From NCBI GenBank assembly GCA_032250835.1, contig JAVVEA010000017.1:9556-73555 (forward strand): DNA of 64,000 nt, in the 5' to 3' direction. The translations under genes were made by a program, and so were the position numbers. This document shows, one piece after another, positions 1 through 64,000 of the stretch. Source of the stretch: a bacterium (GTDB lineage: Bacteria > SAR324 > XYD2-FULL-50-16). Positions within the stretch are counted from its first letter, which is position 1. The number at the start of each line of letters is the position of its first letter. Below the pieces are notes generated by a model. The model was not told where the DNA came from, did no database searches, and worked only from the letters and a program-made list of their open reading frames with translations.

Positions 1-2055
1 GAACTGGCCGAAGACAAAGTAGCCTACCTAGCCGAGGCCAAGACCCAGCTCAAGCGCGAGAACCTGGACCAGATCTTTAAGAACCTGACCGAGATGGTTC
101 GCCTAGGGGAAGAGCAGTTGATCCCCGCGATCCGCTCAGGTAAAACCTCTGGTGCCACCTTTGACCGGCTCGACAACCTCTTTGACGTCCTCAAAGATTC
201 CAATGCGCGGCTCTTAGAGGAGATCAGCAAAGAGGCTTTGTCCGAAGTGGTGAAGGCCAAAGAGGCGGACGCCACCAGCATCGGCCGGGCTAAAACCACC
301 ATGACCACCCTCCTGATCTTCGGCTTGATCCTAACGGCCTTGGCCCAGTATATCTTAGGTCGGCAGATTTTAGGCCCCTTAGGCATTGTTACGGGCATGC
401 TCAAAGAAATCGCCTCCGGTGATGCTGACCTGGGCAAACGCTTGCCGGTGCATTCCAAAGACGAATTGGCCGAGATGGCCAACTGGTTTAACCAGTTTAT
501 CGAAAAGCTCCAAGGTACTATCAACGAGGTCATCGGCAGCACCGAAACGGCCGTCAGTTTGGTCAATGCCTTAGAACGCAACTCAGGCATCATCAAAGAA
601 GCCACCACCGAGATGACCGGTATGTCCGGGACCATCAGCGCGGCCACCGAAGAGATCAACGCCAACACGGCGAGCATGGCCTCGGCCAGCGAACAGGCCA
701 GCGCAAACGTCAATAGCTTAACGGCGGTAGTCGAGGAGTTAAGCTCCAACATGAACACCATCGCCGCCGCCGCCGAAGAAGCCAGCGTCAACATGTCTGG
801 CATCAGCGACAACGTGGGCCTGATCAGCCGCGACATCGAGACGGTGATCACCAAAAGTGTCGAGGAGATGTCCAGTTCTTTGTCGGACATCAACGAGCGC
901 ACCGGTCGGGCGAGCCAAATTTCGCTAGAGGCCAACAAAGGTGCCGAAGACAACTGGAAGGCCATGACCGAATTGGCCGAAGTAACCCAGCAGATTGGGC
1001 AAATCCTCCAACTGGTCAACAACATAGCTAGCCAGACCAACATGCTGGCATTAAACGCCACCATCGAGGCCGCCAGCGCGGGACAGGCCGGCAAGGGCTT
1101 TGCGGTGGTCGCCGGTGAGGTCAAGGAACTGGCCAAGCAAACCGCCGACGCCAACAACGACATTGCCCTACAGATCGATCAGGTCCAAGAACTGGTACAA
1201 CGCTGTTTAGACCGCACCAAGGTTGTTTCGCGTGTGATCTTGCAGGTCTCCGAAATCAACCAGGGCATTTCCTCGCTGATCGAAGAGCAAACCAAAAACA
1301 GCCGGTCTTTGGTCACCACCATCGAAGGCGTGTCTAAAGCAGTCCGCGATTCGGCGATCAACGTCGAAGAAGCGGCTAGCGGGATCAAAGAGATCACGCG
1401 GAGCACTTCCGAAGCCAGTGCTGCCGCCAAGGAAGCCGCCAAGACCGTGGCCGAAGCCGCCACCGGGGCCAACGAAATTGCCCGCAGTTCTGCCGAGATC
1501 AGCACAGGCCTCAAAGAAATCACCAGCAATATCCAGCGGATGGATCGGGTGATCGGGGACAACGCGGGCCGCAACGACCGCAACATCGAGAACATCAGCC
1601 GCTTCGGTAGTTTGACCCGAGGCCTTAAAGATGCCATCAGTGTCTTCACCAAAACCAGCGACACCTTCTTTTACTGGACCGATCAGTTGCTGATCGGGCA
1701 CTCGACTATCGACAGCCAACACAAACAAATCGTTGACGGGATCAACCTTTTGTACCGCCTACGTGAAGCGGGTGCGCCACGCGAAGAAATCGTTAAATCT
1801 TTAAGCGAGTTGGTTCAGGTTTCCATTGGGCACTTTGGCGATGAAGAAACGATCTTCACCAACTCCGAGTATCCTCAGGTAGAGGACCACTTGGCACGGC
1901 ACGTGAAGATTATCGAGCAACTCAAGGAACATGCCCACAGCATCCAAATGGGTCAGTCCGAAGTAGATGCCGAGTTGCTGACCTTCTTAAAAGATTGGCT
2001 GCAATCACACATCATGATCGTAGACAAAGGTTACGTCCGCTATCTTAAACACTAG
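1..2055 (+). CDS. Methyl-accepting chemotaxis protein with HAMP and MCP signalling domains and a C-terminal bacteriohemerythrin domain (DcrH-like); 5' end truncated by the window start
   Basis: The frame is open from nt 1 with no upstream stop. A TM/HAMP segment is followed by an Ala/Ser/Glu/Asn-rich methyl-accepting coiled coil. The C-terminus carries HxxxE/HxxxH/HxxxD hemerythrin ligand motifs (IDSQHKQIV...HFGDEE...HV..H...D). Confidence 0.85.
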
Positions 2056-2296
2056 GCTAGTCATAGCTGGGGCCGCCTTGGGGCTGCCCCGGAAAATTTC
2101 CGGCTTGACAGCCGGGCTTTAAGGGTGGATTTTTTGGGTCTCAACCTACACCCCCAACCGGTTTCTTATAATTGGTCATGAAACACTTGGTATCTCAATT
2201 GAAGCGCCTCCTCTGGTCCCTACCGGTCCAGGCGCGCTCCTTTGCGCCCAACCTTTCATGGCCCTCTCAACTTTAAGAACGACCCTTTGGGAATCT

Positions 2297-2340
2297 TAAA
2301 AAGCCGTAAGGAGCCATGCTTCTTACGGCTTTTTTTTTGT
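2297..2340. terminator. Rho-independent terminator hairpin (GCCGTAAGGAG / CTTCTTACGGC) flanked by an A-run and a T9-run; possibly bidirectional
   Basis: The sequence has an 11-bp stem with one G-U pair and a short loop, followed by TTTTTTTTT, and lies downstream of the MCP stop. Confidence 0.6.
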
Positions 2341-2449
2341 CCAAAATCCAAACAGGAGACCCTATGAAAGCTACCGTAACCCTTTCTCGTTCTGTCCTCA
2401 TGCGCCACCTCATCTGGATTCAAGCACCACCAGACCGGAGTGAACAGCC

Positions 2450-3628
2450 ATGACCCCCAGGAAAAATCCAACCCTCTATTTATTGACGGGCTGTTTCACC
2501 TTGGCCTTTATGGGCAACGTGATGATCTTCTCGGTAGCCAGCTTGGCTGGTTTGCGCTTGGCCCCCAGCACCGGGCTGGCGACTTTGCCGTTGGTGTTGC
2601 ACTTTGTTTCCGGAACGACTTTCAGCTACCCCATGTCCCTTTGGATGCGCCATTTCGGGCGCAAAAGTGGCTTTGCCCTGGGTCTGGTCAGCTGGGGTCT
2701 GGGCGGCTTGATTTCGGCTGGGGCCCTTTATTTATCCAGTTTTTGGCTGCTTTGTTTGGGCGGTGTCGCCACCGGGTTTTTTAACGCTACCATCCCTTAC
2801 TACCGGTTTGCGGCCATGGAAGTGGCCCCGGTTCAGTCCAAGGCGCGGGCCTTGGCGTTGGTGATGAGCGGCGGCGTGGTCAGTTCCCTTTTGGGCCCAG
2901 AAATAGCCAAAGCTACCCGCGCCATCGCTGAGATCGAGTTCACCGGAACCTATTTGAGCCTAACGGGCTTGGCGTTGCTGGGTCTGCTGTTTGCCTCCTT
3001 TATGCGCCTATCCCCCTTACCCAAAGGCCACTACACCGGACGGAGTCTAGGTGAGATTTTTGGGCAGCCCCGCTTTTTAGTGGCCTTAAGCGCGGGCATG
3101 GTCGGGTACGGTGTCATGACCTTTTTGATGGTCACCAGCCCGGTCGCCATGCGTCAAGGCGGATGCACCTTTGACCATGTTGCCTGGGTCATAGAGTGGC
3201 ACATGTTGGGTATGTTTTTACCCAGCTTCTTTACAGGCCGCCTGATTGGTAAATTTGGGCTTTATAAGGTGCTTTCGGCGGGGATTGCCTTCAACTTAAC
3301 GGCGATTGCCTTCGGACTGGCCGGAACCGAGTTGGAGCATTTTTGGCTCGGCATGGCTTGTTTGGGGATTGGCTGGAATTTCCTTTACCTAGGCTCTAGC
3401 GCTTTGTTGACCGAAACCTACCGGCCTGAAGAAACCGCCAGGGTGCAAGGAATCAACGAGACCTTAATCTTGGCTTCCTCGGCGGTCGCCTCGCTCAGTT
3501 CGGGATTGATTTATGAAGTTTTGGGATGGAAAGGCGTCAACTGGGCCGCCTTCCCCTTGGTGTTAACCGTTGCGCTGCTGATTGTCTGGCAGCAGCGCCT
3601 TGAACGCCGAGTTCGGCTGGTTGATTAG
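2450..3628 (+). CDS. MFS-family transporter
   Basis: The 392-aa product has about 12 predicted hydrophobic helices and MFS-like loop motifs. Confidence 0.75.
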   Translation: MTPRKNPTLYLLTGCFTLAFMGNVMIFSVASLAGLRLAPSTGLATLPLVLHFVSGTTFSYPMSLWMRHFGRKSGFALGLVSWGLGGLISAGALYLSSFWLLCLGGVATGFFNATIPYYRFAAMEVAPVQSKARALALVMSGGVVSSLLGPEIAKATRAIAEIEFTGTYLSLTGLALLGLLFASFMRLSPLPKGHYTGRSLGEIFGQPRFLVALSAGMVGYGVMTFLMVTSPVAMRQGGCTFDHVAWVIEWHMLGMFLPSFFTGRLIGKFGLYKVLSAGIAFNLTAIAFGLAGTELEHFWLGMACLGIGWNFLYLGSSALLTETYRPEETARVQGINETLILASSAVASLSSGLIYEVLGWKGVNWAAFPLVLTVALLIVWQQRLERRVRLVD

Positions 3629-4497
3629 CGGTTGGGCACGGCGGCGCAGTCGTAAGGCTGGCCGTCGTCGCTCAAGGTGACCGCGCGGCGGTTTTGAGAA
3701 TAATCCGCCTCGTCTTCACCTAGAGCCAAAGGTTGCTCTTCGCCGCAACTCATGGCGGTTACCTGGGACCGGGGCAACCCAACGACACGCACCAAATAGT
3801 CTTTGACCGACTGGGCACGGCGCTGGCCTAAGGCTAGGTTATAGGCATTGGAGCCGCGCTGATCGCAGTGACCCACCACCAGTAACTTGATTCCGGCGAG
3901 GTCACGCCCGGCGAAGGCTTGGTCCAGCATGCTCCGGTCGGCAGCCGAGACGGCGGATTGGTCGAAATCGAAGTGGACCGAATCGACCTCTAGCGCACCT
4001 AACCCCATGACTTGGTCTTCTGCTAAGGGCTGGTTTGAGTTTTTAACCCCACTAACCAAATCGCGGACTCTAGTAGACTTACCGGTGTAGACCGTATTTT
4101 TTGCGGTGCCATCGGTGATGTAGAGCAACAAGAAGTCGTCCTTTTTGGGGCTGTTTTGGGGGATCTTAAGGAGCGGATTGGAGCGGAACTGGGCAAAGGG
4201 CACTTCCCCTAACAACTCCCCTTTATCGGCTTCGCCCATGCTTTTGGCCCAATATACCTGATAGGCGGTAAATCCAGTGGGGCTTTTCACACCCGATAAG
4301 ACAACATCGCCAGAGATTTGACCAGCGTCTGGGTCTTGGTCTTCAAAGCCAAATTCAACTTGGGTGCCGAAAGCATCTTTCCAGGGCTCGGCTGGCGGGG
4401 CCCCGCCGCAAGAGGAAAGTATCAGGCTGGAAGAGGCTAATAAAAGCAATACCGCCAAAGACGCGGAGAAGTTGGGTCGCATAGAATTATTCTCCAT
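3625..4497 (-). CDS. OmpA-family lipoprotein (C-terminal peptidoglycan-binding OmpA-like domain)
   Basis: It has a signal peptide with lipobox LSSC. The C-terminal motif is VVGHCDQRGSNAYNLALGQRRAQSVKDYL. Confidence 0.8.
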   Translation of the reverse strand: MENNSMRPNFSASLAVLLLLASSSLILSSCGGAPPAEPWKDAFGTQVEFGFEDQDPDAGQISGDVVLSGVKSPTGFTAYQVYWAKSMGEADKGELLGEVPFAQFRSNPLLKIPQNSPKKDDFLLLYITDGTAKNTVYTGKSTRVRDLVSGVKNSNQPLAEDQVMGLGALEVDSVHFDFDQSAVSAADRSMLDQAFAGRDLAGIKLLVVGHCDQRGSNAYNLALGQRRAQSVKDYLVRVVGLPRSQVTAMSCGEEQPLALGEDEADYSQNRRAVTLSDDGQPYDCAAVPNR

Positions 4498-4655
4498 GGG
4501 TTGTGCGATTCAGTCGCCCGCTAAATCATATAACATGTTAGAGCCCTGTCCGGTCCTTTGTCAATTTGTCCTAGGGCTTACGCCGAATCTTTACAACAAA
4601 CCCCTGCCTCGGATATAAAGAAATAGGAAATAGCCCCACTTTTCGGAGAATCCAA

Positions 4656-4871
4656 ATGTTGGACCTTTTTATTCGTATCTACAAAAGCCCCGGCTTTAAG
4701 CTTACGCTTCGGCTTTTTGCGTCCTTGGCCAGTGCGGTCTTCGTGGTGACGGGCTTTGTCTTCTTGCAAGGTAAGCGACAAGCCCCTAGCATCAAGCCCG
4801 CAGAAGAAGAGGAGGACGACGACAATCAAGACCCGCCTAACCCTAAGGTCCACTTCCTCTATAAGAACTAA
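4656..4871 (+). CDS. Hypothetical small membrane protein (one TM helix plus acidic C-terminal tail)
   Basis: A GGAG RBS lies 9 nt upstream of the ATG. The product has a hydrophobic helix followed by an EEEEDDD tail. I recognise no homology. Confidence 0.35.
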   Translation: MLDLFIRIYKSPGFKLTLRLFASLASAVFVVTGFVFLQGKRQAPSIKPAEEEEDDDNQDPPNPKVHFLYKN

Positions 4872-5482
4872 GCGGTGAGCGCTTTCCAGCGGTAACTACG
4901 ACGATAAAAGGGGGGTAGGTTGCCTTCGGTTTTTTGGTGCCACTGCACAAAGGCCAGGGTCTTCAGATTGGCATAGCCCCCTCCCCGGACCTCCCCAAAG
5001 GCTTTTTTGTAAGGCTCTACCAACTGGTCTAGCAGCCGATCCCTTAGGTCTTTCGCCAAAATCGAGGCCGCCGCCACCTCCAAATGGGTGGCATCGGCTT
5101 TGTCTAGCGCGGTAATGCCCGGCTCTTCTAATTCCTTAAACAGATTGTGGCCATCCAAACAAGCTGGCCGGGCGGGCAAAGCGCCCAGGATACGCCGGGC
5201 CAAGCTGCGTTCAAGGGCGTTGAGTCCTTCGCCTAGAACCCATAGATCCACCTCAGCGGCATCGGCCACCTCGATCCGGTGGCGGAACCGGCTACTAAGC
5301 CAGACGGCCAGTTCCTTGCGGCGTTGTTGGGCTTTTGTACTGGAGCCATAAAGCTTTGAGTCGGCGACGCCCTGGCGCTCTAAGTCCTTAAAAGCCGACT
5401 GGGGAATCTCGATACCCGCCATCACCATAGGACCTAAAACCGGGCCCCGACCGGCCTCATCAATGCCCAGCAGGCTAGTCAT
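4868..5482 (-). CDS. rnhB: Ribonuclease HII
   Basis: The N-terminus is MTSLLGIDEAGRGPVLGPMV, and the DEAGRG motif is characteristic of RNase HII. The start is placed at the internal Met, overlapping the def stop by 8 nt. Confidence 0.85.
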   Translation of the reverse strand: MTSLLGIDEAGRGPVLGPMVMAGIEIPQSAFKDLERQGVADSKLYGSSTKAQQRRKELAVWLSSRFRHRIEVADAAEVDLWVLGEGLNALERSLARRILGALPARPACLDGHNLFKELEEPGITALDKADATHLEVAAASILAKDLRDRLLDQLVEPYKKAFGEVRGGGYANLKTLAFVQWHQKTEGNLPPFYRRSYRWKALTA

Positions 5483-5996
5483 GGGCGCGGGCCAATTTCT
5501 TGAGGCGGTTTTTGACCATCTTACGCCGAAGAGGTGGCAGGAAGTCGATGAACAACTTGCCTTCAAGATGGTCGGTTTCGTGTTGGATACAAAGCGCAAA
5601 GAGGCCTTCGGCCTCCACTTGGTGGGGATTTCCGTCTAGGTCTTGGTAGTCAAGGGTCAGGGTTTCAAATCGGTCGAGGGTGGCGCGCACCTCGGGAACC
5701 GAGAGGCAGCCTTCTTCCATCTCTAAATGCCCCTGGCCGTTACTGATCACCGGATTGATGTAGGCCTCCCATTGGTGGTCGTCATCCTCTTCGGAGCCGC
5801 CATAATTGCAGTCGGCCACAAAAAGGCGCAAACTTACCCCCACTTGGGGAGCCGCCAAACCAACGCCGCTTTCGGCGTACATCGCTTCTGCCATGTCCGC
5901 CGCCAATTGGCGCAGTGGGTCGTTAAACTCAGTGACCTGAGCGGCCACTTGTTTGAGCCGGGGGTCGGGGTAGGTGAGTACCTGAAGTAAAGCCAT
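5475..5996 (-). CDS. def: Peptide deformylase
   Basis: The product carries GVGLAAPQVG, EGCLSVPE and HETDHLEG, the three PDF signature motifs. Confidence 0.9.
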   Translation of the reverse strand: MALLQVLTYPDPRLKQVAAQVTEFNDPLRQLAADMAEAMYAESGVGLAAPQVGVSLRLFVADCNYGGSEEDDDHQWEAYINPVISNGQGHLEMEEGCLSVPEVRATLDRFETLTLDYQDLDGNPHQVEAEGLFALCIQHETDHLEGKLFIDFLPPLRRKMVKNRLKKLARAHD

Positions 5997-6062
5997 GTGT
6001 ATCCCGGTAGATTCGTTCTAGTAGGACTTATATACTAGTTCGAAGCGAGCTAATTTGGCAAG

Positions 6063-6986
6063 TCAGGCAGTAGGCACCAAGTGGTAATTTTGACGGATAT
6101 TGTGGGCCACCCGACGAACTGAGGCCGAAACCACCGAGTCCGGCGCATGCAGAATCACCGGCTGGCGCGCCCGGATCGATTGCAAGGCCATGTTGTCAAA
6201 TTCCACAAAGCCCACGTAGTCAAGGTTGATCCCGAAATACTTCAAACAGGCTTGCTTCATGCTGAACCCCACCCGGACATCCGAAGGGGTACGCACCTGA
6301 TTGAGTACCAGTTTGGGTTTAAAGGCGGCGATTTCGTACTTTAAGGTTTCACCGGCCTGTGCATTAATCCCGCTAATCTTATTGATCAGTTCAGCAGGAG
6401 TGCGGGGGTTGTCTTCATGTTTGCTTTCGGTGATCTGCTCTAAAAAGGCGCGGACCCCAGAGTGGACCATCACGTTCTTGAGCTTGCGGTAAAAAGCCGA
6501 TTTGATGAACCGGTAGGTATTTTCGACGCTCGTCGGCTCCGGCGCGGTGACCAGAATGCCTGAGTTGGACATCAAAAACAGATCCAACGTATGCGGCGCA
6601 ATGCCCGCTCCTAAGTCGATCACCACATAATCCACCCGCATGTTGTAGATGGATTTGATCAGTTTGGCCTGCTGCATTTGTTTGGGGCTGGCCATGCCGA
6701 TCACGTCATGGGCCCCGCTGGCCAGCTTGAGACCTTGAACCCCGGTGGGGATCATGATGTCTTCAATACTGAGCTGGTTAGACTTGATAAAGTCCGAGAT
6801 ACTGACCTTAGAGTGCCCAACGCCAAAGAAGGTATGCAGGTTAGCCCCGCCGAAGTCGGCGTCAATTAAGGCCACTTCGTTGCCCTTTTGGGCCAAGTCG
6901 ATGGATAGGTTGGTAGAGAGGAAGCTTTTGCCCACTCCTCCTTTTCCGCCGGCGATTGCCCAAATTCTTTTTTTGGCCGTATTCAT
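6063..6986 (-). CDS. MinD/ParA/FlhG-family P-loop ATPase
   Basis: It has the deviant Walker A AIAGGKGGVGKS and MinD-like switch regions, and is 307 aa long. Confidence 0.75.
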   Translation of the reverse strand: MNTAKKRIWAIAGGKGGVGKSFLSTNLSIDLAQKGNEVALIDADFGGANLHTFFGVGHSKVSISDFIKSNQLSIEDIMIPTGVQGLKLASGAHDVIGMASPKQMQQAKLIKSIYNMRVDYVVIDLGAGIAPHTLDLFLMSNSGILVTAPEPTSVENTYRFIKSAFYRKLKNVMVHSGVRAFLEQITESKHEDNPRTPAELINKISGINAQAGETLKYEIAAFKPKLVLNQVRTPSDVRVGFSMKQACLKYFGINLDYVGFVEFDNMALQSIRARQPVILHAPDSVVSASVRRVAHNIRQNYHLVPTA

Positions 6987-7100
6987 TGCCTTCCGTGGTA
7001 TTGATGGCTCTTTAGAGCCCCCCCGTGGAGCCCAAGTGCCCTTGGCTGTGCAATTTAAAAACCAATTCCCGTTACCTACCCTCTTTTTTTAAATCTCCCG

Positions 7101-9407
7101 CTAGCGGATGGCCCGCTCAATCAGTTCTGCCGGGAGAATTTCAGAGGGTACGCGGTAGTTCAGCAGCCACAACTGATGGGCCGCTCGGGTGGCACCGATA
7201 TGCAGTAAGTACCTTGAATAGCTGTTGTCTGGATAGTTTATAACATCCACATCCATCAAGATCACATAATCAAACTCTAAGCCCTTTACCTGCCGGAGGT
7301 CCGTAACGTCGATCCCGGCAGTGAAGCTAAAGTTCTGGTCGTCCACCAAGCGCAGATTGGGGATCTCCATCTTCTCTAAGGTCTGGTAATAGTCCTTAGC
7401 CGCCTTGGCGTCGGCGCAAATCAGCGCAATCGAGGCATTGGGCTCTTCTAGACTGAGGTCGTTGAGGCTTTGGGCCAGGTTGCGGCACAGCTCCCCTTGG
7501 TGAGCGAATTGGAACAGGTCCACCCCCGGGCCCTCCTTGACGGCCTTGAAGTCTTTGGTGCTGGCGAGGTCGCCTAAGACCTGCATCGCAAATTCCATGA
7601 TCTGGTGGGTGGCGCGGTAGCTGACCCGTAGATTGCTGACCTCCTGCCCAGGCAAGCCCAAGCTTTCAAAGAGGTACTTCCAGCCCTTAAAGCTATTGTT
7701 TTGGATCATCTGCTGGTTGACATCGCCTGCATAGGTCAGGCTGGTCGGCTCGGCGGCCGCCGAAAGCAAGACCCGGTGTTCGATCAGCGAAAGGTCTTGG
7801 GCCTCGTCCACAAAGAGGTGGTTAAAGGCCAAAGGACCGCGTTCAGGGGCCTCCAAGGGCCCCGCCAAATGGGCCCAGAAATAAAGCAAGATGCTGTCGT
7901 CTTCTAAGTCTAAGTCGGCCTCACCAGCCTCGGCCTTGCCCTGTTCTTTGGCACCCCACCAGTTGTGCCGGGCAATGTATTGCCCCCGCAGCCAGCTGAT
8001 CGCCTCGTCTAGTTGGGCGGGGCTGAATTCATCGGCGGCGTCACGCTCAAAGGCCTTACGCAGCCGTTCAAAATCAGAAAAGAACTCATCCCAAAGCTGC
8101 ACCACCAAGCGCCGTTTATTGCCAAAAAGATCCCCCACCATCGGCTCAACCAGATTCCAGACCATGGCCTTAACTTCGCCTGAATAAGGGAACGTAGCGG
8201 TCTGTTTGGGTTCGGGCCCACAGGCATCGCGCAGCCAGATTAGCTGGTCCACGAAGCTTTTGCTTTCCAAGATTTGGCTAAGCTGCTCGTCTAGATTTTT
8301 GGTCACCGTGATTTGGCTAAGTCCTTCTTCTAAAGCTAGCTTCTTTTCGATCAGGTACCGATCAATCAAATTCAATAAAGCCGGATGTTTTTTAAAGCGG
8401 ATCGCCACCGCCGGGGTTTCTTCGGAGACTTCTTTAGGCAGCAAGTTGCCATAAAGTTTGCGCTTGATGTCCGCCGCCCAAGTTTCAAAGACCGCGATTT
8501 CCACCCCCTTGACCCCCAAGGAGGGCAACACCAAAGAGATGTAATAGGCCAGCGCGCGGTTGAAGACCACGACCATCATCTTATCGGCAGCGAAGCGTTT
8601 GGGGTCCTTGCGGTGCAGCCAAGCGACCCGGTGCAACGCCACGGTGGTCTTGCCGGACCCGGCGGTACCCTGGATTGCCAAGATTCCCGTCGAAGGCTTG
8701 GTGATCAGGTCAAATTGGTCGGGATCGATCAGCGCTGTGATTTCGGGCAACAATTTGTGCCCAGCGCCCATCCCGCTTTTGGCAGTGCGGGCACGTTCGG
8801 CGCGGGTTGCTTGGCCCGAGCCGCCTTTGAGCAGATAGTGGCGGTGGTGGCCCTGCTGCCAGCCCTCTAGCGGGTCTTTGAAGAGATGGACTTGGTGGTC
8901 CTCAATGCGGACCAACTCGCCTTCTTCGACTTTCAACATCCGCTTGACGGCTACCACCCCTTCAGAAAGCCGCCCACCGATCTCTTCTTCATACTCGTCA
9001 CCTTGGAGGTAACGAAAATAGATCACGGCTATGGGCGAGGCCTTCCAGTCGATGATTTGCACGCCCGCTTCTTTGTTACTAAAAACCTGGGTGCCGATGT
9101 AAAGATCTCGGGTCCGCTCTTCTTCTAAGACCAACCGCGCAAAATAGGGGTTTAGTGGATTAAAACCATAGGCATCGGCCAGTTCAGACTGGTTGACCAA
9201 TTGGATCAAAGTGTTGATCTGTTCAGTCAAGTGGGCCACGTCGTCACTCTTGGCCTCGTCTAAAGCCTCTCTTAGCTCAATGATCTGGGCCAGATACTTT
9301 TCCCTGGCATCATCGAAGCGGTCCGCCGAAGAGAGCGTCAACAGGCGCTTCAGGTTAGCTTCTTCTTCACGGATAATGGCGACTTCTTCGGGCGTAAGCT
9401 GGTCCAT
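7101..9407 (-). CDS. UvrD/Rep-superfamily DNA helicase, HelD-like (helicase IV family)
   Basis: It has the Walker A GTAGSGKTTVALHRVAWL, UvrD-like ATP-binding and C-terminal domains, and a HelD-type N-terminal region. The product is 768 aa. Confidence 0.7.
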   Translation of the reverse strand: MDQLTPEEVAIIREEEANLKRLLTLSSADRFDDAREKYLAQIIELREALDEAKSDDVAHLTEQINTLIQLVNQSELADAYGFNPLNPYFARLVLEEERTRDLYIGTQVFSNKEAGVQIIDWKASPIAVIYFRYLQGDEYEEEIGGRLSEGVVAVKRMLKVEEGELVRIEDHQVHLFKDPLEGWQQGHHRHYLLKGGSGQATRAERARTAKSGMGAGHKLLPEITALIDPDQFDLITKPSTGILAIQGTAGSGKTTVALHRVAWLHRKDPKRFAADKMMVVVFNRALAYYISLVLPSLGVKGVEIAVFETWAADIKRKLYGNLLPKEVSEETPAVAIRFKKHPALLNLIDRYLIEKKLALEEGLSQITVTKNLDEQLSQILESKSFVDQLIWLRDACGPEPKQTATFPYSGEVKAMVWNLVEPMVGDLFGNKRRLVVQLWDEFFSDFERLRKAFERDAADEFSPAQLDEAISWLRGQYIARHNWWGAKEQGKAEAGEADLDLEDDSILLYFWAHLAGPLEAPERGPLAFNHLFVDEAQDLSLIEHRVLLSAAAEPTSLTYAGDVNQQMIQNNSFKGWKYLFESLGLPGQEVSNLRVSYRATHQIMEFAMQVLGDLASTKDFKAVKEGPGVDLFQFAHQGELCRNLAQSLNDLSLEEPNASIALICADAKAAKDYYQTLEKMEIPNLRLVDDQNFSFTAGIDVTDLRQVKGLEFDYVILMDVDVINYPDNSYSRYLLHIGATRAAHQLWLLNYRVPSEILPAELIERAIR

Positions 9408-9413
9408 AGACTC

Positions 9414-10205
9414 CTAAAATCTACTGGGCGCACCGGCACCCGGGGGAATAAAAAAAATAGCATGCTTGCGCCGTAGGCGCATCAACTGATCGGACTGGTA
9501 TTGGTCGTTCAAGCGGTGCGCTGAATTGAGCGCAACGTAGATGTTTCCGCCGTAAAAGGCCAGACCAAAGCCGCCCAAAAGCGCACCCAACCCCGCTTGC
9601 CCGTCCTGATAGCTTTCACGGCTGGCCACCGCAAACAGGCCGGTCAACAAAAAGGCATAGGCCCCTTCGCGCCAACGGCCCAGGTAAAAGCTCCCTGAGC
9701 CGGGCAGCAGGGCCGAAAGGCTGCCTGCCAGAGCCGGTGAATAGGGGGCTTCTTGGTCTCGGTCGCGCCATTCACGGGCAAAATCTTGAACATAAACCGC
9801 CTTGGGTTCTTCTGGCGCGACGGCCTCAAAGGCCAAGACCGCTTCTTCGACCCTTTGGGCGCGCATCCCATAAGGCGCATTGGCTTGGCTGTCTAGCTTA
9901 GCTAGCCCAAAAAGGATCAGGTAATCTGCCAAAGGGCGATCTACCTTGAGCAAGGATTCTAAGTAAGTAGCTGCCTGTTCTGGCTGCCCCCCTGCTAAAT
10001 ATGCGCGGGCGGTCATCGCTTGCGCCCTTTGGGCTTCGGCGCTGGTCGGAAAGTGGAAACGGAGGCGTTCGAATTCGGTGATGGCGCGGAAGTATTCGCC
10101 TTGGCTATAGAGGTGCTGGCCAAAATCAAATAGTTGGCGGGGTCCTTCGGCTGCAACGAGCAACCAGGGCCAAAATAATAAAAAGAGCAACAGGGCGCTT
10201 CGCAA
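9414..10205 (-). CDS. Hypothetical exported or membrane protein (signal peptide, TPR-like helical N-half, Gly-rich hydrophobic C-half)
   Basis: It is a clean ORF with a signal peptide; no family is recognised. Confidence 0.45.
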   Translation of the reverse strand: MRSALLLFLLFWPWLLVAAEGPRQLFDFGQHLYSQGEYFRAITEFERLRFHFPTSAEAQRAQAMTARAYLAGGQPEQAATYLESLLKVDRPLADYLILFGLAKLDSQANAPYGMRAQRVEEAVLAFEAVAPEEPKAVYVQDFAREWRDRDQEAPYSPALAGSLSALLPGSGSFYLGRWREGAYAFLLTGLFAVASRESYQDGQAGLGALLGGFGLAFYGGNIYVALNSAHRLNDQYQSDQLMRLRRKHAIFFIPPGAGAPSRF

Positions 10206-10290
10206 GGAACCTCTTGTAGAGTCAAAATCCAGGCGAAAATTGCAACACGGCCCAGGCTCTTTGGCAAGGGGCAGGTAGGCTCAGGGCACA

Positions 10291-10335
10291 AAAAAAGGGA
10301 GAGTCCTCATCATTTGAGTCCTCTCCCTTGGAGCC
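10291..10335 (-). terminator. Rho-independent terminator on the minus strand after sORF G
   Basis: On the minus strand the hairpin AAGGGAGAG...CTCTCCCTT is followed by TTTTTTT. Confidence 0.6.
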
Positions 10336-10405
10336 ACCGGTTCGGGCGATTTCGCGCCCGATGATCCCGATGGATGCTTTGGCTTATAACCCGACATAAA
10401 GCACC

Positions 10406-10498
10406 TCAAGCAAAGAGGTTCAGTACGCCGAGGGCCATCAGGGCATAAAGGCCCCATTTGATGGCTTGGATCTTTTGGCTCGATACATAATTAGTCAT
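10406..10498 (-). CDS. sORF G: 30-aa single-TM peptide MTNYVSSQKIQAIKWGLYALMALGVLNLFA (KIQ family)
   Basis: A GGAG RBS lies 8 nt upstream of the ATG. The product has a polar N-terminus and an 18-aa hydrophobic C-terminus. It is a member of the repeated family described in the findings. Confidence 0.6.
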   Translation of the reverse strand: MTNYVSSQKIQAIKWGLYALMALGVLNLFA

Positions 10499-10526
10499 GG
10501 CTGATCTCCTGTTAAACAAGGTTTGG

Positions 10527-10607
10527 TTAAGCTACGTAAGCGACCATCAAGGTCGTGGCCAGAGCGACAAATGCTACGATGGCCTGGGGGATTTTTGCGG
10601 TATCCAT
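10527..10607 (-). CDS. sORF F: 26-aa peptide MDTAKIPQAIVAFVALATTLMVAYVA
   Basis: An AAGGAGA RBS precedes the ATG. The peptide is identical to sORF E, and the DNA differs from E at 3 synonymous sites only. Confidence 0.65.
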   Translation of the reverse strand: MDTAKIPQAIVAFVALATTLMVAYVA

Positions 10608-10643
10608 GTTGGTTCTCCTTAAAGGGTTTAAGTTCGGTGAATT

Positions 10644-10724
10644 TTAAGCTACGTAAGCGACCATCAAGGTCGTGGCCAGGGCGACAAAAGCTACAATGGC
10701 CTGGGGGATTTTTGCGGTATCCAT
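10644..10724 (-). CDS. sORF E: 26-aa peptide MDTAKIPQAIVAFVALATTLMVAYVA
   Basis: An AGGAGA RBS precedes the ATG. It is a paralogue of sORF F. Confidence 0.65.
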   Translation of the reverse strand: MDTAKIPQAIVAFVALATTLMVAYVA

Positions 10725-10792
10725 TTTGGTTCTCCTAGTTAAGTTTAAGTTTAAAGTGGCTTGATTGCCGGTGAGGTTTTTTTGCACCTCAT

Positions 10793-10820
10793 GGGTATAT
10801 CTATTTCACGTGTCGTGCCA
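10793..10820 (-). promoter_or_regulatory. Candidate sigma-54-type promoter (minus-strand TGGCACG-ACAC-GTGAAATAGATATACCC) about 70 nt upstream of sORF E
   Basis: The -24 TGGCACG element is perfect. The -12 position reads GTGA instead of TTGC. The 28-nt block is conserved with 12032..12059. Confidence 0.4.
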
Positions 10821-10882
10821 CGATTAATTAGTGCAATATTATCAACAAGATACAAAAACTCCCTTCCAACCAGAAGATTAAA

Positions 10883-10906
10883 TTCGGAACTAATAATTCC
10901 GACATG
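10883..10906. promoter_or_regulatory. Inverted repeat TCGGAA-N7-TTCCGA (candidate enhancer/UAS for the adjacent EBP)
   Basis: A perfect 6-bp palindrome sits about 80 bp upstream of the 10793..10820 promoter, and the half-site recurs four more times in the region. Confidence 0.4.
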
Positions 10907-10998
10907 AACATCTCTTCAGAATCCCCTGAGCCCAATAGGCACTGATTAACATTTTAAAAACTTTATTTTCAGTAAGTTGCAAAATTTAAAGAACTAGT

Positions 10999-11040
10999 AG
11001 TTCCGTAAATACAAAATCAGAACTTTTAGTTCGGAACGCC
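10999..11040. promoter_or_regulatory. GTTCCG ... GAAC-TTTTA-GTTC-GGAAC palindromic half-sites (second candidate UAS, about 200 bp upstream of the promoter)
   Basis: CGGAAC half-sites in inverted orientation lie in an AT-rich spacer. Confidence 0.35.
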
Positions 11041-11081
11041 CTAAAGCACTTACCATAAGCCCTCGGCACCCCATAAACAAA

Positions 11082-11118
11082 AAAATCCCGTGGAGGCACC
11101 CGAAGGCAACTTCACGGG
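11082..11118 (-). terminator. Rho-independent terminator on the minus strand after sORF D
   Basis: On the minus strand the hairpin CCCGTG...CACGGG is followed by TTTTTTT. Confidence 0.55.
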
Positions 11119-11256
11119 ATCTTTAAGGGGAGTCCATCATCCACATTAAATGCCCGGGGGGACAGACAACGGATTGATGAACTAATAATAAGAGGCCGCA
11201 CCGGGGAACGACCGGCTAGCCTCTTGGGGCCCGCAAAAGCCCCTCCCCAAAAAAGC

Positions 11257-11439
11257 TCAGTATTGCAGGTAACCGATCAACATAGCCCCTAGCAATGTTA
11301 GATAAAAAAACCAAAGAGGCCCATGGCCCCGCTTGCGCCTAAAGATGCGCCGTTGGCCCAATCCTGAAGACCGCTCGAAGGTTTGCGGTGCTTCTTTCAC
11401 TTCCGGTTGGCGCAGCAAGTTGGCCGATTGGATTTTCAT
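11257..11439 (-). CDS. sORF D: 60-aa family member with an Arg-rich insert (MKIQSANLLRQ...RRIFRRKRGHGP...LTLLGAMLIGYLQY)
   Basis: A GGAGAG RBS precedes the ATG. It shares the MKIQ N-terminus and the C-terminal hydrophobic helix with the shorter paralogues. Confidence 0.5.
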   Translation of the reverse strand: MKIQSANLLRQPEVKEAPQTFERSSGLGQRRIFRRKRGHGPLWFFYLTLLGAMLIGYLQY

Positions 11440-11678
11440 AATCTACTCTCCTTTGGGGTGGTTGACCGATGCCCCTCAAAAACATTCGGCTCGACAAGCG
11501 CCCGTAGACGCACAAATGGGGGCTCAAGCCCCCTTGGTTATGTTTCGCCCCCAAGACCTATGCAACACAGGCCAGCAGCCAAGCTCCCGATAGAGAGCCC
11601 AGGACTACCCAATCTATGGGGGTTCTGTTTGTTTTTAATCGATTCACACTAACTCCTTGTGTATGGGTTCGCCCGTCC

Positions 11679-11765
11679 TTAGGCGAAGTAAGCCAAGACG
11701 CCGATGCCGAACAAAGCGTTCAGGGCGACGAAGTATTGCATGATCTTTTCTGCTTGGATTTTCAT
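11679..11765 (-). CDS. sORF C: 28-aa peptide MKIQAEKIMQYFVALNALFGIGVLAYFA
   Basis: A CAGGAGA RBS precedes the ATG. It is identical in protein to sORF B, and the DNA differs at 2 synonymous sites. Confidence 0.65.
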   Translation of the reverse strand: MKIQAEKIMQYFVALNALFGIGVLAYFA

Positions 11766-11796
11766 GTCGGTCTCCTGTTTAGGTCTAAGTTAAGTT

Positions 11797-11883
11797 TTAG
11801 GCGAAGTAAGCCAAAACGCCGATGCCGAACAAAGCGTTCAGAGCGACGAAGTATTGCATGATCTTTTCTGCTTGGATTTTCAT
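11797..11883 (-). CDS. sORF B: 28-aa peptide MKIQAEKIMQYFVALNALFGIGVLAYFA
   Basis: A GGAG RBS lies 7 nt upstream of the ATG. It is a paralogue of sORF C. Confidence 0.65.
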   Translation of the reverse strand: MKIQAEKIMQYFVALNALFGIGVLAYFA

Positions 11884-11908
11884 GTCGGACTCCAGAGGAA
11901 GTTTGTGT

Positions 11909-11995
11909 TTATGAGAACAGGGTCAATACCCCGAGACCTAAGAGTACGTTCAAGACGATCAGGTACTGGGGGAGTTTTTTAAATTCGATCTTCAT
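11909..11995 (-). CDS. sORF A: 28-aa peptide MKIEFKKLPQYLIVLNVLLGLGVLTLFS
   Basis: It has the same architecture as the other family members and is the first gene of the A-B-C cluster, but its RBS (AAGAG) is weak. Confidence 0.5.
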   Translation of the reverse strand: MKIEFKKLPQYLIVLNVLLGLGVLTLFS

Positions 11996-12031
11996 GACTT
12001 AGCTCTTAAAGAGTTTTATTTTTGCGTTCTT

Positions 12032-12059
12032 GGTTCTATCTGTTTCACAAGCTGTGCCA
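12032..12059 (-). promoter_or_regulatory. Candidate sigma-54-type promoter (minus-strand TGGCACA-GCTT-GTGAAACAGATAGAACC) about 40 nt upstream of sORF A
   Basis: It matches the 10793..10820 motif at 20 of 28 positions, with a perfect TGGCAC -24 element and a non-canonical -12. Confidence 0.4.
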
Positions 12060-12127
12060 AGCAGTTTATATAACTGTTTTTATTTGATATAATAAATTTG
12101 CTACCCAGAACACAGGGCTATAATCAG

Positions 12128-12152
12128 AATTTTTGATTCCGAAAAATAATGA
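12128..12152. promoter_or_regulatory. TTCCGAA-AAATAAT half-site (candidate UAS, about 80 bp upstream of the promoter)
   Basis: It has the same TTCCGAA/TAATAA elements as 10883..10906. Confidence 0.3.
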
Positions 12153-12224
12153 AATCCCCGGCGCGCCCCGAAAGAGACGCCTGGATTAATCAAAATAATT
12201 TAATATATTCAGGTAGTTGTAAGT

Positions 12225-12265
12225 TTTACGGAACTGAAAGGTCCGTTTAAGGCTGGTCGGAACTG
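12225..12265. promoter_or_regulatory. ACGGAAC-N6-GTCCGT imperfect palindrome plus a TCGGAAC half-site (candidate UAS, about 190 bp upstream of the promoter)
   Basis: CGGAAC-type half-sites recur here, and the spacing relative to the promoter mirrors the E-F-G locus. Confidence 0.35.
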
Positions 12266-13702
12266 TTAATTCTCATCGTACTCAGATGAGTACTTAAACT
12301 CCTCTTTTTTAATATGATATTTAGTGAGGAGTTTGTGTAGTTGGCGGGTGGTGATCCCGGCGGTGGCGGCTGAATCGTTGATCTTGCCCTTGTGTCGAGT
12401 CAACAACTGGATCAGGTAGGCCTGCTCCACCTGTTCCACCGCCAGCTGGCGTACCTCAGCCAAAGGCGAGTTAGCGTCCACCACCAGCCCGCCGCGCCCT
12501 TTGTCTTGGGCCAAGAAATCGCCGGGGAGGCTGCTAGGCAGCAGGCAGTTGGTTTTCTCTAAGATATAAGCACGCTCTAAGATATTCTCTAATTCCCGGA
12601 TGTTGCCGGGGAAGCTGTACTTTTGTAGGGCCTTGAAGCTATCGGGGTGGATACTAGTGATCCGGCGGCCATATTCGCCTTCTAGATATTTTAAGAAGTT
12701 GTTGGCCAACAGCGGGATGTCTTCGGCCCGTTCGCGTAAGGGGGGAACGGTGATCGGGAAGACGTTGAGGCGGTAATAGAGGTCTTCGCGGAATTCGCCG
12801 GATTTGGAGCGTTCTAAAAGGTCTTCGTTGGTGGCGGCAATCACCCGCACGTCGGTGTCGAGCATACTTTCACCGCCGACGCGCTGCATCACATGGTCTT
12901 GCAAAACCTGCAACAGCTTGGTCTGGGCGGCGGGGCTGATGGTGCCGATCTCGTCTAAGAAGATAGTCCCGCCTTTGGCGATCTCAAAACGACCCAATTT
13001 GCGCTTTACCGCGCCGGTAAAGGAGCCCTTCTCATGCCCGAATAACTCGGATTCGATTAAGTTGTCGGGGATCGCCCCGCAGTGGACGTGCACGAAGGGC
13101 CCGCCGCGCCGCGCCGAGTTGCGGTGGATCAAACGCGCCAAGACCCCCTTACCCACGCCGGTTTCGCCTAAGAGCAACACCGAAGAGTCCGTCGGGGCCA
13201 CCGAATGGGCCTGTTCGAACATGCTGATCATCACCTGCGAGTTGGTCTTGGTGACCCCCTGCTTGTCGTCATCCCAGACCGACATGCGCAGCATCTCTAA
13301 CTCAGACTGCACCTGGGTGTTGGTCTCTAAGTCTTCGAGAGTGTGCAGCAGGGCCTGCGGGTCGATGGGCATAACCAAATAATGGTTGGCCCCGGACTTG
13401 ACCGCTTGGATCAGGTTGCGGATCTGGTCTTGGGTACTGATCACCACCAGCGAGGCGGTCAGGTAGATTTCGCGGAATTTTTCAAAAACTTTCTGGAACG
13501 CCGCTGTAGAGGTGGTGGCGGCGAATCCGTCTTCCACCAAATAGACCAAGTCGATGAACGTGACCTCATAGCGGTGTTTTTTGAACCGATCGAGGCACTC
13601 ATCTAAGCTCAGCACCGAATCGATCCGGTAGCGGTCGCCGATGGTGAAGGTGATGGCGTCGATGGCGTCTTTCGACGGTGTTAAAGTCAGTACAGAACGC
13701 AT
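12266..13702 (-). CDS. Sigma-54-dependent transcriptional activator (bEBP, NtrC/Fis family) with a degenerate receiver-like N-domain
   Basis: It has an AAA+ sigma-54 interaction domain (GETGVGKG Walker A, GSFTGA = GAFTGA motif) and a C-terminal Fis-type HTH. The N-domain lacks the canonical acidic pocket. Confidence 0.85.
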   Translation of the reverse strand: MRSVLTLTPSKDAIDAITFTIGDRYRIDSVLSLDECLDRFKKHRYEVTFIDLVYLVEDGFAATTSTAAFQKVFEKFREIYLTASLVVISTQDQIRNLIQAVKSGANHYLVMPIDPQALLHTLEDLETNTQVQSELEMLRMSVWDDDKQGVTKTNSQVMISMFEQAHSVAPTDSSVLLLGETGVGKGVLARLIHRNSARRGGPFVHVHCGAIPDNLIESELFGHEKGSFTGAVKRKLGRFEIAKGGTIFLDEIGTISPAAQTKLLQVLQDHVMQRVGGESMLDTDVRVIAATNEDLLERSKSGEFREDLYYRLNVFPITVPPLRERAEDIPLLANNFLKYLEGEYGRRITSIHPDSFKALQKYSFPGNIRELENILERAYILEKTNCLLPSSLPGDFLAQDKGRGGLVVDANSPLAEVRQLAVEQVEQAYLIQLLTRHKGKINDSAATAGITTRQLHKLLTKYHIKKEEFKYSSEYDEN

Positions 13703-13729
13703 AGGCTTTTAGTGGTTTTGCTGGGCATT

Positions 13730-14701
13730 TTAGGCCCTTGAAGCCTGCCTGTCCATCTCAACTGGCAATCCCGTCCCAAAAGCAAAAACCGGCATCCCCG
13801 CGAAAACCACCGCAGAGTCGGCGTGGCCTAGCAATACGCCTGCTTTTTCGGCCTTGAGTAGCGCCAAGCTGCGCCCCAAAGGATCGTAAATCCGCGCCAA
13901 GGGTTGGCGGGCTTTGACCCAAGCGCCGGGGGCGACGAGGTAACGGATGATCCCGCTGGCCGGGGCCCAGGGGCGGTTCGAGTAGACCAACCTGCGGTCT
14001 AGCTCGCCAATCGGCAAAGCCTCGGCGGCCTTTTGGGGCACCACCATCTCCATTTGCGCCATCAGGGCCCAAATCCTCTCAAGACCCAACCGCACCCACT
14101 GCTCGTTGACCAAATGAGACTCACCTAATTCCAAGGTCAAGGCAGGCACACCGGCATCCAAAAGCGCCGGGGCCAACGCCCCTTCGATCAGTTCAATGTC
14201 TTCGACCGCCAACAAGCCGGTGGCCGCCAGATAGTCGCGGGCCTTTTGGTGGGCCGGCGTTTCGCCGGGCTCGGTTAAGCCGTAGGGGATGCTCCGGTTC
14301 CAGTCGTTGTGCAGGTCTAAAACGAGTTCGGGCTTGCTTTTCATGATCCAATCAAAGACCGCAAAGGCATGCCGACGGCCCAGACTAGCCGCCGGGTTGC
14401 CGGGGAAACAGCGGTTGAGGTCCTCGCCGGTATAAGGCAACTCGCGGCGACGCGCCTCAAAACCCACCGGGTTGACCATCGGCAAGGCCATCACCTTACC
14501 GCAGAGCAGACCCCAGCGCTTGAGTGCTTTAAATAGTTCATGCACCACCGCCATCCCGCCGACCTCGTCGCCATGCATGCAGGCAGTCAGCCAGATGGTC
14601 GGACCAGGCCGCTCGGCGCGGGCCTCCAACAGAGGCAAACGGCGCGATTCAGGCCCCAAACCAGGCAAGCTACGCAGGTGAGAAGCGGCAAAACCGGTCA
14701 T
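13730..14701 (-). CDS. Succinylglutamate desuccinylase/aspartoacylase (AstE/AspA) family zinc hydrolase
   Basis: It carries the Zn-binding motif IWLTACMHGDEVGG and is 323 aa. Confidence 0.7.
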   Translation of the reverse strand: MTGFAASHLRSLPGLGPESRRLPLLEARAERPGPTIWLTACMHGDEVGGMAVVHELFKALKRWGLLCGKVMALPMVNPVGFEARRRELPYTGEDLNRCFPGNPAASLGRRHAFAVFDWIMKSKPELVLDLHNDWNRSIPYGLTEPGETPAHQKARDYLAATGLLAVEDIELIEGALAPALLDAGVPALTLELGESHLVNEQWVRLGLERIWALMAQMEMVVPQKAAEALPIGELDRRLVYSNRPWAPASGIIRYLVAPGAWVKARQPLARIYDPLGRSLALLKAEKAGVLLGHADSAVVFAGMPVFAFGTGLPVEMDRQASRA

Positions 14702-14805
14702 AATCCTCCAAAGATTCAGCTATCGGTGGCCCAATTTGCGCCGACCGGTTGATCTCGTCAAGCCTGAGCTTGCCTGCTTCTTCTGAAATAGGATAGCCTG
14801 ACTTT

Positions 14806-15537
14806 ATGAACGATTCCAAGGTACTTCTAGACATCCCCCTCGATATCTCGGGCACAAAGGCTCAGGTCTTACGTTGGGGCACCCTCATCCTGGGTATCCA
14901 AGCCCTACCCACTGGCTTGTACCTTTGGCCCCGGTGGGGTAGCGAGGTCCATCAGGGTTCGGTCTCGCCCGTTGCTTGCGCCCTTGAAGGCCTCTGTGAA
15001 CGGCATCTCTTACCAACTGACACCCAAGCACTATCCGCCGAAGCCATCATGGGCCCCCAGAGTCTGCTGTTGCGGTTTCTTCCGCCCATTCAATTAGGAG
15101 CCGATACCCAGAGCCAAATGCCTCTGGTGATCCCGCTTTGGGTGAGGCTGCGTGCCGGTAACCGGGTATTAAGCCAATGGCCTGGCTACCGGCTTAGCCG
15201 CGCCTGGATCGGACCCGACCACACCCGAGGTGAGATGGGCTTTGCCTTAACCGAGCCCCTGCCGCCCGGTTCACCGCTCTGTGCGGCTGGTGAGTTTTCG
15301 GTCGCCAATCATTCTAAAGAAACCTTGCTTCTGGAATCTTTGGCCTATCCTCTTGCCCGGCTGGGTCTTTACCAGCGTACGGGGCAATGGGTTTCACCTA
15401 AGTTAAATTGGATCTTTGAGGCGCACCGCCATGAACCCAAGGTAACGATCGAAGCCCCCGCCAACGCCGAATTATTACAAAAGCCCCAACAAATCGAAGG
15501 TCCTTATTGGAGCCTGCTTCCCTCGATCCTCAAATGA
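14806..15537 (+). CDS. Hypothetical protein
   Basis: It is a 243-aa ORF with no recognised motifs. Confidence 0.4.
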   Translation: MNDSKVLLDIPLDISGTKAQVLRWGTLILGIQALPTGLYLWPRWGSEVHQGSVSPVACALEGLCERHLLPTDTQALSAEAIMGPQSLLLRFLPPIQLGADTQSQMPLVIPLWVRLRAGNRVLSQWPGYRLSRAWIGPDHTRGEMGFALTEPLPPGSPLCAAGEFSVANHSKETLLLESLAYPLARLGLYQRTGQWVSPKLNWIFEAHRHEPKVTIEAPANAELLQKPQQIEGPYWSLLPSILK

Positions 15538-16394
15538 ACCTTAGCGTACTAGACAACTTGCTCCCCCCCGAGATGGCCGGGTTGGTTTCGGCAGAAAGGC
15601 TGCTCTCAATCTTTTCAGCCTTTTTGATTTTGGTCATCGGCTGGGTTTTAGCGCGCCTAGCTCGTAAGCTGATCCGCAGTCTACCTGAGACGGCCTTGGT
15701 GCAACCCTACCGCTTATTGGTCCAGCGGAGCCTCTTTTGGGGACTTTTCAGCCTCTTTTTGATGGCAGCGATGCACCAATTAGGCTTGAATTTGGGCGTC
15801 TTGCTGGGGGCGGCAGGGGTCTTTTCGCTGGCCATCGGCTTTGCCGCACAGACCAGCGTATCAAACCTGATCAGCGGCCTGTTTTTGATGGGTGAACGTA
15901 GCTTCATCATCGGGGATCTGATCAAACAGGGGGACCACATGGGCGAGGTGGTAGCCATCGACCTCTTTTCGGTCAAGCTAAAGACCTTTGACAACCTACT
16001 AGTCCGCATCCCCAACGAAACGCTGATCAAGTCTTCGTTCACCAACTATTCGGCCCTACCGATCCGGCGCTATGATATGGACCTGGGCATTGCCTATAAA
16101 GAAGACACCCAAAAGACGGTGGAGCTATTGCATCAAGTAGCCGAAAACAACGTCTTTTGTCTGGCCCAGCCCAAGCCGATTGTGATCTTCATCGGCTTCG
16201 GGAGCAGTTCGGTGGACCTGCGCTACTGCGTATGGGGCGCTTCGTCGGACTATCTCGACCTACGCAACAGTTTTGCGTTAGAAGTCAAAGCGGCCCTAGA
16301 CGCCGCCGGGATCGAGATCCCCTACCCGCACCTCTCACTTTATGCCGGTGAGGCCACCCAGCCTATGCCGGTCAAGCTCAGTAGAGAAGACTAA
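15507..16394 (+). CDS. Mechanosensitive ion channel, MscS family
   Basis: It has three TM helices followed by an MscS beta-domain (GDLIKQGDHMGEVVAIDLFSVKLKTFDN). Confidence 0.8.
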   Translation: MEPASLDPQMNLSVLDNLLPPEMAGLVSAERLLSIFSAFLILVIGWVLARLARKLIRSLPETALVQPYRLLVQRSLFWGLFSLFLMAAMHQLGLNLGVLLGAAGVFSLAIGFAAQTSVSNLISGLFLMGERSFIIGDLIKQGDHMGEVVAIDLFSVKLKTFDNLLVRIPNETLIKSSFTNYSALPIRRYDMDLGIAYKEDTQKTVELLHQVAENNVFCLAQPKPIVIFIGFGSSSVDLRYCVWGASSDYLDLRNSFALEVKAALDAAGIEIPYPHLSLYAGEATQPMPVKLSRED

Positions 16395-17623
16395 AGCCCG
16401 CCCGCCCCGGCGGGACCGGCCTCGCGTAAGTCGCGGCCCGAGGGAGCCTGAAAGACCGAAAGCTCGAAGCGCGGCAACATGGCTAAAATCTCTTCAATCA
16501 GTTCGGCCTGAACCTGCTCATAAATCACCCATTGGACTTCGTTTACAAAGACGTAAATCTCCAAGGGCAGGCCCTGGGGAGTCGGTTGGAGCTGGCGGAC
16601 CATAAAGGTCATGTCGTCGGCAATCTTAGGATGGCTCCTTAAATAACCTTCCAGATATTTGCGAAAGACCCGCAAATTAGTCAGCGAGCCCGCCTCGGCC
16701 CGCTGGAGTAACTCTTCTTTTTCAGCCTCCAAGGCGGTCGCGATGCGCGGGTCTTGAAGCAAGCTCACCAAATAGCTGGGCGGCTCAAAGCGCATGCTTT
16801 GTTGGTCCAAGAATATAGACCGCTTGATCCGCCGCCCGCCCGAATCGGTCATGCCGCGCCAGTTTTTAAAGGGCGTCTCTAGGATTTTATAAGTAGGGAT
16901 CACCGAGATGGTTTTATCCCAGTTCTGGATCTTCAGGGTGTACAGCGCCAACTCGATCACCGTCCCGTCGGCCTGATACTGGGGCACTTCAAGCCAGTCG
17001 TCTTGTTGGATGAGGTCGTTAGCGGCAATGTGGATAGAAGCCAAGACCGACAAAATCAAGTCTTTAAACACCAAGATCAGGACCGCCGTCATGGCCCCAA
17101 ACCCGCTGAGCAGAACCAGCGGTGAAACGCCCATCAGGACCGAAATGGCCATCAACCCGCCGACCAAGTAGGCCAAAATCTTAAAGAGCTGCAAAAAGCC
17201 CTTGATCGGCCTTCTTGAGGCTATCGGGTGGGCTAGATAAAGCTTGCCCCCTGCCGACAAAGCACGGTCTATCACCTTAGACATCTGCAAGGGGATCAAG
17301 GCCCCAATCACCCGCTGTCCCCAGAAAGTCAGACTGGGTAGGAATTCAAAGGCCCAAAAAAGCACCGCCAACAGGACCAACGTAAGGGTGCCGCGCACCA
17401 CTTTAAACTCGATCAGTGCGTCGTCCCATTCAAAGGGACTTTTAGCGGCCAAGTCGATCATCCAGCGCAAAACCCAACGCCTTGCCGCCCAACGCGCTAC
17501 CCACAGACTCAAGAGGATGAGAAAGAAAACGCCTAGCTCATTGATCACACTACCTTGAGCGGCCGCTAGGTTGGCGTGGAACCAGTGCTCGAAGCCTTTA
17601 ACATAGTCGAATAGCTGTTTCAT
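16391..17623 (-). CDS. Mechanosensitive channel, MscS family (YbdG/MscM-like)
   Basis: It has multiple TM helices followed by a conserved MscS core (TISVIPTYKILETPFKNW). Confidence 0.7.
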   Translation of the reverse strand: MKQLFDYVKGFEHWFHANLAAAQGSVINELGVFFLILLSLWVARWAARRWVLRWMIDLAAKSPFEWDDALIEFKVVRGTLTLVLLAVLFWAFEFLPSLTFWGQRVIGALIPLQMSKVIDRALSAGGKLYLAHPIASRRPIKGFLQLFKILAYLVGGLMAISVLMGVSPLVLLSGFGAMTAVLILVFKDLILSVLASIHIAANDLIQQDDWLEVPQYQADGTVIELALYTLKIQNWDKTISVIPTYKILETPFKNWRGMTDSGGRRIKRSIFLDQQSMRFEPPSYLVSLLQDPRIATALEAEKEELLQRAEAGSLTNLRVFRKYLEGYLRSHPKIADDMTFMVRQLQPTPQGLPLEIYVFVNEVQWVIYEQVQAELIEEILAMLPRFELSVFQAPSGRDLREAGPAGAGGL

Positions 17624-17745
17624 TGCTTTGAAAAGGGTTGTTTAGGTTCTGAGTCTAGTGAGCCCGAACCTAGTTGTCCAACGCCACTTGCGCAGTGCGG
17701 CGTAGCCTGTCAAGCTGGACTTAACCCAAACTGGAGAGATTACCT

Positions 17746-18147
17746 ATGCCCCAAATTGTCTCGCCCTTATTACAGGGAACCCGGCCCTTGGTGGAGTGGG
17801 AATTGTGTTGGTTGCGGATGTTAGAAGACCCTCAATTACCTTGGGTTTTATTGATCCCCAAGCGCGACGACCTAACCGAATGGTATCAGTTAAGCCCCGC
17901 CGACCAAGCTCAATTGTCCCTGGAAATGGGTCAGGTAGCTAAGCTGCTGAGCGAAGAATTTGGCCCCGACAAAATCAATTTGGGGGCGTTGGGAAACTTA
18001 GTGCCCCAATTACATGTGCATGTGATCGGGCGCTACCGAGACGACCGGGCATGGCCGGGACCGATCTGGGGCGTAGAGGCCCCCCGAGACGCGAAAGCCG
18101 TCGAAACCCGATACCAGCAGATGAAAAAGCTCTTTGCAGCACCCTAA
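17746..18147 (+). CDS. HIT-family hydrolase
   Basis: It carries the histidine-triad motif PQLHVHVIGR. Confidence 0.75.
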   Translation: MPQIVSPLLQGTRPLVEWELCWLRMLEDPQLPWVLLIPKRDDLTEWYQLSPADQAQLSLEMGQVAKLLSEEFGPDKINLGALGNLVPQLHVHVIGRYRDDRAWPGPIWGVEAPRDAKAVETRYQQMKKLFAAP

Positions 18148-18295
18148 AGTCAGCACCCCCCCCAAGGGCAGGATTCCAGGAAAGGGGACTGACCCCATTC
18201 CTTGAGTTAACTGAAAGAGCCCCCAAAACAACCGCCCGAACCCACTAACCGGATCACCACCAGCCAGTCAAAGCCCCGGTCAAAGGCCCAAATCC

Positions 18296-19195
18296 CTAGC
18301 TAATTTTGTGCCCTTTGGGCCCCGTCAATAGCTCTTGCAGGCGGCGTAAGCTCGAATCCTTCAGTCCCGTCAGGTCCGGGAATTTAGCGTTATCGCGGGG
18401 CACTGCCCAAAAACTTGAGGACAACAACTCAGCAGATTCGGGGAACTGGCTTGTTAAAGAAGCCAAGGCAACGGACCAACCGGCCGGAGGATTTTTGGGC
18501 CACTGGTAACAACGAGCCAATTGGCGCAGTTCCTTTGCCAGCTTTTGTTTTTCCTTTAATCCCTGCAATGGTTGGCTGCGTTGCAGCAACTCTTTTAACT
18601 CACCAATAAACCGCCCCAGTCCCTCTGAGGTCATCGGCGCTTCTACTTTAAGGTAGCTCTCCCGCATCAACTCCTCCGAACGCCTGCGCAAATTTTCCGC
18701 TTGGCCCTGTAATAAGGCCAAATAGCCTTTGGCTCGGCTAGCCCCCGGCAAGTCGCAGGCCGCGCCCAGCATAGAGGAATTATGGTCCCACCCACAGTCC
18801 GGGCAAAAGCTCGCCTCCGCAGCGGTAGCCGAAACCTTGCCACATTGGTCACAAAGCTTAGGGTTCCAGGGGGGCTCACAATGGCCCATCACGGAACCGG
18901 GGTTGAGTAAGACTTGCATCAGGCTGAGGTCCCTGGTGCTGCGGGGGATGGAGCCGTTAAGACAGCGTAACAGCTCATCTAATTGGGGCTCACTCCAAAA
19001 ATCCGCTTCTTGGCCGAACCAGCCGCAATAGGGACAGATCCGATTCCGGTCCAAGTTCAAGGGGATCAAAGGTTGTACCTGAAAGTGCTGGCGGCAGGTA
19101 AGACTGGGGCATTGGCGGCCGATCAATCCAGCCGGGCTGACGGCGAATTGGAGTTGTATGGAAGCTTTTTCTGCGGGAGTTGTTGGGATTGGCAT
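18296..19195 (-). CDS. Hypothetical protein with tandem zinc-ribbon (CxxC...CxxC) motifs
   Basis: It has CPYCGW...CDQCG...CPDCGW motifs. The start is reassigned to MPIPTT, which is preceded by an AAGAGGAA RBS. Confidence 0.45.
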   Translation of the reverse strand: MPIPTTPAEKASIQLQFAVSPAGLIGRQCPSLTCRQHFQVQPLIPLNLDRNRICPYCGWFGQEADFWSEPQLDELLRCLNGSIPRSTRDLSLMQVLLNPGSVMGHCEPPWNPKLCDQCGKVSATAAEASFCPDCGWDHNSSMLGAACDLPGASRAKGYLALLQGQAENLRRRSEELMRESYLKVEAPMTSEGLGRFIGELKELLQRSQPLQGLKEKQKLAKELRQLARCYQWPKNPPAGWSVALASLTSQFPESAELLSSSFWAVPRDNAKFPDLTGLKDSSLRRLQELLTGPKGHKIS

Positions 19196-19557
19196 CAAAT
19201 TCCTCTTAAAAAGTGGAGTTCCCCGCTGGCGCAAGAAACACCGAATAAAAATGGCAAACAAAATTCATTTAAGTAAAACTACCCTAACACAACTAGGCTA
19301 AAAAGCTATGTTATCTTAGCCCCCTCCCAGCTGATCGGGTGGGAAAATTTTAGCGATGCCTTTGAAAACCTAAATTTTCCGGACCTGTTTTTTATGGAAG
19401 CACCCGGTCTTTCACTGGGTTCATTGGGCATTGTAGGGGAGCCAGCCCCCGCTGCGGACCGCTCGCTGCTGAAATCCCCTTGGCAGGGAGTATAAAAGGT
19501 CCTATCTTTCAAATAGGATTGGGAATCTTTTTTTCACCTCTTTAGGTGGTTCTTACC

Positions 19558-20274
19558 ATGGCCTTTGCGACCCGACCTCGATTGATCAATCTTCGGATTG
19601 CCCGTCAACCCGACGACATCAGCTGCGGCCCGACCTGCCTGCACAGCATCTACAACTGGTTCGGCGACGACATCCCGCTTTCCGAGGTGATCCGCCAAAC
19701 ACCCATGCTGCGCGGCGGCGGGACCCTAGCGGCCAACTTGGGTTACCACGCCTTGACCCGCGGCTACCAAGCGACCATCTACAGCTACAACCCCATCCTC
19801 TTCGACCCCAGCTGGAACGGGTTAGAAGCTGAGGAAATGATCAACAAGCTAGAACGCCAGCAGCGCCTAAAAGAGGGTTCACAGTTGGCCAGTTCGACCA
19901 AGGCCAATATCCGCTTCCTGCGCGCTGGTGGCTTGGTGCGCTTTGATGACCTGACCCCGCAACTGCTGCTCAGCCACTTATCGGAGCCGGTGCCCATCTT
20001 GGCGGGCCTTTCGGCGACTTACCTTTACAAAAGCAAGCGCGAAAACCCGGTAACCAATGAATACGACGACATCAAAGGCGAGCCCGCCGGGCATTTTGTG
20101 GTCTTAAGTGGCTTCGACCGCGAGCGCGGCAGCCTACAGATCACCGATCCCTACTCCCCCAATCCGGTCTCCGAAACCCATGAATATGAGGTGAGCCTTG
20201 AGCATTTGGTTTGCTCGATCCTGTTGGGCGTGATCACCTACGATGCAAATTTACTGATTCTGCGTAAACCATGA
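19558..20274 (+). CDS. Papain-like (C39-like) cysteine peptidase domain protein
   Basis: It has Q-x5-C (QPDDISCGPTCL) followed by a downstream His (AGHFVV). An AGGTGG RBS precedes the ATG. Confidence 0.55.
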   Translation: MAFATRPRLINLRIARQPDDISCGPTCLHSIYNWFGDDIPLSEVIRQTPMLRGGGTLAANLGYHALTRGYQATIYSYNPILFDPSWNGLEAEEMINKLERQQRLKEGSQLASSTKANIRFLRAGGLVRFDDLTPQLLLSHLSEPVPILAGLSATYLYKSKRENPVTNEYDDIKGEPAGHFVVLSGFDRERGSLQITDPYSPNPVSETHEYEVSLEHLVCSILLGVITYDANLLILRKP

Positions 20275-21722
20275 GAAACCTGATCATCGTTGAATCCCCC
20301 AAGGACTGGCCCAACAAGGGAAATTCCTTTGAAGTGATCCATTACCGAGACTACCTAAGTGGCGAAGAGTTCCAAAAGGACAAAAACATAAGGGTTTTTA
20401 ACCTCTGTGACTCTTACCGCTACCATAGCTACGGATATTACGTTTCCCTCTTGGCCGATGCCCGTGGCCACCGCCCCACGCCGTCGGTGGCTACCTTGCA
20501 AGAAATGAAGTCCCGCCCCTTCTTGCGGCTCGCTTCCGAGCCGCTAGACGGCTTGATCCAAAAAGCATTGGGTTACCTGAAGTCCGATCACTTCGAGTTG
20601 AGTATTTATTTCGGCCAAAACCTAGCCAAACACCACCAGGAACTGGCCGACGAACTTTCGCGTAGCTTTGCGGTCCCCATGATCCGCGCCAAGTTCGTTA
20701 AAAAAGACCGCTGGCAGCTCACCTCGGTGGGGCCTATCGCCCTCAAAGAGGTTTCGGACGAACACTTTGACTCCTTGGTCGCCTTTGCCCAAGCCTATTT
20801 TAAACGCCGCCAGCGCAAGGCTGAAGCACCGGTACGCTTCTCCTTAGCGATTTTGGTCAACCCCGAAGAAACCTTTCCGCCTTCCAACGAGCGGGCCTTA
20901 AAAAAGTTTTCCGCTGCGGGCCAAGAGTTGGGCTTGGAGGTGGACCGGATCACCGCCAAGGACCTGCGCCGCTTGGGCGAATATGACGCCCTTTTCATCC
21001 GCGAAACCACGGCGGTCAACCACCATACCTTCCGCTTTGCTATAAAGGCCCAATCCCTGGGCATGGTAGTGATCGACGACCCGAACTCGATCATCCGCTG
21101 CACCAATAAGGTCTATCTCGCCGAACTGCTGCACCAGCACCACATCCCCACCCCCGCCAGCCAGGTGCTTTCGCGCGAAGACTTGGCCAAGCGTGGCCTA
21201 AAAATCCCCTTCCCGGCGATCCTCAAGCAGCCCGATGGTTCCTTTTCCCAGGGCGTGGTGAAGGTGCAAAACCCGGCAGAACTGGAAGAGAAGGCCCTGA
21301 GCTTCTTCGGTGATTCGGACCTGATTTTAGCCCAAGAATTTTTCCCCACCGCCTTTGATTGGCGGGTGGGGATGATCAACGGGCAGGTGTTATATGTTTG
21401 CCGCTACCACATGGCCAGAGGCCATTGGCAGATCATCAAAACCACCGCCGGGGGCAAACAACTAGACGGCAAGGTGGACGTAATCCCCTTAGACCAGACC
21501 CCGCCCGCCTTGCTCAAGCTGGCCCAAGAGGCGGCCCAGTTGATCGGCAAAGGGTTTTATGGCTTGGACATCAAGGAACGAAGCGGCAAGTTTTACGTCA
21601 TCGAAATCAACGACAACCCCAGCGTTGATGCGGGATTTGAAGACCAATTACTGAAAGACGAGCTTTACCTAAAGATCATGAACGTCTTTTTAGAACGACT
21701 GCTTAAGAAGGTAAACCGATGA
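20271..21722 (+). CDS. RimK-family ATP-grasp ligase with an about 180-aa N-terminal extension
   Basis: It has a C-terminal ATP-grasp fold with RimK-like motifs, and its start overlaps the upstream gene stop by 4 nt. Confidence 0.7.
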   Translation: MRNLIIVESPKDWPNKGNSFEVIHYRDYLSGEEFQKDKNIRVFNLCDSYRYHSYGYYVSLLADARGHRPTPSVATLQEMKSRPFLRLASEPLDGLIQKALGYLKSDHFELSIYFGQNLAKHHQELADELSRSFAVPMIRAKFVKKDRWQLTSVGPIALKEVSDEHFDSLVAFAQAYFKRRQRKAEAPVRFSLAILVNPEETFPPSNERALKKFSAAGQELGLEVDRITAKDLRRLGEYDALFIRETTAVNHHTFRFAIKAQSLGMVVIDDPNSIIRCTNKVYLAELLHQHHIPTPASQVLSREDLAKRGLKIPFPAILKQPDGSFSQGVVKVQNPAELEEKALSFFGDSDLILAQEFFPTAFDWRVGMINGQVLYVCRYHMARGHWQIIKTTAGGKQLDGKVDVIPLDQTPPALLKLAQEAAQLIGKGFYGLDIKERSGKFYVIEINDNPSVDAGFEDQLLKDELYLKIMNVFLERLLKKVNR

Positions 21723-22936
21723 CCTTAGGTTGGTTTGAGGGCTTCGGCATTGAAGCCGAATACATGATTGTAGACCAAAAAACTCTAGCGGTGCGCCCCA
21801 TCGCCGATGAGGTTTTGGCCCAGATGGCCGGAGGTCCGGCGGACGAAGTGGAGTTGGGGCTCGTCGCTTGGTCTAATGAGTTGGTTTTACATGTATTAGA
21901 GCTTAAGGCCAACGGGCCGCAAAGGGAGCTCAAGGCGCTGCATCTGGCCTTTGTCGAGGCCCTACGCCAGATGAACCAGCGACTTAAGGCCTGGGGCGCT
22001 AAGCTTTTGCCCACAGCCATGCACCCGCTCTTTGATCCCCAGACCGAAACCAAACTCTGGCCCCATGGCAACCGCGAGATTTATCAGGCCTATGACCGCA
22101 TCTTTGACTGCCGAGGGCATGGCTGGTCGAATCTGCAAAGCCTGCACATCAATTTCCCCTTTGAGGGAGACCGGCAATTTGTCCGGCTGCACGACGCCAT
22201 CCGGCTGGTCTTGCCGCTGCTGCCCGCGCTCGCCGCCAGTTCGCCGCTCGAAGAAGGTAAAGCCACCGGGCAGGTGGACAGCCGCCTGTTCCACTACCGC
22301 CGCAACCAAGCCAAGATTCCGGCCATCGCCGGACAGGTGGTGCCCGAGCGGGTGTCCAGCAGCGCTGATTACCAAGAAAAAATCTTAAAACCCATCTACC
22401 AAGCCATCGCGCCCTTAGACCCCCAGGGCATCTTGGCCGAAGAATGGCTCAACTCGCGCGGGGCCATTGCCCGCTTCGACCGCTCAGCCATCGAAATCCG
22501 CCTCTTGGACTTGCAGGAGTGCGCCGTAGCCGACTTTGCCTTGGCCGCTTTGGTGATCTCTTTGGTGCAAGAACTGGCCACCGGGCCCGACGCCTTGCCG
22601 GTGATCCCCGAGCAGCGCTTGGCGGCTCAACTTTGGGGCGCCGCTGAACAGGGTAGGCGCTGGGTGATTGAAGACCCAGAAATTCTGGGCGCTTTGGGCC
22701 TGGAAGCAAACCCCACTGCGGTGGGCGACCTCTGGCGCAGCTTGGTGGACCGGCTGACTGGCCAGGGCTTGCCGCTCGATAACTTTTTGCCCCAGGTCTA
22801 CCGATTGGTACAAAAAGACAGCTTAGCGAGGCGCATTTTGCGGGGCTGCGGAGAAGGACAGGCTGGGATTTTAAAGGTTTACGGCGAATTGGCCCAATGT
22901 CTGGAAGAGGACTGGCCCTATGAACCTACTGCTTAG
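21719..22936 (+). CDS. Carboxylate-amine ligase, GCS2/YbdK family (glutamate-cysteine-ligase-like)
   Basis: The N-terminus FGIEAEYMIVD is typical of GCS2. It is translationally coupled to the upstream gene. Confidence 0.7.
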   Translation: MTLGWFEGFGIEAEYMIVDQKTLAVRPIADEVLAQMAGGPADEVELGLVAWSNELVLHVLELKANGPQRELKALHLAFVEALRQMNQRLKAWGAKLLPTAMHPLFDPQTETKLWPHGNREIYQAYDRIFDCRGHGWSNLQSLHINFPFEGDRQFVRLHDAIRLVLPLLPALAASSPLEEGKATGQVDSRLFHYRRNQAKIPAIAGQVVPERVSSSADYQEKILKPIYQAIAPLDPQGILAEEWLNSRGAIARFDRSAIEIRLLDLQECAVADFALAALVISLVQELATGPDALPVIPEQRLAAQLWGAAEQGRRWVIEDPEILGALGLEANPTAVGDLWRSLVDRLTGQGLPLDNFLPQVYRLVQKDSLARRILRGCGEGQAGILKVYGELAQCLEEDWPYEPTA

Positions 22937-23606
22937 CTGCGAACATGGCGGGAACCAGCTCCCGCCCGAGTATGCCGCCGATTTAGGGCCCCTTACCAGA
23001 GACTTGCTGGATTCGCACCGAGGCTGGGACCCCGGAGCCTTGGCCGTGGCGCGCCAACTGTCCAAGGCCCTAAAGCGCCCCTTGGTTTTTTCTGAGACCA
23101 GCCGCTTACTGGTGGATTTAAACCGCAGCCTGGGCCACCGGAACCTATTCGGCCCCGAGGCCAAACTTTGGCCCCAGGAAAAGCGCCACGCCTTGCTGGC
23201 GCGTTATTACCACCCCTACCGTCAGGCCTTTGAACAGCGGGTCGAAGAAGCCTTAGCCCAGGGTCCACTTTGGCATGTGGCGGTGCATTCCTTCAGCCCC
23301 ATTTGGGAAGGCCAACCCCGCCGGACGCAGATCGGGCTGCTTTATGACCCCCAAAGGGACGCCGAGAAGGAGTTGGCGCTGTCCTGGCAAAGGGACCTGC
23401 AAGCGCGGTTCCCGGACTGGTCGATCCGCCGCAATGCACCCTACCGCGGCCAAGCCGACGGTCTAACCACCTACCTACGCCGCCGCTTTGGCCCCGCATA
23501 CCGGGGCTTTGAACTCGAATTACGCCAAGACCTATTGGCCTTGCCCGAAGACCGGGGTCGGCTGGCGGAACGCTTGACCGCGTCGATCCGCACCGTCCTG
23601 GGCTGA
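22920..23606 (+). CDS. N-formylglutamate amidohydrolase (FGase) family protein
   Basis: It carries the SCEHGGN motif and is 228 aa. Confidence 0.65.
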   Translation: MNLLLSCEHGGNQLPPEYAADLGPLTRDLLDSHRGWDPGALAVARQLSKALKRPLVFSETSRLLVDLNRSLGHRNLFGPEAKLWPQEKRHALLARYYHPYRQAFEQRVEEALAQGPLWHVAVHSFSPIWEGQPRRTQIGLLYDPQRDAEKELALSWQRDLQARFPDWSIRRNAPYRGQADGLTTYLRRRFGPAYRGFELELRQDLLALPEDRGRLAERLTASIRTVLG

Positions 23607-23610
23607 AAAC

Positions 23611-23648
23611 AAAAAGCCCCGGTAGCTTTGCGCCTACCGGGGCTTTGG
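23611..23648. terminator. Bidirectional rho-independent terminator (GCCCCGGTAG / CTACCGGGGC) between convergent genes
   Basis: A perfect 10-bp stem is flanked by AAAAA and TTT. Confidence 0.6.
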
Positions 23649-23676
23649 ATAACCTAAACTTTGGCCCCGCCCTGCC

Positions 23677-24117
23677 CTACATCCCAAAGAGATTGGTTTG
23701 GGTGCCTTTGCGTTCGGCCCGTTGGATCGCTTTGAGGATCTTCGGCGTCGGGCCTTGGCTCATCACCTCATATTGGGTGTGGCGCAGCCGGAAGAACTCG
23801 GGCCATTCTAAGGGGCCCAGGTAGAGGTCTTCGATAAAAAAGCCCACAATCCCGCGCCCTTCCATCTCGGCGGCGGCCATCTCAAAATTAACCCAAACAT
23901 TGTCTTTGGTGGCTTCGGAAACCACACAGACCGCCACACTGGCTTGGGCCAAGGAGGCTTCGATCGCCGCCTTGATTTCGTCGGTCGGCGGCGTCTCGCC
24001 CGGTAAGGCCTCGGGCCGTTCGACTAAGATCACTTGGCTGTCTGCTTGCGTCAACTTGCGCCCAAAGGCTTGGGCTTGGTCCCGGTCGGCGGGGTCATAG
24101 GAGAGATAGAGGCGCAT
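23677..24117 (-). CDS. Small TIR-like (DUF1863/MTH538-type) domain protein, hypothetical
   Basis: It shows a flavodoxin-like beta-alpha pattern: LYLSYDPADRD ... VAVCVVSEATKDNVWVNFE ... GIVGFFIED. Confidence 0.4.
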   Translation of the reverse strand: MRLYLSYDPADRDQAQAFGRKLTQADSQVILVERPEALPGETPPTDEIKAAIEASLAQASVAVCVVSEATKDNVWVNFEMAAAEMEGRGIVGFFIEDLYLGPLEWPEFFRLRHTQYEVMSQGPTPKILKAIQRAERKGTQTNLFGM

Positions 24118-24564
24118 GTCTTTGGTCCAGTAGGGTTAGCGGGCGGGCCGGTGGATCAATTATTCATATACTTTTATATACTAAACTAAGGTTTCCGTAG
24201 AAAGCAAGGGTTGCCGGAAAGGGGGGCTTCATTTATTTTGCTGCCCGCCGGTTTCACCTTCTCGTAATTTCCGCTATATTCCGCGCTAGATAGACCCGAC
24301 GGAGGCCATAAAACGCATTGGGCATTGGGCGCAAAGGGCTTGCTAGCTGGGGACCGCAGATCAACTGGGGGCCCCTGAATGCGCTACGACCTGCGAGCGG
24401 AGAGCATAGAGAAAGGATATTGCGCCGAAAGATTCGAGGGCCGAGAAAACTGTGAGCGCGAGATGAGCGACGGGCAGGGAGCGGGGAGAACAGGTTGTAC
24501 TCCGCAAATCGACCGAGAATAGAGACGGCTAAGAGAAAGAACTAAGATATAAACAGGAGCCCCG

Positions 24565-24861
24565 ATGCAAAGCCATTATTTTATGCTCACCTACGACTTC
24601 GACCCCGCCCACCGGACCGAAGAAAATTTCCGCTTTATGGACGAAGGCTTAAAAAATGAGGACTGGCTCCCCCTAGGCCCCCGCCATAGCTTCACCCTAG
24701 AAGTAGAAGCCGACAACCCCACCAAAGCCCACCGCATCGCCGTACACTCCGTTGAGCATGCCTATAAAGACCACGGAGCCCAAGGAGTCTTGAGCGTAGC
24801 CCTACAATTTGGCCCCGAACCGTTGGTGGAGTTGGAGTTAAGGGAGGTGGCGGGGGGATAG
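24565..24861 (+). CDS. Hypothetical protein (98 aa)
   Basis: An AGGAG RBS lies 7 nt upstream. It is convergent with Cap3, and I recognise no homology. Confidence 0.4.
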   Translation: MQSHYFMLTYDFDPAHRTEENFRFMDEGLKNEDWLPLGPRHSFTLEVEADNPTKAHRIAVHSVEHAYKDHGAQGVLSVALQFGPEPLVELELREVAGG

Positions 24862-25116
24862 GGGTTCTTTAATGGCATGGGTAAACAACGGGGCGCTGGG
24901 CACTCACTTAGCTACCTAGCGAAGCCTTTAGCCGCCCTGAGCGTAAAAGCGGGCGGGTTCGCATGTTGCAGTCAAGGCTATGCCAATGGATGTCACTGTA
25001 TTTTTGCACCTTCCCTGAATGCCCTCTACCTGAAGCGGCTCTGCAAGAGTTTCTGGTACAGTGGAATGTACCATTTCAACTTCCGGCATTGGGGCGGCAG
25101 CAGGGACTATTCCACG

Positions 25117-25572
25117 TTAAGTGCATGGACTCAAAGTCCCACTCTGAAATGCCCCCACGTACCTTCCGCTTGTGCCCTGAATAACCAAAAGCAGAAACTC
25201 TACAGTTAGCTGTCCATTTTCAAATTGATCCTTGATCATCATTCGGTCTCTACTTGAGGGTGTAGGCTTACTTTCAGCATGGGTGTGCCATTCGCCCAAA
25301 TATATGGTCCTCTGCCCACTATTAAGATACTCATAATCGATGATCACCTGAGCAGGAAAAACTGCACGAACAAATCCATACCGCTTGCGTTTGTCTTTTG
25401 AGTTTGGGGTAGTTATTTTTGAAACCACCACTTTATTCAACTCTGGGTACACCTCTCCCAGCAGTATCCCCCCCGCTTCTTTCGACGAATGGGCGTTTTG
25501 ACGAAAACTCTCCATGACAACAACAACCGAATCTTCAATTTGGATTTTCCATTCCTGAAATCTGGTCTTCAA
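25117..25572 (-). CDS. cap3: CBASS Cap3, a JAB/JAMM (MPN+) isopeptidase
   Basis: It carries the JAMM motif EWHTHAESKPTPSSRD (HxH-x7-S-xxD) and lies last in the operon. Confidence 0.75.
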   Translation of the reverse strand: MKTRFQEWKIQIEDSVVVVMESFRQNAHSSKEAGGILLGEVYPELNKVVVSKITTPNSKDKRKRYGFVRAVFPAQVIIDYEYLNSGQRTIYLGEWHTHAESKPTPSSRDRMMIKDQFENGQLTVEFLLLVIQGTSGRYVGAFQSGTLSPCT

Positions 25573-27289
25573 AATCTATCCTCTCCAATGTACCTTCGCT
25601 ATAATATTGTTGAACCCTTGAAGCTTCAAAAGCCCTGTTCCCGCTAGGCGAACCAGCCCACTTCCAACAAATCAACTGCTCCTTTTGGCCGTGGCAACAA
25701 TCCATAATACGAGAAAACACCTTGCTTAAAAAGGCATTGATGTCTCTACCGCTGAACGGGGCGAAAGTTCCTTGGCACCCTCCTTCATTCAAGCGATAGC
25801 GGCTTTCTTCTTGAATGTACTCCTCAGGTGGAATCGTATTCCCAAAATAGAAGCCTTGTTTATCATGTAATTTTTCAAAAAGGATTAGGTCTGGTTTTGA
25901 AAAGCACAAACAGTGAGCCCCTAAAAGAAAGGGTTCGACAAACAAAATCACAACAGGACATTTGATTCCATGCTGTTCCATCTGTGAAAGTACAAATTTT
26001 GTAATAGCCCGTTCGCCTGTTGCTAGAACACAGGCTGTTGCCCCAGAAAACGCCTCCGGATTCTTGCCTAAAAATTCTCCTATACACCCGGATATTGCTT
26101 CGACCTTAGTATGAGGCATGGTCGAGCGTACAAAGTCAGCCATTGCTGTTGCCTTATTCTGCCCGCACTGAGCAATTCCCAAAATATGGCGAGGTACATT
26201 TTCAGGTTTAAGCCTGTCTTTATCGACCAATGTTACACTCTGAATAGGCATGAACCTTAGCAGCCCAAGCAAATTGGAGCCGATACTCCCAAGACCAATT
26301 ATTGCCAGTTTTTCGATTCGATTAGACCGATGAACGCCTTCTGTCCGTTTCTCAAGCCTTGAGAGACCAATATCTCTGGCCAATACTCTTACAGCGTCTA
26401 TCTTGAGTAAAGGCAGGCCAAATGCATTTCGTTTTCCCATACTTCCATGAAGCCGCTTTTGCGGAGGCGTTACCCTCCAGCCCAACAGGTAGTCAGTACC
26501 TTTGAACCTCTGAGAAAACAGCAAATAAAAAGGCTCTGGAGCCAAATTTAACTTCAGATCAAGCCAATCAATCAAATCAAGATTCCGAACCATAACGGCA
26601 GGTAAAATCTCTTCCGCTGGAAAATGATACGGGGGAAGCTTCTTAGGGGTGAAACGTATTAGTTGGGCTGGATATTCAGCGAGTGGCTGTCCCCAAACCG
26701 CTTCAATATTTTCCACTATTGGGGTCTGAGTTGAGGGCAAAATAAAGCTAAGTATACGATTATCTTTGCGGTATGCCTTCACCGAAATCAAAGTGCCCCT
26801 TTGCATACAGGGCAAGGCAAAATATAAACCTTCGTCTACAATGTCCGTCGAGCTATATAATTGCCGCCAGTAGTCAACAAATTCCCTTGAAAACTCCTCG
26901 TAATTTTCACCCCTTACGCCTGTCTCAACGACTTCTAAAGCTTTATGAACAGTATCTATTATTAGTTCATGTGGCTGCAATATAGAGCCATCTATCAGTT
27001 CATCCTCCCAAGGACAAACAAGACAATTCTCGTCAACATGAGGAATATATCCCACTTGAGCTTTAAGCTCTCGTGACAGATAGACCTTGGGCGGTTTGAA
27101 GGAAAATAATCGTGTGATCTGCAGATAGGCTACGCCGCATAGAATACCTCCGTCTTTGCGAAGAATATTCAGCTCAACAGATATACAACAACCGAGGCTG
27201 TGTTCACCTTCATCTTCATCAGGAGAAGGAATTTTGGCTTTAAACGACTTCGGTAATTGTTTTACAAGGTTGGCTAAGTCTTGCCTCAT
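25535..27289 (-). CDS. cap2: CBASS Cap2, an E2-like/E1-like (ThiF/MoeB) fusion
   Basis: The C-terminal half has a Rossmann motif IIGLGSIGSNLLG and a ThiF-like fold. The N-terminal half is UBC-like. It overlaps the cyclase stop by 4 nt. Confidence 0.75.
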   Translation of the reverse strand: MRQDLANLVKQLPKSFKAKIPSPDEDEGEHSLGCCISVELNILRKDGGILCGVAYLQITRLFSFKPPKVYLSRELKAQVGYIPHVDENCLVCPWEDELIDGSILQPHELIIDTVHKALEVVETGVRGENYEEFSREFVDYWRQLYSSTDIVDEGLYFALPCMQRGTLISVKAYRKDNRILSFILPSTQTPIVENIEAVWGQPLAEYPAQLIRFTPKKLPPYHFPAEEILPAVMVRNLDLIDWLDLKLNLAPEPFYLLFSQRFKGTDYLLGWRVTPPQKRLHGSMGKRNAFGLPLLKIDAVRVLARDIGLSRLEKRTEGVHRSNRIEKLAIIGLGSIGSNLLGLLRFMPIQSVTLVDKDRLKPENVPRHILGIAQCGQNKATAMADFVRSTMPHTKVEAISGCIGEFLGKNPEAFSGATACVLATGERAITKFVLSQMEQHGIKCPVVILFVEPFLLGAHCLCFSKPDLILFEKLHDKQGFYFGNTIPPEEYIQEESRYRLNEGGCQGTFAPFSGRDINAFLSKVFSRIMDCCHGQKEQLICWKWAGSPSGNRAFEASRVQQYYSEGTLERIDFEDQISGMENPN

Positions 27290-28278
27290 TGCTTGGCGCT
27301 AGAGGCGTTACCCGGCAAGCTTGTTGCTTTTGCATGTTTTTTTGCTCTTTCAAACCTCTTTGATTTGAGGTCATCGCACTTAAATCGGGGCCCTAGGTAT
27401 TTCGCCCAAATTTTACAGGCTTCATATTCGTCCTCATCCTCGAGTGCAATTTTTCCATCCTCTAAAAGCAGTTCAAGCTCCCCTAAAAAGAACTCCTTTT
27501 GCTCGTCGGAAAAGTCTTCAAACAGGTCCTCCCGCTTAGGCGTTGGTCGCGTACAAGTAAACTGCCCCCACTTAAGATGCCTATCATCGATCACGTTCTG
27601 TATCGCCTGAAGGGTAGCAACTAGCGATTGGTCATCCCTGGCAGCAGGTCGATAGTGGTTCACCGTCAAAATCGTTAAGCAAAACCCACTAGGTAACTCA
27701 TATTTTTTTGAACGAACTTCCCGCCAGACTTTCAAATATCTTATCAGTCTAATAAGCTGTGAGTTGTTACCTGTTTTTTCCCGAAACCACTCTATAAACG
27801 CACGAGGGTCACTTTCAACCCAACCTAGTTTCTTATGGGCTAAGTCAGGAGAATCCGTTGCTGTAAGTGAAAACTTTTCAGTTAATTTTTCGAGGAAGTA
27901 TATTGGCATGTCGATATGCCTATCATCTTGGTATTTCACTCGGACGCATGTCGGTTTATCCTCTACCGTTCGTTTCCTACGCTGAACGGCACTTACCACA
28001 ATAGAATGAGCATCTTTTACGGACGGCCTGTTTTCCATAGCACAAGAAAAATAGACCCCATCATCAATGTCGTACTCTCCGTTTTCTGGCTCCACTATTG
28101 TGTTCAAAACATACGACCCCTGCCCAGCAAATTTGACTGAGATATCCGACTGGTCTTTCAATTCAGCACGAATATCTTTCCTCAAAGCGTTCCTAGATTC
28201 TCTTAAGCTTTGCTTTTTCGATTCACTCAGCTTGATCTTTTCGTTAAATGATTTAAATTGCTTAGCTAAATCAGCCAT
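27286..28278 (-). CDS. cdnX: CD-NTase (cGAS/DncV-like nucleotidyltransferase)
   Basis: It carries the GS...[DE]h[DE]h motif GQGSYVLNTIVEPENGEYDIDDGVYF. The start is reassigned to MADLAKQ, which has a GAGG RBS. Confidence 0.75.
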   Translation of the reverse strand: MADLAKQFKSFNEKIKLSESKKQSLRESRNALRKDIRAELKDQSDISVKFAGQGSYVLNTIVEPENGEYDIDDGVYFSCAMENRPSVKDAHSIVVSAVQRRKRTVEDKPTCVRVKYQDDRHIDMPIYFLEKLTEKFSLTATDSPDLAHKKLGWVESDPRAFIEWFREKTGNNSQLIRLIRYLKVWREVRSKKYELPSGFCLTILTVNHYRPAARDDQSLVATLQAIQNVIDDRHLKWGQFTCTRPTPKREDLFEDFSDEQKEFFLGELELLLEDGKIALEDEDEYEACKIWAKYLGPRFKCDDLKSKRFERAKKHAKATSLPGNASSAKQ

Positions 28279-28291
28279 CTCAGCCTCGTAT

Positions 28292-28927
28292 TTAGAATTT
28301 TCGTTTAAGCTTACCTGAAACCAACTTGACCCCCATTCCCCCGCACGAGGGAGGAATGCGTACATTTACATATTCACCAGTTAAGACCCTTGACGATTCA
28401 TCTTGGACAACCTCTAAAACATTAAACCCTCTGTGCATATCTAATGACCCCTTCACTCCCCCGCCCGAATTTACATACTGAAAGGACACCTCGAAATTGC
28501 CATTTTTCTTTCTATAGACTGTTGCCTCTTCACTGGTTGAGGCAGTTGGCTCCGTCCCATCATCCTTCTCGAACCAGCAACACACAGATAAACTTGAGGC
28601 CGATTGTTCGATTTCCAGAGTACATCTCTTCGGAATCCCTTGTTCGGAAGTAGGCTCAATACGCCCTTCATACCGACCCGATATATTGGGAACTTCAACC
28701 AAAACATTAAACACCGGTATTTTCCATAACCAGCTTTCGTACAACCAAAACAATAGCGTAATTACGGTAATGTCCGTTATAAACATGAAGTCATGGGTGT
28801 CAAATCCAAACTTTTCTTGAATGACCTTAGCTAGTGCTGGCCGCATCAACTGCAGCAAGTAGGCGAGACCTAGGATTGCAAGAATGAGCGGTGTAAATTT
28901 GTAGTTTCCTAGCTTGGGAGGGGTCAT
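28292..28927 (-). CDS. CBASS effector, 2-TM plus C-terminal beta-rich domain (Cap15-like)
   Basis: It has two N-terminal TM helices and an about 130-aa C-terminal domain. It is the first gene of the operon, as in capV-dncV-cap2-cap3 arrangements. Confidence 0.5.
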   Translation of the reverse strand: MTPPKLGNYKFTPLILAILGLAYLLQLMRPALAKVIQEKFGFDTHDFMFITDITVITLLFWLYESWLWKIPVFNVLVEVPNISGRYEGRIEPTSEQGIPKRCTLEIEQSASSLSVCCWFEKDDGTEPTASTSEEATVYRKKNGNFEVSFQYVNSGGGVKGSLDMHRGFNVLEVVQDESSRVLTGEYVNVRIPPSCGGMGVKLVSGKLKRKF

Positions 28928-29381
28928 ATTTCAATCTTAGATTTCAGTAGAGAGTTATATCATCAACTTGCTAACTAGCGTGTCCCACTAAAAATCCTCA
29001 TCGTCAAGCATATCGAATGATAAAAAGTTAGCCCCTCGCTATAGGTTTTTAAAATCTGTCTTCGATCTATTCAAACTGGTACAGTTCCTGGTACAATAAG
29101 CACATCTCAGAACTGAGATAAATTTATCATATCAGCATATTAGCACATCTGGCGTTCGACTCCTGGCACCTCCACCAAATCACTCGACCGTGGGCCGTAA
29201 CGATTAGGCCCCTTTCGACGGGAGAATATAGGGCCCAGATTTCCTGTATTGACACTCAAGGCCCGTTACAGCCACTTCTTTCTTCTCCCCCACTCACCCC
29301 GCTTTACATTTCTGCCCAAGCCAGCTAGAAGGGTGATTGGAAAGTTAGTTTCCCCCCGATGACGCTGGTCGCGGCATTTGG

Positions 29382-29468
29382 GCCCAGGTGGCGGAATAGG
29401 TAGACGCCCGGGACTTAAAATCCCGTGCCCGCAAGGGCGTGCCGGTTCGATTCCGGCCCTGGGTACCA
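29382..29468 (+). tRNA. tRNA-Leu (anticodon UAA)
   Basis: The acceptor stem is GCCCAGG/CCTGGGT. The anticodon arm is CGGGA-CUUAAAA-UCCCG. It has a long variable arm, the T-arm GCCGG-TTCGATT-CCGGC, and a CCA end. Confidence 0.85.
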
Positions 29469-29528
29469 ATAGCTTTAGCTAAAGTAATCCCAACTTTTTT
29501 TAATGCTCCCACCGGAGGCCCCCAGCTG

Positions 29529-30677
29529 ATGCGCAGTTTTAACGAACGGGCCCAGTTGCTGGGCGAGTCGATTTTTACGACCCTCAGCGCCCAAGCCAAA
29601 GCCGCCGGGGCGATCAATCTTTCCCAGGGCTTTCCGGATTTTGAGGGGCCCCAGTGGGTCCGCGACTTGGCCAAGTCGGCCTTGGACCGGGCCGGAAAAA
29701 ACCAATATGCCCCCGCTTACGGCGCGCCGGGCTTTCTGGCCGCCCTCTCGGCTTCTTACCAAAAGCACTACCACCTGAGCTACGACCCCCAAGGGGAAGT
29801 ATTGGTCACCAATGGGGCCACCGAGGCGCTCTACTGCGCGCTGACGGCGTTGCTGAACCCCGGCGACGAGGTGGTGGTCTTTGAGCCCTATTACGACTCT
29901 TACCTCGCTTCGGTCCAACTAGCCGGGGCCCGGCTCAAACCGGTGACGCTGAACCTGCCTGATTTGAGCTTTGATTTAGAAGACCTGCGGGCCCAGGTCA
30001 GCGAAAAGACCAAGCTGCTGGTCCTCAACAACCCGCACAACCCCACCGGAAAAGTCTTCAGCCCCGAGGAGCTGGAAGCCATCGCCCAATTGGCGGTGGA
30101 GTTTGACCTTTGGGTGCTTTCGGACGAAGTATACGAGTTCTTGACCTTCGAGGCTCCCCACCAACCTATTGCCCAGCTACCGGGCATGCGGGAACGGACC
30201 TTAACCATCTCTTCGGTGGGCAAGACCCTGAGCCTGACGGGCTGGAAGATCGGCTGGGTCTGCGGGCCCCGTGAATTGATTGCCGAAGTAAACCGCATCC
30301 ACCAGTACGTAAGCTTCTGCGTCGCCCACCCGCTGCAAGAAGCGCTAGCCGAGGCTTGGCCCCAGATGGACGGCTACCTAGCCGAATTCCGCGCCACCTA
30401 CCTAAACCGACGCAACCTCTTAGTCTCCGGGCTCAAGGACTGCGGCCTAGAGGTCTTATCGCCCCAGGGCACCTACTTTGCGCTGGCCCGCACGCCCGAA
30501 GGCACCGACGACCTTAACTATTGCCAAGAGCTGATCACCCTTAAAAAAGTGGCCACCATCCCCCTTTCGCCCTTTTATGGCCGCAGCGACCAGGGCCGCC
30601 GTTGGGTCCGCTTCTGCTTCGCCAAGCGCGAAGAAACACTGCTCAACGCTTTGGTCAACCTTAGGGGCCCGGCATGA
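29529..30677 (+). CDS. Class I/II PLP-dependent aminotransferase (probable methionine-salvage transaminase)
   Basis: It has an aminotransferase fold with the lysine motif SVGKT. The start is reassigned to MRSFNE so that it no longer overlaps the tRNA. Confidence 0.7.
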   Translation: MRSFNERAQLLGESIFTTLSAQAKAAGAINLSQGFPDFEGPQWVRDLAKSALDRAGKNQYAPAYGAPGFLAALSASYQKHYHLSYDPQGEVLVTNGATEALYCALTALLNPGDEVVVFEPYYDSYLASVQLAGARLKPVTLNLPDLSFDLEDLRAQVSEKTKLLVLNNPHNPTGKVFSPEELEAIAQLAVEFDLWVLSDEVYEFLTFEAPHQPIAQLPGMRERTLTISSVGKTLSLTGWKIGWVCGPRELIAEVNRIHQYVSFCVAHPLQEALAEAWPQMDGYLAEFRATYLNRRNLLVSGLKDCGLEVLSPQGTYFALARTPEGTDDLNYCQELITLKKVATIPLSPFYGRSDQGRRWVRFCFAKREETLLNALVNLRGPA

Positions 30678-31306
30678 TCACCCCACCCAAACAAGAGGCC
30701 GAAGCGCTGGCCGCTTTGGTGCGCCAACTCAACCAAGGGGGCCACAACCCCGCGACCAGCGGCAACTATTCGCTACGCCAGACCGACCAAGCCCCCTGGG
30801 CCTGGATTTCTGAATCAGGCATCGACAAAAGCACCTTTTCCGCCGAGAACCTCTTGCCCGTGGACTGCGCCACCGGCCAGCTGCACCCCGACTTTGCCGG
30901 GCGGCGCTCTAGCGACGAAACGGAATTACATCTGGCCATCTACCGAGCGACCAACGCCGGGGCGGTGCTGCACAGCCACTTTTTAGAAGGCCTGCTCTTT
31001 GCCGACCAATTCCCCGGCCAAGACAATATCCGCTTGGGCGGCCTGGAATTGCTCAAGGGCTTTGCGGGGGTCAAGACCCACGAAGCCGAGGTCCTATTGC
31101 CCTGTTTCGAAAATTCCCAAGATGTGCCTAAACTGGCCGAAGCGGTGACCTTACGCTTAAAAGCGCCGGACGAGCACTTTGGCTTCTTGTTGCGCGGGCA
31201 TGGGCTCTACGTTTGGGGCCGGGACGTAAAGGAAGCGAAGCGGCACCTGGAAGTCTTTGAATACATCATCAAATATTACGTTTTATCTCAGAGGAACCTA
31301 AGATGA
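30674..31306 (+). CDS. mtnB: Methylthioribulose-1-phosphate dehydratase (class II aldolase/adducin family)
   Basis: It carries the class II aldolase motifs HSH...HG and sits in the mtn gene context. Confidence 0.65.
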   Translation: MITPPKQEAEALAALVRQLNQGGHNPATSGNYSLRQTDQAPWAWISESGIDKSTFSAENLLPVDCATGQLHPDFAGRRSSDETELHLAIYRATNAGAVLHSHFLEGLLFADQFPGQDNIRLGGLELLKGFAGVKTHEAEVLLPCFENSQDVPKLAEAVTLRLKAPDEHFGFLLRGHGLYVWGRDVKEAKRHLEVFEYIIKYYVLSQRNLR

Positions 31307-31824
31307 CGCTCTTGACCTTCCCTGATTCGGGTGTCCGGATCGACCAGTTCGAAGCCATCCAGGCTGCTTTAGCCGAGCGCGGCGTGCCCCTTTCGCGTTG
31401 GGAAGCGGCCCAACCGCTCCAAGACGATGACGACCAAGCGACCATCTTGGCGGCCTATGAACACGAGCTTAAGCCCTTCATGTCCGCCGGGGGCTACCAA
31501 AGTTGCGACGTGATCAACGTGCATGCCGAGACGCCCAACTTGGAGACGATCCGCGAAAAGTTCTTGAGCGAGCATACCCACAGCGAAGACGAGGTCCGCT
31601 TCTTTGTAGACGGTCAGGGGGAATTTTGGTTCCACTTTGAAGACGGTGTGGTGGCTAGCCTGATGTGCCAGCGCGGTGATTTTTTATCGGTGCCCAAGGG
31701 GACCAAACACTGGTTTGAGCTGGCCCCGGCTTACCACGTTAAGGCCATCCGCATCTTCACCAACCCAGACGGCTGGGTGGCGCAGTACACCGATTCCGGA
31801 ACGGACCTGAGGTACCGGCAGTGA
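31303..31824 (+). CDS. mtnD: Acireductone dioxygenase (ARD, cupin)
   Basis: It has the ARD cupin motifs HxH...E...H and is 173 aa. Confidence 0.7.
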   Translation: MTLLTFPDSGVRIDQFEAIQAALAERGVPLSRWEAAQPLQDDDDQATILAAYEHELKPFMSAGGYQSCDVINVHAETPNLETIREKFLSEHTHSEDEVRFFVDGQGEFWFHFEDGVVASLMCQRGDFLSVPKGTKHWFELAPAYHVKAIRIFTNPDGWVAQYTDSGTDLRYRQ

Positions 31825-32483
31825 AGGTGATCCTTTTAGACATCGAGGGGACCACCACGGACATAAACTTTGTCCACCAGGAGTTGTTCCCCTACGCCGC
31901 CCAGCGGATGGGCCCGTTCTTGAGCGAACAAGCAGAAACCCCCGCAGTAGCCCAAGCGCTAGCCCAGGTGGCTGAAGAAACCGGGGCCCAGGGCCTTGAA
32001 GCCTTGACCCAGGTCCTCTTGGACTGGACCCAACAAGACCGCAAGGCCGGGCCCTTAAAGCAGTTGCAGGGTCTGATCTGGGAGCAAGGCTACCAAAAGG
32101 GTGAACTGAAGGGCCATGTCTACGCTGATGTCCGGCCCGCCTTTGAGCGCTGGAGTGCCCAAGGCTTGAGGCTGGCTATCTATTCTTCGGGCTCTGTGCT
32201 GGCCCAAAAGTTGATCTTCGGCCACTCGAGCGCCGGGGACCTCTGCCCCTACCTCTCGGCCTACTTTGACACCGCCGTGGGCGGCAAGAAAGAGGCGGCC
32301 TCTTATACCCAAATCGCTTTGCAGTTAAACCAGCCCCCAGCGGAGATCCTCTTCCTCTCGGACATCCCCGCCGAACTGGCTGCCGCCCAAGCAGCAGGCC
32401 TGCAAGTCACCGAACTCCGGCGCGACGGGGCCGAGCCCGACGGAGCATACCCCTGGGCGGCAGATTTTACGGGATTGGGCTAG
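31821..32483 (+). CDS. mtnC: Enolase-phosphatase E1 (HAD superfamily)
   Basis: It carries the HAD motif I LLDIEGTTT. Confidence 0.7.
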   Translation: MKVILLDIEGTTTDINFVHQELFPYAAQRMGPFLSEQAETPAVAQALAQVAEETGAQGLEALTQVLLDWTQQDRKAGPLKQLQGLIWEQGYQKGELKGHVYADVRPAFERWSAQGLRLAIYSSGSVLAQKLIFGHSSAGDLCPYLSAYFDTAVGGKKEAASYTQIALQLNQPPAEILFLSDIPAELAAAQAAGLQVTELRRDGAEPDGAYPWAADFTGLG

Positions 32484-32566
32484 CCGGTCCCGCCTCCTTT
32501 CGGGGCTTGACCCAACCTCAAGGGCCCTTTAGATTTCTCTAAGTAACCCCTAACTTAGAAAAAAAA

Positions 32567-33175
32567 ATGCGGCGCGCTGAGTTTAAGATTGAAGACCCCC
32601 AATTAATTCAGGAATTTTTGGACCAGGCCGAAAGCCTACATCTAGGGACCCTGGACGCCTCGGGGGCACCTTACGTGACGGCGGTGAATTTTGTTTCTTT
32701 TGGAGGGGACCTTTATTTCCATTCGGGACCGGCGGGGACCAAGATGGCCAACCTACGGCGCGACGCCCGGGTGTTTTTAAGTCTCGCCGAAGAATTTGCC
32801 TTCATCCCCTCTTACGCCACCCAGGACGAAGAAGCCTGTGCGGCAACCCAGTTTTTTCGCTCGGTGCACCTCAAGGGATTGGCCGAAGAGGTGGCCGATT
32901 TAGCGCAGAAGGCTCAGGTCCTCAGCGCCTTGATGGCCAAGATGCAGCCCGAGGGACGGCACCGACCCCTGCTTAGCGACGATCCCTTTTACCAAAAGGC
33001 TTTAAAGGGGACCGCCTTGGTTAAGGTGGTGGCCCAAGAGGTGAGTGCAAAATTCAAGTTCGGTCAGCACCTAAACCCCGAAACTCGCGCGCGGCTGATC
33101 AAATCTTTAGAAAGCTCCAAAGACCGCCGGGCACAATCCACCCTAGCTTGGATGCGGGCGTTGCCGGGGCGTTAA
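32567..33175 (+). CDS. Pyridoxamine-5'-phosphate-oxidase-like FMN-binding split-barrel protein
   Basis: It has a PNPOx-like N-terminal fold pattern. Confidence 0.5.
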   Translation: MRRAEFKIEDPQLIQEFLDQAESLHLGTLDASGAPYVTAVNFVSFGGDLYFHSGPAGTKMANLRRDARVFLSLAEEFAFIPSYATQDEEACAATQFFRSVHLKGLAEEVADLAQKAQVLSALMAKMQPEGRHRPLLSDDPFYQKALKGTALVKVVAQEVSAKFKFGQHLNPETRARLIKSLESSKDRRAQSTLAWMRALPGR

Positions 33176-33232
33176 AGACTGGCCAGAGCGGGGGACTTTT
33201 GGTATCTTTTAGGTAACCTAATAAAGGAACTC

Positions 33233-33898
33233 ATGCCAACTATCCTCCTGCTCTTTTTTGTTTTTGTTACCGGATTTTCCAGTAACGCCCAAGCACAGTT
33301 GAACTTAGACCAACTCGGCCCCGAGGGCGTCGATCTGTCCAAGGTGGTCATCAACAAAGAACTATTTTTGGATTTTGTGGGCCGGGAGGTAGCGCAGAAA
33401 AAACCGGGCTTGGGCACCTATGGTAAGGTGGAGTTGGATCTTTGTAGTTTCCCGGTGAACGGGCGGCCCTTAAAAGAACTCAAGACCCTGCAAGGCAAAT
33501 CGATCCGGCTCTTTTCAAACCCCTCTTGTGAGCAGTGGGTTTTGCGCCAGTTGTTGGACCGTTCTTACGGTTTTTCGGACCAGCCCCTGTCTACCTATCA
33601 AATGCGCCGCTGCATCTCCGAGACCACCAAGGCCTTCAGCCCGATGATGGAGTATTACACGGTACTTTACGAAGTGCCGGTCTTAAGCGACTGCGCCTTT
33701 TGTGAGATACAAAAAAAGCGGCGGCTCAGCCAGATTCAAGATGCAAACGAGAAGGTAAAAAGCTACTGCGAGGAAGCGGTACCAGAGGTCCAGCGTTTTT
33801 TGCAGGACCTTTCAGGCCGCCTCGACCAAGCCTTTAAGCTCAAGGCCGAGGGGCTGAAAGCTCAGGCCGATCTAAAAGACGTAACCGACCTTAAATAA
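33233..33898 (+). CDS. Hypothetical secreted protein
   Basis: It has a signal peptide ending in AQA. Confidence 0.45.
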   Translation: MPTILLLFFVFVTGFSSNAQAQLNLDQLGPEGVDLSKVVINKELFLDFVGREVAQKKPGLGTYGKVELDLCSFPVNGRPLKELKTLQGKSIRLFSNPSCEQWVLRQLLDRSYGFSDQPLSTYQMRRCISETTKAFSPMMEYYTVLYEVPVLSDCAFCEIQKKRRLSQIQDANEKVKSYCEEAVPEVQRFLQDLSGRLDQAFKLKAEGLKAQADLKDVTDLK

Positions 33899-34423
33899 GA
33901 TGCGGTTGTTGTTAACGTTGGTGCGGTCCACTTCTTGGGTGAACTGCTCGCGGTACTCCAAACCAGCCTGGATCGGACCAGAGCGGTACGAAGCACTGCC
34001 GCCGACGGCCAAAGCCAAATAGCTGTTAGAGTTGCCACCGGTCACGCTGGTTTGCACCAAGCCCAAGCCCGGACCGAAGCCCGCAAAGAACCCATCGGAC
34101 AACTCGGTCATCCAGTGGGGGTTCAGCTCGATGTTGGTGATCTTCACGTTATTTTTGTCGTAGGTAGTGTAGCTAACTTGCTGGCGTACCTGTCCCTTAG
34201 AAGGCTGGAACAAGGGGCAGTCTAAAGAAAGTTCGACACCGACCACTGAGCCGCCGTCTCCTTCTTTCGGGTTCATGCTACCACCGACCAACGAAAGTAC
34301 AGGGTTGGCTTGGTAGCTGGAATCGACCACCGGGAACAACTGGTTGCCCGAAGCGCTTGTTTCGGCAAAAGCACCGGTAGCAGCCAGGATTCCCGCAAGG
34401 GTCATCACGATCTTTTTGGTCAT
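33872..34423 (-). CDS. Small outer-membrane beta-barrel protein (OmpW/OmpA-like porin family)
   Basis: It has a signal peptide, alternating-hydrophobic beta strands and a C-terminal Phe. Confidence 0.55.
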   Translation of the reverse strand: MTKKIVMTLAGILAATGAFAETSASGNQLFPVVDSSYQANPVLSLVGGSMNPKEGDGGSVVGVELSLDCPLFQPSKGQVRQQVSYTTYDKNNVKITNIELNPHWMTELSDGFFAGFGPGLGLVQTSVTGGNSNSYLALAVGGSASYRSGPIQAGLEYREQFTQEVDRTNVNNNRILFKVGYVF

Positions 34424-34521
34424 ATTTCCTTCCAAGGAGATTGGTTGTTGTATTCGAATAATCGAATATTTTGACTTTAGACCTTTGTTTAATTACTGTA
34501 AAGGGCCCCGGTAAAGCGGCT

Positions 34522-35253
34522 ATGAGCATACATTCCCACTACCAAGAATTTCTTGGCCCACACTACGACTGGATCCAAGGCGGCTTCGAGGCGCTAGCGG
34601 CCCGGAGTGCCCAGCTTTTTGAAGAGATTGAGCTTCCGCCCGGTGGCGGCCAAGTCGCTCTGGATCTAGGTTGCGGCACCGGGGCTCAGGCGTTGGCCTT
34701 GGCCCGGCGGGGTTACCGGGTCCGGGCTTTGGACCTCTCTGCGGCTATGTTGAGCCAGCTAGAGGCGCGCAAAGCTCAGCTCGCCGTTGAGTGTTTTGAA
34801 GCCGACATGATGGACCTGGACCGCTATGCCCCCGAAGAGGGGGCCACCTTGATCAGTTGTTTGGGAGACAGCCTGTTGCATTTACCTAATCTGGTGGCGG
34901 TCAAGTCACTTTTAAGCTTGGCGGCAAAACATTTAGCCCCCGGCGGTTCGCTGTTACTGGGCTGGCGCGAGAACGAAAAAAACCTGGAAGGGACAGCGCG
35001 GGTTTTCCCACTGGCTCAAGATGAAGAACGGATTTTCACCAGCTTTTTGGAGTTTGAGACCGAACGGCTTTGGGTTAATGACCTGCTTTACCGCAAAGTC
35101 GAAGGCCGCTGGGAGTTGGAGGTGAGGCGCTACCCTAAGGTACGGTTAAAAAGCCGGTGGGTAGAGGCTAGCCTAGAACGTTTTGGGCTAAGAATAGAGC
35201 GCGCCGAAACCCAACGAGGGTTTCGGTTGCTGTGGGCGGTTCAGCGCGGCTAG
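34522..35253 (+). CDS. Class I SAM-dependent methyltransferase
   Basis: It carries motif I LDLGCGTG. Confidence 0.7.
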   Translation: MSIHSHYQEFLGPHYDWIQGGFEALAARSAQLFEEIELPPGGGQVALDLGCGTGAQALALARRGYRVRALDLSAAMLSQLEARKAQLAVECFEADMMDLDRYAPEEGATLISCLGDSLLHLPNLVAVKSLLSLAAKHLAPGGSLLLGWRENEKNLEGTARVFPLAQDEERIFTSFLEFETERLWVNDLLYRKVEGRWELEVRRYPKVRLKSRWVEASLERFGLRIERAETQRGFRLLWAVQRG

Positions 35254-35348
35254 AGTGGCTAAACCCCTTTGATTTTCCTGAATTTCTTGAATTATCCCCC
35301 AAATTACTTTAGAGTGTTTCCCTTTAGGACACCCTGACTTTCTGGATC

Positions 35349-35921
35349 ATGACAAAGTCGATTTCTGGCCTGATGGGGCTGATTTACGAGGTAGAGGAGT
35401 TAGATCGGTTGACGACTTGCAGCGGCGACTGGGACCGGTTTGCTCAGGAAAACGGCTGGTTCAGTGGCTCCTGGGGCAACCTAACATCCAGCACCCTCTG
35501 GGACCACATCACCGATCTGACTACCCAGAAATTATACCGGCGCCTGATGGCCCAGGTACGCCAAGAAAATAAAGAACTCACCTTTGATTTACGCTGCGAT
35601 TCCCCTTGGCTACAGCGCTACCTGCGGATGACCTTAGAGCCCGGCTCGGGCACCGACTGGGTGCGGTTTTGTTCGCGGCCCGTCCGCCTACAACCGCACA
35701 ACCTCCCCTACCGGTTCAACTTCCTCAAAGAGCCACAGCCCGGCGCACACAGCTTTTGCTCTTTCTGCAACCAAGTAGAGTTTGGAGGCCTTTGGAAACA
35801 GATAAGTAACCCCACCAGCCGCCTAAAAGTCCCCCAAAGCAGTTTAACTTTAGTCGCACAGACTTGCCCCAGCTGCGCCCAGCGGTTGGGGGTTTTAGTC
35901 GGCCAACCGCCCCCGCTTTAA
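35349..35921 (+). CDS. Hypothetical protein
   Basis: It is a 190-aa ORF with no recognised motifs. Confidence 0.35.
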   Translation: MTKSISGLMGLIYEVEELDRLTTCSGDWDRFAQENGWFSGSWGNLTSSTLWDHITDLTTQKLYRRLMAQVRQENKELTFDLRCDSPWLQRYLRMTLEPGSGTDWVRFCSRPVRLQPHNLPYRFNFLKEPQPGAHSFCSFCNQVEFGGLWKQISNPTSRLKVPQSSLTLVAQTCPSCAQRLGVLVGQPPPL

Positions 35922-37591
35922 GCGCTAGGCGGAGCGGGGCGCAAGGCACGGCGCAGAATCTTACCCACGTTGGTCTTGGGTAATTCATCGATAAATTCGA
36001 TCTGCTTGGGCCGTTTGTAACCCGTTAAGTTCTTGCGGCAATAGTCCATTACCTCCGCTTCGGTTAACTTGGGGTCCTTTTTGACCACAAAAATTTTGAC
36101 CACTTCGCCGGATTTTTCGTCCGGCACCCCGATGGCCGCCAGTTCCAAAATCCCCTCGTGTAGGCTGATCACATCTTCAATTTCGTTCGGGTAGACGTTA
36201 AAGCCCGAGACCAAGATCATGTCTTTCTTGCGGTCGATCAAGCGCACAAAACCCCGCTCGTCCATAATCGCCACATCGCCCGTTTTCAGCCAGCCATCGG
36301 GGCTGAAAAGCCGCTCGGTCTCTTCGGGCTTTTGCCAGTAGCCTTGGGTTACCTGCGGCCCCTTGATCCCTAATTCACCGGGCTGCCCCAAGGCGACGGG
36401 CTGGTCGGACTCGTCTAAAATCGCCACCAAGGTGCTGCTGATCGGCAGGCCAATAGCGCCATTGTATTCGGGCAAGTTGGTCGGGTTGATGCATGCCGCC
36501 GGGCTGGTTTCGGTCAGGCCGTAGGCCTCTAACAAGACATGCCCGGTCGTTTCTGCCCAGCGCTGGGCAACCCCACGAGTCACCGCCATGCCCCCGGCCA
36601 GACTGATCTTCAGGTGGCTAAAATCCAGGTTTTTAAATTCAGGATGGTTCAGCAGGGCCAAATAAAGAGTGTTCACCCCGGTGATAAAGGTCCATTTCCA
36701 CTGCTTCAATTCTTTGATAAAGGCGGGGATGTCCCTTGGGTTGGTGATCAAAACATTCAACCCGCCTAACTTGGTCATAAACAGGCAGTTCGCCGTCAGA
36801 CTGAAGATATGGTACAAAGGCAGCGGCGCAAAGGCGATCTCCTCGCCCATTTCAAAGGTTCCCCCTATCCAAGATTCGGCCTGAAGTACGTTGGCCACCA
36901 TGTTGCGGTGGGTCAAGACCGCACCTTTAGAAACGCCCGTCGTCCCGCCGGTGTACTGCAAAAAGGCAATGTCGCCGGACTCCACCTTGACGTCCGGCAG
37001 ACTCAATCCTTTACCGCGCTCTAATGCATCCAGCAGAGGCTCTGAACCGGGGATTTCAAATTCAGGCACCATACGTTTGACGTACTTGACCACAAAGTTA
37101 ACCAGCGGCTTTTTGAAGCCATGCAACAGGTCTCCAAGTTGGGTCACCAACACCTTCTCAACGGCGGTGATCCCTTCCATCGCCTCAAAGGTATGGGCAA
37201 AGTTGGCCAAGATGACCAAAACTTTTGAACCCGAATCCTTGAGCTGGTATTCTAATTCCCTAGGCGTATAAAGGGGGTTCACGTTCACCGCAATCAACCC
37301 GGCCCGCAAAATCCCGTATAACACTACGGGATATTGGAGCACGTTGGGCATCATGACCGCCACCCGGTCGCCTTTGGTCAGATTCAAAGTGCCTAAAAGA
37401 TACCCCGCGAAAGCTGCCGAAAGCCGGTCTAGCTCTTTAAAGGTGATGGAAGTCCCCATATTATGGAAGGCTGGGCGATCCGAAAAGCGTACAAAACTCT
37501 CTTCGATCATCGCCACCAAGGACGAATAACTGTCAGCGTCGATTTCGGCGGGAACGCCGTCGAGATATTCCTTTAGCCAAGGTTTTTCCAT
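35918..37591 (-). CDS. fadD: Long-chain fatty-acid--CoA ligase (AMP-binding)
   Basis: It has the AMP-binding motif YTGGTTGVSKG and C-terminal ANL motifs. An AAGGAG RBS precedes MEKPW. Confidence 0.8.
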   Translation of the reverse strand: MEKPWLKEYLDGVPAEIDADSYSSLVAMIEESFVRFSDRPAFHNMGTSITFKELDRLSAAFAGYLLGTLNLTKGDRVAVMMPNVLQYPVVLYGILRAGLIAVNVNPLYTPRELEYQLKDSGSKVLVILANFAHTFEAMEGITAVEKVLVTQLGDLLHGFKKPLVNFVVKYVKRMVPEFEIPGSEPLLDALERGKGLSLPDVKVESGDIAFLQYTGGTTGVSKGAVLTHRNMVANVLQAESWIGGTFEMGEEIAFAPLPLYHIFSLTANCLFMTKLGGLNVLITNPRDIPAFIKELKQWKWTFITGVNTLYLALLNHPEFKNLDFSHLKISLAGGMAVTRGVAQRWAETTGHVLLEAYGLTETSPAACINPTNLPEYNGAIGLPISSTLVAILDESDQPVALGQPGELGIKGPQVTQGYWQKPEETERLFSPDGWLKTGDVAIMDERGFVRLIDRKKDMILVSGFNVYPNEIEDVISLHEGILELAAIGVPDEKSGEVVKIFVVKKDPKLTEAEVMDYCRKNLTGYKRPKQIEFIDELPKTNVGKILRRALRPAPPSA

Positions 37592-37707
37592 ATGAGACTC
37601 CTTAGTAGGGCGTAGTGGCACAATAGGCCGGGTGTTGGCCTTTAGAGACTAACAGGAATGGCTTTGATTTTCAAGAAAACAAACGCTTTAGGGCGCAAAG
37701 CGTTAGC

Positions 37708-38502
37708 CTATCGAGGCCGCTTGGGTGAGGTTGCGGGCATAATCCGGTTGTTGAGGCGGGCCGCCTTTGCCTCTAGATAAAAATTGAGGCTCGCTAGATT
37801 TTCGACAATGGTCACGTCTGATTCAAAGGCCCGGTAATAGATGCGGTCCCGTTCGTCCTGTGGGATGTCCTTATATAAGGACAACAAATCTTTAACCAAA
37901 CGGCGGTCCACCATCACATCAAAATGGTTTTGCAGCACCGCGTTAAATACGATCTGCTTCACCTCGGGCTTGATCCGGTAGTAGGGGGATTCGGCGGCGG
38001 CACCCAAATAGCTAAGGAATTCGTCGACGTTGAGAATCGGCGCGTCCCAGGTTTCTTGTTGCCAAGCGACCTCAACACGCTGGTCGCCGCTCGGTTGGGG
38101 CTTAAACTTAAGCTCCGTAAAGTTGACGGGGATCTCAAAGTAGGTAACGCGGCCCAAACGCTGCCGCTCTAGGCGGATTTGGTCGACTCGGCAGCGGGTA
38201 ATCAAAGGAGCCCCGGCCGGACAGCCCAGCACTTCGGCGCGGATGTGATATTTGGCGCGTTCGGGGTTGCCCTTGAGCTCGACGATACCCAAAAAGAGAA
38301 TCTCGACCAACTCAGGGCGGGTCAAAAAGAAGTTTTGTTGGTCTTCGAAAAAGCGCTTATACTCAATCCGTTGTGCCTCCGCAGCGATCTCGCGCGGGCT
38401 CATCAACGGGCCATCAGCCAGCGCAAGACCCGGCATCCACAGGAGCCCTGCACACAAAGAAAGACCAATAAGTTGACGGAGTTTGTGCAATTTTACTTTC
38501 AT
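37708..38502 (-). CDS. Hypothetical secreted protein
   Basis: It has a signal peptide. Confidence 0.4.
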   Translation of the reverse strand: MKVKLHKLRQLIGLSLCAGLLWMPGLALADGPLMSPREIAAEAQRIEYKRFFEDQQNFFLTRPELVEILFLGIVELKGNPERAKYHIRAEVLGCPAGAPLITRCRVDQIRLERQRLGRVTYFEIPVNFTELKFKPQPSGDQRVEVAWQQETWDAPILNVDEFLSYLGAAAESPYYRIKPEVKQIVFNAVLQNHFDVMVDRRLVKDLLSLYKDIPQDERDRIYYRAFESDVTIVENLASLNFYLEAKAARLNNRIMPATSPKRPR

Positions 38503-38595
38503 TTGACGTCAAAAACTTGCGAGCGCCTAGAAAAGCGTTTAGGCTCAACCTAGACGAGTTCCAATATTGTTTCAAGCTTCTTTGGGAACCCAACG

Positions 38596-38862
38596 ATGAA
38601 ACTAATTTCGCGTATCCTGTCCATACTGTTCTTCTTCGCCTCTTTCGGCGCGGCCCTATATCTGGGCTACCGCCTCTTTAAAGGCAAAGAAGACGACTCC
38701 GGCTATTTGTTCGGAGACTCTTTATACCGCGAAGGCGATCAGGTAGACCTTTACCAGAGCGCTGAGGAAGAGGGGATTGAGGAGGAATCAACAGAGGAGC
38801 AAGCCGAGGCTCAGGGCCCCCCGCTCGAACGAGCAGAAGGGCTGAGCTCGATGATCCACTAG
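38596..38862 (+). CDS. Hypothetical small membrane protein with an acidic tail
   Basis: It has an N-terminal TM helix and a Glu-rich C-terminus. Confidence 0.3.
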   Translation: MKLISRILSILFFFASFGAALYLGYRLFKGKEDDSGYLFGDSLYREGDQVDLYQSAEEEGIEEESTEEQAEAQGPPLERAEGLSSMIH

Positions 38863-38870
38863 CCTAGAGC

Positions 38871-39767
38871 CTACTTGCGCAGGCTGCGCACGAAGTTGTT
38901 GACCCCTTCGCGCTTTAAGGAACTAGAAATCCGTGCGGCATCGTCGCGGGCATCGTAGGGCCCGGCGAGTACGTAAAAGCTGCCTTCTTTACGGTCCACC
39001 ATGAAAGGGATCGAGCCATATCGTTGGCTTAGGCTGCGGCGGTAGCTTTGGGCTTTATCCAATTCATTAAATACCGCCAACTGTACCACCACTTGCTTGT
39101 AGGGCTTTAATCCAGCCGCATGGTCATAACCTTTGGGGTAGCGCACAACCTCTAGCTTGACCGGTGCGGTGCCGTCTTTAACAAAGCCCAATTTGGTGGC
39201 CGCCGTTTCGGTTAGGTCGATGATCCGGTCGTTTTTGTAGGGCCCTCGGTCATTGATCCGCACCACAATAGACTCCCCGTTTTTCTGATTGGTCACCCGC
39301 ACCCAGGTGCCCATGGGCAATATTTTGTGTGCGGCGGTCATGCCCCGCTGATTATAGCGTTCACCGTTGGCGGTAGCCTTGCCGTGGAAGCCGGGGCCGT
39401 ACCAACTCGCATAACCTTTCATCTGTTCGCCTTGGCCCGCTTGGCCTACTTTGGGGCTGTTCTCGAAGTCCGGCGCAAAGCCGTACTGCGCATCCGCGCT
39501 GGCCGGAGATGCTGCGGTTTCTTGCTGGCCCCGGAAATTGGGGTTGAAGCCGTTGCTCGCTTGCATCGGCTCAATGGGGTCAACCTTGGGGCTGTTACCA
39601 TAATTGTTGTTGCTCGGGAAAAAACTGCCCGAAGGTTCCGCCTGGCCCGCTTCGATCGGTTTCTTCCAATCTTGGGGGGTGTAAAAGGCCTGCTCGGCAT
39701 TGCGGTGGCTTGAGCAACCGGCTAGGACCAGCCATCCAAGGGAAATGAGTAGTGCGTTGCGCTTCAT
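38871..39767 (-). CDS. rlpA: Septal ring lytic transglycosylase RlpA (DPBB domain) with a C-terminal SPOR domain
   Basis: It has the DPBB motif GYASWYGPGFHGKATANGERY and is a lipoprotein. Confidence 0.8.
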   Translation of the reverse strand: MKRNALLISLGWLVLAGCSSHRNAEQAFYTPQDWKKPIEAGQAEPSGSFFPSNNNYGNSPKVDPIEPMQASNGFNPNFRGQQETAASPASADAQYGFAPDFENSPKVGQAGQGEQMKGYASWYGPGFHGKATANGERYNQRGMTAAHKILPMGTWVRVTNQKNGESIVVRINDRGPYKNDRIIDLTETAATKLGFVKDGTAPVKLEVVRYPKGYDHAAGLKPYKQVVVQLAVFNELDKAQSYRRSLSQRYGSIPFMVDRKEGSFYVLAGPYDARDDAARISSSLKREGVNNFVRSLRK

Positions 39768-39938
39768 GACGTCTACTGGCTAAGATTCAACAATCAAGGG
39801 GTCGTTTTTTTCCAACTGCCTCTTCAATGCGATTTCTTTGCCAAAGTTACTGCTTTGGCCCTTCTATATTTTGGTGCCTTTGGTTGCCAAAGAGACTTGG
39901 CTGCATTACACCAAAGGAAAACCTAGCCCCCTGACCTG

Positions 39939-41054
39939 ATGAAAGTAGAGCTCAAGCCCTGTACCTTAAGCGTAGTGGTCCCCTGTTACAACGAGGAAGC
40001 TACGCTAGAAGTCGCCATTGGCCGCGTCTTAGAGATCGAGCGGCCAGACGTAGGTCTGGAGCTAATCCTGGTGGACGACTGCTCTACCGATGCCAGCCGG
40101 AGCGTCGCTGAAGGGTTGGCGAAGCGCTACCCCCAGATCAAACTGGTCTTCCACCAAGTCAACCAAGGCAAAGGGGCCGCACTGCGCACCGGCTTTCAAG
40201 AAGCAACCGGCGACTTTGTGGCGGTTCAGGATGCCGACCTGGAATATGACCCAAACGAACTTTTGGAGCTGATCAAGCCCTTGCGGCGCGGTGAGGCCGA
40301 CGTGGTGCTGGGTTCGCGCTACCTAACCGGCAAGGCCAAGCGGGTGTTGTACTTCTGGCACACCATGGGCAATAAATTGCTGACGCTGCTCAGCAACATG
40401 TTCACCGACCTTTTCCTGACCGACATGGAGACCTGTTATAAGGTCTTTCGGCGTGAAGTGATCCAGGCGATTGAGATCGAAGAAAACCGCTTTGGTTTTG
40501 AGCCCGAGATTGTCGCCAAGGTTTCCCAAATGGGCCTACGGGTCTATGAAATCGGGATCAGCTACAATGGCCGCACCTTCGAAGAAGGCAAGAAGATCGG
40601 CTTGAAAGACGCCTTCCGTGCCTTGTATTGCATCTTCCACTACAACGCGCCTTACGCCCCGCTGCCCATGCAGTTGGCTATCTATTTCGTGATCGGCTCG
40701 CTCTCGGCGCTTTTTAACCTTGGCTTCTTTTGGGGCTTGGATCATTTCACCGAGTTAAGTCTCGCCGCAGCCGCGGGCAGCGCCTATTTCCTGGCCAGTT
40801 TGGTCAACTATTGGCTGAGCATACAGATCCTTTTTAAGCACCAAGCCCGCTGGAGTTCGGGGCTGGAGTTCTTTATTTATCTGGGGGTGGTCTTGGTGGG
40901 TGGTTTCTTAGACGTCGCGGCGACCAGTTGGCTGATCCAACTGGGTGCCACCAGCTTAGTCGCCAAGGCCTGCGCCAGTTTCATCCTCTTTTTGATCAAC
41001 TTCGTGATGCGTAAGCTGATCGTCTTCCCCCAGAAGCCGATCCAACGCTTTTAA
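39939..41054 (+). CDS. Family-2 glycosyltransferase fused to a GtrA-like membrane domain
   Basis: It has a GT2 DXD motif region and four C-terminal TM helices. Confidence 0.7.
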   Translation: MKVELKPCTLSVVVPCYNEEATLEVAIGRVLEIERPDVGLELILVDDCSTDASRSVAEGLAKRYPQIKLVFHQVNQGKGAALRTGFQEATGDFVAVQDADLEYDPNELLELIKPLRRGEADVVLGSRYLTGKAKRVLYFWHTMGNKLLTLLSNMFTDLFLTDMETCYKVFRREVIQAIEIEENRFGFEPEIVAKVSQMGLRVYEIGISYNGRTFEEGKKIGLKDAFRALYCIFHYNAPYAPLPMQLAIYFVIGSLSALFNLGFFWGLDHFTELSLAAAAGSAYFLASLVNYWLSIQILFKHQARWSSGLEFFIYLGVVLVGGFLDVAATSWLIQLGATSLVAKACASFILFLINFVMRKLIVFPQKPIQRF

Positions 41055-41058
41055 GGCT

Positions 41059-42048
41059 ATGGCCGAAAAGATCCTGGTCCGTACGCCCAACTGGTTGGGC
41101 GACCTGATGATGTCCACCGCCTTTATCCGGCGGCTGCTCAAGCAGTTCCCCGAGGCGCAGGTGGATTTAGTGGTGCGCCAGGGTTTTGAGTCCATCCCCC
41201 TGCCCCACCGAGGCGAGGTCATTCCCTTTGACCGCAGCCAGGGGATTTATTCTTTTGCCCAGGACCTGCGCCAACGAGGTTATGACCGGGCCTATGTGCT
41301 CCCGCCCAGCTATTCGGCGGCGGCTATGGTTTTCTTGAGCGGGATCAAAGAGCGGTATGGGCTAAGCGGCCAATGGGGCAGGCGGGTGTTCCTCAACCGC
41401 CTAGTGACCAATCCGCTGCCGCCTAGAGGCCAACATATTGCCGCTGAGTACCAGCTCTTAATCAGCGATTTGGACGGATTCAAGCCGGGACTGCCCGGCT
41501 TAGCGCTGCCCAAAGGTTGGGCCGATGGGGTCTTGTCGGGAGCTTTGGATATCGAGCCAGGCTTTGTGGCCATCGCGCCGGGGGCCATCTATGGCGAGGC
41601 GAAACGCTGGCCCTATGAGCGCTGGACCGAACTAATCCACCGGCTACAGCTAGCGGGCAAAAGGGTGGTGATCTTGGGCCAAGAAGGAGACTTTCCGCTG
41701 GTTTCTACCGAAGCCAAGGATTTGACCGGCCAAACCAACCTATTGGAGTTGATCGCCCTGCTCTCAAAGGCCCAACTCCTAGTGAGCAACGACTCGGGGG
41801 CCATGCATATCATGGCGGCGCTACGCCGCCCTCAGGTGGCGGTCTTTGGGTCCACCTCAACCCTTTGGACCGCGCCGATGAACCCCAAGGCGCGGATCGT
41901 CTCGCTGCACCTGGACTGTTCCCCCTGCTTTAAGCGCAACTGCCCCTATGGACACTACAACTGCCTGCGCGGCATCAGCGGCGAATTGGTCTTTGAAGCC
42001 TGTGAAGACGCTCTATCGAAGCCGCCCAAGCCTAGCCCCGCTGATTGA
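41059..42048 (+). CDS. ADP-heptose:LPS heptosyltransferase (GT9 family)
   Basis: It has a GT9 fold and the N-terminal motif ILVRTPNWLGD. Confidence 0.7.
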   Translation: MAEKILVRTPNWLGDLMMSTAFIRRLLKQFPEAQVDLVVRQGFESIPLPHRGEVIPFDRSQGIYSFAQDLRQRGYDRAYVLPPSYSAAAMVFLSGIKERYGLSGQWGRRVFLNRLVTNPLPPRGQHIAAEYQLLISDLDGFKPGLPGLALPKGWADGVLSGALDIEPGFVAIAPGAIYGEAKRWPYERWTELIHRLQLAGKRVVILGQEGDFPLVSTEAKDLTGQTNLLELIALLSKAQLLVSNDSGAMHIMAALRRPQVAVFGSTSTLWTAPMNPKARIVSLHLDCSPCFKRNCPYGHYNCLRGISGELVFEACEDALSKPPKPSPAD

Positions 42049-42123
42049 CAAGGGGGGGTGTGGCGCGGTAGAAAGCGAATATTTATCCGCTTTGTTGACC
42101 TAACCTCCAAAACCGGTGTGGAC

Positions 42124-43245
42124 ATGTGGCGTCGTTGGTTCCTCCCGCTTTGTTTGACCCTCTTTCTGAGCTTGGCCGCCCTTGAGGTCCAAGCAGACCT
42201 CAAGATCGGCGTGGCCGGTGCCCACTCCGGCGACTTAGCCCCCTACGGCATCCCGGCGCGCGATGCGCTAGCGCTAGCGGCCGAGAAATTGAACGCAGCA
42301 GGGGGTCTACTGGGGCAAAAGGTCCAGTTGGTGGTTTTGGACGACGTCTGCAAACCCGGCGTGGCCGCCGACGTAGCCAATAAGATGGTCGCCGAAAGGG
42401 TAGTCGCCGTGATCGGGCACATCTGCTCCGGGGCCACCAAGGCCGCTCTGCCGATCTACCAAGCCGCCAAAATCCCGGTCATCTCCCCTTCAGCCACCAG
42501 CCCCGAGTTGACCCTTGAGGGACGCTACCCGCTCTTCTTCCGCAGCATCCCCCACGACGCCAAGCAGGCGATGGTGCAGGCGGACTTTATTGTCCAAAAA
42601 CTAAAGGCCAAAACCGCCGTTATCGTCCACGACAAGGGGGACTACGGAAAAGCCTTAGCCCTGTTGGTGGAACAGGAGCTTAAAAAACGGGGCGTGAAAA
42701 TCTTGATGGTCGAAGGGGTCACCCCCGGTGCGGTCAACTACTCGGCCTTAGTGCGCAAGATCGGCCGTGAAGCGCCCGACGTGGTCGCCTTCGGCGGATA
42801 CCATCCCGAAGCCACCAAGATCGTCACCCAGGCCCGCAAACGGCGCATCAAGTCCGCCTTCATCAGCGGCGACGGCGTCAAGGACCCCAGCTTCATCAAG
42901 ATTGGCCGCCACTACGTTGAAGGCTACTACGCCACCAGCCCGGCGGACATCTCCGGCCTACCCCAGACCCAGCAGGTCAACCAAGAGCTAGCGGACCGCG
43001 GACAAAGCTCCGGCAACTTCGGTTTGCAAGCCCACGCCGCCTTTACGGCCTTAGTTCAAGCGATCAAAAGGGCGGGCAGTACCGACCCCGAAGCCATCAA
43101 AAAGCAACTGCACGCCCAAACCGTAGATACGGTTTTAGGCAAGATCCACTTCGACCCTCAAGGCGATATTGTGGGGGCTGGGATTTCGCTGTATCAGGTA
43201 AAAGACGCTCAGTTTGTGGACCTAAATTTCCAACCGGAACCTTGA
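42124..43245 (+). CDS. Branched-chain amino-acid ABC transporter substrate-binding protein
   Basis: It has a signal peptide and a LivK/LivJ-like type I periplasmic-binding fold. Confidence 0.75.
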   Translation: MWRRWFLPLCLTLFLSLAALEVQADLKIGVAGAHSGDLAPYGIPARDALALAAEKLNAAGGLLGQKVQLVVLDDVCKPGVAADVANKMVAERVVAVIGHICSGATKAALPIYQAAKIPVISPSATSPELTLEGRYPLFFRSIPHDAKQAMVQADFIVQKLKAKTAVIVHDKGDYGKALALLVEQELKKRGVKILMVEGVTPGAVNYSALVRKIGREAPDVVAFGGYHPEATKIVTQARKRRIKSAFISGDGVKDPSFIKIGRHYVEGYYATSPADISGLPQTQQVNQELADRGQSSGNFGLQAHAAFTALVQAIKRAGSTDPEAIKKQLHAQTVDTVLGKIHFDPQGDIVGAGISLYQVKDAQFVDLNFQPEP

Positions 43246-43246
43246 G

Positions 43247-44161
43247 ATGTCCGAGGGATTTTATTACCTCTCGGAAATCTTCTTTGCCGGCCTGACCCGA
43301 GGCAGCATCTACGCGCTTTTGGCCTTGGGGTATACCATGGTCTACGGTATCTTGGGGCTGATCAACTTCGCCCATGGTGAGGTGTATATGATCGGGGCCT
43401 TTGTGGGCTTGGTCTTCGCTAGTCTGTTTTCGATCATGGGCTACAGCCATTTGGCCCTCTTCGCGGTGGCTCTGGCGGCGGCAGTAATCTGGGCCGGGGC
43501 CTACGGCTTCACCATCGAGCGGATCGCTTACCGCCCGCTACGAAAGGCACCCCGGCTGGCCCCCCTGATCAGCGCCATCGGCATGAGCATCTTCCTGCGC
43601 GAATATGTGATCTTAGCCCAAACTTCTGACTTCGTGGCCTTTCCAGCACTCTTCGAAGGCCTACCGGACCTGGGTCCGTTGCGCGACTTCATCCAACCTG
43701 GTGAATTGGTGATCACCCTGGTGACGCTGGGGGTCTTAGGGTTGCTTTTTGTGCTGATCAAATTCACCAAGCTGGGCTTGGCCATGCGCGCCATTGCCCA
43801 GGACCGCGAAATGGCCATGTTGCTGGGCGTGGACTCAGACCGGGTGATTTCTTATACCTTCGTCTTAGGCAGCATGCTGGCCGCCGTGGGGGCCATCTTG
43901 ATTGCCGCCCATGTAGGGCAAATCAATTACCACATCGGCTTTATCGTGGGCATTAAGGCCTTTACCGCCGCCGTCTTAGGCGGGATCGGTTCGATCCCCG
44001 GCGCGGCTTTAGGCGGGTTGATCTTAGGGCTAACCGAATCCTTCGCCACCGGCTACATCAGCAGCGATTACGAAGACGTCTTCGCCTTCGCCATTTTGGT
44101 TTTGATCCTGATCTTCAAACCGGCAGGCCTCTTGGGCAAGAACCGGCAGGAGAAGGTATGA
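43247..44161 (+). CDS. livH: Branched-chain amino-acid ABC transporter permease
   Basis: It is LivH-like and 304 aa. Confidence 0.75.
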   Translation: MSEGFYYLSEIFFAGLTRGSIYALLALGYTMVYGILGLINFAHGEVYMIGAFVGLVFASLFSIMGYSHLALFAVALAAAVIWAGAYGFTIERIAYRPLRKAPRLAPLISAIGMSIFLREYVILAQTSDFVAFPALFEGLPDLGPLRDFIQPGELVITLVTLGVLGLLFVLIKFTKLGLAMRAIAQDREMAMLLGVDSDRVISYTFVLGSMLAAVGAILIAAHVGQINYHIGFIVGIKAFTAAVLGGIGSIPGAALGGLILGLTESFATGYISSDYEDVFAFAILVLILIFKPAGLLGKNRQEKV

Positions 44162-45363
44162 ACCTTTTAGAAGAGCTTAAGAAAAGCCTGCTGGTGGGCT
44201 GTTGGTTTGTTTTCCTCACGCTACCCTTAGTGGGCCTGCAAACCGACTACCTAGAGGGCACCTGGGAATTTAAGGGGCTTAACCTTTTGGCGGTCTTTGG
44301 GCTGTCTATCCTCTTCTCTTGGGCTTGGCGTTGGTTGGCGGCGCGCCGGGGCAAAGTTCAGTTCGAGCCGAATTCGGTGCCCTGGGCGCCTTTGAGCCTT
44401 GCCCAGTTGAGCGACACCCGCTTTCTGTTGGCACTTTCGGCCCTGCTCTTGACCCTGCCCATGGTAGCCAGCAGCTACCAAACCGGGATCTTGAGCACCG
44501 CCATGATCTACATTGTATTGGGCTTGGGCCTGAACATTGTGGTGGGCATGGCGGGACTGTTGGACTTGGGTTACGTGGCCTTTTACGCCGTGGGGGCCTA
44601 TGCTTACGGCCTCTTGAACCTACACTTTGGGCTGGGCTTTTGGGCCCTCTTGCCCATTGCCGGGATGCTGGCGGCGGTTTTTGGGGTGATGTTAGGGATC
44701 CCCGTGCTCCGGCTGCGCGGCGACTATCTGGCCATCGTCACCTTGGGCTTTGGCGAAATCATCCGGTTGGTTTTAGAAAACTGGGGCGAAGTGACCGAAG
44801 GCCCCTCGGGCATTGCGGGCATCCCCAAGCCCCAGATTCCCGGCGTGGAACTGGACTTTGACGCCCAGGCTGCCTTTATCTATTACCTCCTGTTCCTCTT
44901 GGTGCTCCTGGCCATTGGTGTCAACCGCCGGTTGCAGCATTCGCGCATGGGCCGCGCGTGGTTGGCGCTGCGCGAAGACGAAATCGCAGCCCAAGCCATG
45001 GGGATCGACCTAACCCGCACCAAGCTCACCGCCTTTGGCCTCGGGGCCTTTTGGGCGGGCATTGTGGGGGTCGTTTTTGCCGCTAAGTCCAGCTTCATCA
45101 ACCCAGCGAGCTTCACCTTCCACGAATCGGCCATCATTCTTTCCATTGTGGTCTTAGGCGGCATGGGCTCGATCTTAGGCGTGGTTTTGGCGGCGCTGGT
45201 GTTGATCCTGTTGCCCGAATACCTGCGCTTTTTAGCAGATTACCGGATGTTGATCTTCGGTGCGGTGATGGTCTTGACCATGGTCTTTAAGCCCGAAGGA
45301 TTGATCACTAACCCCCGCCCGACCTTTGAACGGCCCGATGACGCTGAAAGGGAGGAACCATGA
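44158..45363 (+). CDS. livM: Branched-chain amino-acid ABC transporter permease
   Basis: It is LivM-like. Confidence 0.75.
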   Translation: MNLLEELKKSLLVGCWFVFLTLPLVGLQTDYLEGTWEFKGLNLLAVFGLSILFSWAWRWLAARRGKVQFEPNSVPWAPLSLAQLSDTRFLLALSALLLTLPMVASSYQTGILSTAMIYIVLGLGLNIVVGMAGLLDLGYVAFYAVGAYAYGLLNLHFGLGFWALLPIAGMLAAVFGVMLGIPVLRLRGDYLAIVTLGFGEIIRLVLENWGEVTEGPSGIAGIPKPQIPGVELDFDAQAAFIYYLLFLLVLLAIGVNRRLQHSRMGRAWLALREDEIAAQAMGIDLTRTKLTAFGLGAFWAGIVGVVFAAKSSFINPASFTFHESAIILSIVVLGGMGSILGVVLAALVLILLPEYLRFLADYRMLIFGAVMVLTMVFKPEGLITNPRPTFERPDDAEREEP

Positions 45364-46142
45364 GCCTCCTTAAAGTCGAGCAGCTAACCAAACACTTCGG
45401 CGGCATCCAGGCCCTTAAAGGGATGGGTCTAAGCATTGAGCCGCACCAGATTGTGGGGCTGATCGGGCCCAACGGGGCAGGCAAGACCACCTTCTTTAAC
45501 TGCCTGACCGGAGTCTACCGGCCCGACCAGGGAGGCGTGGAGTTGAGTACTAAAGCCGGGACACGCAGCCTAGTGGGCCTGCGGCCCGACCAAGTGAACC
45601 GCGCCGGGTTGGCCCGCACCTTCCAAAATATCCGCCTCTTCGGCCAGATGCGGGTGGTGGAAAACGTCTTGGTTGGCCGCCACGGGGTGACCCAAACAGG
45701 CTTTTTAGGTGCCCTGCTGCGCACCCGTGCCTTTGTGGCCGAAGAACGGGCGAACCTCCAACGGGCCTATGAATTGTTGGAGCTGGTGGGTATGGCGGAT
45801 CAAGCGAACCGGCTGGCCAACAACCTCTCCTACGCCGACCAGCGCCGCCTAGAGATCGCCCGCGCCTTAGCCACCGAGCCCCGATTGCTGCTGCTCGACG
45901 AACCGGCAGCGGGCATGAACCCCACCGAAACCGCCTTGCTCGACCGACTGATCCTCAAGTTACGCGACGAACTGGGACTGTCCATTTTGTTGATCGAACA
46001 TGACATGAAGCTGGTGATGAACCTTTGTGACCGGGTGTTGGTGATGGATCAGGGGCGCGACATCGCCTTTGGCACCCCCGCCGAGGTGCAGAGCAATCCG
46101 GCGGTAGTGGCCGCCTATCTGGGCGAGGAGAGCCATGCTTGA
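45360..46142 (+). CDS. livG: ABC transporter ATP-binding protein
   Basis: It has Walker A GPNGAGKTT and the signature LSYADQ. Confidence 0.8.
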   Translation: MSLLKVEQLTKHFGGIQALKGMGLSIEPHQIVGLIGPNGAGKTTFFNCLTGVYRPDQGGVELSTKAGTRSLVGLRPDQVNRAGLARTFQNIRLFGQMRVVENVLVGRHGVTQTGFLGALLRTRAFVAEERANLQRAYELLELVGMADQANRLANNLSYADQRRLEIARALATEPRLLLLDEPAAGMNPTETALLDRLILKLRDELGLSILLIEHDMKLVMNLCDRVLVMDQGRDIAFGTPAEVQSNPAVVAAYLGEESHA

Positions 46143-46848
46143 ATTAAAGGGGGTTAAGGCCTACTACGGAAAGATCGAGGCCCTCAAGGGCATTGATCTT
46201 CAAATCAACCAAGGCGAGATCGTCACCCTGATCGGCGGCAACGGGGCAGGCAAGAGCACCTGCCTGATGACCATCTGCGGATTGGTGGAGGCCGGGGCGG
46301 GGGAAATATTATTCGAAGGCGAGCCGATCCACCAGCTCAAACCAGCCCAAATCGTCGCCCGAGGCATCAGCCAAGTACCCGAGGGACGCCGCATTTTTGC
46401 CGATTTTTCGGTTGCCGAAAACCTAGAAATGGGGGCCTATCTGCGGAGGGACCCAGCCCAGGTGAAAGAAGACTTAAATTATCTGTACGACCAGTTCAAC
46501 ATCCTGGCCGAGCGCCGGTCCCAGCGGGCCGGGACCCTGTCGGGAGGGGAGCAGCAGATGCTGGCCATTGCCCGGGCTTTGATGGCCCGTCCTCGACTTT
46601 TATTGCTTGATGAGCCATCTTTAGGTCTTGCCCCCTTGATCATCAGGCAAATCTTCGACATGATCACCCAAATCAACCAGACCCAAGGAACCACCATTTT
46701 CCTGGTCGAACAAAACGCCCATCTGGCGTTGCAGACTGCCCACCGTGCTTATGTGCTGGAAAATGGGTCCATCGGTCTGGGCGGAGATGCGAAGGATCTT
46801 CGCGGAAACGAGTCGATCAAAAAGGCCTATCTTGGAATTGCCGATTAA
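46135..46848 (+). CDS. livF: ABC transporter ATP-binding protein
   Basis: It has Walker A GGNGAGKST and the signature LSGGEQQ. Confidence 0.8.
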   Translation: MLELKGVKAYYGKIEALKGIDLQINQGEIVTLIGGNGAGKSTCLMTICGLVEAGAGEILFEGEPIHQLKPAQIVARGISQVPEGRRIFADFSVAENLEMGAYLRRDPAQVKEDLNYLYDQFNILAERRSQRAGTLSGGEQQMLAIARALMARPRLLLLDEPSLGLAPLIIRQIFDMITQINQTQGTTIFLVEQNAHLALQTAHRAYVLENGSIGLGGDAKDLRGNESIKKAYLGIAD

Positions 46849-46875
46849 ACCCCGGCGCGGCATGTTGAGAGTCCA

Positions 46876-48495
46876 ATGCCCCAATCTTTGAGCTATGAAC
46901 AGGAAATCCGAGAGGGCATCGACATCCTTTCGCGCAAGTTTTTTGTCGGTCCTGGCGACGACGAACGTTTCAAGAAGTGGGGCGAACAGGCCATCGAGTT
47001 GGCCCTGGACTGGCTCAAGAACCCCGAAAAGCGCAAAATCCACGCCGACGTGTCGCTTACCGACCTAGCCGAGTTGTTTAGCAATACCGACTTGCCTATG
47101 GAGGGCATGCAGATCGAAGAGGTTTTCAACGACTGCAAAACCCAGATTTTAGACAATTCGGTCCGCATCAATAACCCCCGCTACATCGGCCACATGACCA
47201 CCGTGACCCCTTGGTTTTCGGTGGTGGTGGATATTTTGATCTCAGCGATCAACCAAAACCAAGTCAAGATCGAGACCGCCTTAGCCTCTAGCTTTGTGGA
47301 GCGCCAGACCATTGCCTGGATGCATTCGCTGACCTTTAAAAAGCCCGAGGCCTACTACAAACAGGTGATCCAAGAGCGCGGGGCGACGCTGGGCAACATG
47401 ACCAGCGGCGGCACCTTAGGCAACTTGACCGCCCTCGCGGTGGCCCGCGAAGCCCGCCTACCGGGCATCCGGCAGAAGGGTTTTTACCGGGTCTTTGCCG
47501 AGTCGGGCTACAAGGACGTGAAGATCCTGGCTAGCAAGCGGGTCCATTATTCCATCGCCAAATCGGCGGCCATTTTGGGCCTCGGCGAAGAAGCCGTGGT
47601 GACCGTCGACGTGGACGAAAACAACCGGATGGACCTGGCGCAACTGCAAGTCAAAATCGACCAATTCAAGGCCGAGAAAGTGTTGGTGCTAGCCGTCGTG
47701 GGGATCGCGGGGACCACCGAAACGGGCAACCTGGACCCCTTGCCCGAATTGGCGGATATTTGCCAACGCGAAGGCATCTGGTACCATGTTGACGCTGCCT
47801 GGGCCGGAGCGCTGTTGCTTTCAGAGGAATTGAGCCAGAAGTTAAAGGGCATCGAACGGGCTGATTCGGTGGTTTTAGACGGGCACAAGCTTTTTTATCT
47901 ACCCATGAACCATTCCATGGTCCTCTTCCGTGAAGAAGGCAGCCTAGACCTTTGGCGGCACAACGCCCAATACATCATCCGCAAAGGCTCAGTGGACATC
48001 GGCCAGACCAGCTTCGAAGGCAGCCGCCGCTTCAATGCACTCAAACTCTGGTTCAGCCTGAAGATGTTGGGCCGTAAGGGGTACCACATCCTGCTCAAAC
48101 AGTCTTTACACCTGACCGAACTGTTGCGCGTCCTGCTGGACCAAGACCCTGACTTTGAGCGCTGCTCTACTCCGGAAATCTGCATCCTCACCTATCGTTT
48201 TGTGCCCCAGGCGCTCAAAAGGCAGCTCGAAGCGGCCCAAAGGGCAGGCGATCTTGAAGGGCTCAACCGCCTCAACACCAAGCTCAACGAAATCAACGTC
48301 GAGCTACAAAAGCGCCAGCGCGAGCGGGGCGAAAGCTTTATCAGCCGGACCACTTTAGAATCCGTCCCCTACCCCGAGCCGATTGTGGTGCTGCGCGCCG
48401 TCTTGACCAACCTACTGACCAAATCAGAGTTCTTAGCAGAAATCTTGGAAGAACAACGAACTCTGGGCTACGAAATCCTTCAGGGAAGACCCTAG
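46876..48495 (+). CDS. PLP-dependent group II decarboxylase (aromatic-L-amino-acid/glutamate decarboxylase family)
   Basis: It carries the PLP-lysine motif DGHKLFY. Confidence 0.7.
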   Translation: MPQSLSYEQEIREGIDILSRKFFVGPGDDERFKKWGEQAIELALDWLKNPEKRKIHADVSLTDLAELFSNTDLPMEGMQIEEVFNDCKTQILDNSVRINNPRYIGHMTTVTPWFSVVVDILISAINQNQVKIETALASSFVERQTIAWMHSLTFKKPEAYYKQVIQERGATLGNMTSGGTLGNLTALAVAREARLPGIRQKGFYRVFAESGYKDVKILASKRVHYSIAKSAAILGLGEEAVVTVDVDENNRMDLAQLQVKIDQFKAEKVLVLAVVGIAGTTETGNLDPLPELADICQREGIWYHVDAAWAGALLLSEELSQKLKGIERADSVVLDGHKLFYLPMNHSMVLFREEGSLDLWRHNAQYIIRKGSVDIGQTSFEGSRRFNALKLWFSLKMLGRKGYHILLKQSLHLTELLRVLLDQDPDFERCSTPEICILTYRFVPQALKRQLEAAQRAGDLEGLNRLNTKLNEINVELQKRQRERGESFISRTTLESVPYPEPIVVLRAVLTNLLTKSEFLAEILEEQRTLGYEILQGRP

Positions 48496-48546
48496 CTAAC
48501 TTGCCAGAATGACCGACTTAGGCTAAGCTACCCCTTTGCCTAAGCC

Positions 48547-49296
48547 TTGATCCAAACTTCCAAGAGTTTTTCTTTGAACCGCAACGCAATCGAGCCCTTA
48601 CCCCGGCACATCGGCATCATCATGGATGGCAATGGCCGCTGGGCCAACCAACAGGCCCAAGCCCGCGTCTTTGGCCACAAAAACGCCACCAACGCCGTGC
48701 GCGAAGCGGTGGAAGGCTGCGCCGAAGCGGGTATCGAGGTATTGACCCTCTACGCCTTTTCGACCGAAAACTGGAAGCGCCCCCAGGCTGAAATCGATGC
48801 ACTGATGATGCTTTTTGAGGAATACCTCAAAGCAGAGTTAGAGGGCTTAATGAAAAACGACATCCGCTTGGTCACCATCGGGCAGCGTGAGCGTCTACCC
48901 CAAAGCGTCTTGGCCCCGCTCGACGCGGCGGTCCAAAAAACGGCCCAAAACCGCCGCATGACCCTTTGCCTAGCGGTAGACTACGGCTCCCGCGACGAGC
49001 TGACCCGCGCCATGCGCCAGTTGGCCCTTGAGGTACAATCAGGCCAGCTCGACCCCGCACAGATCACTGAAGCCAGCATCGAAGCCCGACTAGACACAGC
49101 CGGCTTCCCGGACCCGGATTTGATCATCCGCACCTCAGGCGAGTTGCGGCTGTCTAACTTCATGATGTGGCAGTCGGCCTACGCAGAATATTACTTTACC
49201 GATCTACTCTGGCCGGATTTCACCCGTGCCGAATTAGAACGGGCGCTGTTGGATTTCTCCAAGCGCAGCCGCCGAATCGGTGCAGTTCATGGCTAA
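48547..49296 (+). CDS. uppS: Undecaprenyl-diphosphate synthase
   Basis: It carries the motif IMDGNGRWA. Confidence 0.85.
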   Translation: MIQTSKSFSLNRNAIEPLPRHIGIIMDGNGRWANQQAQARVFGHKNATNAVREAVEGCAEAGIEVLTLYAFSTENWKRPQAEIDALMMLFEEYLKAELEGLMKNDIRLVTIGQRERLPQSVLAPLDAAVQKTAQNRRMTLCLAVDYGSRDELTRAMRQLALEVQSGQLDPAQITEASIEARLDTAGFPDPDLIIRTSGELRLSNFMMWQSAYAEYYFTDLLWPDFTRAELERALLDFSKRSRRIGAVHG

Positions 49297-50125
49297 AACA
49301 GAAACCCAAAAAAGGATTCTCACCGGCATTTTGCTGGGCTTCTTCTGCCTAGCTTGGGTCTTTTTGGCCCCCGAGCCGGTCTACCTGGGCTTGAGCCTGC
49401 TTTTTTTAATGATCTCGGTCGGCGAGTATAAGGCAGCCTTACTAAACAAAGGCATAACCCTGCGCGCGCCGGTTCTGTATGGCAGTGTGATCTTGGCCTT
49501 TACGGCCGGCTGGTGTTACTGGAAGGGCATGACTTTCCAGGGCAACTTGGCCATGACCTTTGCCCTCTGCAACCCCATCTTTTTTGCGCTGATGCGGATC
49601 AAGAAAGGTAAAAAGCTGGTGGCCGGTTTTTTGCTGTTGCCGCTCATCTGGTTGGTGGCTCCCTATTTCATGTTGGTTTACCTGCGCTACCTACCGCCTG
49701 CCCCTTACGGAGCGGGTTTGGTTTTCTGGTTGGCCATGGTGGTCGCTGCGAACGATATTTTTGCCTACTTTGGCGGGCGTCGGTTCGGCAAAACCCTGCT
49801 GGCTCCGGTCATCAGCCCCAAGAAGACCCGTGAAGGCAGTGCTTTTGGTCTTTTAGGAGGCTTGGTTACCGGTTACTCGACCCAACCTCTGTTGATGCCC
49901 TTTGCCGAGCCTTGGCAGATTGCGGCATTGGCCATTCCTTTGGTGGTCGCCGCCCAGGCGGGTGATCTGGCCGAAAGCCGCTTTAAGCGTTATTGCGGGG
50001 TGAAGGATTCGGGCAGTATCCTGCCCGGTCATGGTGGCTTACTAGACCGCTTTGATGCGCTGCTGACTACGCTGCCCCTTTATTTTATTTTGATTTACCT
50101 TACGGGACTGCACCACCAATGGTAA
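49280..50125 (+). CDS. cdsA: Phosphatidate cytidylyltransferase
   Basis: It has a CTP-transferase fold and is polytopic. Confidence 0.8.
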   Translation: MQFMAKTETQKRILTGILLGFFCLAWVFLAPEPVYLGLSLLFLMISVGEYKAALLNKGITLRAPVLYGSVILAFTAGWCYWKGMTFQGNLAMTFALCNPIFFALMRIKKGKKLVAGFLLLPLIWLVAPYFMLVYLRYLPPAPYGAGLVFWLAMVVAANDIFAYFGGRRFGKTLLAPVISPKKTREGSAFGLLGGLVTGYSTQPLLMPFAEPWQIAALAIPLVVAAQAGDLAESRFKRYCGVKDSGSILPGHGGLLDRFDALLTTLPLYFILIYLTGLHHQW

Positions 50126-51300
50126 CCCATGGGCTTCTGATCCTTGGCTCTACGGGCTCTATCGGGACCTCCACCTTAGAGGTAGTCCGCCAGAACCCCG
50201 GACGCTTTGACGTGGTTGGCCTGGGCTGTGGGGCCAATTTGGACCTCTTGCTCCAGCAAATTGCCGAATTCAAGCCCCAGGTAGTCGCCGTGGGTGAAGG
50301 CCGGGGCCAGGAATTGGCCGAACGGCTGCCCCAAGGCACCGGGCCGGTAATCTTAGAGGGCCTCAAAGGCCAATGCCAGTTGGCCCAATTTGAAGGCGGG
50401 CAGACGTTGGTCGCCGCCATGGTGGGAGCCGCCGGAATCGAGCCGGTCTTAGCCGGGATCGAAGCAGGCAAAACCATCGCGCTGGCCAACAAAGAGACCA
50501 TCGTCCTCGCCGGGGAGTTGATCATGGCCCGCGCCGCCGCCAAGGGCGTGTCCATTTTGCCGGTAGACAGCGAGCACAACGCCATCTACCAATCGCTGGC
50601 CGGAAGCCGCCGAGAAGACCTCTCCCACATCACCCTGACCGCTTCGGGGGGCCCCTTCCGCGATTGGCCACTTGAGGACTTTACTAAGATCACCCGGACC
50701 GATGCGCTGAACCATCCCAACTGGGCCATGGGGCCCAAGATCACCATCGATTCAGCGACGATGATGAACAAAGGGTTAGAAGTGATCGAAGCCAAATGGC
50801 TCTTTGATCTACACCCAGAACAGATCGAGGTGGTGATCCACCCTGAATCGATCTTGCACAGCATGGTCACCTTTAAAGACGGCAGCAGCATCGGCCAATT
50901 GGGCCAACCGGATATGCGGGTGCCTATCGCCTATTGCTTAGGCCAAGGCGAACGCCTCCCTTCGGGCGTAGGGGCTTTGAAGCTGGCCCAGATCGGGCAA
51001 CTCCGGTTCTTTGAGCCGGACTTGCGCAAATTTGGTTGCCTCAGCTTGGCCTTTAAGGCCCTCAAGCTAGGCGGTGGTGCCACCGCCGCACTCAATGGCG
51101 CTAACGAAGAATTAGTGGGCCTGATGCTGGCCGAGAAGATACACTTTACGGACATTGCCCGCCGTTTGGGCGATATGATGGGGCAATTGACGCAAATGAA
51201 GTCCCAGGGCAAATTCGAAACGCCGCTGGCCCCCTGCCACAGCCTTGCCGATGCACTCAAAGCGGACGCTTGGGGACGGGAAACCATTTTACAAAAATAA
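50119..51300 (+). CDS. dxr: 1-deoxy-D-xylulose-5-phosphate reductoisomerase
   Basis: It carries the N-terminal motif ILGSTGSIG. Confidence 0.85.
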   Translation: MVTHGLLILGSTGSIGTSTLEVVRQNPGRFDVVGLGCGANLDLLLQQIAEFKPQVVAVGEGRGQELAERLPQGTGPVILEGLKGQCQLAQFEGGQTLVAAMVGAAGIEPVLAGIEAGKTIALANKETIVLAGELIMARAAAKGVSILPVDSEHNAIYQSLAGSRREDLSHITLTASGGPFRDWPLEDFTKITRTDALNHPNWAMGPKITIDSATMMNKGLEVIEAKWLFDLHPEQIEVVIHPESILHSMVTFKDGSSIGQLGQPDMRVPIAYCLGQGERLPSGVGALKLAQIGQLRFFEPDLRKFGCLSLAFKALKLGGGATAALNGANEELVGLMLAEKIHFTDIARRLGDMMGQLTQMKSQGKFETPLAPCHSLADALKADAWGRETILQK

Positions 51301-51303
51301 CGA

Positions 51304-52590
51304 ATGTTTACGTTGATCACCTTCATCATCGCCATCAGTATCTTGGTCTTTGTCCACGAGTTGGGCCATTACCTAGCCGCACGTGCTGTGGGCGTCAAAG
51401 TGTTGGAATTCTCGATTGGATTTCCGCCCCGAGCCTGGGGCAAAAAGATCGGCGATACAGAATATATCCTTTCTTGGATTCCTGTCGGTGGTTACGTCCG
51501 CCTCTTGGGCCAAGACCCGGAAGACGAAAATCCCGACGAAGAGGGCAACTACGCCTCCAAGACGGCGCTGCAACGGCTTTTCATTTTAGTCGCTGGCGCG
51601 GCGATGAACCTGCTCTTCGCTTGGATCTTTTTTGTTATGCTCTTCATGAGCGGATTTGAGCGCCCCGCCTATCTGGAAAGCGCCCCGATCCTGGCCGCGG
51701 CTACGCCGGGCAGTGCCGCCGAGGAAGCCGGGTTGACCGAAGGGGACCGCATCTTAAGCGTAGACGGCCTCCCGACCCAAAATTGGCGGGAAGTGACCGA
51801 CCGCATGGCAGCGGCGATTGACGGGAAAGTAGAACTAAAGATTGGCCGCCAGGGTCAAGCCTTTTTGGCCCGTTTGGAGCCCGCCACAGGCGCGGAATCT
51901 GGTTTAGGATTAGAACCTTGGGTAGACCCGGTGATCGGAAAGGTCACCGAAGAGGCTCCGGCCGAACGAGCGGGCTTGATGTCTGGCGACGAATTAAAAG
52001 CCATCGACGACCAACCGGTCCACCATTGGGGCCAGATCACCCCGTTGATTCAGGAAAAGAAAGGCCAGCCCTTTAAGCTACATTACCTGCGCGATGGGCG
52101 GTTGTTAGAAACCCAGATCGCGCCGGAGTTTAACCAGCAATTGGGTTATTGGATCATCGGCCTCAGCCAGCGAACGATCCACCAAAGCTACGGAGCGGGC
52201 GAGGCGGTAAGCCGTGGTTATGACCGGGCTATCTTCTTAACCGAACAAACCTTTGGCTTTTTAGGTCAGTTGTTTAGCGGTCAAGCCAACAAAGACGCCC
52301 TGGGCGGACCGATCATGATCGCCCAGATGGTGGGCAAAGCGGCGAAAAATTCTCTAGGCGATCTTCTTGCCTTGATGGGCTTTATCAGTCTACAATTGGG
52401 TATTTTTAACCTCTTCCCCTTCCCGGCCCTTGACGGGGGCCATGTCCTGTTACTGGCCATCGAGAAGCTAAAAGGCGGGCCCTTGTCACGCCCGGTTAGA
52501 GAAAAACTGCAACGAGTTGGATTTTCGGTTTTAATGCTGCTGATCCTCTACATTTCTATCCAAGACGGACTGCGATTGTTTGCGCAATAA
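51304..52590 (+). CDS. rseP: RIP zinc metalloprotease RseP (S2P, with PDZ domains)
   Basis: It carries the HELGH motif and PDZ domains. Confidence 0.8.
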   Translation: MFTLITFIIAISILVFVHELGHYLAARAVGVKVLEFSIGFPPRAWGKKIGDTEYILSWIPVGGYVRLLGQDPEDENPDEEGNYASKTALQRLFILVAGAAMNLLFAWIFFVMLFMSGFERPAYLESAPILAAATPGSAAEEAGLTEGDRILSVDGLPTQNWREVTDRMAAAIDGKVELKIGRQGQAFLARLEPATGAESGLGLEPWVDPVIGKVTEEAPAERAGLMSGDELKAIDDQPVHHWGQITPLIQEKKGQPFKLHYLRDGRLLETQIAPEFNQQLGYWIIGLSQRTIHQSYGAGEAVSRGYDRAIFLTEQTFGFLGQLFSGQANKDALGGPIMIAQMVGKAAKNSLGDLLALMGFISLQLGIFNLFPFPALDGGHVLLLAIEKLKGGPLSRPVREKLQRVGFSVLMLLILYISIQDGLRLFAQ

Positions 52591-52596
52591 GAACCT

Positions 52597-53529
52597 ATGG
52601 AAAACGCGCGGATTTTAATTTATGGCACTGGTACCGTAGGTATCCATTTCGGCGGCAAGCTGGCCAAGGCTGGCTATAATGTCACCTTTGTGGACCGCGA
52701 AGAACGCGCCGAACTGCTCAACCAAAGCGGCCTGGAATTGGTCGGCTTGGAAGGAAGCCACCAATGGGAGCCGACCGTATATTCGGCGGTAGACCAATTA
52801 GACCCACAAGACCTGATCCTGATTTGCGTCAAGGCGATCCATACCTACGACATCGCCCTCAATCTCTTGCCGGTAATCAAGCCCAGCACCGCGATCTTGA
52901 GCTTCCAGAATGGCCTTGAGAACGAAGCCATCTTGGCCGACTTACTGGGCAAAAACCTAATCTTAGGGACGGTGCTTCAGTTCCACGGACATTTAGAAAA
53001 CAATTGCCGCAGCATCCAAGAAGCCCCGGCCCAGGTGATCTACGGAGAACTAGACCACCAGCCCAGCGGGCGCGAAGAATGGCTGTCCGAGATCTTTTCT
53101 AAAGCCGACATCGACCATGTAATCAGCCACAACATAAACCAAAAGAGCTGGGAACATTTCTTGTGGAACAGCGCCTACAACAGCATTGGCGCACTGACCG
53201 CGACCACCTTGCAGGACATGATCGAGCACGAACCCCTGCGCCCGACCATTGAGCAGATGATCCAAGAAGGCGTGGGCGTAGCCAACGCCGAAGGGGTGGA
53301 AGTCAGTACCGCCGCCATTGAGGAAATCAGCAAGATTCAGGTCCGCTTCAGCCACATCCGCCCGGCTATGTTGCAAGACATCGAGGCAGGCCGCCGCCCT
53401 GAGCTAGAGCCTCTTTTGGGGGTCTTACTGAAAAAGGCCAAGCGCGGCGGGATCAGCATGCCAGTGACCAGCACCATCTACAATCTTTTGCAGTTGGTTT
53501 GCTCTAAGTTTGACAGCGAAGAGGCTTAA
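52597..53529 (+). CDS. panE: 2-dehydropantoate 2-reductase (ApbA/PanE family)
   Basis: It has the Rossmann motif GTGTVG at the N-terminus. Confidence 0.55.
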   Translation: MENARILIYGTGTVGIHFGGKLAKAGYNVTFVDREERAELLNQSGLELVGLEGSHQWEPTVYSAVDQLDPQDLILICVKAIHTYDIALNLLPVIKPSTAILSFQNGLENEAILADLLGKNLILGTVLQFHGHLENNCRSIQEAPAQVIYGELDHQPSGREEWLSEIFSKADIDHVISHNINQKSWEHFLWNSAYNSIGALTATTLQDMIEHEPLRPTIEQMIQEGVGVANAEGVEVSTAAIEEISKIQVRFSHIRPAMLQDIEAGRRPELEPLLGVLLKKAKRGGISMPVTSTIYNLLQLVCSKFDSEEA

Positions 53530-53535
53530 AAATCC

Positions 53536-54321
53536 ATGGGCAACCCCTTAGCCTTAGACCAATATTTCTCTCACATCCCGCAGAACGCCTTTTTTGAGGC
53601 ACTCTTGGGCGGCGCCCAGCGCCCCTTCGACGCGATGCGCAACCTGACCCCTGCTTTAGAAGCCCTGGTAGCGGGCCTAAAGCCCCAAGGCCAGCTCCCG
53701 GCCCACCGCCGCACCGCCGCACCGGAGCCGGGCCTACAACTGCGCGAAAGCATCTATTTAGAGTCCGACTTCTTTGACGCCGAGTTGAAGATATTTGTCG
53801 GCAAAGGCAGCTTGCTTGAGGCCGGGGCGACCCTCAAGCCCTTGACCTATTTAGAACCGGGCGTGCAAGTACGCCAAGGGGCCTACATCCGGGGCGGTTT
53901 TTACGCCTGCCGGGGCAGCGTGATCGGGCACACCACGGAAGTAAAAAATTCCGTCTTCTTCTCGCACGTCGAGGCCGGACACTTCACCTACGTGGGCGAT
54001 AGCTTGATTGGAGCCCATTCTAATTTGGGTGCCGGGACCAAGGTGAGCAACTTGGAGTTCCGCAGCGCCGAACAAAAGCGGGACGAAATCTTCCCAGAGC
54101 TAAACTACCGCCTGGGCGGCCAAAACCACCCCTCGGGCTTAAGCAAATTTGGCGCGGTCTTGGGCGACGGCACCGAAGCAGGCTGCAACTCGGTGATCAG
54201 CCCCATGGTCTTGCTGGGCAAAGACTCCTGGGTGCTGCCCAACCTCTGCCTCCCCAAAGGCGTCTACCCCCCCCAAAGCCGCCTGTTTAACCTAGAAGAC
54301 TGCCGCAAAGCCCGGCTTTAG
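53536..54321 (+). CDS. Hexapeptide-repeat (left-handed beta-helix) acyltransferase-like protein
   Basis: It contains LbH repeats. Confidence 0.5.
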   Translation: MGNPLALDQYFSHIPQNAFFEALLGGAQRPFDAMRNLTPALEALVAGLKPQGQLPAHRRTAAPEPGLQLRESIYLESDFFDAELKIFVGKGSLLEAGATLKPLTYLEPGVQVRQGAYIRGGFYACRGSVIGHTTEVKNSVFFSHVEAGHFTYVGDSLIGAHSNLGAGTKVSNLEFRSAEQKRDEIFPELNYRLGGQNHPSGLSKFGAVLGDGTEAGCNSVISPMVLLGKDSWVLPNLCLPKGVYPPQSRLFNLEDCRKARL

Positions 54322-54570
54322 CGCCCCCGCCTTCGTCTGGCTAATCCCTCAGAATTCGCCCACCGGGCAATACCCTGGCACTAGAATAGTTCATCCATGG
54401 GTTGATGCTCCGGCCCAGGCCGCCCTATAAAAAGCTAACCGGCCACTACCAGCGGTTAAATTCTACTGTCCCTTATTTTCAAAGGAATCATAGGCTATAA
54501 CGAGGCACTCTACCTTGACTTTCGGACTAAAAAAAAACTAAACTAAGACCGAACCTGAAAGCGAGGCCCC

Positions 54571-54843
54571 ATGAAACTCAGCGAAGATATCAGACCCATC
54601 AGTTACGTCAAGGCACATGCCGCCGAGCTACTTAAAGATTTAATCGAGCATCCCCGCACCTTGGTGATCACCCAAAAAGGGGAGGCCAAGGCCGTGCTGC
54701 AAGATGTGGCGAGTTATGAGCGGACCCAAGCGAGCTTGGCACTGCTGAGACGGCTGGCCGAAGGGCAAAAGGAGTTGGAGGCTGGAAACCACCGCCCGGC
54801 GGACGAGGTCTTTAGTGACCTAAGGCGCGACTTAGGGCTGTAA
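54571..54843 (+). CDS. Type II toxin-antitoxin system antitoxin, Phd/YefM family
   Basis: The N-terminus has a YefM fold. Confidence 0.7.
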   Translation: MKLSEDIRPISYVKAHAAELLKDLIEHPRTLVITQKGEAKAVLQDVASYERTQASLALLRRLAEGQKELEAGNHRPADEVFSDLRRDLGL

Positions 54844-54844
54844 G

Positions 54845-55183
54845 TTGAGCGAAGGCCCCTTCTTTACGGTCCGCTTTCTGGCTTCAGCAGAGCAGGACTT
54901 GCGTTCCCTAGGCACCTATGTGGCCCAAGACTCTAAAGCTAAAGCCAGCAAACTGATCAGTCAGTTGGTTGATGCCTGCCAAAGCCTAGCCCAATTCCCT
55001 CACCGGGGCCATATCCCCCTTGAGCTATCGGGCCTGAGCGACCATTACCTACAAATCTACCAGGGCCCCTACCGCCTGATCTACCAAATCAAACCCCCAC
55101 AGGTCGTAATCTTCGCCATCCTCGACGGCCGCCGCGACCTCACCGAGCTACTCCCCACCCGCTTCGGAGAGGACGCCCCTTAG
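54845..55183 (+). CDS. Type II toxin, RelE/ParE family
   Basis: It has a RelE/ParE fold and is coupled to the antitoxin with a 1-nt gap. Confidence 0.7.
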   Translation: MSEGPFFTVRFLASAEQDLRSLGTYVAQDSKAKASKLISQLVDACQSLAQFPHRGHIPLELSGLSDHYLQIYQGPYRLIYQIKPPQVVIFAILDGRRDLTELLPTRFGEDAP

Positions 55184-55409
55184 AAACAATCAAAAAGCCC
55201 CGTTACAAGGAAGGAAACTAGAGTTGAAAGGGGTCCAAAGATCAAGGGAACACCAATTGATTTAGCTTAGCTTTGCAAACCGCCCAACTCAAATAGAGAT
55301 TCCCTGCTTTTTGACAGCTCAATCTTTGGGGATATTTCAGCTACCGTTGAACATTCCAGCCGCAAGGTGCAAGGCGCGCTAACTTGATGGGGAGAACACA
55401 AAGCCCCGC

Positions 55410-55628
55410 TCACTTAGAAAACTGGCGGTGGGCCTTTTGGATGAGGCGTTCGAAGTAGCCGCGGTTGGCGTTGTAGGCTTTTAGAGCCTCGGCCAGGGCT
55501 TCTTCGGGGTTGTCAAAGTCGCTGATCATCAGGCCGCCAGCCAGCAGGGTAACCACGCCTTCGGGGTCGGCCAGGAGGCGCGTCAGCTCTTCCTTGATTC
55601 TGGTTTTTGAGGCCCGTTGGCTTGGCAT
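55410..55628 (-). CDS. Hypothetical small protein
   Basis: It is a 72-aa ORF with a weak RBS. Confidence 0.25.
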   Translation of the reverse strand: MPSQRASKTRIKEELTRLLADPEGVVTLLAGGLMISDFDNPEEALAEALKAYNANRGYFERLIQKAHRQFSK

Positions 55629-55775
55629 TTGCTCTGGTGGCGGCTCGGTTGGGGCGGGCTTTTTTTAGGTTTCCTTCGCCTACTAATTCGGCTAGGCTAG
55701 CCCAAGCCTGAAAGTTAGAAGTACTCTAAAGGCCCAAGCTTCGTCAAAGCAAGAACAACATATCCCCCCTCCCGA

Positions 55776-56729
55776 ATGCACCTGCTGCTCGACATCGCTT
55801 TGATCGTTCTCTCGATCGGACTATTATGGAAGGGCTCTGACCTATTGGTCGAGTCTGCCGGAAAGATTGCCGTTTCGTTGGGCATTTCGGATTTGGTCAT
55901 TGGCTTGACCGTCGTGGCTATCGGCACCAGCGCCCCGGAGTTCGCAGTCACCATCAGCGCCGTCTTGGCCGGTAAAACGGACATCTCGGTGTCTAACGTG
56001 GTGGGTAGCAACATCTTCAACCTGGGCTTCATCTTAGGCGGCACCGCCTGGATCCACTCGGTCGCCACCTCGCCGAAGCTGGTCTACCGTGACGGCATGT
56101 TCTTGATTTTTGTTACCCTCTTGCTCTCTTTCTTCCTCTTCAACCCCAGCAGCCACGGCGGGTTTAGCCTGGACCGGTGGGAAGGGGCGGTCTTGATGGG
56201 TCTGTTGATCGCCTATCTGCTCTTTTTGTTCATCAAAAAAGAAAAGCTTGAAGAGGACGCCATCATCCATGAGCCCGTCAAGGTCATGGACTGGGTCTTA
56301 CTGCTACTAGGCTTCGCCGGAGTGGTCGGCGGTGGGGAGTTGCTGGTCGAGAATGCCTCTTCGGTAGCCCGCGCCTTTGGGGTGAGTGAATGGGTGATTG
56401 GCGTGACCATTGTCGCCGCCGGAACCAGCGCCCCCGAATTGGCCACCAGCCTAACGGCAGCCCTGAAGCAGCGCCATGGGATGGCGGTGGGCAACTTGAT
56501 CGGTTCAGACCTCTTTAACCTCTTGGGCGTTTTGGGTCTAGCAGGCATGCTCAAAGAATCGCTGCCTGTTTCTCAAGCCGCCGAAAGCAGCATGGTCATG
56601 CTGGTGGTGATGGTCCTGATCGTGGTGTTTTTCATGCGCACCGGGTGGCGCGTTTCGCGGCTCGAAGGGGCCTTTTTGGTCTTAGTGAACTTGGTTCGCT
56701 GGATCTTCGACTTTATGAGTAAAACCTGA
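55776..56729 (+). CDS. Ca2+/Na+ antiporter (CaCA family)
   Basis: It carries the alpha repeats GTSAPEF and GTSAPEL. Confidence 0.8.
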   Translation: MHLLLDIALIVLSIGLLWKGSDLLVESAGKIAVSLGISDLVIGLTVVAIGTSAPEFAVTISAVLAGKTDISVSNVVGSNIFNLGFILGGTAWIHSVATSPKLVYRDGMFLIFVTLLLSFFLFNPSSHGGFSLDRWEGAVLMGLLIAYLLFLFIKKEKLEEDAIIHEPVKVMDWVLLLLGFAGVVGGGELLVENASSVARAFGVSEWVIGVTIVAAGTSAPELATSLTAALKQRHGMAVGNLIGSDLFNLLGVLGLAGMLKESLPVSQAAESSMVMLVVMVLIVVFFMRTGWRVSRLEGAFLVLVNLVRWIFDFMSKT

Positions 56730-56733
56730 GGCC

Positions 56734-57630
56734 ATGTCCTTTCTGCTAGAGCGCACGCCCCCGAAAAACCCCCTGCGCCGCCACCCGGTGGCCCTTCCTC
56801 TGATCATTTTCTTCCTGCTCTTGGCCCTCTTGGGACTGATCGGCAAAAAAGCCCAGGGGCCCCAGATTGGCCTGCTGAAAGTAGAGGGGATGATCCTCGA
56901 CTCTTCCAAACTACTGACCCAAATCCGCTTTTTAGAAAAACAAGAATCGGTGCGCGGCGTTTTGCTGCGGGTCGATAGCCCCGGTGGCGTGGTCGCGCCG
57001 AGCCAGGAGATTTATTCCGCGCTCAAGCGCTTGGGGCAAAAAAAGCCGCTCTATGTATCTATGGGGTCCGTGGCCGCGTCGGGCGGCTATTATGTTTCCT
57101 TAGCAGGCAAACAAATCTTCGCTAATCAAGGCACCTTGACCGGCAGCATCGGTGTCATCTTACAAAGCCTCAACGCTAAGGAATTGTTGGATAAATTGGG
57201 ACTGAAGATGCAGGTGGTTAAGTCTGGCCGCAACAAAGATGCAGGCAGCTTATTCCGTCCTATGGAGCCCGAGGAACGCAAATTGCTAGAATCGGTCATT
57301 ATGGATAGCCACGATCAATTTGTATCCGCTATCGCCGAGAACCGCCCCATCAAACGGGCCGAGTTAGAGCTTCTGGCCGACGGACGTATTTTTACGGGAA
57401 GGCAGGCCCAGGCTTTGGGCCTGGTGGACCAAGTGGGCGGCATTGAAGAAGCCTTAGAGGCGCTGAAGAAGACTTTAAGCCTAGACAAAGAAGAGGTGGA
57501 GTTGATCGAACCGCCGGACCCCAAGGAAAGCTTTTGGAGTCCCTTAGACCTAGAACAGGTCAGCCAGATCGGACAGTTGTTAGGCCAAGGCGGCCTATTG
57601 TTTATGGACCCCAAACTGGGACCCCGCTAG
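56734..57630 (+). CDS. sppA: Signal peptide peptidase SppA (36K type)
   Basis: It has the catalytic Ser motif MGSVAASGGYY and is a ClpP-fold peptidase. Confidence 0.8.
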   Translation: MSFLLERTPPKNPLRRHPVALPLIIFFLLLALLGLIGKKAQGPQIGLLKVEGMILDSSKLLTQIRFLEKQESVRGVLLRVDSPGGVVAPSQEIYSALKRLGQKKPLYVSMGSVAASGGYYVSLAGKQIFANQGTLTGSIGVILQSLNAKELLDKLGLKMQVVKSGRNKDAGSLFRPMEPEERKLLESVIMDSHDQFVSAIAENRPIKRAELELLADGRIFTGRQAQALGLVDQVGGIEEALEALKKTLSLDKEEVELIEPPDPKESFWSPLDLEQVSQIGQLLGQGGLLFMDPKLGPR

Positions 57631-57634
57631 GGGC

Positions 57635-58423
57635 GTGATGACGCAAGAGAGACCTCAACTTAAAGTCCAATTTTTGGGCTGCACCAAAGATCCCGTTGCG
57701 GTGATCTATTCGTCCTTTCGGATTTGTTACTCCAAAGACGACGCCGCCGAGACTTGGGCCAAAATCTCTTCGGGCGAGATCACCCGTGAGTCCATGGAAG
57801 AATTTGTGGCCGATAAGTTGGGCACTGGCCACACCAGCCCGCTGCGGCAAGCGCAGTTTGTTTTTGTGGTGGACCACATTTCGCGCGCCTGCACCGCCCA
57901 ATTTAACCGGCACCATATCGGCATCGAACGCGAAGAGATGTCCCAACGTTATGTAAACTTCAACAAGGGCATCGGTGCCTTCGTGACGCCGCCCGCCTTT
58001 TTAGAAGACCCCGAGGTTTTGACCCGCTGGGATGGCTTGCAAAGCGACATTGTGGACTTTTACAACTTCGCCCACAGCCGGGGGATCAAACAAGAAGACG
58101 CGCGCTTTGCCCTACCCATGGGCACGGTGAGCCGCGAACAGTTCGCCATGGGATTCCAGGCGATGCAACAGTTTCTCGACGTGCGCATGTGCGAGCGGGC
58201 CCAGTGGGAAATCCGCGAGATGGCCTGGCAGATATTTAAGATCATGCGCCGTGAGTTCCCCACCTTGGCCAAACGATTGGGCATTAAATGCTGGGAAAAC
58301 CGAAACCTATATTGTGATGAAGACTATAAAGCCTACGAAGTATGCAAATGGAGCCGTTCACGGCCCCACAAGGAGGACCTAAGGTCGATTTGGAAAGAGG
58401 CCAGGAGGGAAGGGCCTAAATAA
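57635..58423 (+). CDS. thyX: Flavin-dependent thymidylate synthase ThyX family (variant RHH motif)
   Basis: The N-terminal region and the xESQRY motif are ThyX-like. The signature reads RHH rather than RHR. Confidence 0.55.
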   Translation: MMTQERPQLKVQFLGCTKDPVAVIYSSFRICYSKDDAAETWAKISSGEITRESMEEFVADKLGTGHTSPLRQAQFVFVVDHISRACTAQFNRHHIGIEREEMSQRYVNFNKGIGAFVTPPAFLEDPEVLTRWDGLQSDIVDFYNFAHSRGIKQEDARFALPMGTVSREQFAMGFQAMQQFLDVRMCERAQWEIREMAWQIFKIMRREFPTLAKRLGIKCWENRNLYCDEDYKAYEVCKWSRSRPHKEDLRSIWKEARREGPK

Positions 58424-58647
58424 CGCTTAAAGGATCAACTCGCCAGGGAAGGGGAAGTTTGATCCTGCCAACCTCAATCATTTAAATCAGTTAAGGACTC
58501 ACCTCCCGGATTTCTGCGGAGGCCGGACTGCTTTTTGCCCAAAAAAAGCGTTTTCGGCCAAAAATGCCGCAAAAAATTCCAGGGATCGGTCTGCCCACTT
58601 CAGGTATCAATCAGTTATCTCGTTGATATATAACTACGTCTAAAGTT

Positions 58648-58675
58648 TGGCACGGCTCTTGAAATACTAAGAGCA
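58648..58675 (+). promoter_or_regulatory. Candidate sigma-54-type promoter TGGCACG-GCTC-TTGAAAT
   Basis: The -24 element is perfect and the -12 reads TTGA. It lies about 80 nt upstream of the 58741 ORF and is preceded by phased A-tracts. Confidence 0.4.
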
Positions 58676-58740
58676 TAGATTGTCAAACCGGTTCTCACGG
58701 CACAGCCAAAGAACAACTAAAAAGACACCTGGAGAAAGTC

Positions 58741-58989
58741 ATGATCGAAAAAACCTTGAAGAAAATCTCAGCTCAATTGGAACTGTTTGCAAAAAACGGC
58801 ATCAGCATCCTGCGCGCCCTGGACATTTTGGAAGCCTCTACCCAAGACGTAGAAGAAATCATCTGTTTGAATACGCTGCGCGAATCTCTGGTTGAAGTAG
58901 CCAGCAGCGACAAGAAGAAAACCAGCAAGAGCTTGGTCAACTTTGCAAAACCCCGGCACGAAGGGCTGCAAGCAGTTGGTATGGCTTAA
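58741..58989 (+). CDS. Hypothetical protein (82 aa)
   Basis: A GGAGAAAG RBS precedes the ATG. Confidence 0.4.
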   Translation: MIEKTLKKISAQLELFAKNGISILRALDILEASTQDVEEIICLNTLRESLVEVASSDKKKTSKSLVNFAKPRHEGLQAVGMA

Positions 58990-59291
58990 TCAGCTTGTTT
59001 CTTGGATTGTTTTAGAGAACCACAGATCGGTTAGGTATCATTGAATACGACCCTGTTAAAAAATGCGGGGGTTTGACGCATCGGACGCTCAAACCTCCGT
59101 TTTTTTTTGCCCGCTAATTTTCCCCCTCCCGCCCCTGAACGCCCCCAACCCCGCCGCTCGAATTTTACAATTTTGACAAAATCGCCCGGTTCTTGACCGC
59201 TAGCTTCCAGCTTTAAGGTAGCCCAGGCTTGATGGTGGCAAATATCTTGCTTAATAGAAGGTAAGGCCCTAGGCGTATCCCCTAAGCGCGC

Positions 59292-60416
59292 TTGGTCATT
59301 GTTGAAAAAAACCATATACTTAACCCAGGTATACCTTTGAACCGACTAGCACGATTGCTGTTGGGCCTCGCCATTTTTGTTCCTTCGCTTACCCAAGCGG
59401 CGGATCAAAGTGCCTTAGAGCGCCCCTTTCTGGTCGGTCCCCACTACCCTTTGGCCTACCGCACCACTACCTTTGAGCCCGACCGTGCGTTCAACTTAAA
59501 GCCCGGCCAGGACTTCCTTCAACTCTCCTACACCCGGCTTAACTCTTACGTCTATTCGGCCAACAGCGACAAAGCCGATAACCCCGGCGGTGACCCCAGC
59601 GTCTTTAACGCCACCGATTCACAGGGTTATTCGGTCTATTTTGACGGAGAGATCGACCGGCGGTTTTTCCGGTGGTACCACGGTTTTAGCGAAGGGATCG
59701 AAATCCAGCTCACCTACCGGGACCTGCGTTTTATCCCCGGTGACCTGGACGCCACCATCGAGAGCTTCCACAAAACCCTAGGCATCGGCAACCAAGGGCG
59801 CGATCAGACCGACCGGGACCAACTCGCGGTCTATCTTTACGACAACCAAACGGGCCAGTTGGTTTTTGCCGTAACCGAAGGCAGTTCCAAATTCCAGCGC
59901 GAGTCGATGACCTTAGGCCTCAAATTCGCCCTGCGCAAAACGGCCACCGAGGCCCTTGCTTTCACCATCAGCAGCAACTTCAACGACCAATTTATTGAAA
60001 ACAATATCAACGAGCTATCCAGCGGGTCCGTAGAACACAAGAACTTTAACGACTTCAACTATTCATTGCTCTATACCAGCGTATTTTCCGACTGGGCCCT
60101 ACATGGTGGCGTTTCGCTGGCCCAGATCTCCGATTCGACCCTAGCCAACGGCCCCAAGGAGATGTATTATTTCTTCTTAGGAACCGACTGGACCCTGAGC
60201 GAACACTGGCATGCCTTGATTCAAGCGCTCGAATACACCTCCCCCTTTCCTGAGGATAACTCCTCTACCATCAGCGCCGACGTGCGCGAGGTTACCTTGG
60301 GGTTGAGGTTGCTCATGGGACCCACGGCCCTTGAGTTTGGAGCTATCGAGAACCAGAGCCAAGGCCCCCAGAACATTGACATTGCTTTTTTTAGCAACTT
60401 CATGTTTTCCTTTTAG
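59292..60416 (+). CDS. Hypothetical exported/outer-membrane protein (ends in F-S-F)
   Basis: It has a signal peptide and a beta-rich C-terminus. Confidence 0.45.
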   Translation: MVIVEKNHILNPGIPLNRLARLLLGLAIFVPSLTQAADQSALERPFLVGPHYPLAYRTTTFEPDRAFNLKPGQDFLQLSYTRLNSYVYSANSDKADNPGGDPSVFNATDSQGYSVYFDGEIDRRFFRWYHGFSEGIEIQLTYRDLRFIPGDLDATIESFHKTLGIGNQGRDQTDRDQLAVYLYDNQTGQLVFAVTEGSSKFQRESMTLGLKFALRKTATEALAFTISSNFNDQFIENNINELSSGSVEHKNFNDFNYSLLYTSVFSDWALHGGVSLAQISDSTLANGPKEMYYFFLGTDWTLSEHWHALIQALEYTSPFPEDNSSTISADVREVTLGLRLLMGPTALEFGAIENQSQGPQNIDIAFFSNFMFSF

Positions 60417-60476
60417 AAGAAGCCGGGAAATCCCGGTTCCGCCTGACTTCAAACCACCCAAACCAATAGCCCCTCT

Positions 60477-61859
60477 ATGGACCTGCTGGTACAAAAATAC
60501 GGCGGAACCTCCGTCGGCACCGCCGATCGTCTCTTAAACGTCGCTAAGATCGTTGCCCAATCCAAAGAAGCCGGAAACCGCGTGGCCGTGGTTTTGAGCG
60601 CCATGAGCAGTCACGTCAAGGCCGAAGGGACCACCTCTCGCCTGTTAGAAGCCTCACAGGCGGCAATCGACGGTGGAGCTTACTATAAAATCATCGACCT
60701 GATCGAAGCGCGCCACTTAGAAGCCATCGAAGGAGCCATCAAGAGCCGTGAGATCCGCGCCGAGGTGGTTGACGACGTGGAAGGACAGTTCCACCGCCTC
60801 AAGTCCTTCTTAGATGCCATCAACGTGATCGGCGAGATCAGCCCGCGCAGTAATGACGTGATCATCGGCACCGGGGAAAAGCTATCGGCCCGGATCTTCA
60901 CCGGCGTCTTGCAAGACCAAGGAATCGACGCGGTCTACTGCAACTTAGAAAGCTTGATCGACGAGCCCTTCACGGAAGTAAACAACGAGTTTTGCGCCTC
61001 CATGCAGGCCAAACTAGCCCAGATTGTACAAGACGCAGGCCCGAAGGTGCCGGTTTTCACTGGTTATTTCGGCTTTGCTCCGGGCGGTATTTTGCGCTCT
61101 GTGGGCCGAGGTTATACCGACTTTACCGCCGCCTTAGTTGCCGCCGGTACCCGCGCCAAAGAATTACAGATATGGAAGGAAGTGGACGGCATCTACAGCA
61201 CCGACCCACGCAAGGTGCCCCAAGCCAAAGTATTGGAGTCGATCACCCCCGAAGAGGCGATGGAACTAACCTACTACGGCTCTGAAGTGATCCATCCTTT
61301 CACGATGGAACAGGTCACCAAAGTGGGCGTGCCGGTGCGGATCAAGAACACCTTCGACGCCAGCGTGCCCGGTACCTTGGTAGACCCCAACGCCGAGGTC
61401 AACCTGACCGGGAAATCGGCCACGGCGGTTACCGTCAAAGGCGGGGTCACGATCCTCAACGTCTACTCAAACCGGATGCTGATGGCCTATGGCTTCATGA
61501 ACCGGGTCTTCGAAATCTTGGGGCGTTATGAGATCATCATCGACTTAATCGCCACCAGCGAAGTCAACATCAGCATGACCATCGACGACACCCGCAACCT
61601 AGACAAAGCCATTGTGGATTTAGAGCGGCTCGGCAAAGTGCAGGTGAAGAAGAACATGGCTATTTTGTCCCTAGTGGGCCACCGGATGCGCCAGACGCCG
61701 GGCATCGCCGGTGATATGTTCAGCCGCCTAGGGGATGCCGGGGTTAACATCGAGCTGATCAGCCAAGGGGCCAGCGAGATCAATATTTCTTGTGCTATCG
61801 CCGACGAGCAGGCCGACAAAGCCCTCAAAGCGGTGCACAAGATTTTAGAAGACGAGTGA
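60477..61859 (+). CDS. lysC: Aspartate kinase
   Basis: It carries the motif KYGGTSVG and C-terminal ACT domains. Confidence 0.85.
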   Translation: MDLLVQKYGGTSVGTADRLLNVAKIVAQSKEAGNRVAVVLSAMSSHVKAEGTTSRLLEASQAAIDGGAYYKIIDLIEARHLEAIEGAIKSREIRAEVVDDVEGQFHRLKSFLDAINVIGEISPRSNDVIIGTGEKLSARIFTGVLQDQGIDAVYCNLESLIDEPFTEVNNEFCASMQAKLAQIVQDAGPKVPVFTGYFGFAPGGILRSVGRGYTDFTAALVAAGTRAKELQIWKEVDGIYSTDPRKVPQAKVLESITPEEAMELTYYGSEVIHPFTMEQVTKVGVPVRIKNTFDASVPGTLVDPNAEVNLTGKSATAVTVKGGVTILNVYSNRMLMAYGFMNRVFEILGRYEIIIDLIATSEVNISMTIDDTRNLDKAIVDLERLGKVQVKKNMAILSLVGHRMRQTPGIAGDMFSRLGDAGVNIELISQGASEINISCAIADEQADKALKAVHKILEDE

Positions 61860-61873
61860 CCCGTACCTAGCCC

Positions 61874-62275
61874 ATGAATCTTTACCGACCTTTACATGCC
61901 ACCACGGCGGTCCTGTTGGGTCTCTTTGGCGCCGCTCATATCGGCTATGGGGAGACCTTATTGGTGGAGCAAATCACCGCTACCGGTGCGGGTGAATCTT
62001 TAGTCGGGTCCCTGCGGGTTATGTCCCTACAAGGGGGCTTGATGCTCTGGTTGGCTGCGGGGATGCACCTCAACGCCGCCCTGGGCCGTTGTAAACTAGT
62101 CGGTGCGCTGGGGCGAATCCCTATCGCAATCATGGGCTTTCAGTTGCTGGGTTTTTTAGTGATCGCCAGCTTGGCCCACCCCGCCCTCTTTGGCATCGCC
62201 GCCCCGCAACTGGGTTTCTTTGCCCTGTTGATGGGCCTGCAATTTTACCTGACCCGACTCCATCCACCTGCCTGA
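61874..62275 (+). CDS. Hypothetical membrane protein
   Basis: The product has four hydrophobic helices. Confidence 0.4.
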   Translation: MNLYRPLHATTAVLLGLFGAAHIGYGETLLVEQITATGAGESLVGSLRVMSLQGGLMLWLAAGMHLNAALGRCKLVGALGRIPIAIMGFQLLGFLVIASLAHPALFGIAAPQLGFFALLMGLQFYLTRLHPPA

Positions 62276-62931
62276 TGAACCTCGCCGACCGGGAAGCGAC
62301 CTTTAAGGCGCTGGCCCTTGCGCACCCGAACCCGGTCAGCGAACTGACCTACCGCAATCCTTTTGAACTGCTGGTGGCGGTGATTTTAAGCGCCCAGGCG
62401 ACGGATATTTCGGTCAATAAGGTCACCCCCAAGCTCTTCGAACAAGCGCCGAACCCGCAAGCCATGAAGGCCCTGGGCGTCGAAGGGGTCAAGCCCTTGA
62501 TCAAGACCATCGGGCTATTTAACAACAAGGCCAAAAATATTGTCTTATGTGCCGCGCAGTTGATCGAGCGGCATGGCGCGGAGGTGCCTGAGGACCGCAA
62601 GGCCCTAGAGGCCCTGGCCGGAGTGGGGGTAAAAACGGCGGGGGTGGTGATGAATGTCGCCTTTGGGGCCCCGGTGATCCCGGTGGACACCCATGTTTTT
62701 CGGGTTTCAAACCGCTTAGGACTGGTCAAGACCGACCAGCCCGAGGCCACCGAAGCCAAGTTGCTCAAGGTGGTGCCCAAGTGGGCCTTGGTGCAGGCGC
62801 ACCACCTGTTGATCCTTCAGGGGCGCTACATCTGCAAGGCCCGCAAGCCCCTATGCGGCGACTGCCAAGTGACTGCCTACTGTGCCTACTTTAAAAAGGA
62901 ACAGAAAAGGGCGGCTAAAAGCGGAAGCTGA
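62275..62931 (+). CDS. nth: Endonuclease III
   Basis: It has an HhH-GPD motif and a C-x6-C-x2-C-x5-C [4Fe-4S] cluster. Confidence 0.85.
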   Translation: MNLADREATFKALALAHPNPVSELTYRNPFELLVAVILSAQATDISVNKVTPKLFEQAPNPQAMKALGVEGVKPLIKTIGLFNNKAKNIVLCAAQLIERHGAEVPEDRKALEALAGVGVKTAGVVMNVAFGAPVIPVDTHVFRVSNRLGLVKTDQPEATEAKLLKVVPKWALVQAHHLLILQGRYICKARKPLCGDCQVTAYCAYFKKEQKRAAKSGS

Positions 62932-63895
62932 TGGTGGCGACCGGGATTTCCACTTTGGACTGTCCTTCAAAAAATTCGGCGTTATTAAAATAGGCATAAG
63001 AAATCAGAATATCCCACCAAGCGTGCAGCGCAATCACCCGCGCCATTTCTCGCTGGTTCACCTCGGGCATGTAGGCGTAGCCCAGATAGACCCCCGAAGC
63101 GAAGGCCGAGAGGCTATTGGCCGAAAGCCCCTGACCATTGTGGGCCAAGCCAAAGACGGCCGCTGAGCCAAAGATCGACAGGTGCCTAGAAGCATTGGGC
63201 GAAAACTCCCAGGCTCTGAAAGAGTCATTAAAGCCTTCAAGCACCAGCCCCCGAAAAAACATTTCTTCACCAAAACCCACCAAATAATATTGTTTCCAGG
63301 CATCATTGTAGAGGTCTGATTTGGTCAGGCCATTGCCCAGGTGGTATTGCACCAATTCGGTTTGAGAGAGCTGAGATAGGCTTAGACTCAACCCTAAGAT
63401 CGGGAAGATAAACCAAGGGTCCTTATAAAGTTGGTCGAAGCGGACTGGTGCGGCGGCGTACTCGAACAACTTGTTGTTGGGCTCGCATCCGTGCAGGTAC
63501 AAATCCCCCCAGGTGATCAGCAACAGGTCACTACCGATGGAGCCATAATATTGGGCTTGGTAGGTTTCTTGGTTCAGGTAGACCCTAGTTTCCTGTTTGC
63601 CTGAAGCGGAATTGTTCGCATCGGTGATCTGATAGACCTATCCGTAATCCTCTTGGTAATCTTCCGACTGGATGGCTTTGAAATATTGTCGGTCCACTGC
63701 CCAGCGGGTTCCGCCGATCAGGCCCATCTTGGCATATTCGCCGTTGATGCCGTAACCCAAACCGGGCATCATCCACTCCAACATTCCTTTGCTAAAACAG
63801 CCCCAGTTTGCGGCCAACGCCGCCTGGGGATGGACAAAGAGGGTAAAAGCTACAAGAATAGCGGCCAAGCCCCTCATGGGATGTTTTAAAGGCAT
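62915..63895 (-). pseudogene. CPBP-family (CAAX) intramembrane protease gene interrupted by a single in-frame TAG at 63638..63640
   Basis: The two ORFs (63638..63967 and 62915..63523) share one frame. The EExxxR, FxxxH and HxxxD CPBP motifs are in the downstream part, and the signal peptide is in the upstream part. Confidence 0.5.
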
Positions 63896-64000
63896 CGGTT
63901 CGGCTCCATGGTGTTTTTTTCTGCTGCCTCTGTTTAGCAAAACGCGCCCCTCAGAGCAATCGGGCAAACCTGCAACCTCCGCTCACATGACCCACAGCCT

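Follow-up and report, generated by a model that had tools for sequence, protein, structure and literature searches.

Tandem genes for hydrophobic micro-peptides beside a sigma-54 activator: a candidate self-contained regulon in a SAR324 bacterium

Within the 64-kb window (the whole stretch of SAR324 DNA that was analysed, 64,000 nucleotides), a run of short open reading frames (sORFs) for hydrophobic peptides lies on the minus strand next to a gene for a sigma-54 activator (bEBP), which raises the questions of whether these sORFs are genes at all, whether the activator controls them and what such peptides could do. The locus is best explained as a sigma-54 regulon complete in itself, with micro-peptides as its only apparent output, and the literature searched on sigma-54/RpoN together with small hydrophobic peptides, tandem sORFs and SAR324 contains no description of such a module.

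Peptide genes and the evidence for coding

A sequence-only reading of the locus had proposed seven minus-strand sORFs, all of which were found, together with an eighth, H, that had been overlooked, bringing the total to eight. In order along the minus strand these are A (11909-11995, 28 aa, MKIEFKKLPQYLIVLNVLLGLGVLTLFS), B (11797-11883, 28 aa, MKIQAEKIMQYFVALNALFGIGVLAYFA), C (11679-11765, 28 aa, the same peptide as B), H (11558-11647, 29 aa, MNRLKTNRTPIDWVVLGSLSGAWLLACVA, with a GTG start and the Shine-Dalgarno sequence (SD) AAGGAG), D (11257-11439, 60 aa, with an MKIQ start, a basic linker and a C-terminal hydrophobic helix), E (10644-10724, 26 aa, MDTAKIPQAIVAFVALATTLMVAYVA), F (10527-10607, 26 aa, the same peptide as E) and G (10406-10498, 30 aa, MTNYVSSQKIQAIKWGLYALMALGVLNLFA). 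The earlier claim of a well-placed SD for every gene holds for B to G, each with GGAG or AGGAG 6-9 nt 5' of its ATG, but not for A, which has only a weak AAGAG. Of all ORFs in the 64-kb window, seven combine an SD and a length of 18-70 aa with a hydrophobic 16-mer at the C-terminus, and six of the seven fall within this 1.6-kb stretch, so that the clustering of sORFs at the locus is far beyond chance.

Differences between tandem copies are biased towards silent change, with 16 synonymous and 3 non-synonymous variable codons in the window and the related loci L007, L009, L014 and L015. B and C differ at two nucleotides, both synonymous, and the coding sequences of E and F at three, all synonymous. 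These same E/F differences alter residues (E/G, M/K and R/Q) in the plus-strand ORF at 10523-10738, and the plus-strand ORFs are therefore best regarded as antisense artefacts, in agreement with the sequence-only reading; as real genes they were rejected, the synonymous bias being on the minus strand. Conservation of the peptide frame in homologues, on which that reading had made its proposal depend, was also observed. Five of the genes (A, H, D, E and G) have orthologues in the related loci L005 and L021 that match them exactly in length, and the pooled pN/pS of these five pairs is 0.44 in the peptide frame, compared with 0.86 and 1.31 when the frame is shifted. Individually, the A orthologue (L005 2106-2192) is of equal length with 17/28 identical residues and a pN/pS of 0.33, the H orthologue (L021 320-409) is of equal length with a phmmer E of 4e-6 among 7,666 sORFs, the D orthologue (L021 528-710) is of equal length with 41/60 identical residues and a pN/pS of 0.36, the E orthologue lies at L021 1249-1329, and the G orthologue (L021 1370-1462) is of equal length with a phmmer E of 9e-7. 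Divergence between orthologues is fast and confined to hydrophobic-for-hydrophobic swaps. This codon-level purifying selection in the peptide frame argues firmly that the sORFs are real coding genes. A reading of the array as a repeated non-coding element, or of the plus-strand ORFs as the true genes, could draw on automatic annotation, which at such arrays calls ORFs that are antisense or extended at the N-terminus (L014 3406-3519 and 3506-3619; L007 7746-7883). That reading appears effectively refuted, given that the synonymous bias is restricted to the minus-strand frame, that copy differences are non-synonymous in the plus-strand ORFs, that orthologues keep start, stop and length while the intergenic sequence diverges, and that an SD, if a weak one at A, precedes every gene.

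The uncharged C-terminal tails of the peptides span 15-24 residues, with a mean Eisenberg hydrophobicity of 0.5-0.8 and a hydrophobic moment of 0.03-0.22, and the net charge of the peptides is 0 to +2, values that mark the predicted helices as of transmembrane type and not amphipathic. AlphaFold2 modelled G as one helix over residues 3-29 (pLDDT 85). Many peptides carry a mid-helix Asn, or G-x-G or GxxxG motifs. The hydrophobic stretch is broken by Pro, Gln or Asn in some relatives, and the L014 peptide MKFDLANLAQPIVAFVAIAMFSI has only 12 residues after its Pro, few for a helix that is to span a bilayer.

The sequence-only reading could name no family for the peptides, and the database searches agree with it. 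Pfam and NCBIfam searches with nine peptides at E<=10 returned sub-threshold noise only (Tom6, YvrJ, PIPSyn), a 5.8-billion-protein database held no match to the peptides, a 112-aa concatenation of A, B, G and E had no match in a protein database at E<=10, and D retrieved from 1.84 billion cluster representatives itself only, plus one spurious low-complexity match in a 1,092-aa protein. The earlier view that the peptides form one family was not borne out by profile searches among the sORF types, which linked none of them: profile HMMs retrieved just the types on which they were trained, so that a single homologous family is not demonstrated. The single independent cross-lineage link was that of E to an L014 28-mer (profile HMM, E 0.0065 among 7,666 sORFs). 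The motif that had been proposed for all, K-I-Q...GLGVL...F-A/S, is present in A, B and C and partly in G, but not in E, F, H or D. On these comparisons the peptides fall into at least five sequence types, tied by context and not by sequence; without demonstrable homology between types, they may not share one role. Pilin or Flp-like proteins were rejected as the identity of the peptides. RiPP precursors were likewise rejected, as no conserved enzyme gene lies beside the arrays and the peptides have no leader/core organisation.

Activator, promoters and transcription units

The bEBP gene (12266-13702, minus strand) encodes 478 aa comprising a degenerate receiver, an AAA+ sigma-54 interaction domain with a GSFTGA loop, and a C-terminal Fis-type HTH. 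Pfam matches include Sigma54_activat (PF00158, 2.9e-66), AAA_lid_14 and HTH_8, and the Response_reg score of 25.3 is under the cut-off of 30.2. Compared with an NtrC reference, the receiver is without the acidic pair and the conserved Lys, and in the same comparison its Asp is replaced by Glu in the P0002-P0004 branch of related bEBPs; the full set of acidic pocket, Asp, Thr/Ser and Lys of a phosphorylatable receiver is not retained. With the phosphorylation pocket lost, the input to the bEBP is probably a ligand or a partner protein and not a kinase.

Two putative sigma-54 promoters lie on the minus strand, P1 at 12037-12059 (TGGCAC-AGCTT-GTGAAACAGATA, conserved in L004 and L005) and P2 at 10798-10820 (TGGCAC-GACAC-GTGAAATAGATA), with TGGCAC-N5-GTGA elements at 12045-12059 and 10806-10820. 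Their control regions are near-identical, each with GTGGCAC-N5-GTGAAAyAGATA and three 15-bp GGAAyT-N3-AgTTCy palindromes at about -213, -184 and -80. On the minus strand, those of P1 are at 12259-12273 (GAATTAACAGTTCC, about -213, overlapping the bEBP stop codon), 12230-12244 (GGACCTTTCAGTTCC, about -185) and 12126-12140 (GGAATCAAAAATTCT, about -80), and those of P2 at 11019-11033 (CGAACTAAAAGTTCT, about -212), 10990-11004 (GGAACTACTAGTTCT, about -183) and 10886-10900 (GGAATTATTAGTTCC, about -79). Both promoters accordingly have palindromes in the range of about 80-250 bp upstream that is typical of upstream activator sequences. Within the 64-kb window the palindrome is confined to these two control regions, and the pattern with a 4-nt instead of the 3-nt spacer has no matches. 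The L004 orthologue likewise has palindromes at about -213, -184 and -80, a three-site layout with different half-sites occurs in L009 and L014 (-221/-192/-90) and in L007 (-217/-187/-80), and all three sites are visible in six of the seven promoter regions. The -24 element TGGCAC and the N5 spacing are perfect, but the -12 element is GTGA or TTGA, not TTGC, and there is no canonical TTGCW sigma-54 promoter in the window. As the non-TTGC variant (kTGAAA type) is found again at seven related arrays, as well as at other genes of the lineage that adjoin a bEBP, the kTGAAAT -12 element looks like a lineage variant of the sigma-54 promoter. The second unit of L021 has no recognisable sigma-54 promoter and no palindromes, and regulation of E and G is therefore not invariant.

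Intrinsic terminators, both strong and both on the minus strand, follow D (11079-11118, -22 kcal/mol, z -4.4, U7) and G (10290-10329, -24 kcal/mol, z -4.0, U7, its position conserved in L021). The hairpin after H (11518-11533, minus strand) is weak, with a z of -2.0 and a poor U-tract or none, and is probably leaky. With strong terminators only after D and G, the most likely transcription units are P1 to A-B-C-H-D and P2 to E-F-G. Of the earlier arrangement into an operon A-B-C, a singleton D and an operon E-F-G, each closed by a terminator hairpin, the E-F-G operon and the hairpins after D and G stand, but the one after C/H lacks a U-tract and D is probably co-transcribed with A-B-C-H. Leader or attenuator peptides were rejected as an identity, there being no structural gene downstream and strong terminators closing both units.

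Recurrence in relatives

The window bEBP forms one clade with P0001, P0002, P0004, P0008 and P0014, all sampled members of which adjoin arrays of 21-35-aa hydrophobic sORFs, numbering 2-12 genes where the contig covers the whole array. These arrays share a GTGGCAC-N5-kTGAAAT promoter and a palindrome at about -80. Co-occurrence of homologues with a bEBP, a question left by the sequence-only reading, was thus seen throughout the clade (adjacency at 7/7 loci), and four loci of sister-clade bEBPs had no such sORF arrays. Scans of genome and metagenome contigs for the bEBP recovered only relatives at the 26-44 % level, without arrays. The module evidently recurs, on these comparisons, in SAR324-related bacteria, including distant relatives, and the sites point to dedicated regulation of the peptide operons by the adjacent bEBP.

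Copy number is high and variable, with six tandem copies in L009, four in L010 and 12 in L014, and differs even between near-identical strains. Twelve copies would be odd for a self-directed depolariser, of which little peptide should suffice. Across the neighbourhoods of the seven arrays the bEBP is the sole common gene, the flanking genes being completely different across lineages; an AstE/AspA-like gene occurs near the array in the window and L004 only. That no conserved neighbour hints at function, and that helices are broken by Pro, Gln or Asn in some relatives, also weighs against a response acting on the membrane.

Possible roles and comparison with known systems

The proposal that the small genes form a membrane-peptide system regulated by the sigma-54 activator next to them is upheld by the coding constraint, the promoters with their palindromes, the clade-wide linkage and the lack of any named family. 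For its function, the preferred but tentative reading, at a probability of about 0.45, is that self-associating transmembrane helices are inserted in the producer's own membrane at high dose and under tight gating, similar in kind to YohP or Ibs. The bEBP, its receiver-like domain without a phosphorylation pocket and probably switched by a ligand or partner, would bind the three palindromic enhancers upstream of each sigma-54 promoter and fire the two units A-B-C-H-D and E-F-G, and each gene, from its own ribosome-binding site, would yield a leaderless peptide of 26-60 residues. A short N-terminus with Lys leads into a single predicted helix of 16-23 residues, uncharged and hydrophobic throughout, that ends at the C-terminus. 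Peptides of this build may insert N-in/C-out in the producer's own cytoplasmic membrane, self-associate there (many have the mid-helix Asn, or the G-x-G or GxxxG motifs) and alter its potential, permeability or fluidity. Tandem amplification (2-12 copies in relatives) would supply dosage, and sigma-54 control a silent off-state. A weaker alternative is a new mode of programmed membrane remodelling or dormancy, where a silent sigma-54 switch would fill the membrane with helices that oligomerise.

Single-pass architecture and size would also be typical of accessory or regulatory subunits of a specific membrane protein encoded elsewhere (KdpF, CydX, AcrZ, MgrB or sarcolipin-like), and the exact lengths kept between species by the distinct types (A/B, H, D, E and G) could reflect distinct partners, but this is unlikely given that the flanking genes differ completely between lineages, that stoichiometric subunits are not normally found at 4-12 identical copies or in strain-variable number, and that divergence is fast and restricted to hydrophobic-for-hydrophobic swaps. 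Type I toxin-antitoxin loci with antisense RNA antitoxins (the Ibs/Ldr/TisB/Hok kind) resemble the array in their very short, largely uncharged hydrophobic peptides, in their repeated loci and in being commonly missed by annotation, and the uniformly hydrophobic helices are Ibs-like. The genes here are instead polycistronic with SDs, about 30 nt apart in spacers that contain the SD only, and are preceded by an activator-dependent sigma-54 promoter; the arrays hold no sigma-70-like antisense promoter, the three promoter-like matches in 2.3 kb equalling the shuffled expectation, Rfam found one tRNA and no sRNA in the window, and Pfam/NCBIfam toxin models (Ibs, Ldr, TisB, Hok, ShoB) had no match among the nine peptides at E<=10. 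Such an antitoxin-paired toxin is very improbable.

Two further readings would send the peptides out of the cell. The psm-alpha operon, aureocin A70 and garvicin KS are tandem leaderless sORFs, each with its own RBS, for amphipathic, cationic peptides with dedicated ABC export, and PSM genes are directly controlled by a response regulator and were long unannotated. The locus is alike in its tandem homologous leaderless sORFs with their own SDs and in its probable direct control by a response-regulator-like activator, and its high, variable copy number (six, four and 12 in L009, L010 and L014) suggests selection for yield, as might suit a secreted surfactant, biofilm-matrix component or antimicrobial. 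The peptides are, however, uniformly hydrophobic, with a moment of 0.03-0.22, whereas PSM-alpha3 and delta-toxin reach 0.42-0.66, and with so low a net charge and an uncharged hydrophobic part they would not dissolve. None of the arrays has a conserved ABC exporter or immunity gene in its vicinity, and Pfam bacteriocin and PSM models found no match. A secreted role is about as unlikely as that of subunits, and among the roles suggested by the sequence-only reading (toxin, bacteriocin-like peptide, membrane stress effector or regulatory subunit) the bacteriocin-like one loses ground, as the peptides are not amphipathic and no transporter or immunity gene is conserved with them. Similarly unlikely are exported, trimmed communication peptides sensed by the bEBP pseudo-receiver, a Gram-negative sigma-54 counterpart of the streptococcal Rgg/SHP autoinduction loop. 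SHP genes are short ORFs for hydrophobic peptides with a charged N-terminus that adjoin the regulator of their promoter (PMC3150281). The window genes share with them the unannotated 21-30-aa ORFs, the Lys-containing N-terminus, the hydrophobic C-terminus and the position beside or divergent from a regulator, whose control of the promoter is suggested here by the palindrome sites; moreover, peptide and regulator diverge in parallel between lineages, and a bEBP receiver that is not conventionally phosphorylatable needs another input. Against this, the regulator is an AAA+ sigma-54 activator and not of the RRNPP/TPR type, the lineage is Gram-negative so that strongly hydrophobic peptides would need to cross the outer membrane, linked genes for an exporter, an Eep/RseP-like protease or an Opp importer are missing, SHP genes are single-copy as opposed to up to 12 copies here, the conserved acidic residue of SHPs is absent, and the enhancers in 64 kb target the peptide operons alone, which would make a signalling loop without visible output.

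Being absent from a 5.8-billion-sequence database, and with gene callers annotating the antisense strand where they touch the arrays, these genes show in a specific instance how standard pipelines overlook a conserved module. With a single activator, enhancer layout and promoter type, and no visible output other than micro-peptides, the locus offers a clean experimental handle, which is rare among small membrane proteins, whose functions mostly lack assignment, and the kTGAAAT -12 element could aid sigma-54 promoter prediction in these lineages. If the peptides are membrane silencers, signals or surfactants, the module would be a new physiological switch in the little-studied SAR324-related bacteria; were the signalling role to prove true, it would be the first sigma-54-wired peptide-autoinducer circuit of a Gram-negative lineage, here a SAR324-related one, and its signal output would be tuned by tandem amplification.

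The locus resembles classical bEBP/sigma-54 regulons (NtrC, PspF) in its TGGCAC -24 element, upstream palindromic enhancers and AAA+ activator with a GAFTGA-type loop (GSFTGA) and C-terminal HTH, and differs from them in the -12 kTGAAA in place of TTGC, the degenerate receiver and the micro-peptides as sole regulated genes. For the peptides, the closest comparison under the preferred reading is the 27-aa E. coli YohP, which reduces both the potential and the fluidity of the membrane and brings about metabolic silencing (PMC12719787). By hydropathy and the AlphaFold2 model of G, the peptides share the features of that class (<50 aa, one transmembrane helix, short termini), except that D at 60 aa exceeds the length. 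They are similar to YohP in size, in the leaderless single hydrophobic helix, in the N-terminal Lys, in having no enzymatic potential and, if the preferred reading is right, in induction-dependent action in the producer's membrane (PMC12719787). YohP has no sequence similarity to them and is encoded by one gene that lacks an activator of its own, whereas the SAR324 locus combines eight genes of at least five types with tandem amplification and what appears to be a private sigma-54/bEBP switch.

Small open reading frames and the peptides they encode

All seven of the minus-strand small open reading frames (sORFs) claimed by the sequence-only reading were found, at unchanged coordinates: A (11909-11995), B (11797-11883) and C (11679-11765), each of 28 aa, with B and C encoding the same peptide; D (11257-11439, 60 aa); E (10644-10724) and F (10527-10607), each of 26 aa and identical in peptide; and G (10406-10498, 30 aa). 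The total of seven did not hold, as an eighth, H (11558-11647, minus strand, 29 aa, MNRLKTNRTPIDWVVLGSLSGAWLLACVA), with a GTG start and an AAGGAG Shine-Dalgarno sequence, surfaced through a mechanical filter for a Shine-Dalgarno-preceded start codon, a length of 18-70 aa and hydrophobic last 16 residues. This filter passed seven ORFs in the 64-kb window, six of them inside the 1.6-kb sORF stretch. A GGAG/AGGAG Shine-Dalgarno sequence lies 6-9 nt 5' of the ATG in B to G, the exception being A, where it is weak (AAGAG).

Two nucleotides distinguish B from C and three coding nucleotides E from F, all of them synonymous changes, and across the tandem copies of the window and of relatives' contigs L007, L009, L014 and L015 the variable codons were 16 synonymous versus 3 non-synonymous. 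The E/F differences alter residues (E/G, M/K, R/Q) in the plus-strand ORF 10523-10738, which makes the plus-strand ORFs antisense artefacts, as had been proposed. A relative whose sigma-54 enhancer-binding protein (bEBP) is 85 % identical, represented by Logan contigs L004 and L021 (both SRR25428892) and L005 (SRR25385360), carries orthologues of A, H, D, E and G of equal lengths (28, 29, 60, 26 and 30 aa); coding sequence could be aligned between the two, and the intergenic stretches between mostly could not. Pooled pN/pS of the orthologues was 0.44 in the peptide frame and rose to 0.86 and 1.31 when the frame was shifted, with synonymous sites close to saturation (pS 0.65). Genuine micro-peptide genes under bEBP/sigma-54 control are considered highly probable, and a non-coding reading extremely unlikely. 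A B-type copy in L021 (96-176) has ACG at the ATG position (aggagaatccACGAAGATCCAAGCAGAAAAG), and may be decaying, use a non-canonical start or yield a shorter 20-aa product from an internal ATG.

The peptides have short N-termini, mostly starting with MK and with a net positive charge of 0-2 (+7 in D), and a C-terminal stretch of 15-24 uncharged residues with a mean Eisenberg hydrophobicity of 0.5-0.8. The helical hydrophobic moment of this stretch is very low (0.03-0.22), against 0.42-0.66 for PSM-alpha3, delta-toxin and TisB. Judged from sequence, this profile is that of a predicted uniformly hydrophobic transmembrane helix, not an amphipathic one, and AlphaFold2 models G as a single helix over residues 3-29 (pLDDT 85). 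A mid-helix Asn occurs in A, B/C, G and the L009 peptides, and G-x-G / GxxxG motifs in A, B/C, H and the H orthologue; both features favour helix-helix association within membranes, and the peptides may associate by these means.

Pairwise and profile searches of the 7,666 sORFs of all collected loci paired A with B (E 2e-6) and every peptide type with its own orthologue, but revealed no mutual links between the A/B, E/F, G, H, D and L006/L007 types, the sole independent cross-lineage link being that of E to a 28-mer from L014 (E 0.0065). The proposal of one peptide family therefore rests on architecture and context, which are shared, and not on demonstrated homology. There was nothing beyond noise in Pfam or NCBIfam at E<=10 for any peptide, no match to a concatenated peptide query among 5.8 billion proteins, and only a self-match for D among 1.84 billion cluster representatives.

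Activator, control regions and transcription units

The bEBP gene (12266-13702, minus strand) lies directly upstream of the sORFs and encodes a Sigma54_activat domain (E 2.9e-66), an AAA lid, a Fis-type HTH and a GSFTGA loop. The receiver-like domain at its N-terminus falls under the Pfam threshold and, relative to an NtrC reference sequence, is missing both the conserved Lys and the acidic pair, which makes conventional phosphorylation appear unlikely. Sigma-54-type promoters were predicted upstream of A (P1, 12037-12059, TGGCAC-AGCTT-GTGAAACAGATA) and of E (P2, 10798-10820, TGGCAC-GACAC-GTGAAATAGATA). The two control regions can be aligned with one another and with the L004 orthologue, and each of the three contains three 15-bp GGAAyT-N3-AgTTCy palindromes, at approximately -213, -184 and -80 relative to TGGCAC; within the window these palindromes are confined to the sORF locus, and the predicted target for the bEBP HTH domain is GGAACTAAAAGTTCC. 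Palindrome 1 of P1 overlaps the bEBP stop codon, and a hairpin at 12156-12173 (minus strand), between palindromes 2 and 3, is the probable terminator of the bEBP gene.

D and G are each followed by a strong intrinsic terminator (11079-11118, z -4.4, and 10290-10329, z -4.0, respectively), while the hairpin 3' of H (11518-11533) is weak (z -2.0) and without a U-tract, and no promoter is evident 5' of D. Two units, P1 to A-B-C-H-D and P2 to E-F-G, are the most economical model and are favoured over the three (A-B-C, D and E-F-G) of the sequence-only reading. In the relative, neither palindromes nor a sigma-54 promoter can be recognised in the stretch 5' of the E orthologue (L021 711-1248, versus window 10725-11256), and the second unit there is therefore regulated differently or via read-through; a TGGCAA...TGTGAAC is found with spacing 4 nt too long, and the E orthologue is single-copy.

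A third sigma-54-type promoter in the window (58648-58662, plus strand) has the same unusual -12 element (TGGCACGGCTCTTGAAATAC) and precedes an ORF for a soluble 82-aa protein (58741-58989, plus strand), followed by a terminator; there are no GGAA-N7-TTCC palindromes at this promoter, so a different activator is presumably in control. Across the whole window and at L012 5529 (+) and 2688 (-), L008 6757 (+) and L016 5671 (+), sigma-54-like promoters of SAR324-related sequences are mostly TGGCAy-N5-TTGA(A/G), not TTGC, with no matches to TGGYRY-N5-TTGCW across the whole window and one canonical TTGC promoter in L016. The TTGA-type -12 may be a lineage-specific preference. Downstream of the array, a TPR/YfiO-like protein (9414-10205, minus strand) shares 100 % identity with P0121, a protein that carries the name BamD in an NCBI MAG, and has a hydrophobic, Gly-rich C-terminal part, unusual for BamD. 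The sole Rfam match in the window is a tRNA gene at 29382-29465 (plus strand).

Conservation of the module across lineages

Homologues of the bEBP at 53-57 % identity occur in SAR324-cluster and related MAGs, beside hydrophobic sORFs of 21 aa and 35 aa in L006 (bEBP 57 %), three of 21 aa (MKVIHSVIAVYAIVALTLLTL) and one of 31 aa in L007 (56 %), six and four copies of 23-28 aa (MKFDLANLAQPIVAFV...), divergent from the bEBP, in L009 and L010 (55 %), and 11 identical 23-aa copies with a 28-aa variant in L014 (53 %). The motif GTGGCAC-N5-kTGAAAT lies 5' of all these arrays, and the three-palindrome layout recurs at near-equal distances in L009, L014 and L007, with half-sites that differ by lineage; in L006 a clear palindrome lies at -80. 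When the 40 best bEBP homologues were placed in a neighbour-joining tree, the peptide-linked ones (the window's with P0001, P0002-P0004, and P0008 with P0014) all fell into a single clade, and no such arrays were present at the four of four sampled sister-clade bEBPs (L008, L011, L012/13, L016/17). As the remaining flanking genes are unrelated from lineage to lineage, the conserved unit is the bEBP, enhancer, sigma-54 promoter and micro-peptide array. The earlier proposal of a regulated membrane-peptide system is thereby backed and considerably extended.

Contigs with identical bEBPs differ in peptide-gene copy number, with six in L009 (4044-4654) versus four in L010 (4258-4654), and twelve in L014 (2558-3640) versus at least three in L015 (51-322, at the contig end); arrays evidently expand and contract quickly. 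Samples in which the arrays occur include JGI 3300032277 and 3300032373 as well as SRR25428892. Public gene calls are wrong on the L014 array (37-aa antisense ORFs at 3406-3519 and 3506-3619, plus strand) and on that of L007 (a 45-aa N-terminally extended ORF at 7746-7883, plus strand), and miss the true 21-23-aa genes. An uncharacterised ORF of 90-129 aa, preceded by a sigma-54-like promoter, follows each of the sister clade's pseudo-receiver bEBPs (L012 5615-5995, L016 5759-6148, L008 6828-7100), and the pairing of a bEBP with a single small private target may be a general pattern in the group.

Candidate function and comparison with known systems

The peptide operons are the only visible targets of this private sigma-54 switch in the 64 kb. 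The leading but tentative reading, at a probability of roughly 0.45, is a cis-acting membrane effector: some signal would activate the probably non-phosphorylatable bEBP, whereupon the cell would make hydrophobic helices in large amounts, given that each transcript spans several genes with individual Shine-Dalgarno sequences and that relatives have up to 12 copies. The peptides would insert N-in/C-out into the inner membrane and self-associate, altering its electrical or physical properties. Sigma-54 promoters have a basal activity near zero, as would suit products whose leaky expression is harmful or costly. Against the membrane-effector reading, a depolariser would not need high copy number, the hydrophobic stretch of the L009/L014 type is short and Pro/Gln-interrupted, the peptide types are heterogeneous, and L021 is without a recognisable P2 or enhancer. 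The main rivals are each less probable, beginning with an accessory-subunit role for the peptides, which is unlikely. Secretion as membrane-active peptides, judged marginally less probable, would recall the psm-alpha operon and leaderless multi-peptide bacteriocins, likewise tandem leaderless sORFs, but those peptides are amphipathic, cationic and transporter-linked, unlike the ones in the window. Peptide signalling in which the bEBP would serve as receptor, rated marginally lower again, shares its gene logic with streptococcal Rgg/SHP, in which a short, unannotated hydrophobic peptide is encoded beside its own regulator (PMC3150281); however, the regulator there is of another class, the SHP genes occur as single copies, and export/import machinery is required. 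A type I toxin-antitoxin system is very improbable, since the hydropathy is like that of Ibs-type toxins but the window loci are polycistronic, with no antisense signature and no model match.

Besides the psm-alpha/leaderless-bacteriocin, Rgg/SHP and Ibs-type systems, the closest functional analogues include the YohP-type small membrane proteins, YohP itself having 27 aa and lowering membrane potential and fluidity (PMC12719787). In full-text literature searches that combined sigma-54 (RpoN) with SAR324, tandem sORFs or short hydrophobic peptides, no such module turned up. In general kind, the module belongs to the small hydrophobic membrane peptides, among which its dedicated sigma-54/bEBP control and tandem amplification are unprecedented.

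Follow-up and report, generated by a model that had tools for sequence, protein, structure and literature searches.

Eight tiny open reading frames (sORFs) in the window, the whole 64,000-nucleotide stretch of DNA analyzed, encode hydrophobic peptides of 26 to 60 residues. These sORFs probably encode translated, selected membrane peptides under the control of sigma-54 and an adjacent enhancer-binding protein (EBP), a reading drawn with good confidence from sequence comparison. The evidence includes silent-only differences between duplicated sORFs, conserved ORF lengths in a relative, and recurrence of the arrangement at distant loci with orthologous activators.

Two sORF operons and the adjacent sigma-54 activator

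The sORFs lie on the minus strand and are grouped into two operons (A-B-C-D-X60 and F-E-G), each bounded by a terminator. In operon 1, sORF A (11909 to 11995) encodes a 28-aa peptide, MKIEFKKLPQYLIVLNVLLGLGVLTLFS, preceded by a weak Shine-Dalgarno (SD) motif (AAGAG). sORF B (11797 to 11883; SD GGAG) encodes the 28-aa peptide MKIQAEKIMQYFVALNALFGIGVLAYFA, and sORF C (11679 to 11765; SD AGGAG) encodes the same peptide with two synonymous differences. sORF D (11558 to 11647; SD AAGGAG) has a GTG start and encodes the 29-aa peptide MNRLKTNRTPIDWVVLGSLSGAWLLACVA, and the final cistron, X60 (11257 to 11439), encodes 60 aa laid out as an MKIQ N terminus, a basic linker, and a hydrophobic C-terminal helix. 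Operon 2 comprises sORF F (10644 to 10724), encoding the 26-aa peptide MDTAKIPQAIVAFVALATTLMVAYVA; sORF E (10527 to 10607), encoding the same peptide with three synonymous differences; and the final cistron, G (10406 to 10498), encoding the 30-aa peptide MTNYVSSQKIQAIKWGLYALMALGVLNLFA, all three with the SD motif AGGAGA. A clear SD motif was located 5 to 9 nt upstream of every sORF except A (7/8), and intercistronic spacers were 25 to 118 nt in length. Neither operon encodes any product besides small peptides. Peptides A, B, D, E, and G aligned without gaps as one family with a peptide from locus L005 (X60 was left out). GC3 exceeded GC2 in every sORF but D (0.47 versus 0.50); long genes of the same genome, the yardstick for coding sequence, have GC3 values of 0.60 to 0.74.

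Immediately upstream of the sORF operons, on the same strand, is a gene (12266 to 13702) encoding a 478-aa EBP with an atypical (pseudo-)receiver domain, an AAA+ sigma-54 interaction domain, and a Fis-type helix-turn-helix (HTH) domain. Pfam matches included PF00158 (2.9e-66), PF25601, and PF02954 (HTH_8, just under its cutoff), with Response_reg under the cutoff. The Walker A motif GETGVGK (residue 179) and the GSFTGA loop (residue 226) were present, and the N-terminal domain contained neither the DD acidic pocket nor the conserved Lys. NCBIfam returned only subthreshold, generic EBP matches for this protein, and a genome-collection scan with it recovered only generic EBPs (31 to 41% identity).

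Each operon is preceded by a putative sigma-54-type promoter on the minus strand, P1 (12043 to 12059; TGGCAC-AGCTT-GTGAAA) and P2 (10804 to 10820; TGGCAC-GACAC-GTGAAA). The pattern TGGCAC-N5-KTGAAA had three exact matches and one match with 1 mismatch in the 64 kb, compared to a chance expectation of 0.59 at ≤1 mismatch, and two of the three exact matches were those preceding the sORF operons. Spacing and the -24 element are canonical with respect to the consensus TGGCAC-N5-TTGCW, but the -12 element has TGA in place of TGC, so the assignment to sigma-54 is motif based. Sigma-54-type promoters also precede sORFs at five other loci, with EBPs 53 to 85% identical, and the TGA-type -12 variant was found before the sORFs of L005, L006, L007, L009, and L012.

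Palindromes of the form (C)GGAA-N5-7-TTCC(G), which are candidate activator sites, were located at about -80 to -92 and -183 to -225 relative to six promoters. At P1, the distal palindrome ACGGACCTTTCAGTTCCGT (12228 to 12246, minus strand) lies ~187 nt upstream of the -24 element, and equivalents at about -183 to -225 were found at P2 of the window and in L005, L009, and L012. The proximal P1 site (12129 to 12147, minus strand; ~88 nt upstream of the -24 element), which has a TCGGAAT half-site, is weaker than that of P2, and its position (-80 to -92) is kept in all loci. Candidate sites upstream of P2 (10884 to 11032, minus strand) are the palindromes TCGGAATTATTAGTTCCGA (10884 to 10902), GAACTACTAGTTC (10991 to 11003), and GAACTAAAAGTTC (11020 to 11032), at ~82, ~183, and ~212 nt upstream of the -24 element, respectively. 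Predicted intrinsic terminators on the minus strand follow operon 1 (11078 to 11124; a G+C-rich hairpin of 12 bp or more and then U7; -24.4 kcal/mol, z = -3.26) and operon 2 (10290 to 10329; a 9-bp G+C-rich stem and then U7; -25 kcal/mol, z = -3.28).

Silent differences among copies and at orthologous loci

The preliminary description had reported three differences between E and F and two between B and C, all at wobble positions and leaving the peptides identical, and realignment on the minus strand gave the same counts. E and F (81 nt each) differ at ORF positions 30 (ATC/ATT), 36 (GCA/GCT), and 45 (GCT/GCC), and the mismatches between B and C (87 nt each) fall at 42 (GCT/GCC) and 69 (GTT/GTC). 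Each of the five mismatches is synonymous and at a third position. Synonymous changes make up 0.21 to 0.32 of the possible single-base changes, depending on transition bias, and the probability of five of five being synonymous by chance was 0.0009 with kappa set to 1 and 0.003 with kappa set to 8. For Nei-Gojobori sites, Fisher's test gave a p value of 5e-4. The dN/dS comparison of these paralogues gave a pS of 0.15 for E/F and 0.115 for B/C, with a pN of 0 in both, and the duplicates are thus old enough for their differences to be informative. In a six-frame check, the claimed sORF frame was the sole frame that was open and without amino acid changes in both pairs. ORFs in the antisense frame on the plus strand (for example, 11704 to 11793) were rejected; in-frame stops occur across the repeat, the ORF ends differ between the two copies, and synonymy in this frame arises only because its third positions align with those of the sense frame.

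Similarity within each pair covers the SD stretch and the ORF and ends at the stop codon. The SD stretch of each pair contains a single mismatch in ~10 to 12 nt, and the remaining ~20 nt of each 117/118-nt repeat period could not be aligned between copies. Copy likeness probably owes something to gene conversion or unequal crossing-over; such concerted evolution makes copy identity less telling but leaves the weight of the synonymous-only pattern intact. Comparison of the deeper paralogues A and B (pS, 0.81; pN, 0.29) indicated that silent sites were saturated and replacement sites were not.

Orthologous loci were compared in a relative (L005 and L015) whose activator is 85% identical and in which all peptide types are kept at equal length (28, 29, 60, 26, and 30 aa). 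No frameshifts or stops were found in the peptide orthologues of L005 and L015, and one orthologous copy in L015 has ACG where ATG is expected. Orthologue omega values were 0.05 to 0.45 for the peptides, compared to 0.09 and 0.21 for the flanking EBP and TPR genes, respectively. Omega was 0.11 between A and the L005 peptide MKLEIAKIPQYLVALNALIGVGILTYFA (an orthologue or close paralogue) and 0.05 between B and its orthologous copy in L015 (positions 90 to 176; 89% amino acid identity). The other L015 orthologues were those of D (320 to 409; 29 aa, ATG start; omega, 0.35), X60 (528 to 710; 60 aa, 66% identity; omega, 0.17), and G (1370 to 1462; 30 aa; omega, 0.45), and E and F correspond to a single 26-aa orthologue (1249 to 1329; omega, 0.24 to 0.31). 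Between-species identity was only 39 to 66% for peptides D, E, G, and X60, and it may be chiefly peptide length and hydrophobicity that are constrained.

The module recurs at more distant loci that have orthologous activators, in 3, 4+2, or 10+1 tandem copies. At L012, ten cistrons encode an identical 23-aa peptide, and coding variation is confined to five synonymous third-position sites and a TAA/TAG stop; diversity (pi) was 0.09 for the spacers and 0.06 for third positions but 0 for the first two codon positions (P = 0.0005 to 0.003 for the silent-only pattern). At L009, four cistrons for an identical 26-aa peptide show one synonymous difference. L007 has three near-identical 21-aa copies, and the only coding differences among them, two in number, are replacements (H5N and P20T), so constraint on the exact sequence is not absolute. 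Across near-identical copies from four lineages, 11 of 13 coding differences were synonymous. Purifying selection on the translated peptide, as originally proposed, is supported by the five silent differences of the window by themselves (p ~0.001 to 0.003) and strengthened by the deeper paralogues, the omega values in L005 and L015, and the ten silent-only copies of L012. Dosage amplification of identical peptides, also suggested in the preliminary description, is plausible; at least four lineages show tandem amplification, and two assemblies with an identical activator protein (L009 and L010) apparently differ in copy number (4 versus 2), although assembly collapse may account for this difference.

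Peptide arrays were absent at 4 of the 10 EBP loci examined (L008, L011, L013, and L014; 51 to 53% identity), where sigma-54-like promoters, when found, drive genes encoding 90 to 129 aa. The association with arrays is thus limited to a subclade and does not extend to all pseudo-receiver EBPs. No partner gene is conserved beside the module across loci.

Peptide character and alternative explanations

The peptides have a short polar N-cap, which is usually net positive and often contains K-I-P-Q, followed by an uncharged helix of 15 to 23 residues that reaches the C terminus and has an aromatic residue near its end. The hydrophobic moment was 0.04 to 0.27 for the uncharged C-terminal run and 0.06 to 0.22 for the full length, compared to 0.40 to 0.44 for PSM-alpha1 and PSM-alpha3 and 0.35 for TisB; KdpF was similar to the present peptides. 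Because of the polar N-cap and the uncharged, nonamphipathic C-terminal helix, the peptides are most likely membrane inserted, as judged from their composition.

Searches for known relatives were negative. Six peptide sequences searched against Pfam-A and NCBIfam (E ≤ 1) gave nothing above the cutoff, and three had subthreshold chance matches. A protein database search with a concatenated peptide query gave no match, and an HMMER profile search of 1.84 billion representative proteins identified no true relatives; its sole match, P0121, was a spurious repeat protein and was rejected as a repeat-derived artifact. No confirmed relatives emerged from metagenomes scanned with either the peptide alignment or a degenerate 44-nt back-translated pattern, and exact lookups of peptide G and the TPR protein of the window found neither on record. 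The peptides contain no G/XXXXEY or G/F-T-L-I-E prepilin motif and had no Pfam match to Flp or pilin families. No paper describing sigma-54-controlled tandem sORF arrays was found in the literature.

In size (21 to 60 aa) and in having one uncharged, low-moment helix, the peptides resemble KdpF, AcrZ, CydX, MgrB, and the Escherichia coli YohP/YncL-type inner membrane proteins. Like such small single-helix proteins, they have a polar, positive N terminus and no signal peptidase site and are missed by gene callers. However, they have no sequence or profile similarity to any curated family, and whereas KdpF-type genes are single copy and located in the operon of their partner, the present genes make up separate operons served by a dedicated EBP, with 2 to 10 identical tandem copies. 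Head-to-tail identical copies shaped by selection and concerted evolution, and read as dosage amplification, are also known from cyanobacterial gvpA arrays and the hli genes of Prochlorococcus; those proteins, in contrast, have 35 to 70 aa and known folds and functions and are not similar to the present peptides.

The peptides could instead be membrane-damaging toxins (type I-like, as TisB or HokB, or holin-like) that stay silent until the EBP fires. Stress or phage attack, for example, might then set off a pore-forming or depolarizing burst that arrests growth, induces dormancy, or lyses the cell. Type I toxins typically occur as multicopy paralogues, and TisB, Hok, Ibs, Ldr, and ShoB share with the present sequences their small, hydrophobic peptides, multicopy paralogy, and absence from annotation. 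Polar residues within the 21- to 30-aa peptides (N, T, S, and G-x-G) could drive oligomerization, and the peptides are the sole products of tightly gated promoters. This explanation is nevertheless considered unlikely. A search of the arrays for antisense promoter-like sites or RNA was negative, and Rfam gave no match for the region. Type I toxins have monocistronic mRNAs with a sequestered ribosome-binding site, whereas the present transcripts would be polycistronic, with strong, exposed SD sites, and sigma-54/EBP dependent by motif. The helices are nonamphipathic (0.04 to 0.27, versus 0.35 for TisB), PADLOC matched none of the peptides (and the EBP only through its generic AAA+/HTH part), and 10-fold amplification is hard to account for in a toxin.

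Export of the peptides, either as leaderless signals resembling SHP/Rgg or as surface-active or antimicrobial products resembling psm-alpha peptides and leaderless bacteriocins, would make amplification a matter of secreted yield. Tandem leaderless genes for 21- to 30-aa peptides beside a dedicated transcription factor agree with this, and the charged N terminus and hydrophobic C terminus recall SHP precursors. The psm-alpha genes of Staphylococcus aureus are likewise polycistronic and leaderless (~20 to 25 aa), with their own ribosome-binding sites and one dedicated transcription factor. Export is improbable, however, as no ABC exporter, processing protease, or immunity gene was found in the Pfam-scanned flanks (2.4 to 10.2 and 12.3 to 19.3 kb) and none is conserved at the other loci. 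PSMs are amphipathic (moment of ~0.4), driven by AgrA and sigma-70, and exported by the Pmt ABC transporter, while the present peptides are nonamphipathic (≤0.27), lack sequence similarity to PSMs, and belong to an uncultured lineage of the Gram-negative type. SHP/Rgg and other RRNPP systems need an adjacent RRNPP regulator, and the regulator here is a sigma-54 EBP, neither RRNPP nor Agr type.

Genes for precursors of ribosomally synthesized, posttranslationally modified peptides (RiPPs) are often tandemly multiplied, as are the short ORFs described here, and a gene of the AstE/AspA family (zinc deacylase/carboxypeptidase fold) lies just upstream of the EBP gene in the window and in L004. The peptides have no leader/core organization and no cleavage motif, however; no radical-SAM, YcaO, lanthionine synthetase, ATP-grasp, or similar gene was found beside any array-bearing locus; and the AstE-like gene is missing from L006, L007, L009, and L012, which makes RiPP precursors very improbable.

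An EBP and sigma-54 promoters driving short, multicopy, terminator-bounded transcripts constitute the architecture of LuxO-Qrr1-5 in Vibrio and Pxr in Myxococcus, whose paralogous products are noncoding RNAs, and the module matches this architecture, including an NtrC-type EBP and a gene-dosage logic. That the transcripts are sigma-54-dependent small RNAs of this kind, with fortuitous ORFs, has only a slight probability, since 11 of 13 coding differences are synonymous, a clear SD motif precedes 7 of 8 cistrons, orthologues retain ORF length without conserving the RNA sequence (39 to 66% amino acid identity, with saturated silent sites), and Rfam gave no match; substitution pattern, SD sites, and ORF lengths together indicate protein coding. 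A silent-only pattern arising by chance in an unselected product after very recent duplication or gene conversion, for which the small number of differences in the window (five) and the abrupt ends of the similarity tracts at the SD and stop codon, as in gene conversion tracts, could be cited, is scarcely credible given a P value of 0.001 to 0.003 from the window alone, independent recurrence in L012 (P = 0.0005 to 0.003), pS values (0.12 to 0.15) that predict ~15 replacement changes under neutrality when 0 were observed, and orthologue omega values below 0.5 throughout.

Proposed mechanism and biological meaning

As translated membrane peptides under sigma-54 control, the products of the two short operons, which encode small hydrophobic peptides only, would form a self-contained regulatory module with the EBP. 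Conserved motifs suggest that some signal acts on the atypical receiver domain of the EBP, which would bind the (C)GGAA-N5-7-TTCC(G) palindromes ~80 to 90 and 185 to 225 nt upstream of both promoters and spend ATP to open sigma-54 RNA polymerase complexes at the TGGCAC-N5-GTGAAA promoters. From the sequence anatomy, two terminator-bounded polycistronic transcripts, A-B-C-D-X60 and F-E-G, would result. With an SD motif for each cistron, translation would be independent and yield several peptides per transcript, and the duplicated cistrons (B = C and E = F) would increase the dose of one exact peptide. Judging from their composition, the peptides would insert into the cytoplasmic membrane as single helices with the N terminus inside, because the polar N-cap is usually net positive and the C-terminal helix is uncharged and has a low moment.

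More speculatively, and only tentatively, the peptides may act in bulk in the membrane upon a specific cue, since their cistrons are amplified up to 10-fold and nothing else is made from the tightly gated sigma-54 promoters; such an action might alter a property of the membrane or saturate a membrane partner that is itself abundant. A regulatory role at trace levels seems less likely. It is conceivable, at somewhat less than even chances, that SAR324-like bacteria possess a previously unrecognized system in which a pseudo-receiver sigma-54 activator is dedicated to such arrays and releases one membrane peptide in a switch-like burst of tunable dose. Rows of up to 10 or more identical cistrons for 21- to 30-aa membrane helices would, in such a system, expand and contract by unequal recombination. 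Its role could fall outside the known small-protein classes, as in stress-triggered membrane remodeling, gating, or shutdown.

Peptides of fewer than 30 aa fall under gene caller thresholds, and public gene calls at these loci omit them, extend them, or have antisense ORFs instead. That genes this small can be established from DNA sequence alone is indicated here by the silent-only differences between paralogues, together with the constancy of ORF length and the presence of a dedicated regulator. The design, a sigma-54 activator whose sole nearby targets are tandemly amplified micropeptide cistrons, is conserved and apparently undescribed. It offers a natural case of gene dosage tuning through array expansion and an entry point into the small-membrane-protein biology of an uncultured, ecologically widespread lineage.

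Silent differences between duplicated short ORFs

Reading of window positions 10000 to 12500 and the ORF listing revealed a series of very short ORFs on the minus strand. Among the eight short ORFs (sORFs) of this set were two pairs with identical products: E (10527-10607, minus strand) and F (10644-10724, minus strand), of 81 nt each, encode MDTAKIPQAIVAFVALATTLMVAYVA, and B (11797-11883, minus strand) and C (11679-11765, minus strand), of 87 nt each, encode MKIQAEKIMQYFVALNALFGIGVLAYFA. Direct comparison of E with F (ATC/ATT, GCA/GCT, and GCT/GCC) and of B with C (GCT/GCC and GTT/GTC) confirmed the silent-only differences reported in the preliminary description, with five of five at third positions and synonymous. 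Synonymous changes make up 21 to 32% of the possible single-base changes in these ORFs, varying with transition bias, and the neutral probability of five of five was 0.0009 to 0.003 (Fisher's test on Nei-Gojobori sites, P = 5e-4). Given proportions of synonymous differences of 0.15 and 0.115 in the two pairs, neutrality predicts about 15 replacement changes; none was observed, and pure chance is disfavored as the source of the pattern. The claimed frame was the sole frame both open and unchanged in both pairs. A noncoding RNA reading of the repeats is also disfavored; Rfam returned no match.

Similarity between copies spanned the Shine-Dalgarno (SD) stretch and the ORF and stopped at the stop codon, the other ~20 nt of each 117/118-nt period being unalignable. 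These spacers reflect either fast spacer turnover or homogenization of the coding units, and under both readings the SD plus ORF is the preserved unit.

Orthologues and distant arrays

Ten loci with relatives of the sigma-54 enhancer-binding protein (EBP) encoded upstream of the sORFs were fetched for comparison, and the same module was present in six; arrays were not found at the other four (EBP identity, 51 to 53%). In the closest, L004 and L005 (EBP 85%), GGAAC-N5-GTTCC palindromes, TGGCAC-ATCTA-TTGAAA, and an SD were followed by MKLEIAKIPQYLVALNALIGVGILTYFA. Both short-read contigs end within the array, the rest of which lies on L015, a contig from the same sample reached via the neighboring TPR gene. 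Along L015, a B-like copy is followed by a further copy of 26 aa, orthologues of D (29 aa) and X60 (60 aa), one E/F orthologue (26 aa), and a G orthologue (30 aa), after which come a terminator and the TPR gene. The preliminary description named frameshifts and nonsense changes as evidence that would count against constraint; L015 retained every ORF length, with neither a frameshift nor a stop. The single E/F orthologue indicates that the E/F duplication is specific to the lineage of the window. Across this small orthologue set, in which dS was ~1 to 1.8 and near saturation, dN/dS (Nei-Gojobori) was 0.05 to 0.07 for B/C, 0.17 for X60, 0.24 to 0.31 for E/F, 0.35 for D, and 0.45 for G, compared to 0.09 for the flanking EBP gene and 0.21 for the TPR gene. 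A B/C orthologue at L015 90-176 (plus strand) had ACG in place of the ATG start (AAAAGGAGAATCC-ACG-AAG...); its peptide was 89% identical, with dN/dS of about 0.05, and the ACG could mean that translation begins at a noncanonical codon or at the internal Met9, that the start was lost very recently, or that a read is wrong.

Among the more distant loci, L007 (EBP 56%) had the promoter TGGCAC-GGTTG-ATGAAA, three tandem 21-aa cistrons, a 31-aa cistron, and a terminator, and L006 (EBP 57%, a SAR324 metagenome-assembled genome) had TGGCAC-ATTGC-GTGAAA followed by 21-aa and 35-aa cistrons. The array of L009 (EBP 55%) was divergent from the EBP gene, behind TGGCAC-GGTAA-GTGAAA, and contained four identical 26-aa cistrons (MKFDLANLAQPIVAFVLVVNIAMYTF; 4253-4654, 107-nt period, one synonymous difference) and two diverged cistrons. 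L010, with an identical EBP protein (P0008), had two of these copies, reflecting either real variation or assembly collapse of the 107-nt tandem repeat, and some copy-number differences among arrays could be assembly artifacts. L012 (EBP 53%) contained ten cistrons for an identical 23-aa peptide (MKFDLANLAQPIVAFVAIAMFSI) and an eleventh, diverged copy. Five sense-codon columns varied among the ten, all third position and synonymous (P = 0.0005 to 0.003), along with a TAA/TAG stop variant; the spacers varied through substitutions and 4-nt indels, and diversity was 0.090 for spacers and 0.062 for third positions, whereas first and second positions showed none (0). A Q-x-IVAFV core was common to the L009 and L012 peptides and window E/F.

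Near-identical copies in the four lineages together gave 11 synonymous to 2 replacement differences (window, 5:0; L012, 5:0; L009, 1:0; L007, 0:2), against a neutral expectation of about 1:3, which supports the purifying selection originally proposed. In L007, H5N and P20T distinguish tandem copies, which shows that the constraint tolerates some replacement. The diverged end copies of L009 and L012 and the differences in copy number suggest that unequal crossing-over and gene conversion, as a second force, would also keep interior copies alike. Dosage amplification, suggested earlier, fits the recurrent independent expansion of the arrays.

Intercistronic spacers in the window (10608-10643, 10725-10760, and 11766-11796), L007, and L012 were A/C rich and G poor and contained short repeats (AACTTAAAC for the window; CAACC/CAATC units varying by 4-nt indels for L007 and L012). 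They could be unstructured spacers, acting in translation coupling or as enhancers, that evolve by slippage. Public gene calls overlook the arrays, placing two 37-aa genes antisense to that of L012 (3406-3619, plus strand) and giving only an N-terminally extended 45-aa form of copy 1 in L007 (7746-7883, plus strand).

Predicted regulation and genomic setting

The EBP gene (12266-13702, minus strand; 478 aa) lies directly upstream of the sORFs on the same strand and encodes PF00158 (2.9e-66), a GSFTGA loop, a Walker A motif, and a Fis-type HTH. Its receiver-like N-terminal domain (residues 1 to 130) lacks the DD acidic pocket and has the conserved Lys replaced (LVMP), as in all ten EBP homologues aligned, array bearing or not, and is probably not phosphorylated. 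The closest database relatives were 85% identical (Logan contigs) and then 51 to 57%, several of the latter labeled SAR324 cluster. The adjacent TPR protein had a database match at 100% identity (P0122), while the best match to the EBP reached only 85%; the source record may leave the EBP unannotated, give it a shifted start, or list it as a pseudogene. An AstE/AspA-family gene (succinylglutamate desuccinylase/aspartoacylase, zinc carboxypeptidase fold; 13730-14701, minus strand) is immediately upstream of the EBP gene, as on the same strand in the 85% relative (L004 1514-2485), and was missing from the more distant array-bearing loci. Genes on either side had housekeeping or envelope functions with no relation to the module (among them UvrD-like helicase, ParA/Mrp, deformylase, RNase HII, OmpA-like, MFS, MscS-like, and TPR/BamD-like).

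Matches to a sigma-54-type promoter (TGGCAC-N5-GTGAAA) precede A (12043-12059) and F (10804-10820), with palindromes of the form (C)GGAA-N5-7-TTCC(G) ~82 to 88 and 183 to 212 nt upstream of both. The 64 kb contained three exact matches to TGGCAC-N5-KTGAAA and one with a single mismatch, versus 0.59 expected at that stringency. Strong intrinsic terminators (z near -3.3) follow X60 (about 11078-11124) and G (about 10290-10329). The locus thus reads as an EBP gene with two sigma-54-type operons encoding micropeptides only; sigma-54 dependence is suggested by the motifs, in which the -12 element is noncanonical (TGA). No exact TGGCAC-N5-TTGCW site occurred in the whole window, so the sigma-54 of this lineage may prefer TGA(A) over TGC at -12. 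The third exact match (TGGCAC-GGCTC-TTGAAA, 58648-58664, plus strand) is followed ~75 nt downstream by an 82-aa ORF with its own SD (58741-58989, plus strand), which is unrelated to the peptides.

A small hairpin (TGAGGTG-N6-CACCTCA type), ~29 to 38 nt past the first base of the -24 element, was found at the predicted transcript 5' end at three loci (window 10772-10791, minus strand; L007 about 7776-7792; and the L012 5' untranslated region) and may be a 5' stabilizing stem-loop. A perfect G+C hairpin, GGGGGCTCAAGCCCCC (11518-11533), within the 118 nt that separate D from X60 had no U-tract on the sense strand and an unremarkable folding z-score (-1.3); it may serve in RNA processing or stability.

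Peptide family and candidate roles

The remaining minus-strand sORFs were A (28 aa), D (29 aa, GTG start), X60 (60 aa), and G (30 aa), with F, E, and G following X60 in that order. A clear SD was present 5 to 9 nt upstream of seven of the eight sORFs, A having only a weak AAGAG. Peptides A, B, D, E, and G and the L005 peptide aligned without internal gaps (consensus M-x(1-7)-K-I-P-Q-x-x-V-A-L-N-A-L-x-G-x-G-V-L-A-Y-F-A) and therefore form one family. X60, left out of the alignment, shares an MKIQ start and a C-terminal helix with the family. A profile built from the alignment found no further copies in the window, and no relatives were found among called proteins, no match among curated families, and no description of such a system in the searchable literature.

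The peptides have a short polar N-cap, usually net positive, and an uncharged run of 15 to 23 residues to the C terminus; a Tyr or Phe is frequently placed two to four residues before the end. Their hydrophobic moment (0.04 to 0.27) resembled that of KdpF (0.09 to 0.17) and was below those of PSMs (0.40 to 0.44) and TisB (0.35). Layout and moment appear to be the signature of a single N-in transmembrane helix, not of a surface-active amphipathic peptide, and the peptides would be, in kind, small single-helix membrane proteins. Polar residues within the helix (a conserved Asn in A/B, TT in E/F, and G-x-G) would favor helix-helix association.

As proposed from sequence alone, the basis of all findings on the module and peptides, the pseudo-receiver EBP would respond to a cue, bind the palindromes, and open the sigma-54 promoters, and the polycistronic mRNAs would be translated cistron by cistron, yielding one or a few membrane peptides in a burst. 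Action of the peptides as depolarizing toxins is unlikely. Export as a signal or antimicrobial is more doubtful still, and a RiPP precursor reading is disfavored. Defining tests of PSMs, type I toxins, pilins, RRNPP pheromones, and RiPPs were each negative for the peptides. In regulatory layout the module is reminiscent of LuxO-Qrr, and as an operon of tandem leaderless peptides it resembles psm-alpha. The module would represent a peptide family missing from annotation, with a distinctive architecture in which cistrons are amplified in tandem and driven by sigma-54 and an EBP. A bulk or stoichiometric membrane role is favored for the peptides because the cistrons are amplified and no partner gene is conserved nearby.

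Follow-up and report, generated by a model that had tools for sequence, protein, structure and literature searches.

Three short blocks in the 64,000-nt stretch of DNA that we analyzed (the window) are, in all likelihood, sigma-54 (RpoN)-dependent promoters in which A replaces the consensus C at position -12. Two of them, at 10793-10820 and 12032-12059, precede operons of micro-peptide genes (sORFs), and their sequence context points to activation of both by the product of an adjacent bEBP gene; the third begins at 58648. From the sequences of relatives, the A at -12 appears to be the prevalent form in SAR324/Ca. Lambdaproteobacteria rather than a defect specific to this locus, and to interchange with C at orthologous promoters.

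Both 28-nt blocks were found on the minus strand where a preliminary description of this DNA had placed them (10793-10820, TGGCACGACACGTGAAATAGATATACCC; 12032-12059, TGGCACAGCTTGTGAAACAGATAGAACC), as was the third site at 58648 on the plus strand, which reads TGGCACGGCTCTTGAAATAC. A recount gave 21 matching positions out of 28 for the first two blocks, one more than stated there. The -24 half, described as perfect, is an exact TGGCAC at all three sites, and the two blocks precede their first genes by ~36 and ~68 nt, which is near the 40-70 nt reported. Counting from the T of TGGCAC to the first start codon gives 64 nt for promoter P2 and sORF A, 96 nt for promoter P1 and sORF E, and 93 nt for site 3 and an 82-aa gene. 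We counted three instances of TGGCAC-N5-KTGAAA in the window (10804-10820 and 12043-12059, minus strand; 58648-58664, plus strand); 100 dinucleotide-preserving shuffles averaged 0.01, and none reached three. A fourth match, TGGCACGGCACGTGAAG at 1892 on the plus strand, falls inside the MCP-hemerythrin gene at 94-2055 and was treated as chance. The C at -12 is normally viewed as near-invariant. All three window sites read TGA, without the GC dinucleotide of the consensus TGC, and a scan of the whole window revealed no perfect TGGCAC-N5-TTGC. We also rejected TGGCAA-N5-TTGC at 59236, upstream of a DUF3187 gene, whose score was within the shuffle range and which is unconserved in two related loci (L017 and L031).

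In comparisons with orthologous promoters, conservation extended over roughly the first 19-20 nt of the block (TGGCAC-N5-NTGAAATA) and no further, positions 21-28 being simply A/T-rich. Since these last positions are unconserved in orthologues, the extra identity shared by the two window copies most likely reflects local duplication. We considered whether the entire 28-nt similarity could be a functionless leftover from recent tandem duplication of the sORF operon, since the operons are neighboring paralogues and positions 21-28 are alike in both. This is improbable: the first 19-20 nt are kept in relatives with bEBPs of only 51-57% identity, the motif also occurs at unrelated loci (site 3 and amtB) while neighboring intergenic DNA is unconserved, and the spacer differs between the copies at four of five bases although the flanking elements are identical.

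The sORFs are arranged in tandem downstream of P2 and P1 (Table 1). B and C encode the same protein and differ by two synonymous and no non-synonymous changes; F and E likewise share one protein, with three synonymous and no non-synonymous differences. Longer last peptides comparable to that of the uncertain sORF D are present in the related loci L003 and L004. The terminator scan did not call the probable terminator of the P2 operon, which has a large loop. Pfam and NCBIfam searches yielded no significant family for the sORF peptides, the 82-aa protein, or the target genes at L011 and L012, and an Rfam search of 10000-12400 gave no match.

Table 1. Predicted promoters, upstream palindromes, genes, and terminators in the window
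Feature	Position	Strand	Description
bEBP gene	12266-13702	-	478 aa; degenerate receiver-like N terminus, AAA+ sigma-54 interaction domain, weak C-terminal HTH_8
UAS palindrome 1 of P2	12259-12273	.	-214 from T of TGGCAC; AGAATTAACAGTTCC; 1 mismatch to GGAA-N7-TTCC
UAS palindrome 2 of P2	12230-12244	.	-185; GGACCTTTCAGTTCC
UAS palindrome 3 of P2	12126-12140	.	-81; GGAATCAAAAATTCT
Promoter P2	12032-12059	-	-24 TGGCAC 12054-12059; -12 GTGAAAC 12042-12048, A for consensus C; predicted TSS ~12033
sORF A	11909-11995	-	28 aa; MKIEFKKLPQYLIVLNVLLGLGVLTLFS; orthologue in L001
sORF B	11797-11883	-	28 aa; GGAG Shine-Dalgarno
sORF C	11679-11765	-	28 aa; same protein as B
Possible sORF D (uncertain)	11558-11647	-	29 aa; GTG start; AAGGAG Shine-Dalgarno
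Probable intrinsic terminator, P2 operon	11078-11118	-	CCCGTG...CACGGG, then T-run; read by eye
UAS palindrome 1 of P1	11019-11033	.	-213; AGAACTTTTAGTTCG; 2 mismatches
UAS palindrome 2 of P1	10990-11004	.	-184; GGAACTACTAGTTCT
UAS palindrome 3 of P1	10886-10900	.	-80; GGAATTATTAGTTCC; perfect
Promoter P1	10793-10820	-	-24 TGGCAC 10815-10820; -12 GTGAAAT 10803-10809; predicted TSS ~10794
sORF E	10644-10724	-	26 aa; MDTAKIPQAIVAFVALATTLMVAYVA
sORF F	10527-10607	-	26 aa; same protein as E
sORF G	10406-10498	-	30 aa
Probable intrinsic terminator, P1 operon	10290-10327	-	GGGAGAG...CTCTCCC, then T7; read by eye
Third promoter (site 3)	58648-58675	+	TGGCAC 58648-58653; TTGAAAT 58659-58665; predicted TSS ~58674
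82-aa gene downstream of third promoter	58741-58989	+	No known family

Both sORF promoters lie downstream of the bEBP gene. Its product matches the Pfam families Sigma54_activat (E = 2.9e-66), AAA_lid_14, and HTH_8 (E = 5e-4) and contains ELFGHE and GSFTGA motifs. The adjacent bEBP had been taken to favor sigma-54, and the Sigma54_activat domain and GSFTGA loop confirm that it is a genuine bEBP. The Response_reg match scored 25.3 bits, below the Pfam cutoff of 30.2; the N-terminal DD pair is missing in this protein and its homologues, the conserved Lys is replaced (by eye), and several orthologues have no REC match at all. The order of receiver-like, AAA+, and HTH domains, together with multiple dyad-symmetric upstream sites, is shared with NtrC, ZraR, and DctD, but the receiver of the window bEBP is degenerate and no histidine kinase gene adjoins the bEBP gene. 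The closest named homologues are from SAR324 cluster bacteria; an exact-sequence look-up of the window protein returned no record. Scanning genome contigs with the bEBP as query recovered only distant bEBPs of other phyla (L014-L016), and we discarded a TGGCAC-N5-GTGA site in L014, which lies within a 320-aa ORF.

Upstream of each sORF promoter, at ~214, 185, and 81 bp, are GGAAC-N5-GTTCC palindromes, the first of which at P2 overlaps the stop codon of the bEBP gene. The background rate of such palindromes is 0.55 per kb. Offsets of -214/-185/-81 are common to P2 of the window and the orthologous loci L001 and L003, and those in L006 and L009 are -222/-193/-91. Canonical E. coli promoters similarly depend on a bEBP bound 80-220 bp upstream, a dependence that is predicted here. 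We found no GGAA-N7-TTCC palindromes upstream of either site 3 or amtB; thus, a different activator probably serves the third promoter.

The core motif is conserved well beyond the window. Sites orthologous to P2 are present in relatives' loci L001, L003, L004, L006, and L009, and TGGCAC-N5-NTGAAAT precedes orthologous sORFs or other bEBP targets by 64-116 nt in L001, L003, L004, L005, L006, L009, and L012, with spacers and flanks diverged while the motif is kept. In L006, the classical sigma-54 target amtB-glnK is preceded, at a distance of 109 nt, by TGGCACGGAGCATGAAATA. For site 3, the ThyX-to-aspartokinase synteny around the 82-aa gene is conserved in relatives, and, within this synteny, five more distinct sequence versions of the orthologous site have TTGA, among them that of a named Ca. 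Lambdaproteobacteria genome. One version (L019, L021, and L028) has a canonical TTGCAAT at the same position, indicating that one and the same promoter can have either C or A at -12.

These observations bear on the proposal, raised in the preliminary description as an alternative, that TGGCAC-N5-KTGAAA serves as an operator for some other DNA-binding protein, with transcription starting from another type of promoter. Although the consensus -12 C is absent, we consider this highly improbable. The half-sites are non-palindromic and their spacing is exactly that of sigma-54 promoters; one orthologue has, in the same place, a sigma-54 promoter of perfect canonical sequence; the motif precedes unrelated genes, amtB-glnK included; and a bEBP and UAS palindromes accompany it. 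In addition, a promoter scan found no sigma-70-like -35/-10 elements upstream of the sORF operons on the coding (minus) strand, the single minus-strand match being internal (10515-10487). The alternative thus gained no support, while the reading preferred in that description, sigma-54 promoters with a variant -12 and an adjacent bEBP, agrees with the bEBP domains, the UAS, the conserved motif, the amtB-glnK site, and the canonical orthologue.

To quantify base usage at -12, we collected 21 distinct intergenic, co-oriented TGGCAY-N5-NTGN sites in the clade. A was present at 17, C at four, and G or T at none, in a set that required a good -24 element and in which many sites are mutually orthologous or paralogous, so that independent events number fewer than 21. 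The N5 spacing in TGGCAC-N5-NTG was exact at all 21. When the -24 element was relaxed, sites outside long ORFs had A at 16, C at seven, G at two, and T at one, and sites inside ORFs had A at 54, C at 26, G at 63, and T at 28. In published promoter compilations, A occurs at -12 in ~9 of ~350 sites (~2.6%), a baseline whose RegPrecise portion was itself predicted with consensus-based matrices and which includes promoter sequences from PMC12316311, a paper whose 33 classes do not include SAR324. Against this baseline, the clade bias is significant (Fisher's exact p ~2e-19); the relatives are all MAG or metagenome contigs whose taxonomic labels rest on 57-74% protein similarity.

Established promoters provide precedents. 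E. coli glnK, rtcB, zraP, and norV (TGGCAC-N5-TTGCAAT) share the -24 element, spacing, and TG-AAT(A) context of the window promoters, but have C at -12, where A is found in 3/3 window and 17/21 clade sites. E. coli pspA and pspG (TGGCAC-N5-TTGTA), which are experimentally established sigma-54 promoters with a dedicated bEBP and small membrane-associated products, resemble the window promoters in lacking the -12 C, but have T rather than A. Moreover, PspF has no receiver-like domain, unlike the window bEBP, and the 26-30-aa peptides bear no relation to the psp products. The compilation of Barrios et al. holds promoters of the form TGGCAC-N5-TTGAA/GTGAT, namely those of Rhizobium nifH and R. rubrum glnB. 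Rhizobium sp. nifH (TGGCAC-gacgc-TTGAAaat) is identical in core architecture to the window promoters, with GA at -12; R. leguminosarum and R. phaseoli nifH (TGGCACGGGTTTTGAAG) and R. rubrum glnB (TGGCACGAGGCGTGATAAG) have the same core, also with GA. Predicted promoters of D. baculatum zraP, lpxC, and fliK, and of DVU0805 (TTGATA), likewise have A. The known A-type promoters show that E-sigma54 is able to use the GA spelling, and since GA occurs at -12 in the promoters of Barrios et al., the GC is preferred by consensus but not strictly required. Thus, the preliminary description was correct that all three sites lack the -12 C, reading TGA, but overstated how odd this is. The known A-type promoters are a minority (~9 of ~350), concentrated among rhizobial nif genes; here they are the majority and precede sORFs, amtB-glnK, and the 82-aa gene. 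What is new is the predominance of A across the whole clade, A at -12 itself being already known elsewhere. A literature search on SAR324 and sigma-54, or on class-specific -12 variants, found nothing relevant.

One possible explanation for this predominance, which we regard as tentative and rather unlikely, is that sigma-54 of the clade is altered in its recognition of -12 by a residue change in the ELH-HTH of region III, such that A is preferred and the consensus has shifted to TGGCAC-N5-TTGAAATA. Consistent with such a shift, A is found at 17 of 21 clade sites compared to ~2.6% in compilations from other bacteria, and in the window-like subgroup it outnumbers C by 13:1. The change is also confined to a single base: TGAAATA is the enterobacterial extended -12, TGCAATA, with C replaced by A and the remaining TG-AATA kept. 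However, the clade also has canonical TTGC sites (L019, L012 at 9705, and L011), and as ordinary sigma-54 already uses TTGAA and GTGAT promoters (Rhizobium nifH and R. rubrum glnB), an altered protein is unnecessary. Nor does the L1 loop of the activator co-vary with A at -12: GSFTGA is limited to the window bEBP and its closest relative, and orthologues with the same promoters have GAFTGA. A search for rpoN by its RpoN box and HTH signatures, covering the window and 404 kb of related loci, found none, and we infer the presence of sigma-54 in this organism from the bEBPs alone.

Under our preferred reading, sigma-54 RNA polymerase would bind TGGCAC at -24 and NTGAAAT at -12 as a closed complex. 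The bEBP would bind the three palindromes upstream of each sORF promoter and loop across the A/T-rich spacer, and ATP hydrolysis would open the promoter. Opening of P1 and P2, with predicted start sites at ~10794 and ~12033, would allow expression of the tandem genes for 26-30-aa hydrophobic, possibly membrane, peptides. The third promoter, with a predicted start at ~58674, would use the same sigma factor and a different, non-adjacent activator.

As A at -12 is documented in rhizobial nif promoters, these findings extend known biology rather than reveal a new mechanism. Provisionally, two micro-peptide operons whose genes were otherwise unannotated now have a regulator, binding sites, and promoters, and a conserved orphan gene of 82 aa has a putative promoter. 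A appears to be used over C at -12 throughout a whole uncultured lineage, much of whose sigma-54 regulon will be missed by matrix-based searches trained on Proteobacteria and Firmicutes, as exemplified by amtB-glnK of L006. The interchange of C and A at orthologous promoters allows the reading of the -12 fork-junction base by sigma-54 to be studied in a natural experiment. If sigma-54 proved to be re-tuned in this clade, it would be a natural RpoN specificity variant, and consensus-based surveys would systematically under-call the sigma-54 regulons of the phylum.

The two 28-nt blocks proposed as sigma-54 promoters lie on the minus strand as the preliminary description had them, with TGGCACGACACGTGAAATAGATATACCC at 10793-10820 (P1) and TGGCACAGCTTGTGAAACAGATAGAACC at 12032-12059 (P2); the third site, TGGCACGGCTCTTGAAATAC at 58648 on the plus strand (site 3), is likewise present. 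By direct comparison, P1 and P2 are identical at 21 of 28 positions rather than the 20 originally counted. The window has three matches to TGGCAC-N5-KTGAAA, compared to 0.01 expected from dinucleotide-preserving shuffles; a motif search of the window found no perfect TGGCAC-N5-TTGC. A fourth similar site, at 1892, is inside an MCP-hemerythrin gene and was regarded as chance. The intergenic region between the MCP and MFS genes contains a weak sigma-54-like sequence, TGGTAT-N5-TTGA, at 2188 (+), about 115 nt before an intrinsic-terminator-like hairpin (~2303-2340); the pair (2188-2340) may mark a small RNA or have arisen by chance.

P2 begins 207 nt past the stop codon of the minus-strand gene for an enhancer-binding protein (bEBP), and a terminator-like hairpin on the same strand separates the small genes under P2 (sORFs A-D) from P1, which precedes sORFs E-G. 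The duplicates B and C differ at two codons and E and F at three, all synonymously, and a Shine-Dalgarno sequence precedes every sORF, features that make the sORFs look like real coding genes. Their peptides matched no Pfam or NCBIfam family, no sigma-70-like promoter was found upstream of either operon on the minus strand, and no Rfam family matched the promoter/operon region. The P2 operon ends with a 60-aa ORF (11257-11439, minus strand) that has a good Shine-Dalgarno sequence and is hydrophobic towards its C terminus; this candidate gene contains a terminator-like hairpin and T-run at 11330-11316.

The bEBP N terminus is receiver-like, with a Pfam REC score under the cutoff. By eye, it lacks the N-terminal acidic pair and has another residue in place of the conserved KP-motif Lys. 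The receiver domain looks degenerate, a feature common to the bEBP homologues. No histidine kinase gene adjoins the bEBP gene, which is preceded by a gene for an AstE/AspA-like deacylase (13730-14701) both in the window and in the related locus L001.

Locations of the bEBP gene, its targets and other features, and -12 elements of site 3 orthologues (L numbers, related loci from the SAR324/Ca. Lambdaproteobacteria group)
Feature	Location	Strand	Description
bEBP ORF	12266-13702	-	Sigma54_activat E = 2.9e-66, AAA lid, GSFTGA loop, weak HTH_8
P2 operon		-	four small genes: 28 aa for each of A, B and C, 29 aa for the possible D
P1 operon		-	E and F, 26 aa each; G, 30 aa; then terminator
Peptide array	window 10406-11995	-	
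Peptide array	L003 7911-8140		
Peptide array	L004 7818-8260		
Peptide array	L006 and L009, about 9400-9655	-	
126-aa protein	L012 8192-8688	-	
Paralogue of 126-aa protein	L012 11529-11995	+	
Cap15-like cyclic-dinucleotide receptor effector	28292-28927	-	CBASS-like operon
DncV-like CD-NTase	27286-28365	-	CBASS-like operon
E2+ThiF/E1 fusion	25535-27289	-	CBASS-like operon
Prok-JAB	25117-25572	-	CBASS-like operon
Site 3 -12 element	window		TTGAAAT
Site 3 orthologue -12 element	L017, L022		TTGAAAT
Site 3 orthologue -12 element	L020, L031 (named Ca. Lambdaproteobacteria genome)		TTGAAAA
Site 3 orthologue -12 element	L024-L026		TTGAAAT
Site 3 orthologue -12 element	L023		TTGAACT
Site 3 orthologue -12 element	L019, L021, L028		TTGCAAT, perfect canonical sigma-54 promoter

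Elsewhere in the window, a low-GC island (0.445-0.49; 25117-28927, minus strand) carries a type II CBASS-like operon. A cluster at 19546-23606 (+) encodes a C39-like peptidase, a RimK-like ATP-grasp protein (RLAN+RimK), a GCS2 glutamate-cysteine-ligase-like protein and an N-formylglutamate amidohydrolase; this is a possible module for ligating or modifying peptides.

Palindromes resembling GGAAC-N5-GTTCC, which have a background density of 0.55 per kb, cluster upstream of both sORF promoters. Counted from the T of TGGCAC, their offsets are -214, -185 and -81 at P2 and -213 (two mismatches), -184 and -80 at P1. Corresponding offsets are about -215, -186 and -81 in L001 and L003 and -222, -193 and -91 in L006 and L009, with half-sites slightly drifted in relatives (GGAAT/ATTCC, GGAAA/TTTCC). 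The layout at P1 and P2 is the classical bEBP enhancer arrangement, with the palindromes as predicted upstream activator sites (UASs). The same search found no palindromes upstream of site 3 or of an amtB promoter, which for site 3 points to a different activator. Conserved A-tract/GCC repeats at 58531-58577 (TTTTTGCCCAAAAA...GGCCAAAAA / GGGCAAAAAAAA; equivalents in L031 at 8119-8160), about 70-117 bp upstream of the site 3 promoter, may be UASs for that activator.

The window aspartokinase shares 74% identity with its counterpart in Candidatus Lambdaproteobacteria RIFOXYD1 and about 60% with those of SAR324 cluster bacteria; SAR324 also supplies the closest named homologues of the bEBP. An AprA protein phylogeny places Lambdaproteobacteria as sister to SAR324 (PMC10476264). 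When we compared loci with bEBP homologues at 51-85% identity, the order bEBP, palindromes, TGGCAC-N5-NTGAAAT and tandem 21-28-aa hydrophobic sORFs was kept in L001, L003, L004, L006 and L009; in L005 and L012, the promoter is kept and drives larger proteins instead. Since spacers and flanks differ among relatives, the -24 and -12 blocks are conserved sequence islands. Throughout the clade, tandem hydrophobic-peptide arrays are what this family of bEBPs has as its conserved targets. The arrays encode peptides of 21-30 aa, one to three near-identical copies and then one longer peptide, which may be small membrane proteins. In L012 (SAR324 MAG GCA_015231885.1), the orthologous bEBP is accompanied by AGAAC-N5-GTTCC sites and its target is a 126-aa secreted protein, not sORFs; a nearby paralogue of this protein has a promoter that is nearly the same, TGGCAT-N5-TTGAAGATAAA.

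Two further promoters bear on the identity of the motif. In L006, amtB-glnK, which is a classical sigma-54/NtrC target, has TGGCACGGAGCATGAAATATACT 109 nt upstream. Site 3 precedes an 82-aa gene (58741-58989) whose orthologues are in kept synteny, from ThyX to aspartokinase, and alignment of their promoters reveals that a single promoter can have either C or A at -12. This interchange is hard to reconcile with anything but a sigma-54 promoter. Together with the bEBP gene and the palindromes upstream of P1 and P2, it upholds the sigma-54 reading of the blocks. Judged by sequence, P1 and P2 are sigma-54 promoters, paired with an activator of the NtrC family and its UAS sites.

To determine how common A is at -12, we tallied the clade's TGGCAY-N5-NTGN sites that are distinct, intergenic and co-oriented, leaving the last base free. 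This base was A in 17 sites, C in 4, and G or T in none. With a relaxed -24 element, the counts were A 16, C 7, G 2 and T 1 outside long ORFs and A 54, C 26, G 63 and T 28 inside ORFs. The baseline came from four parts of table S2 in PMC12316311, a table of sequences from EcoCyc, RegPrecise, Barrios et al. 1999 and DBTBS. There, A occupies -12 in 3/29 D. baculatum sites and 1/~166 sites in a second part of the RegPrecise Desulfovibrionales data, and in none of the well-known E. coli promoters, where pspA and pspG have T. Of the ~156 entries from Barrios and DBTBS, 5 combine A with N5 spacing, namely Rhizobium nifH genes and R. rubrum glnB. Compared to this pooled baseline of about 9/~350 in the parts used, A is strongly over-represented in the clade (Fisher's exact test, p ~2e-19). 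The Rhizobium and R. rubrum entries give -12 A a precedent, and A is already a documented minority variant. Rhizobium sp. nifH (TGGCAC-gacgc-TTGAAaat; PMC12316311 S2) shares A at -12 with the clade promoters, so that use of this kind of promoter by E-sigma54 is already known. The TGAAATA motif of the clade differs from the enterobacterial extended -12 sequence TGCAATA by a single C-to-A change.

The A bias could reflect an altered sigma-54, as opposed to ordinary tolerance. However, the clade also has canonical TTGC sites (L019, L012 at 9705, and L011), rhizobial promoters are an existing precedent, and there is no co-variation between the L1 loop of the bEBP and the -12 variant, observations that argue that an altered sigma factor is not required. 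No rpoN was found in the window or in the 404 kb of related loci searched. In the proposed mechanism, E-sigma54 would form a closed complex on TGGCAC/TGAAAT, making expression rpoN dependent, and the adjoining bEBP, sensing a signal through its degenerate receiver, would bind the three palindromes and activate P1 and P2 from a distance. Site 3 would be served by another activator. Transcription start sites are predicted near 12033, 10794 and 58674.

A survey of sigma-54 promoters in 33 classes (PMC12316311) does not include SAR324 among its classes, and its main text describes no such variant; our literature search found no paper joining SAR324 and sigma-54 promoters. What is new is a matter of quantity: across a poorly studied lineage, and before genes unrelated to each other, most -12 elements have A. 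The finding is relevant to regulon prediction, and the clade offers a natural comparison of C and A at the fork-junction base.
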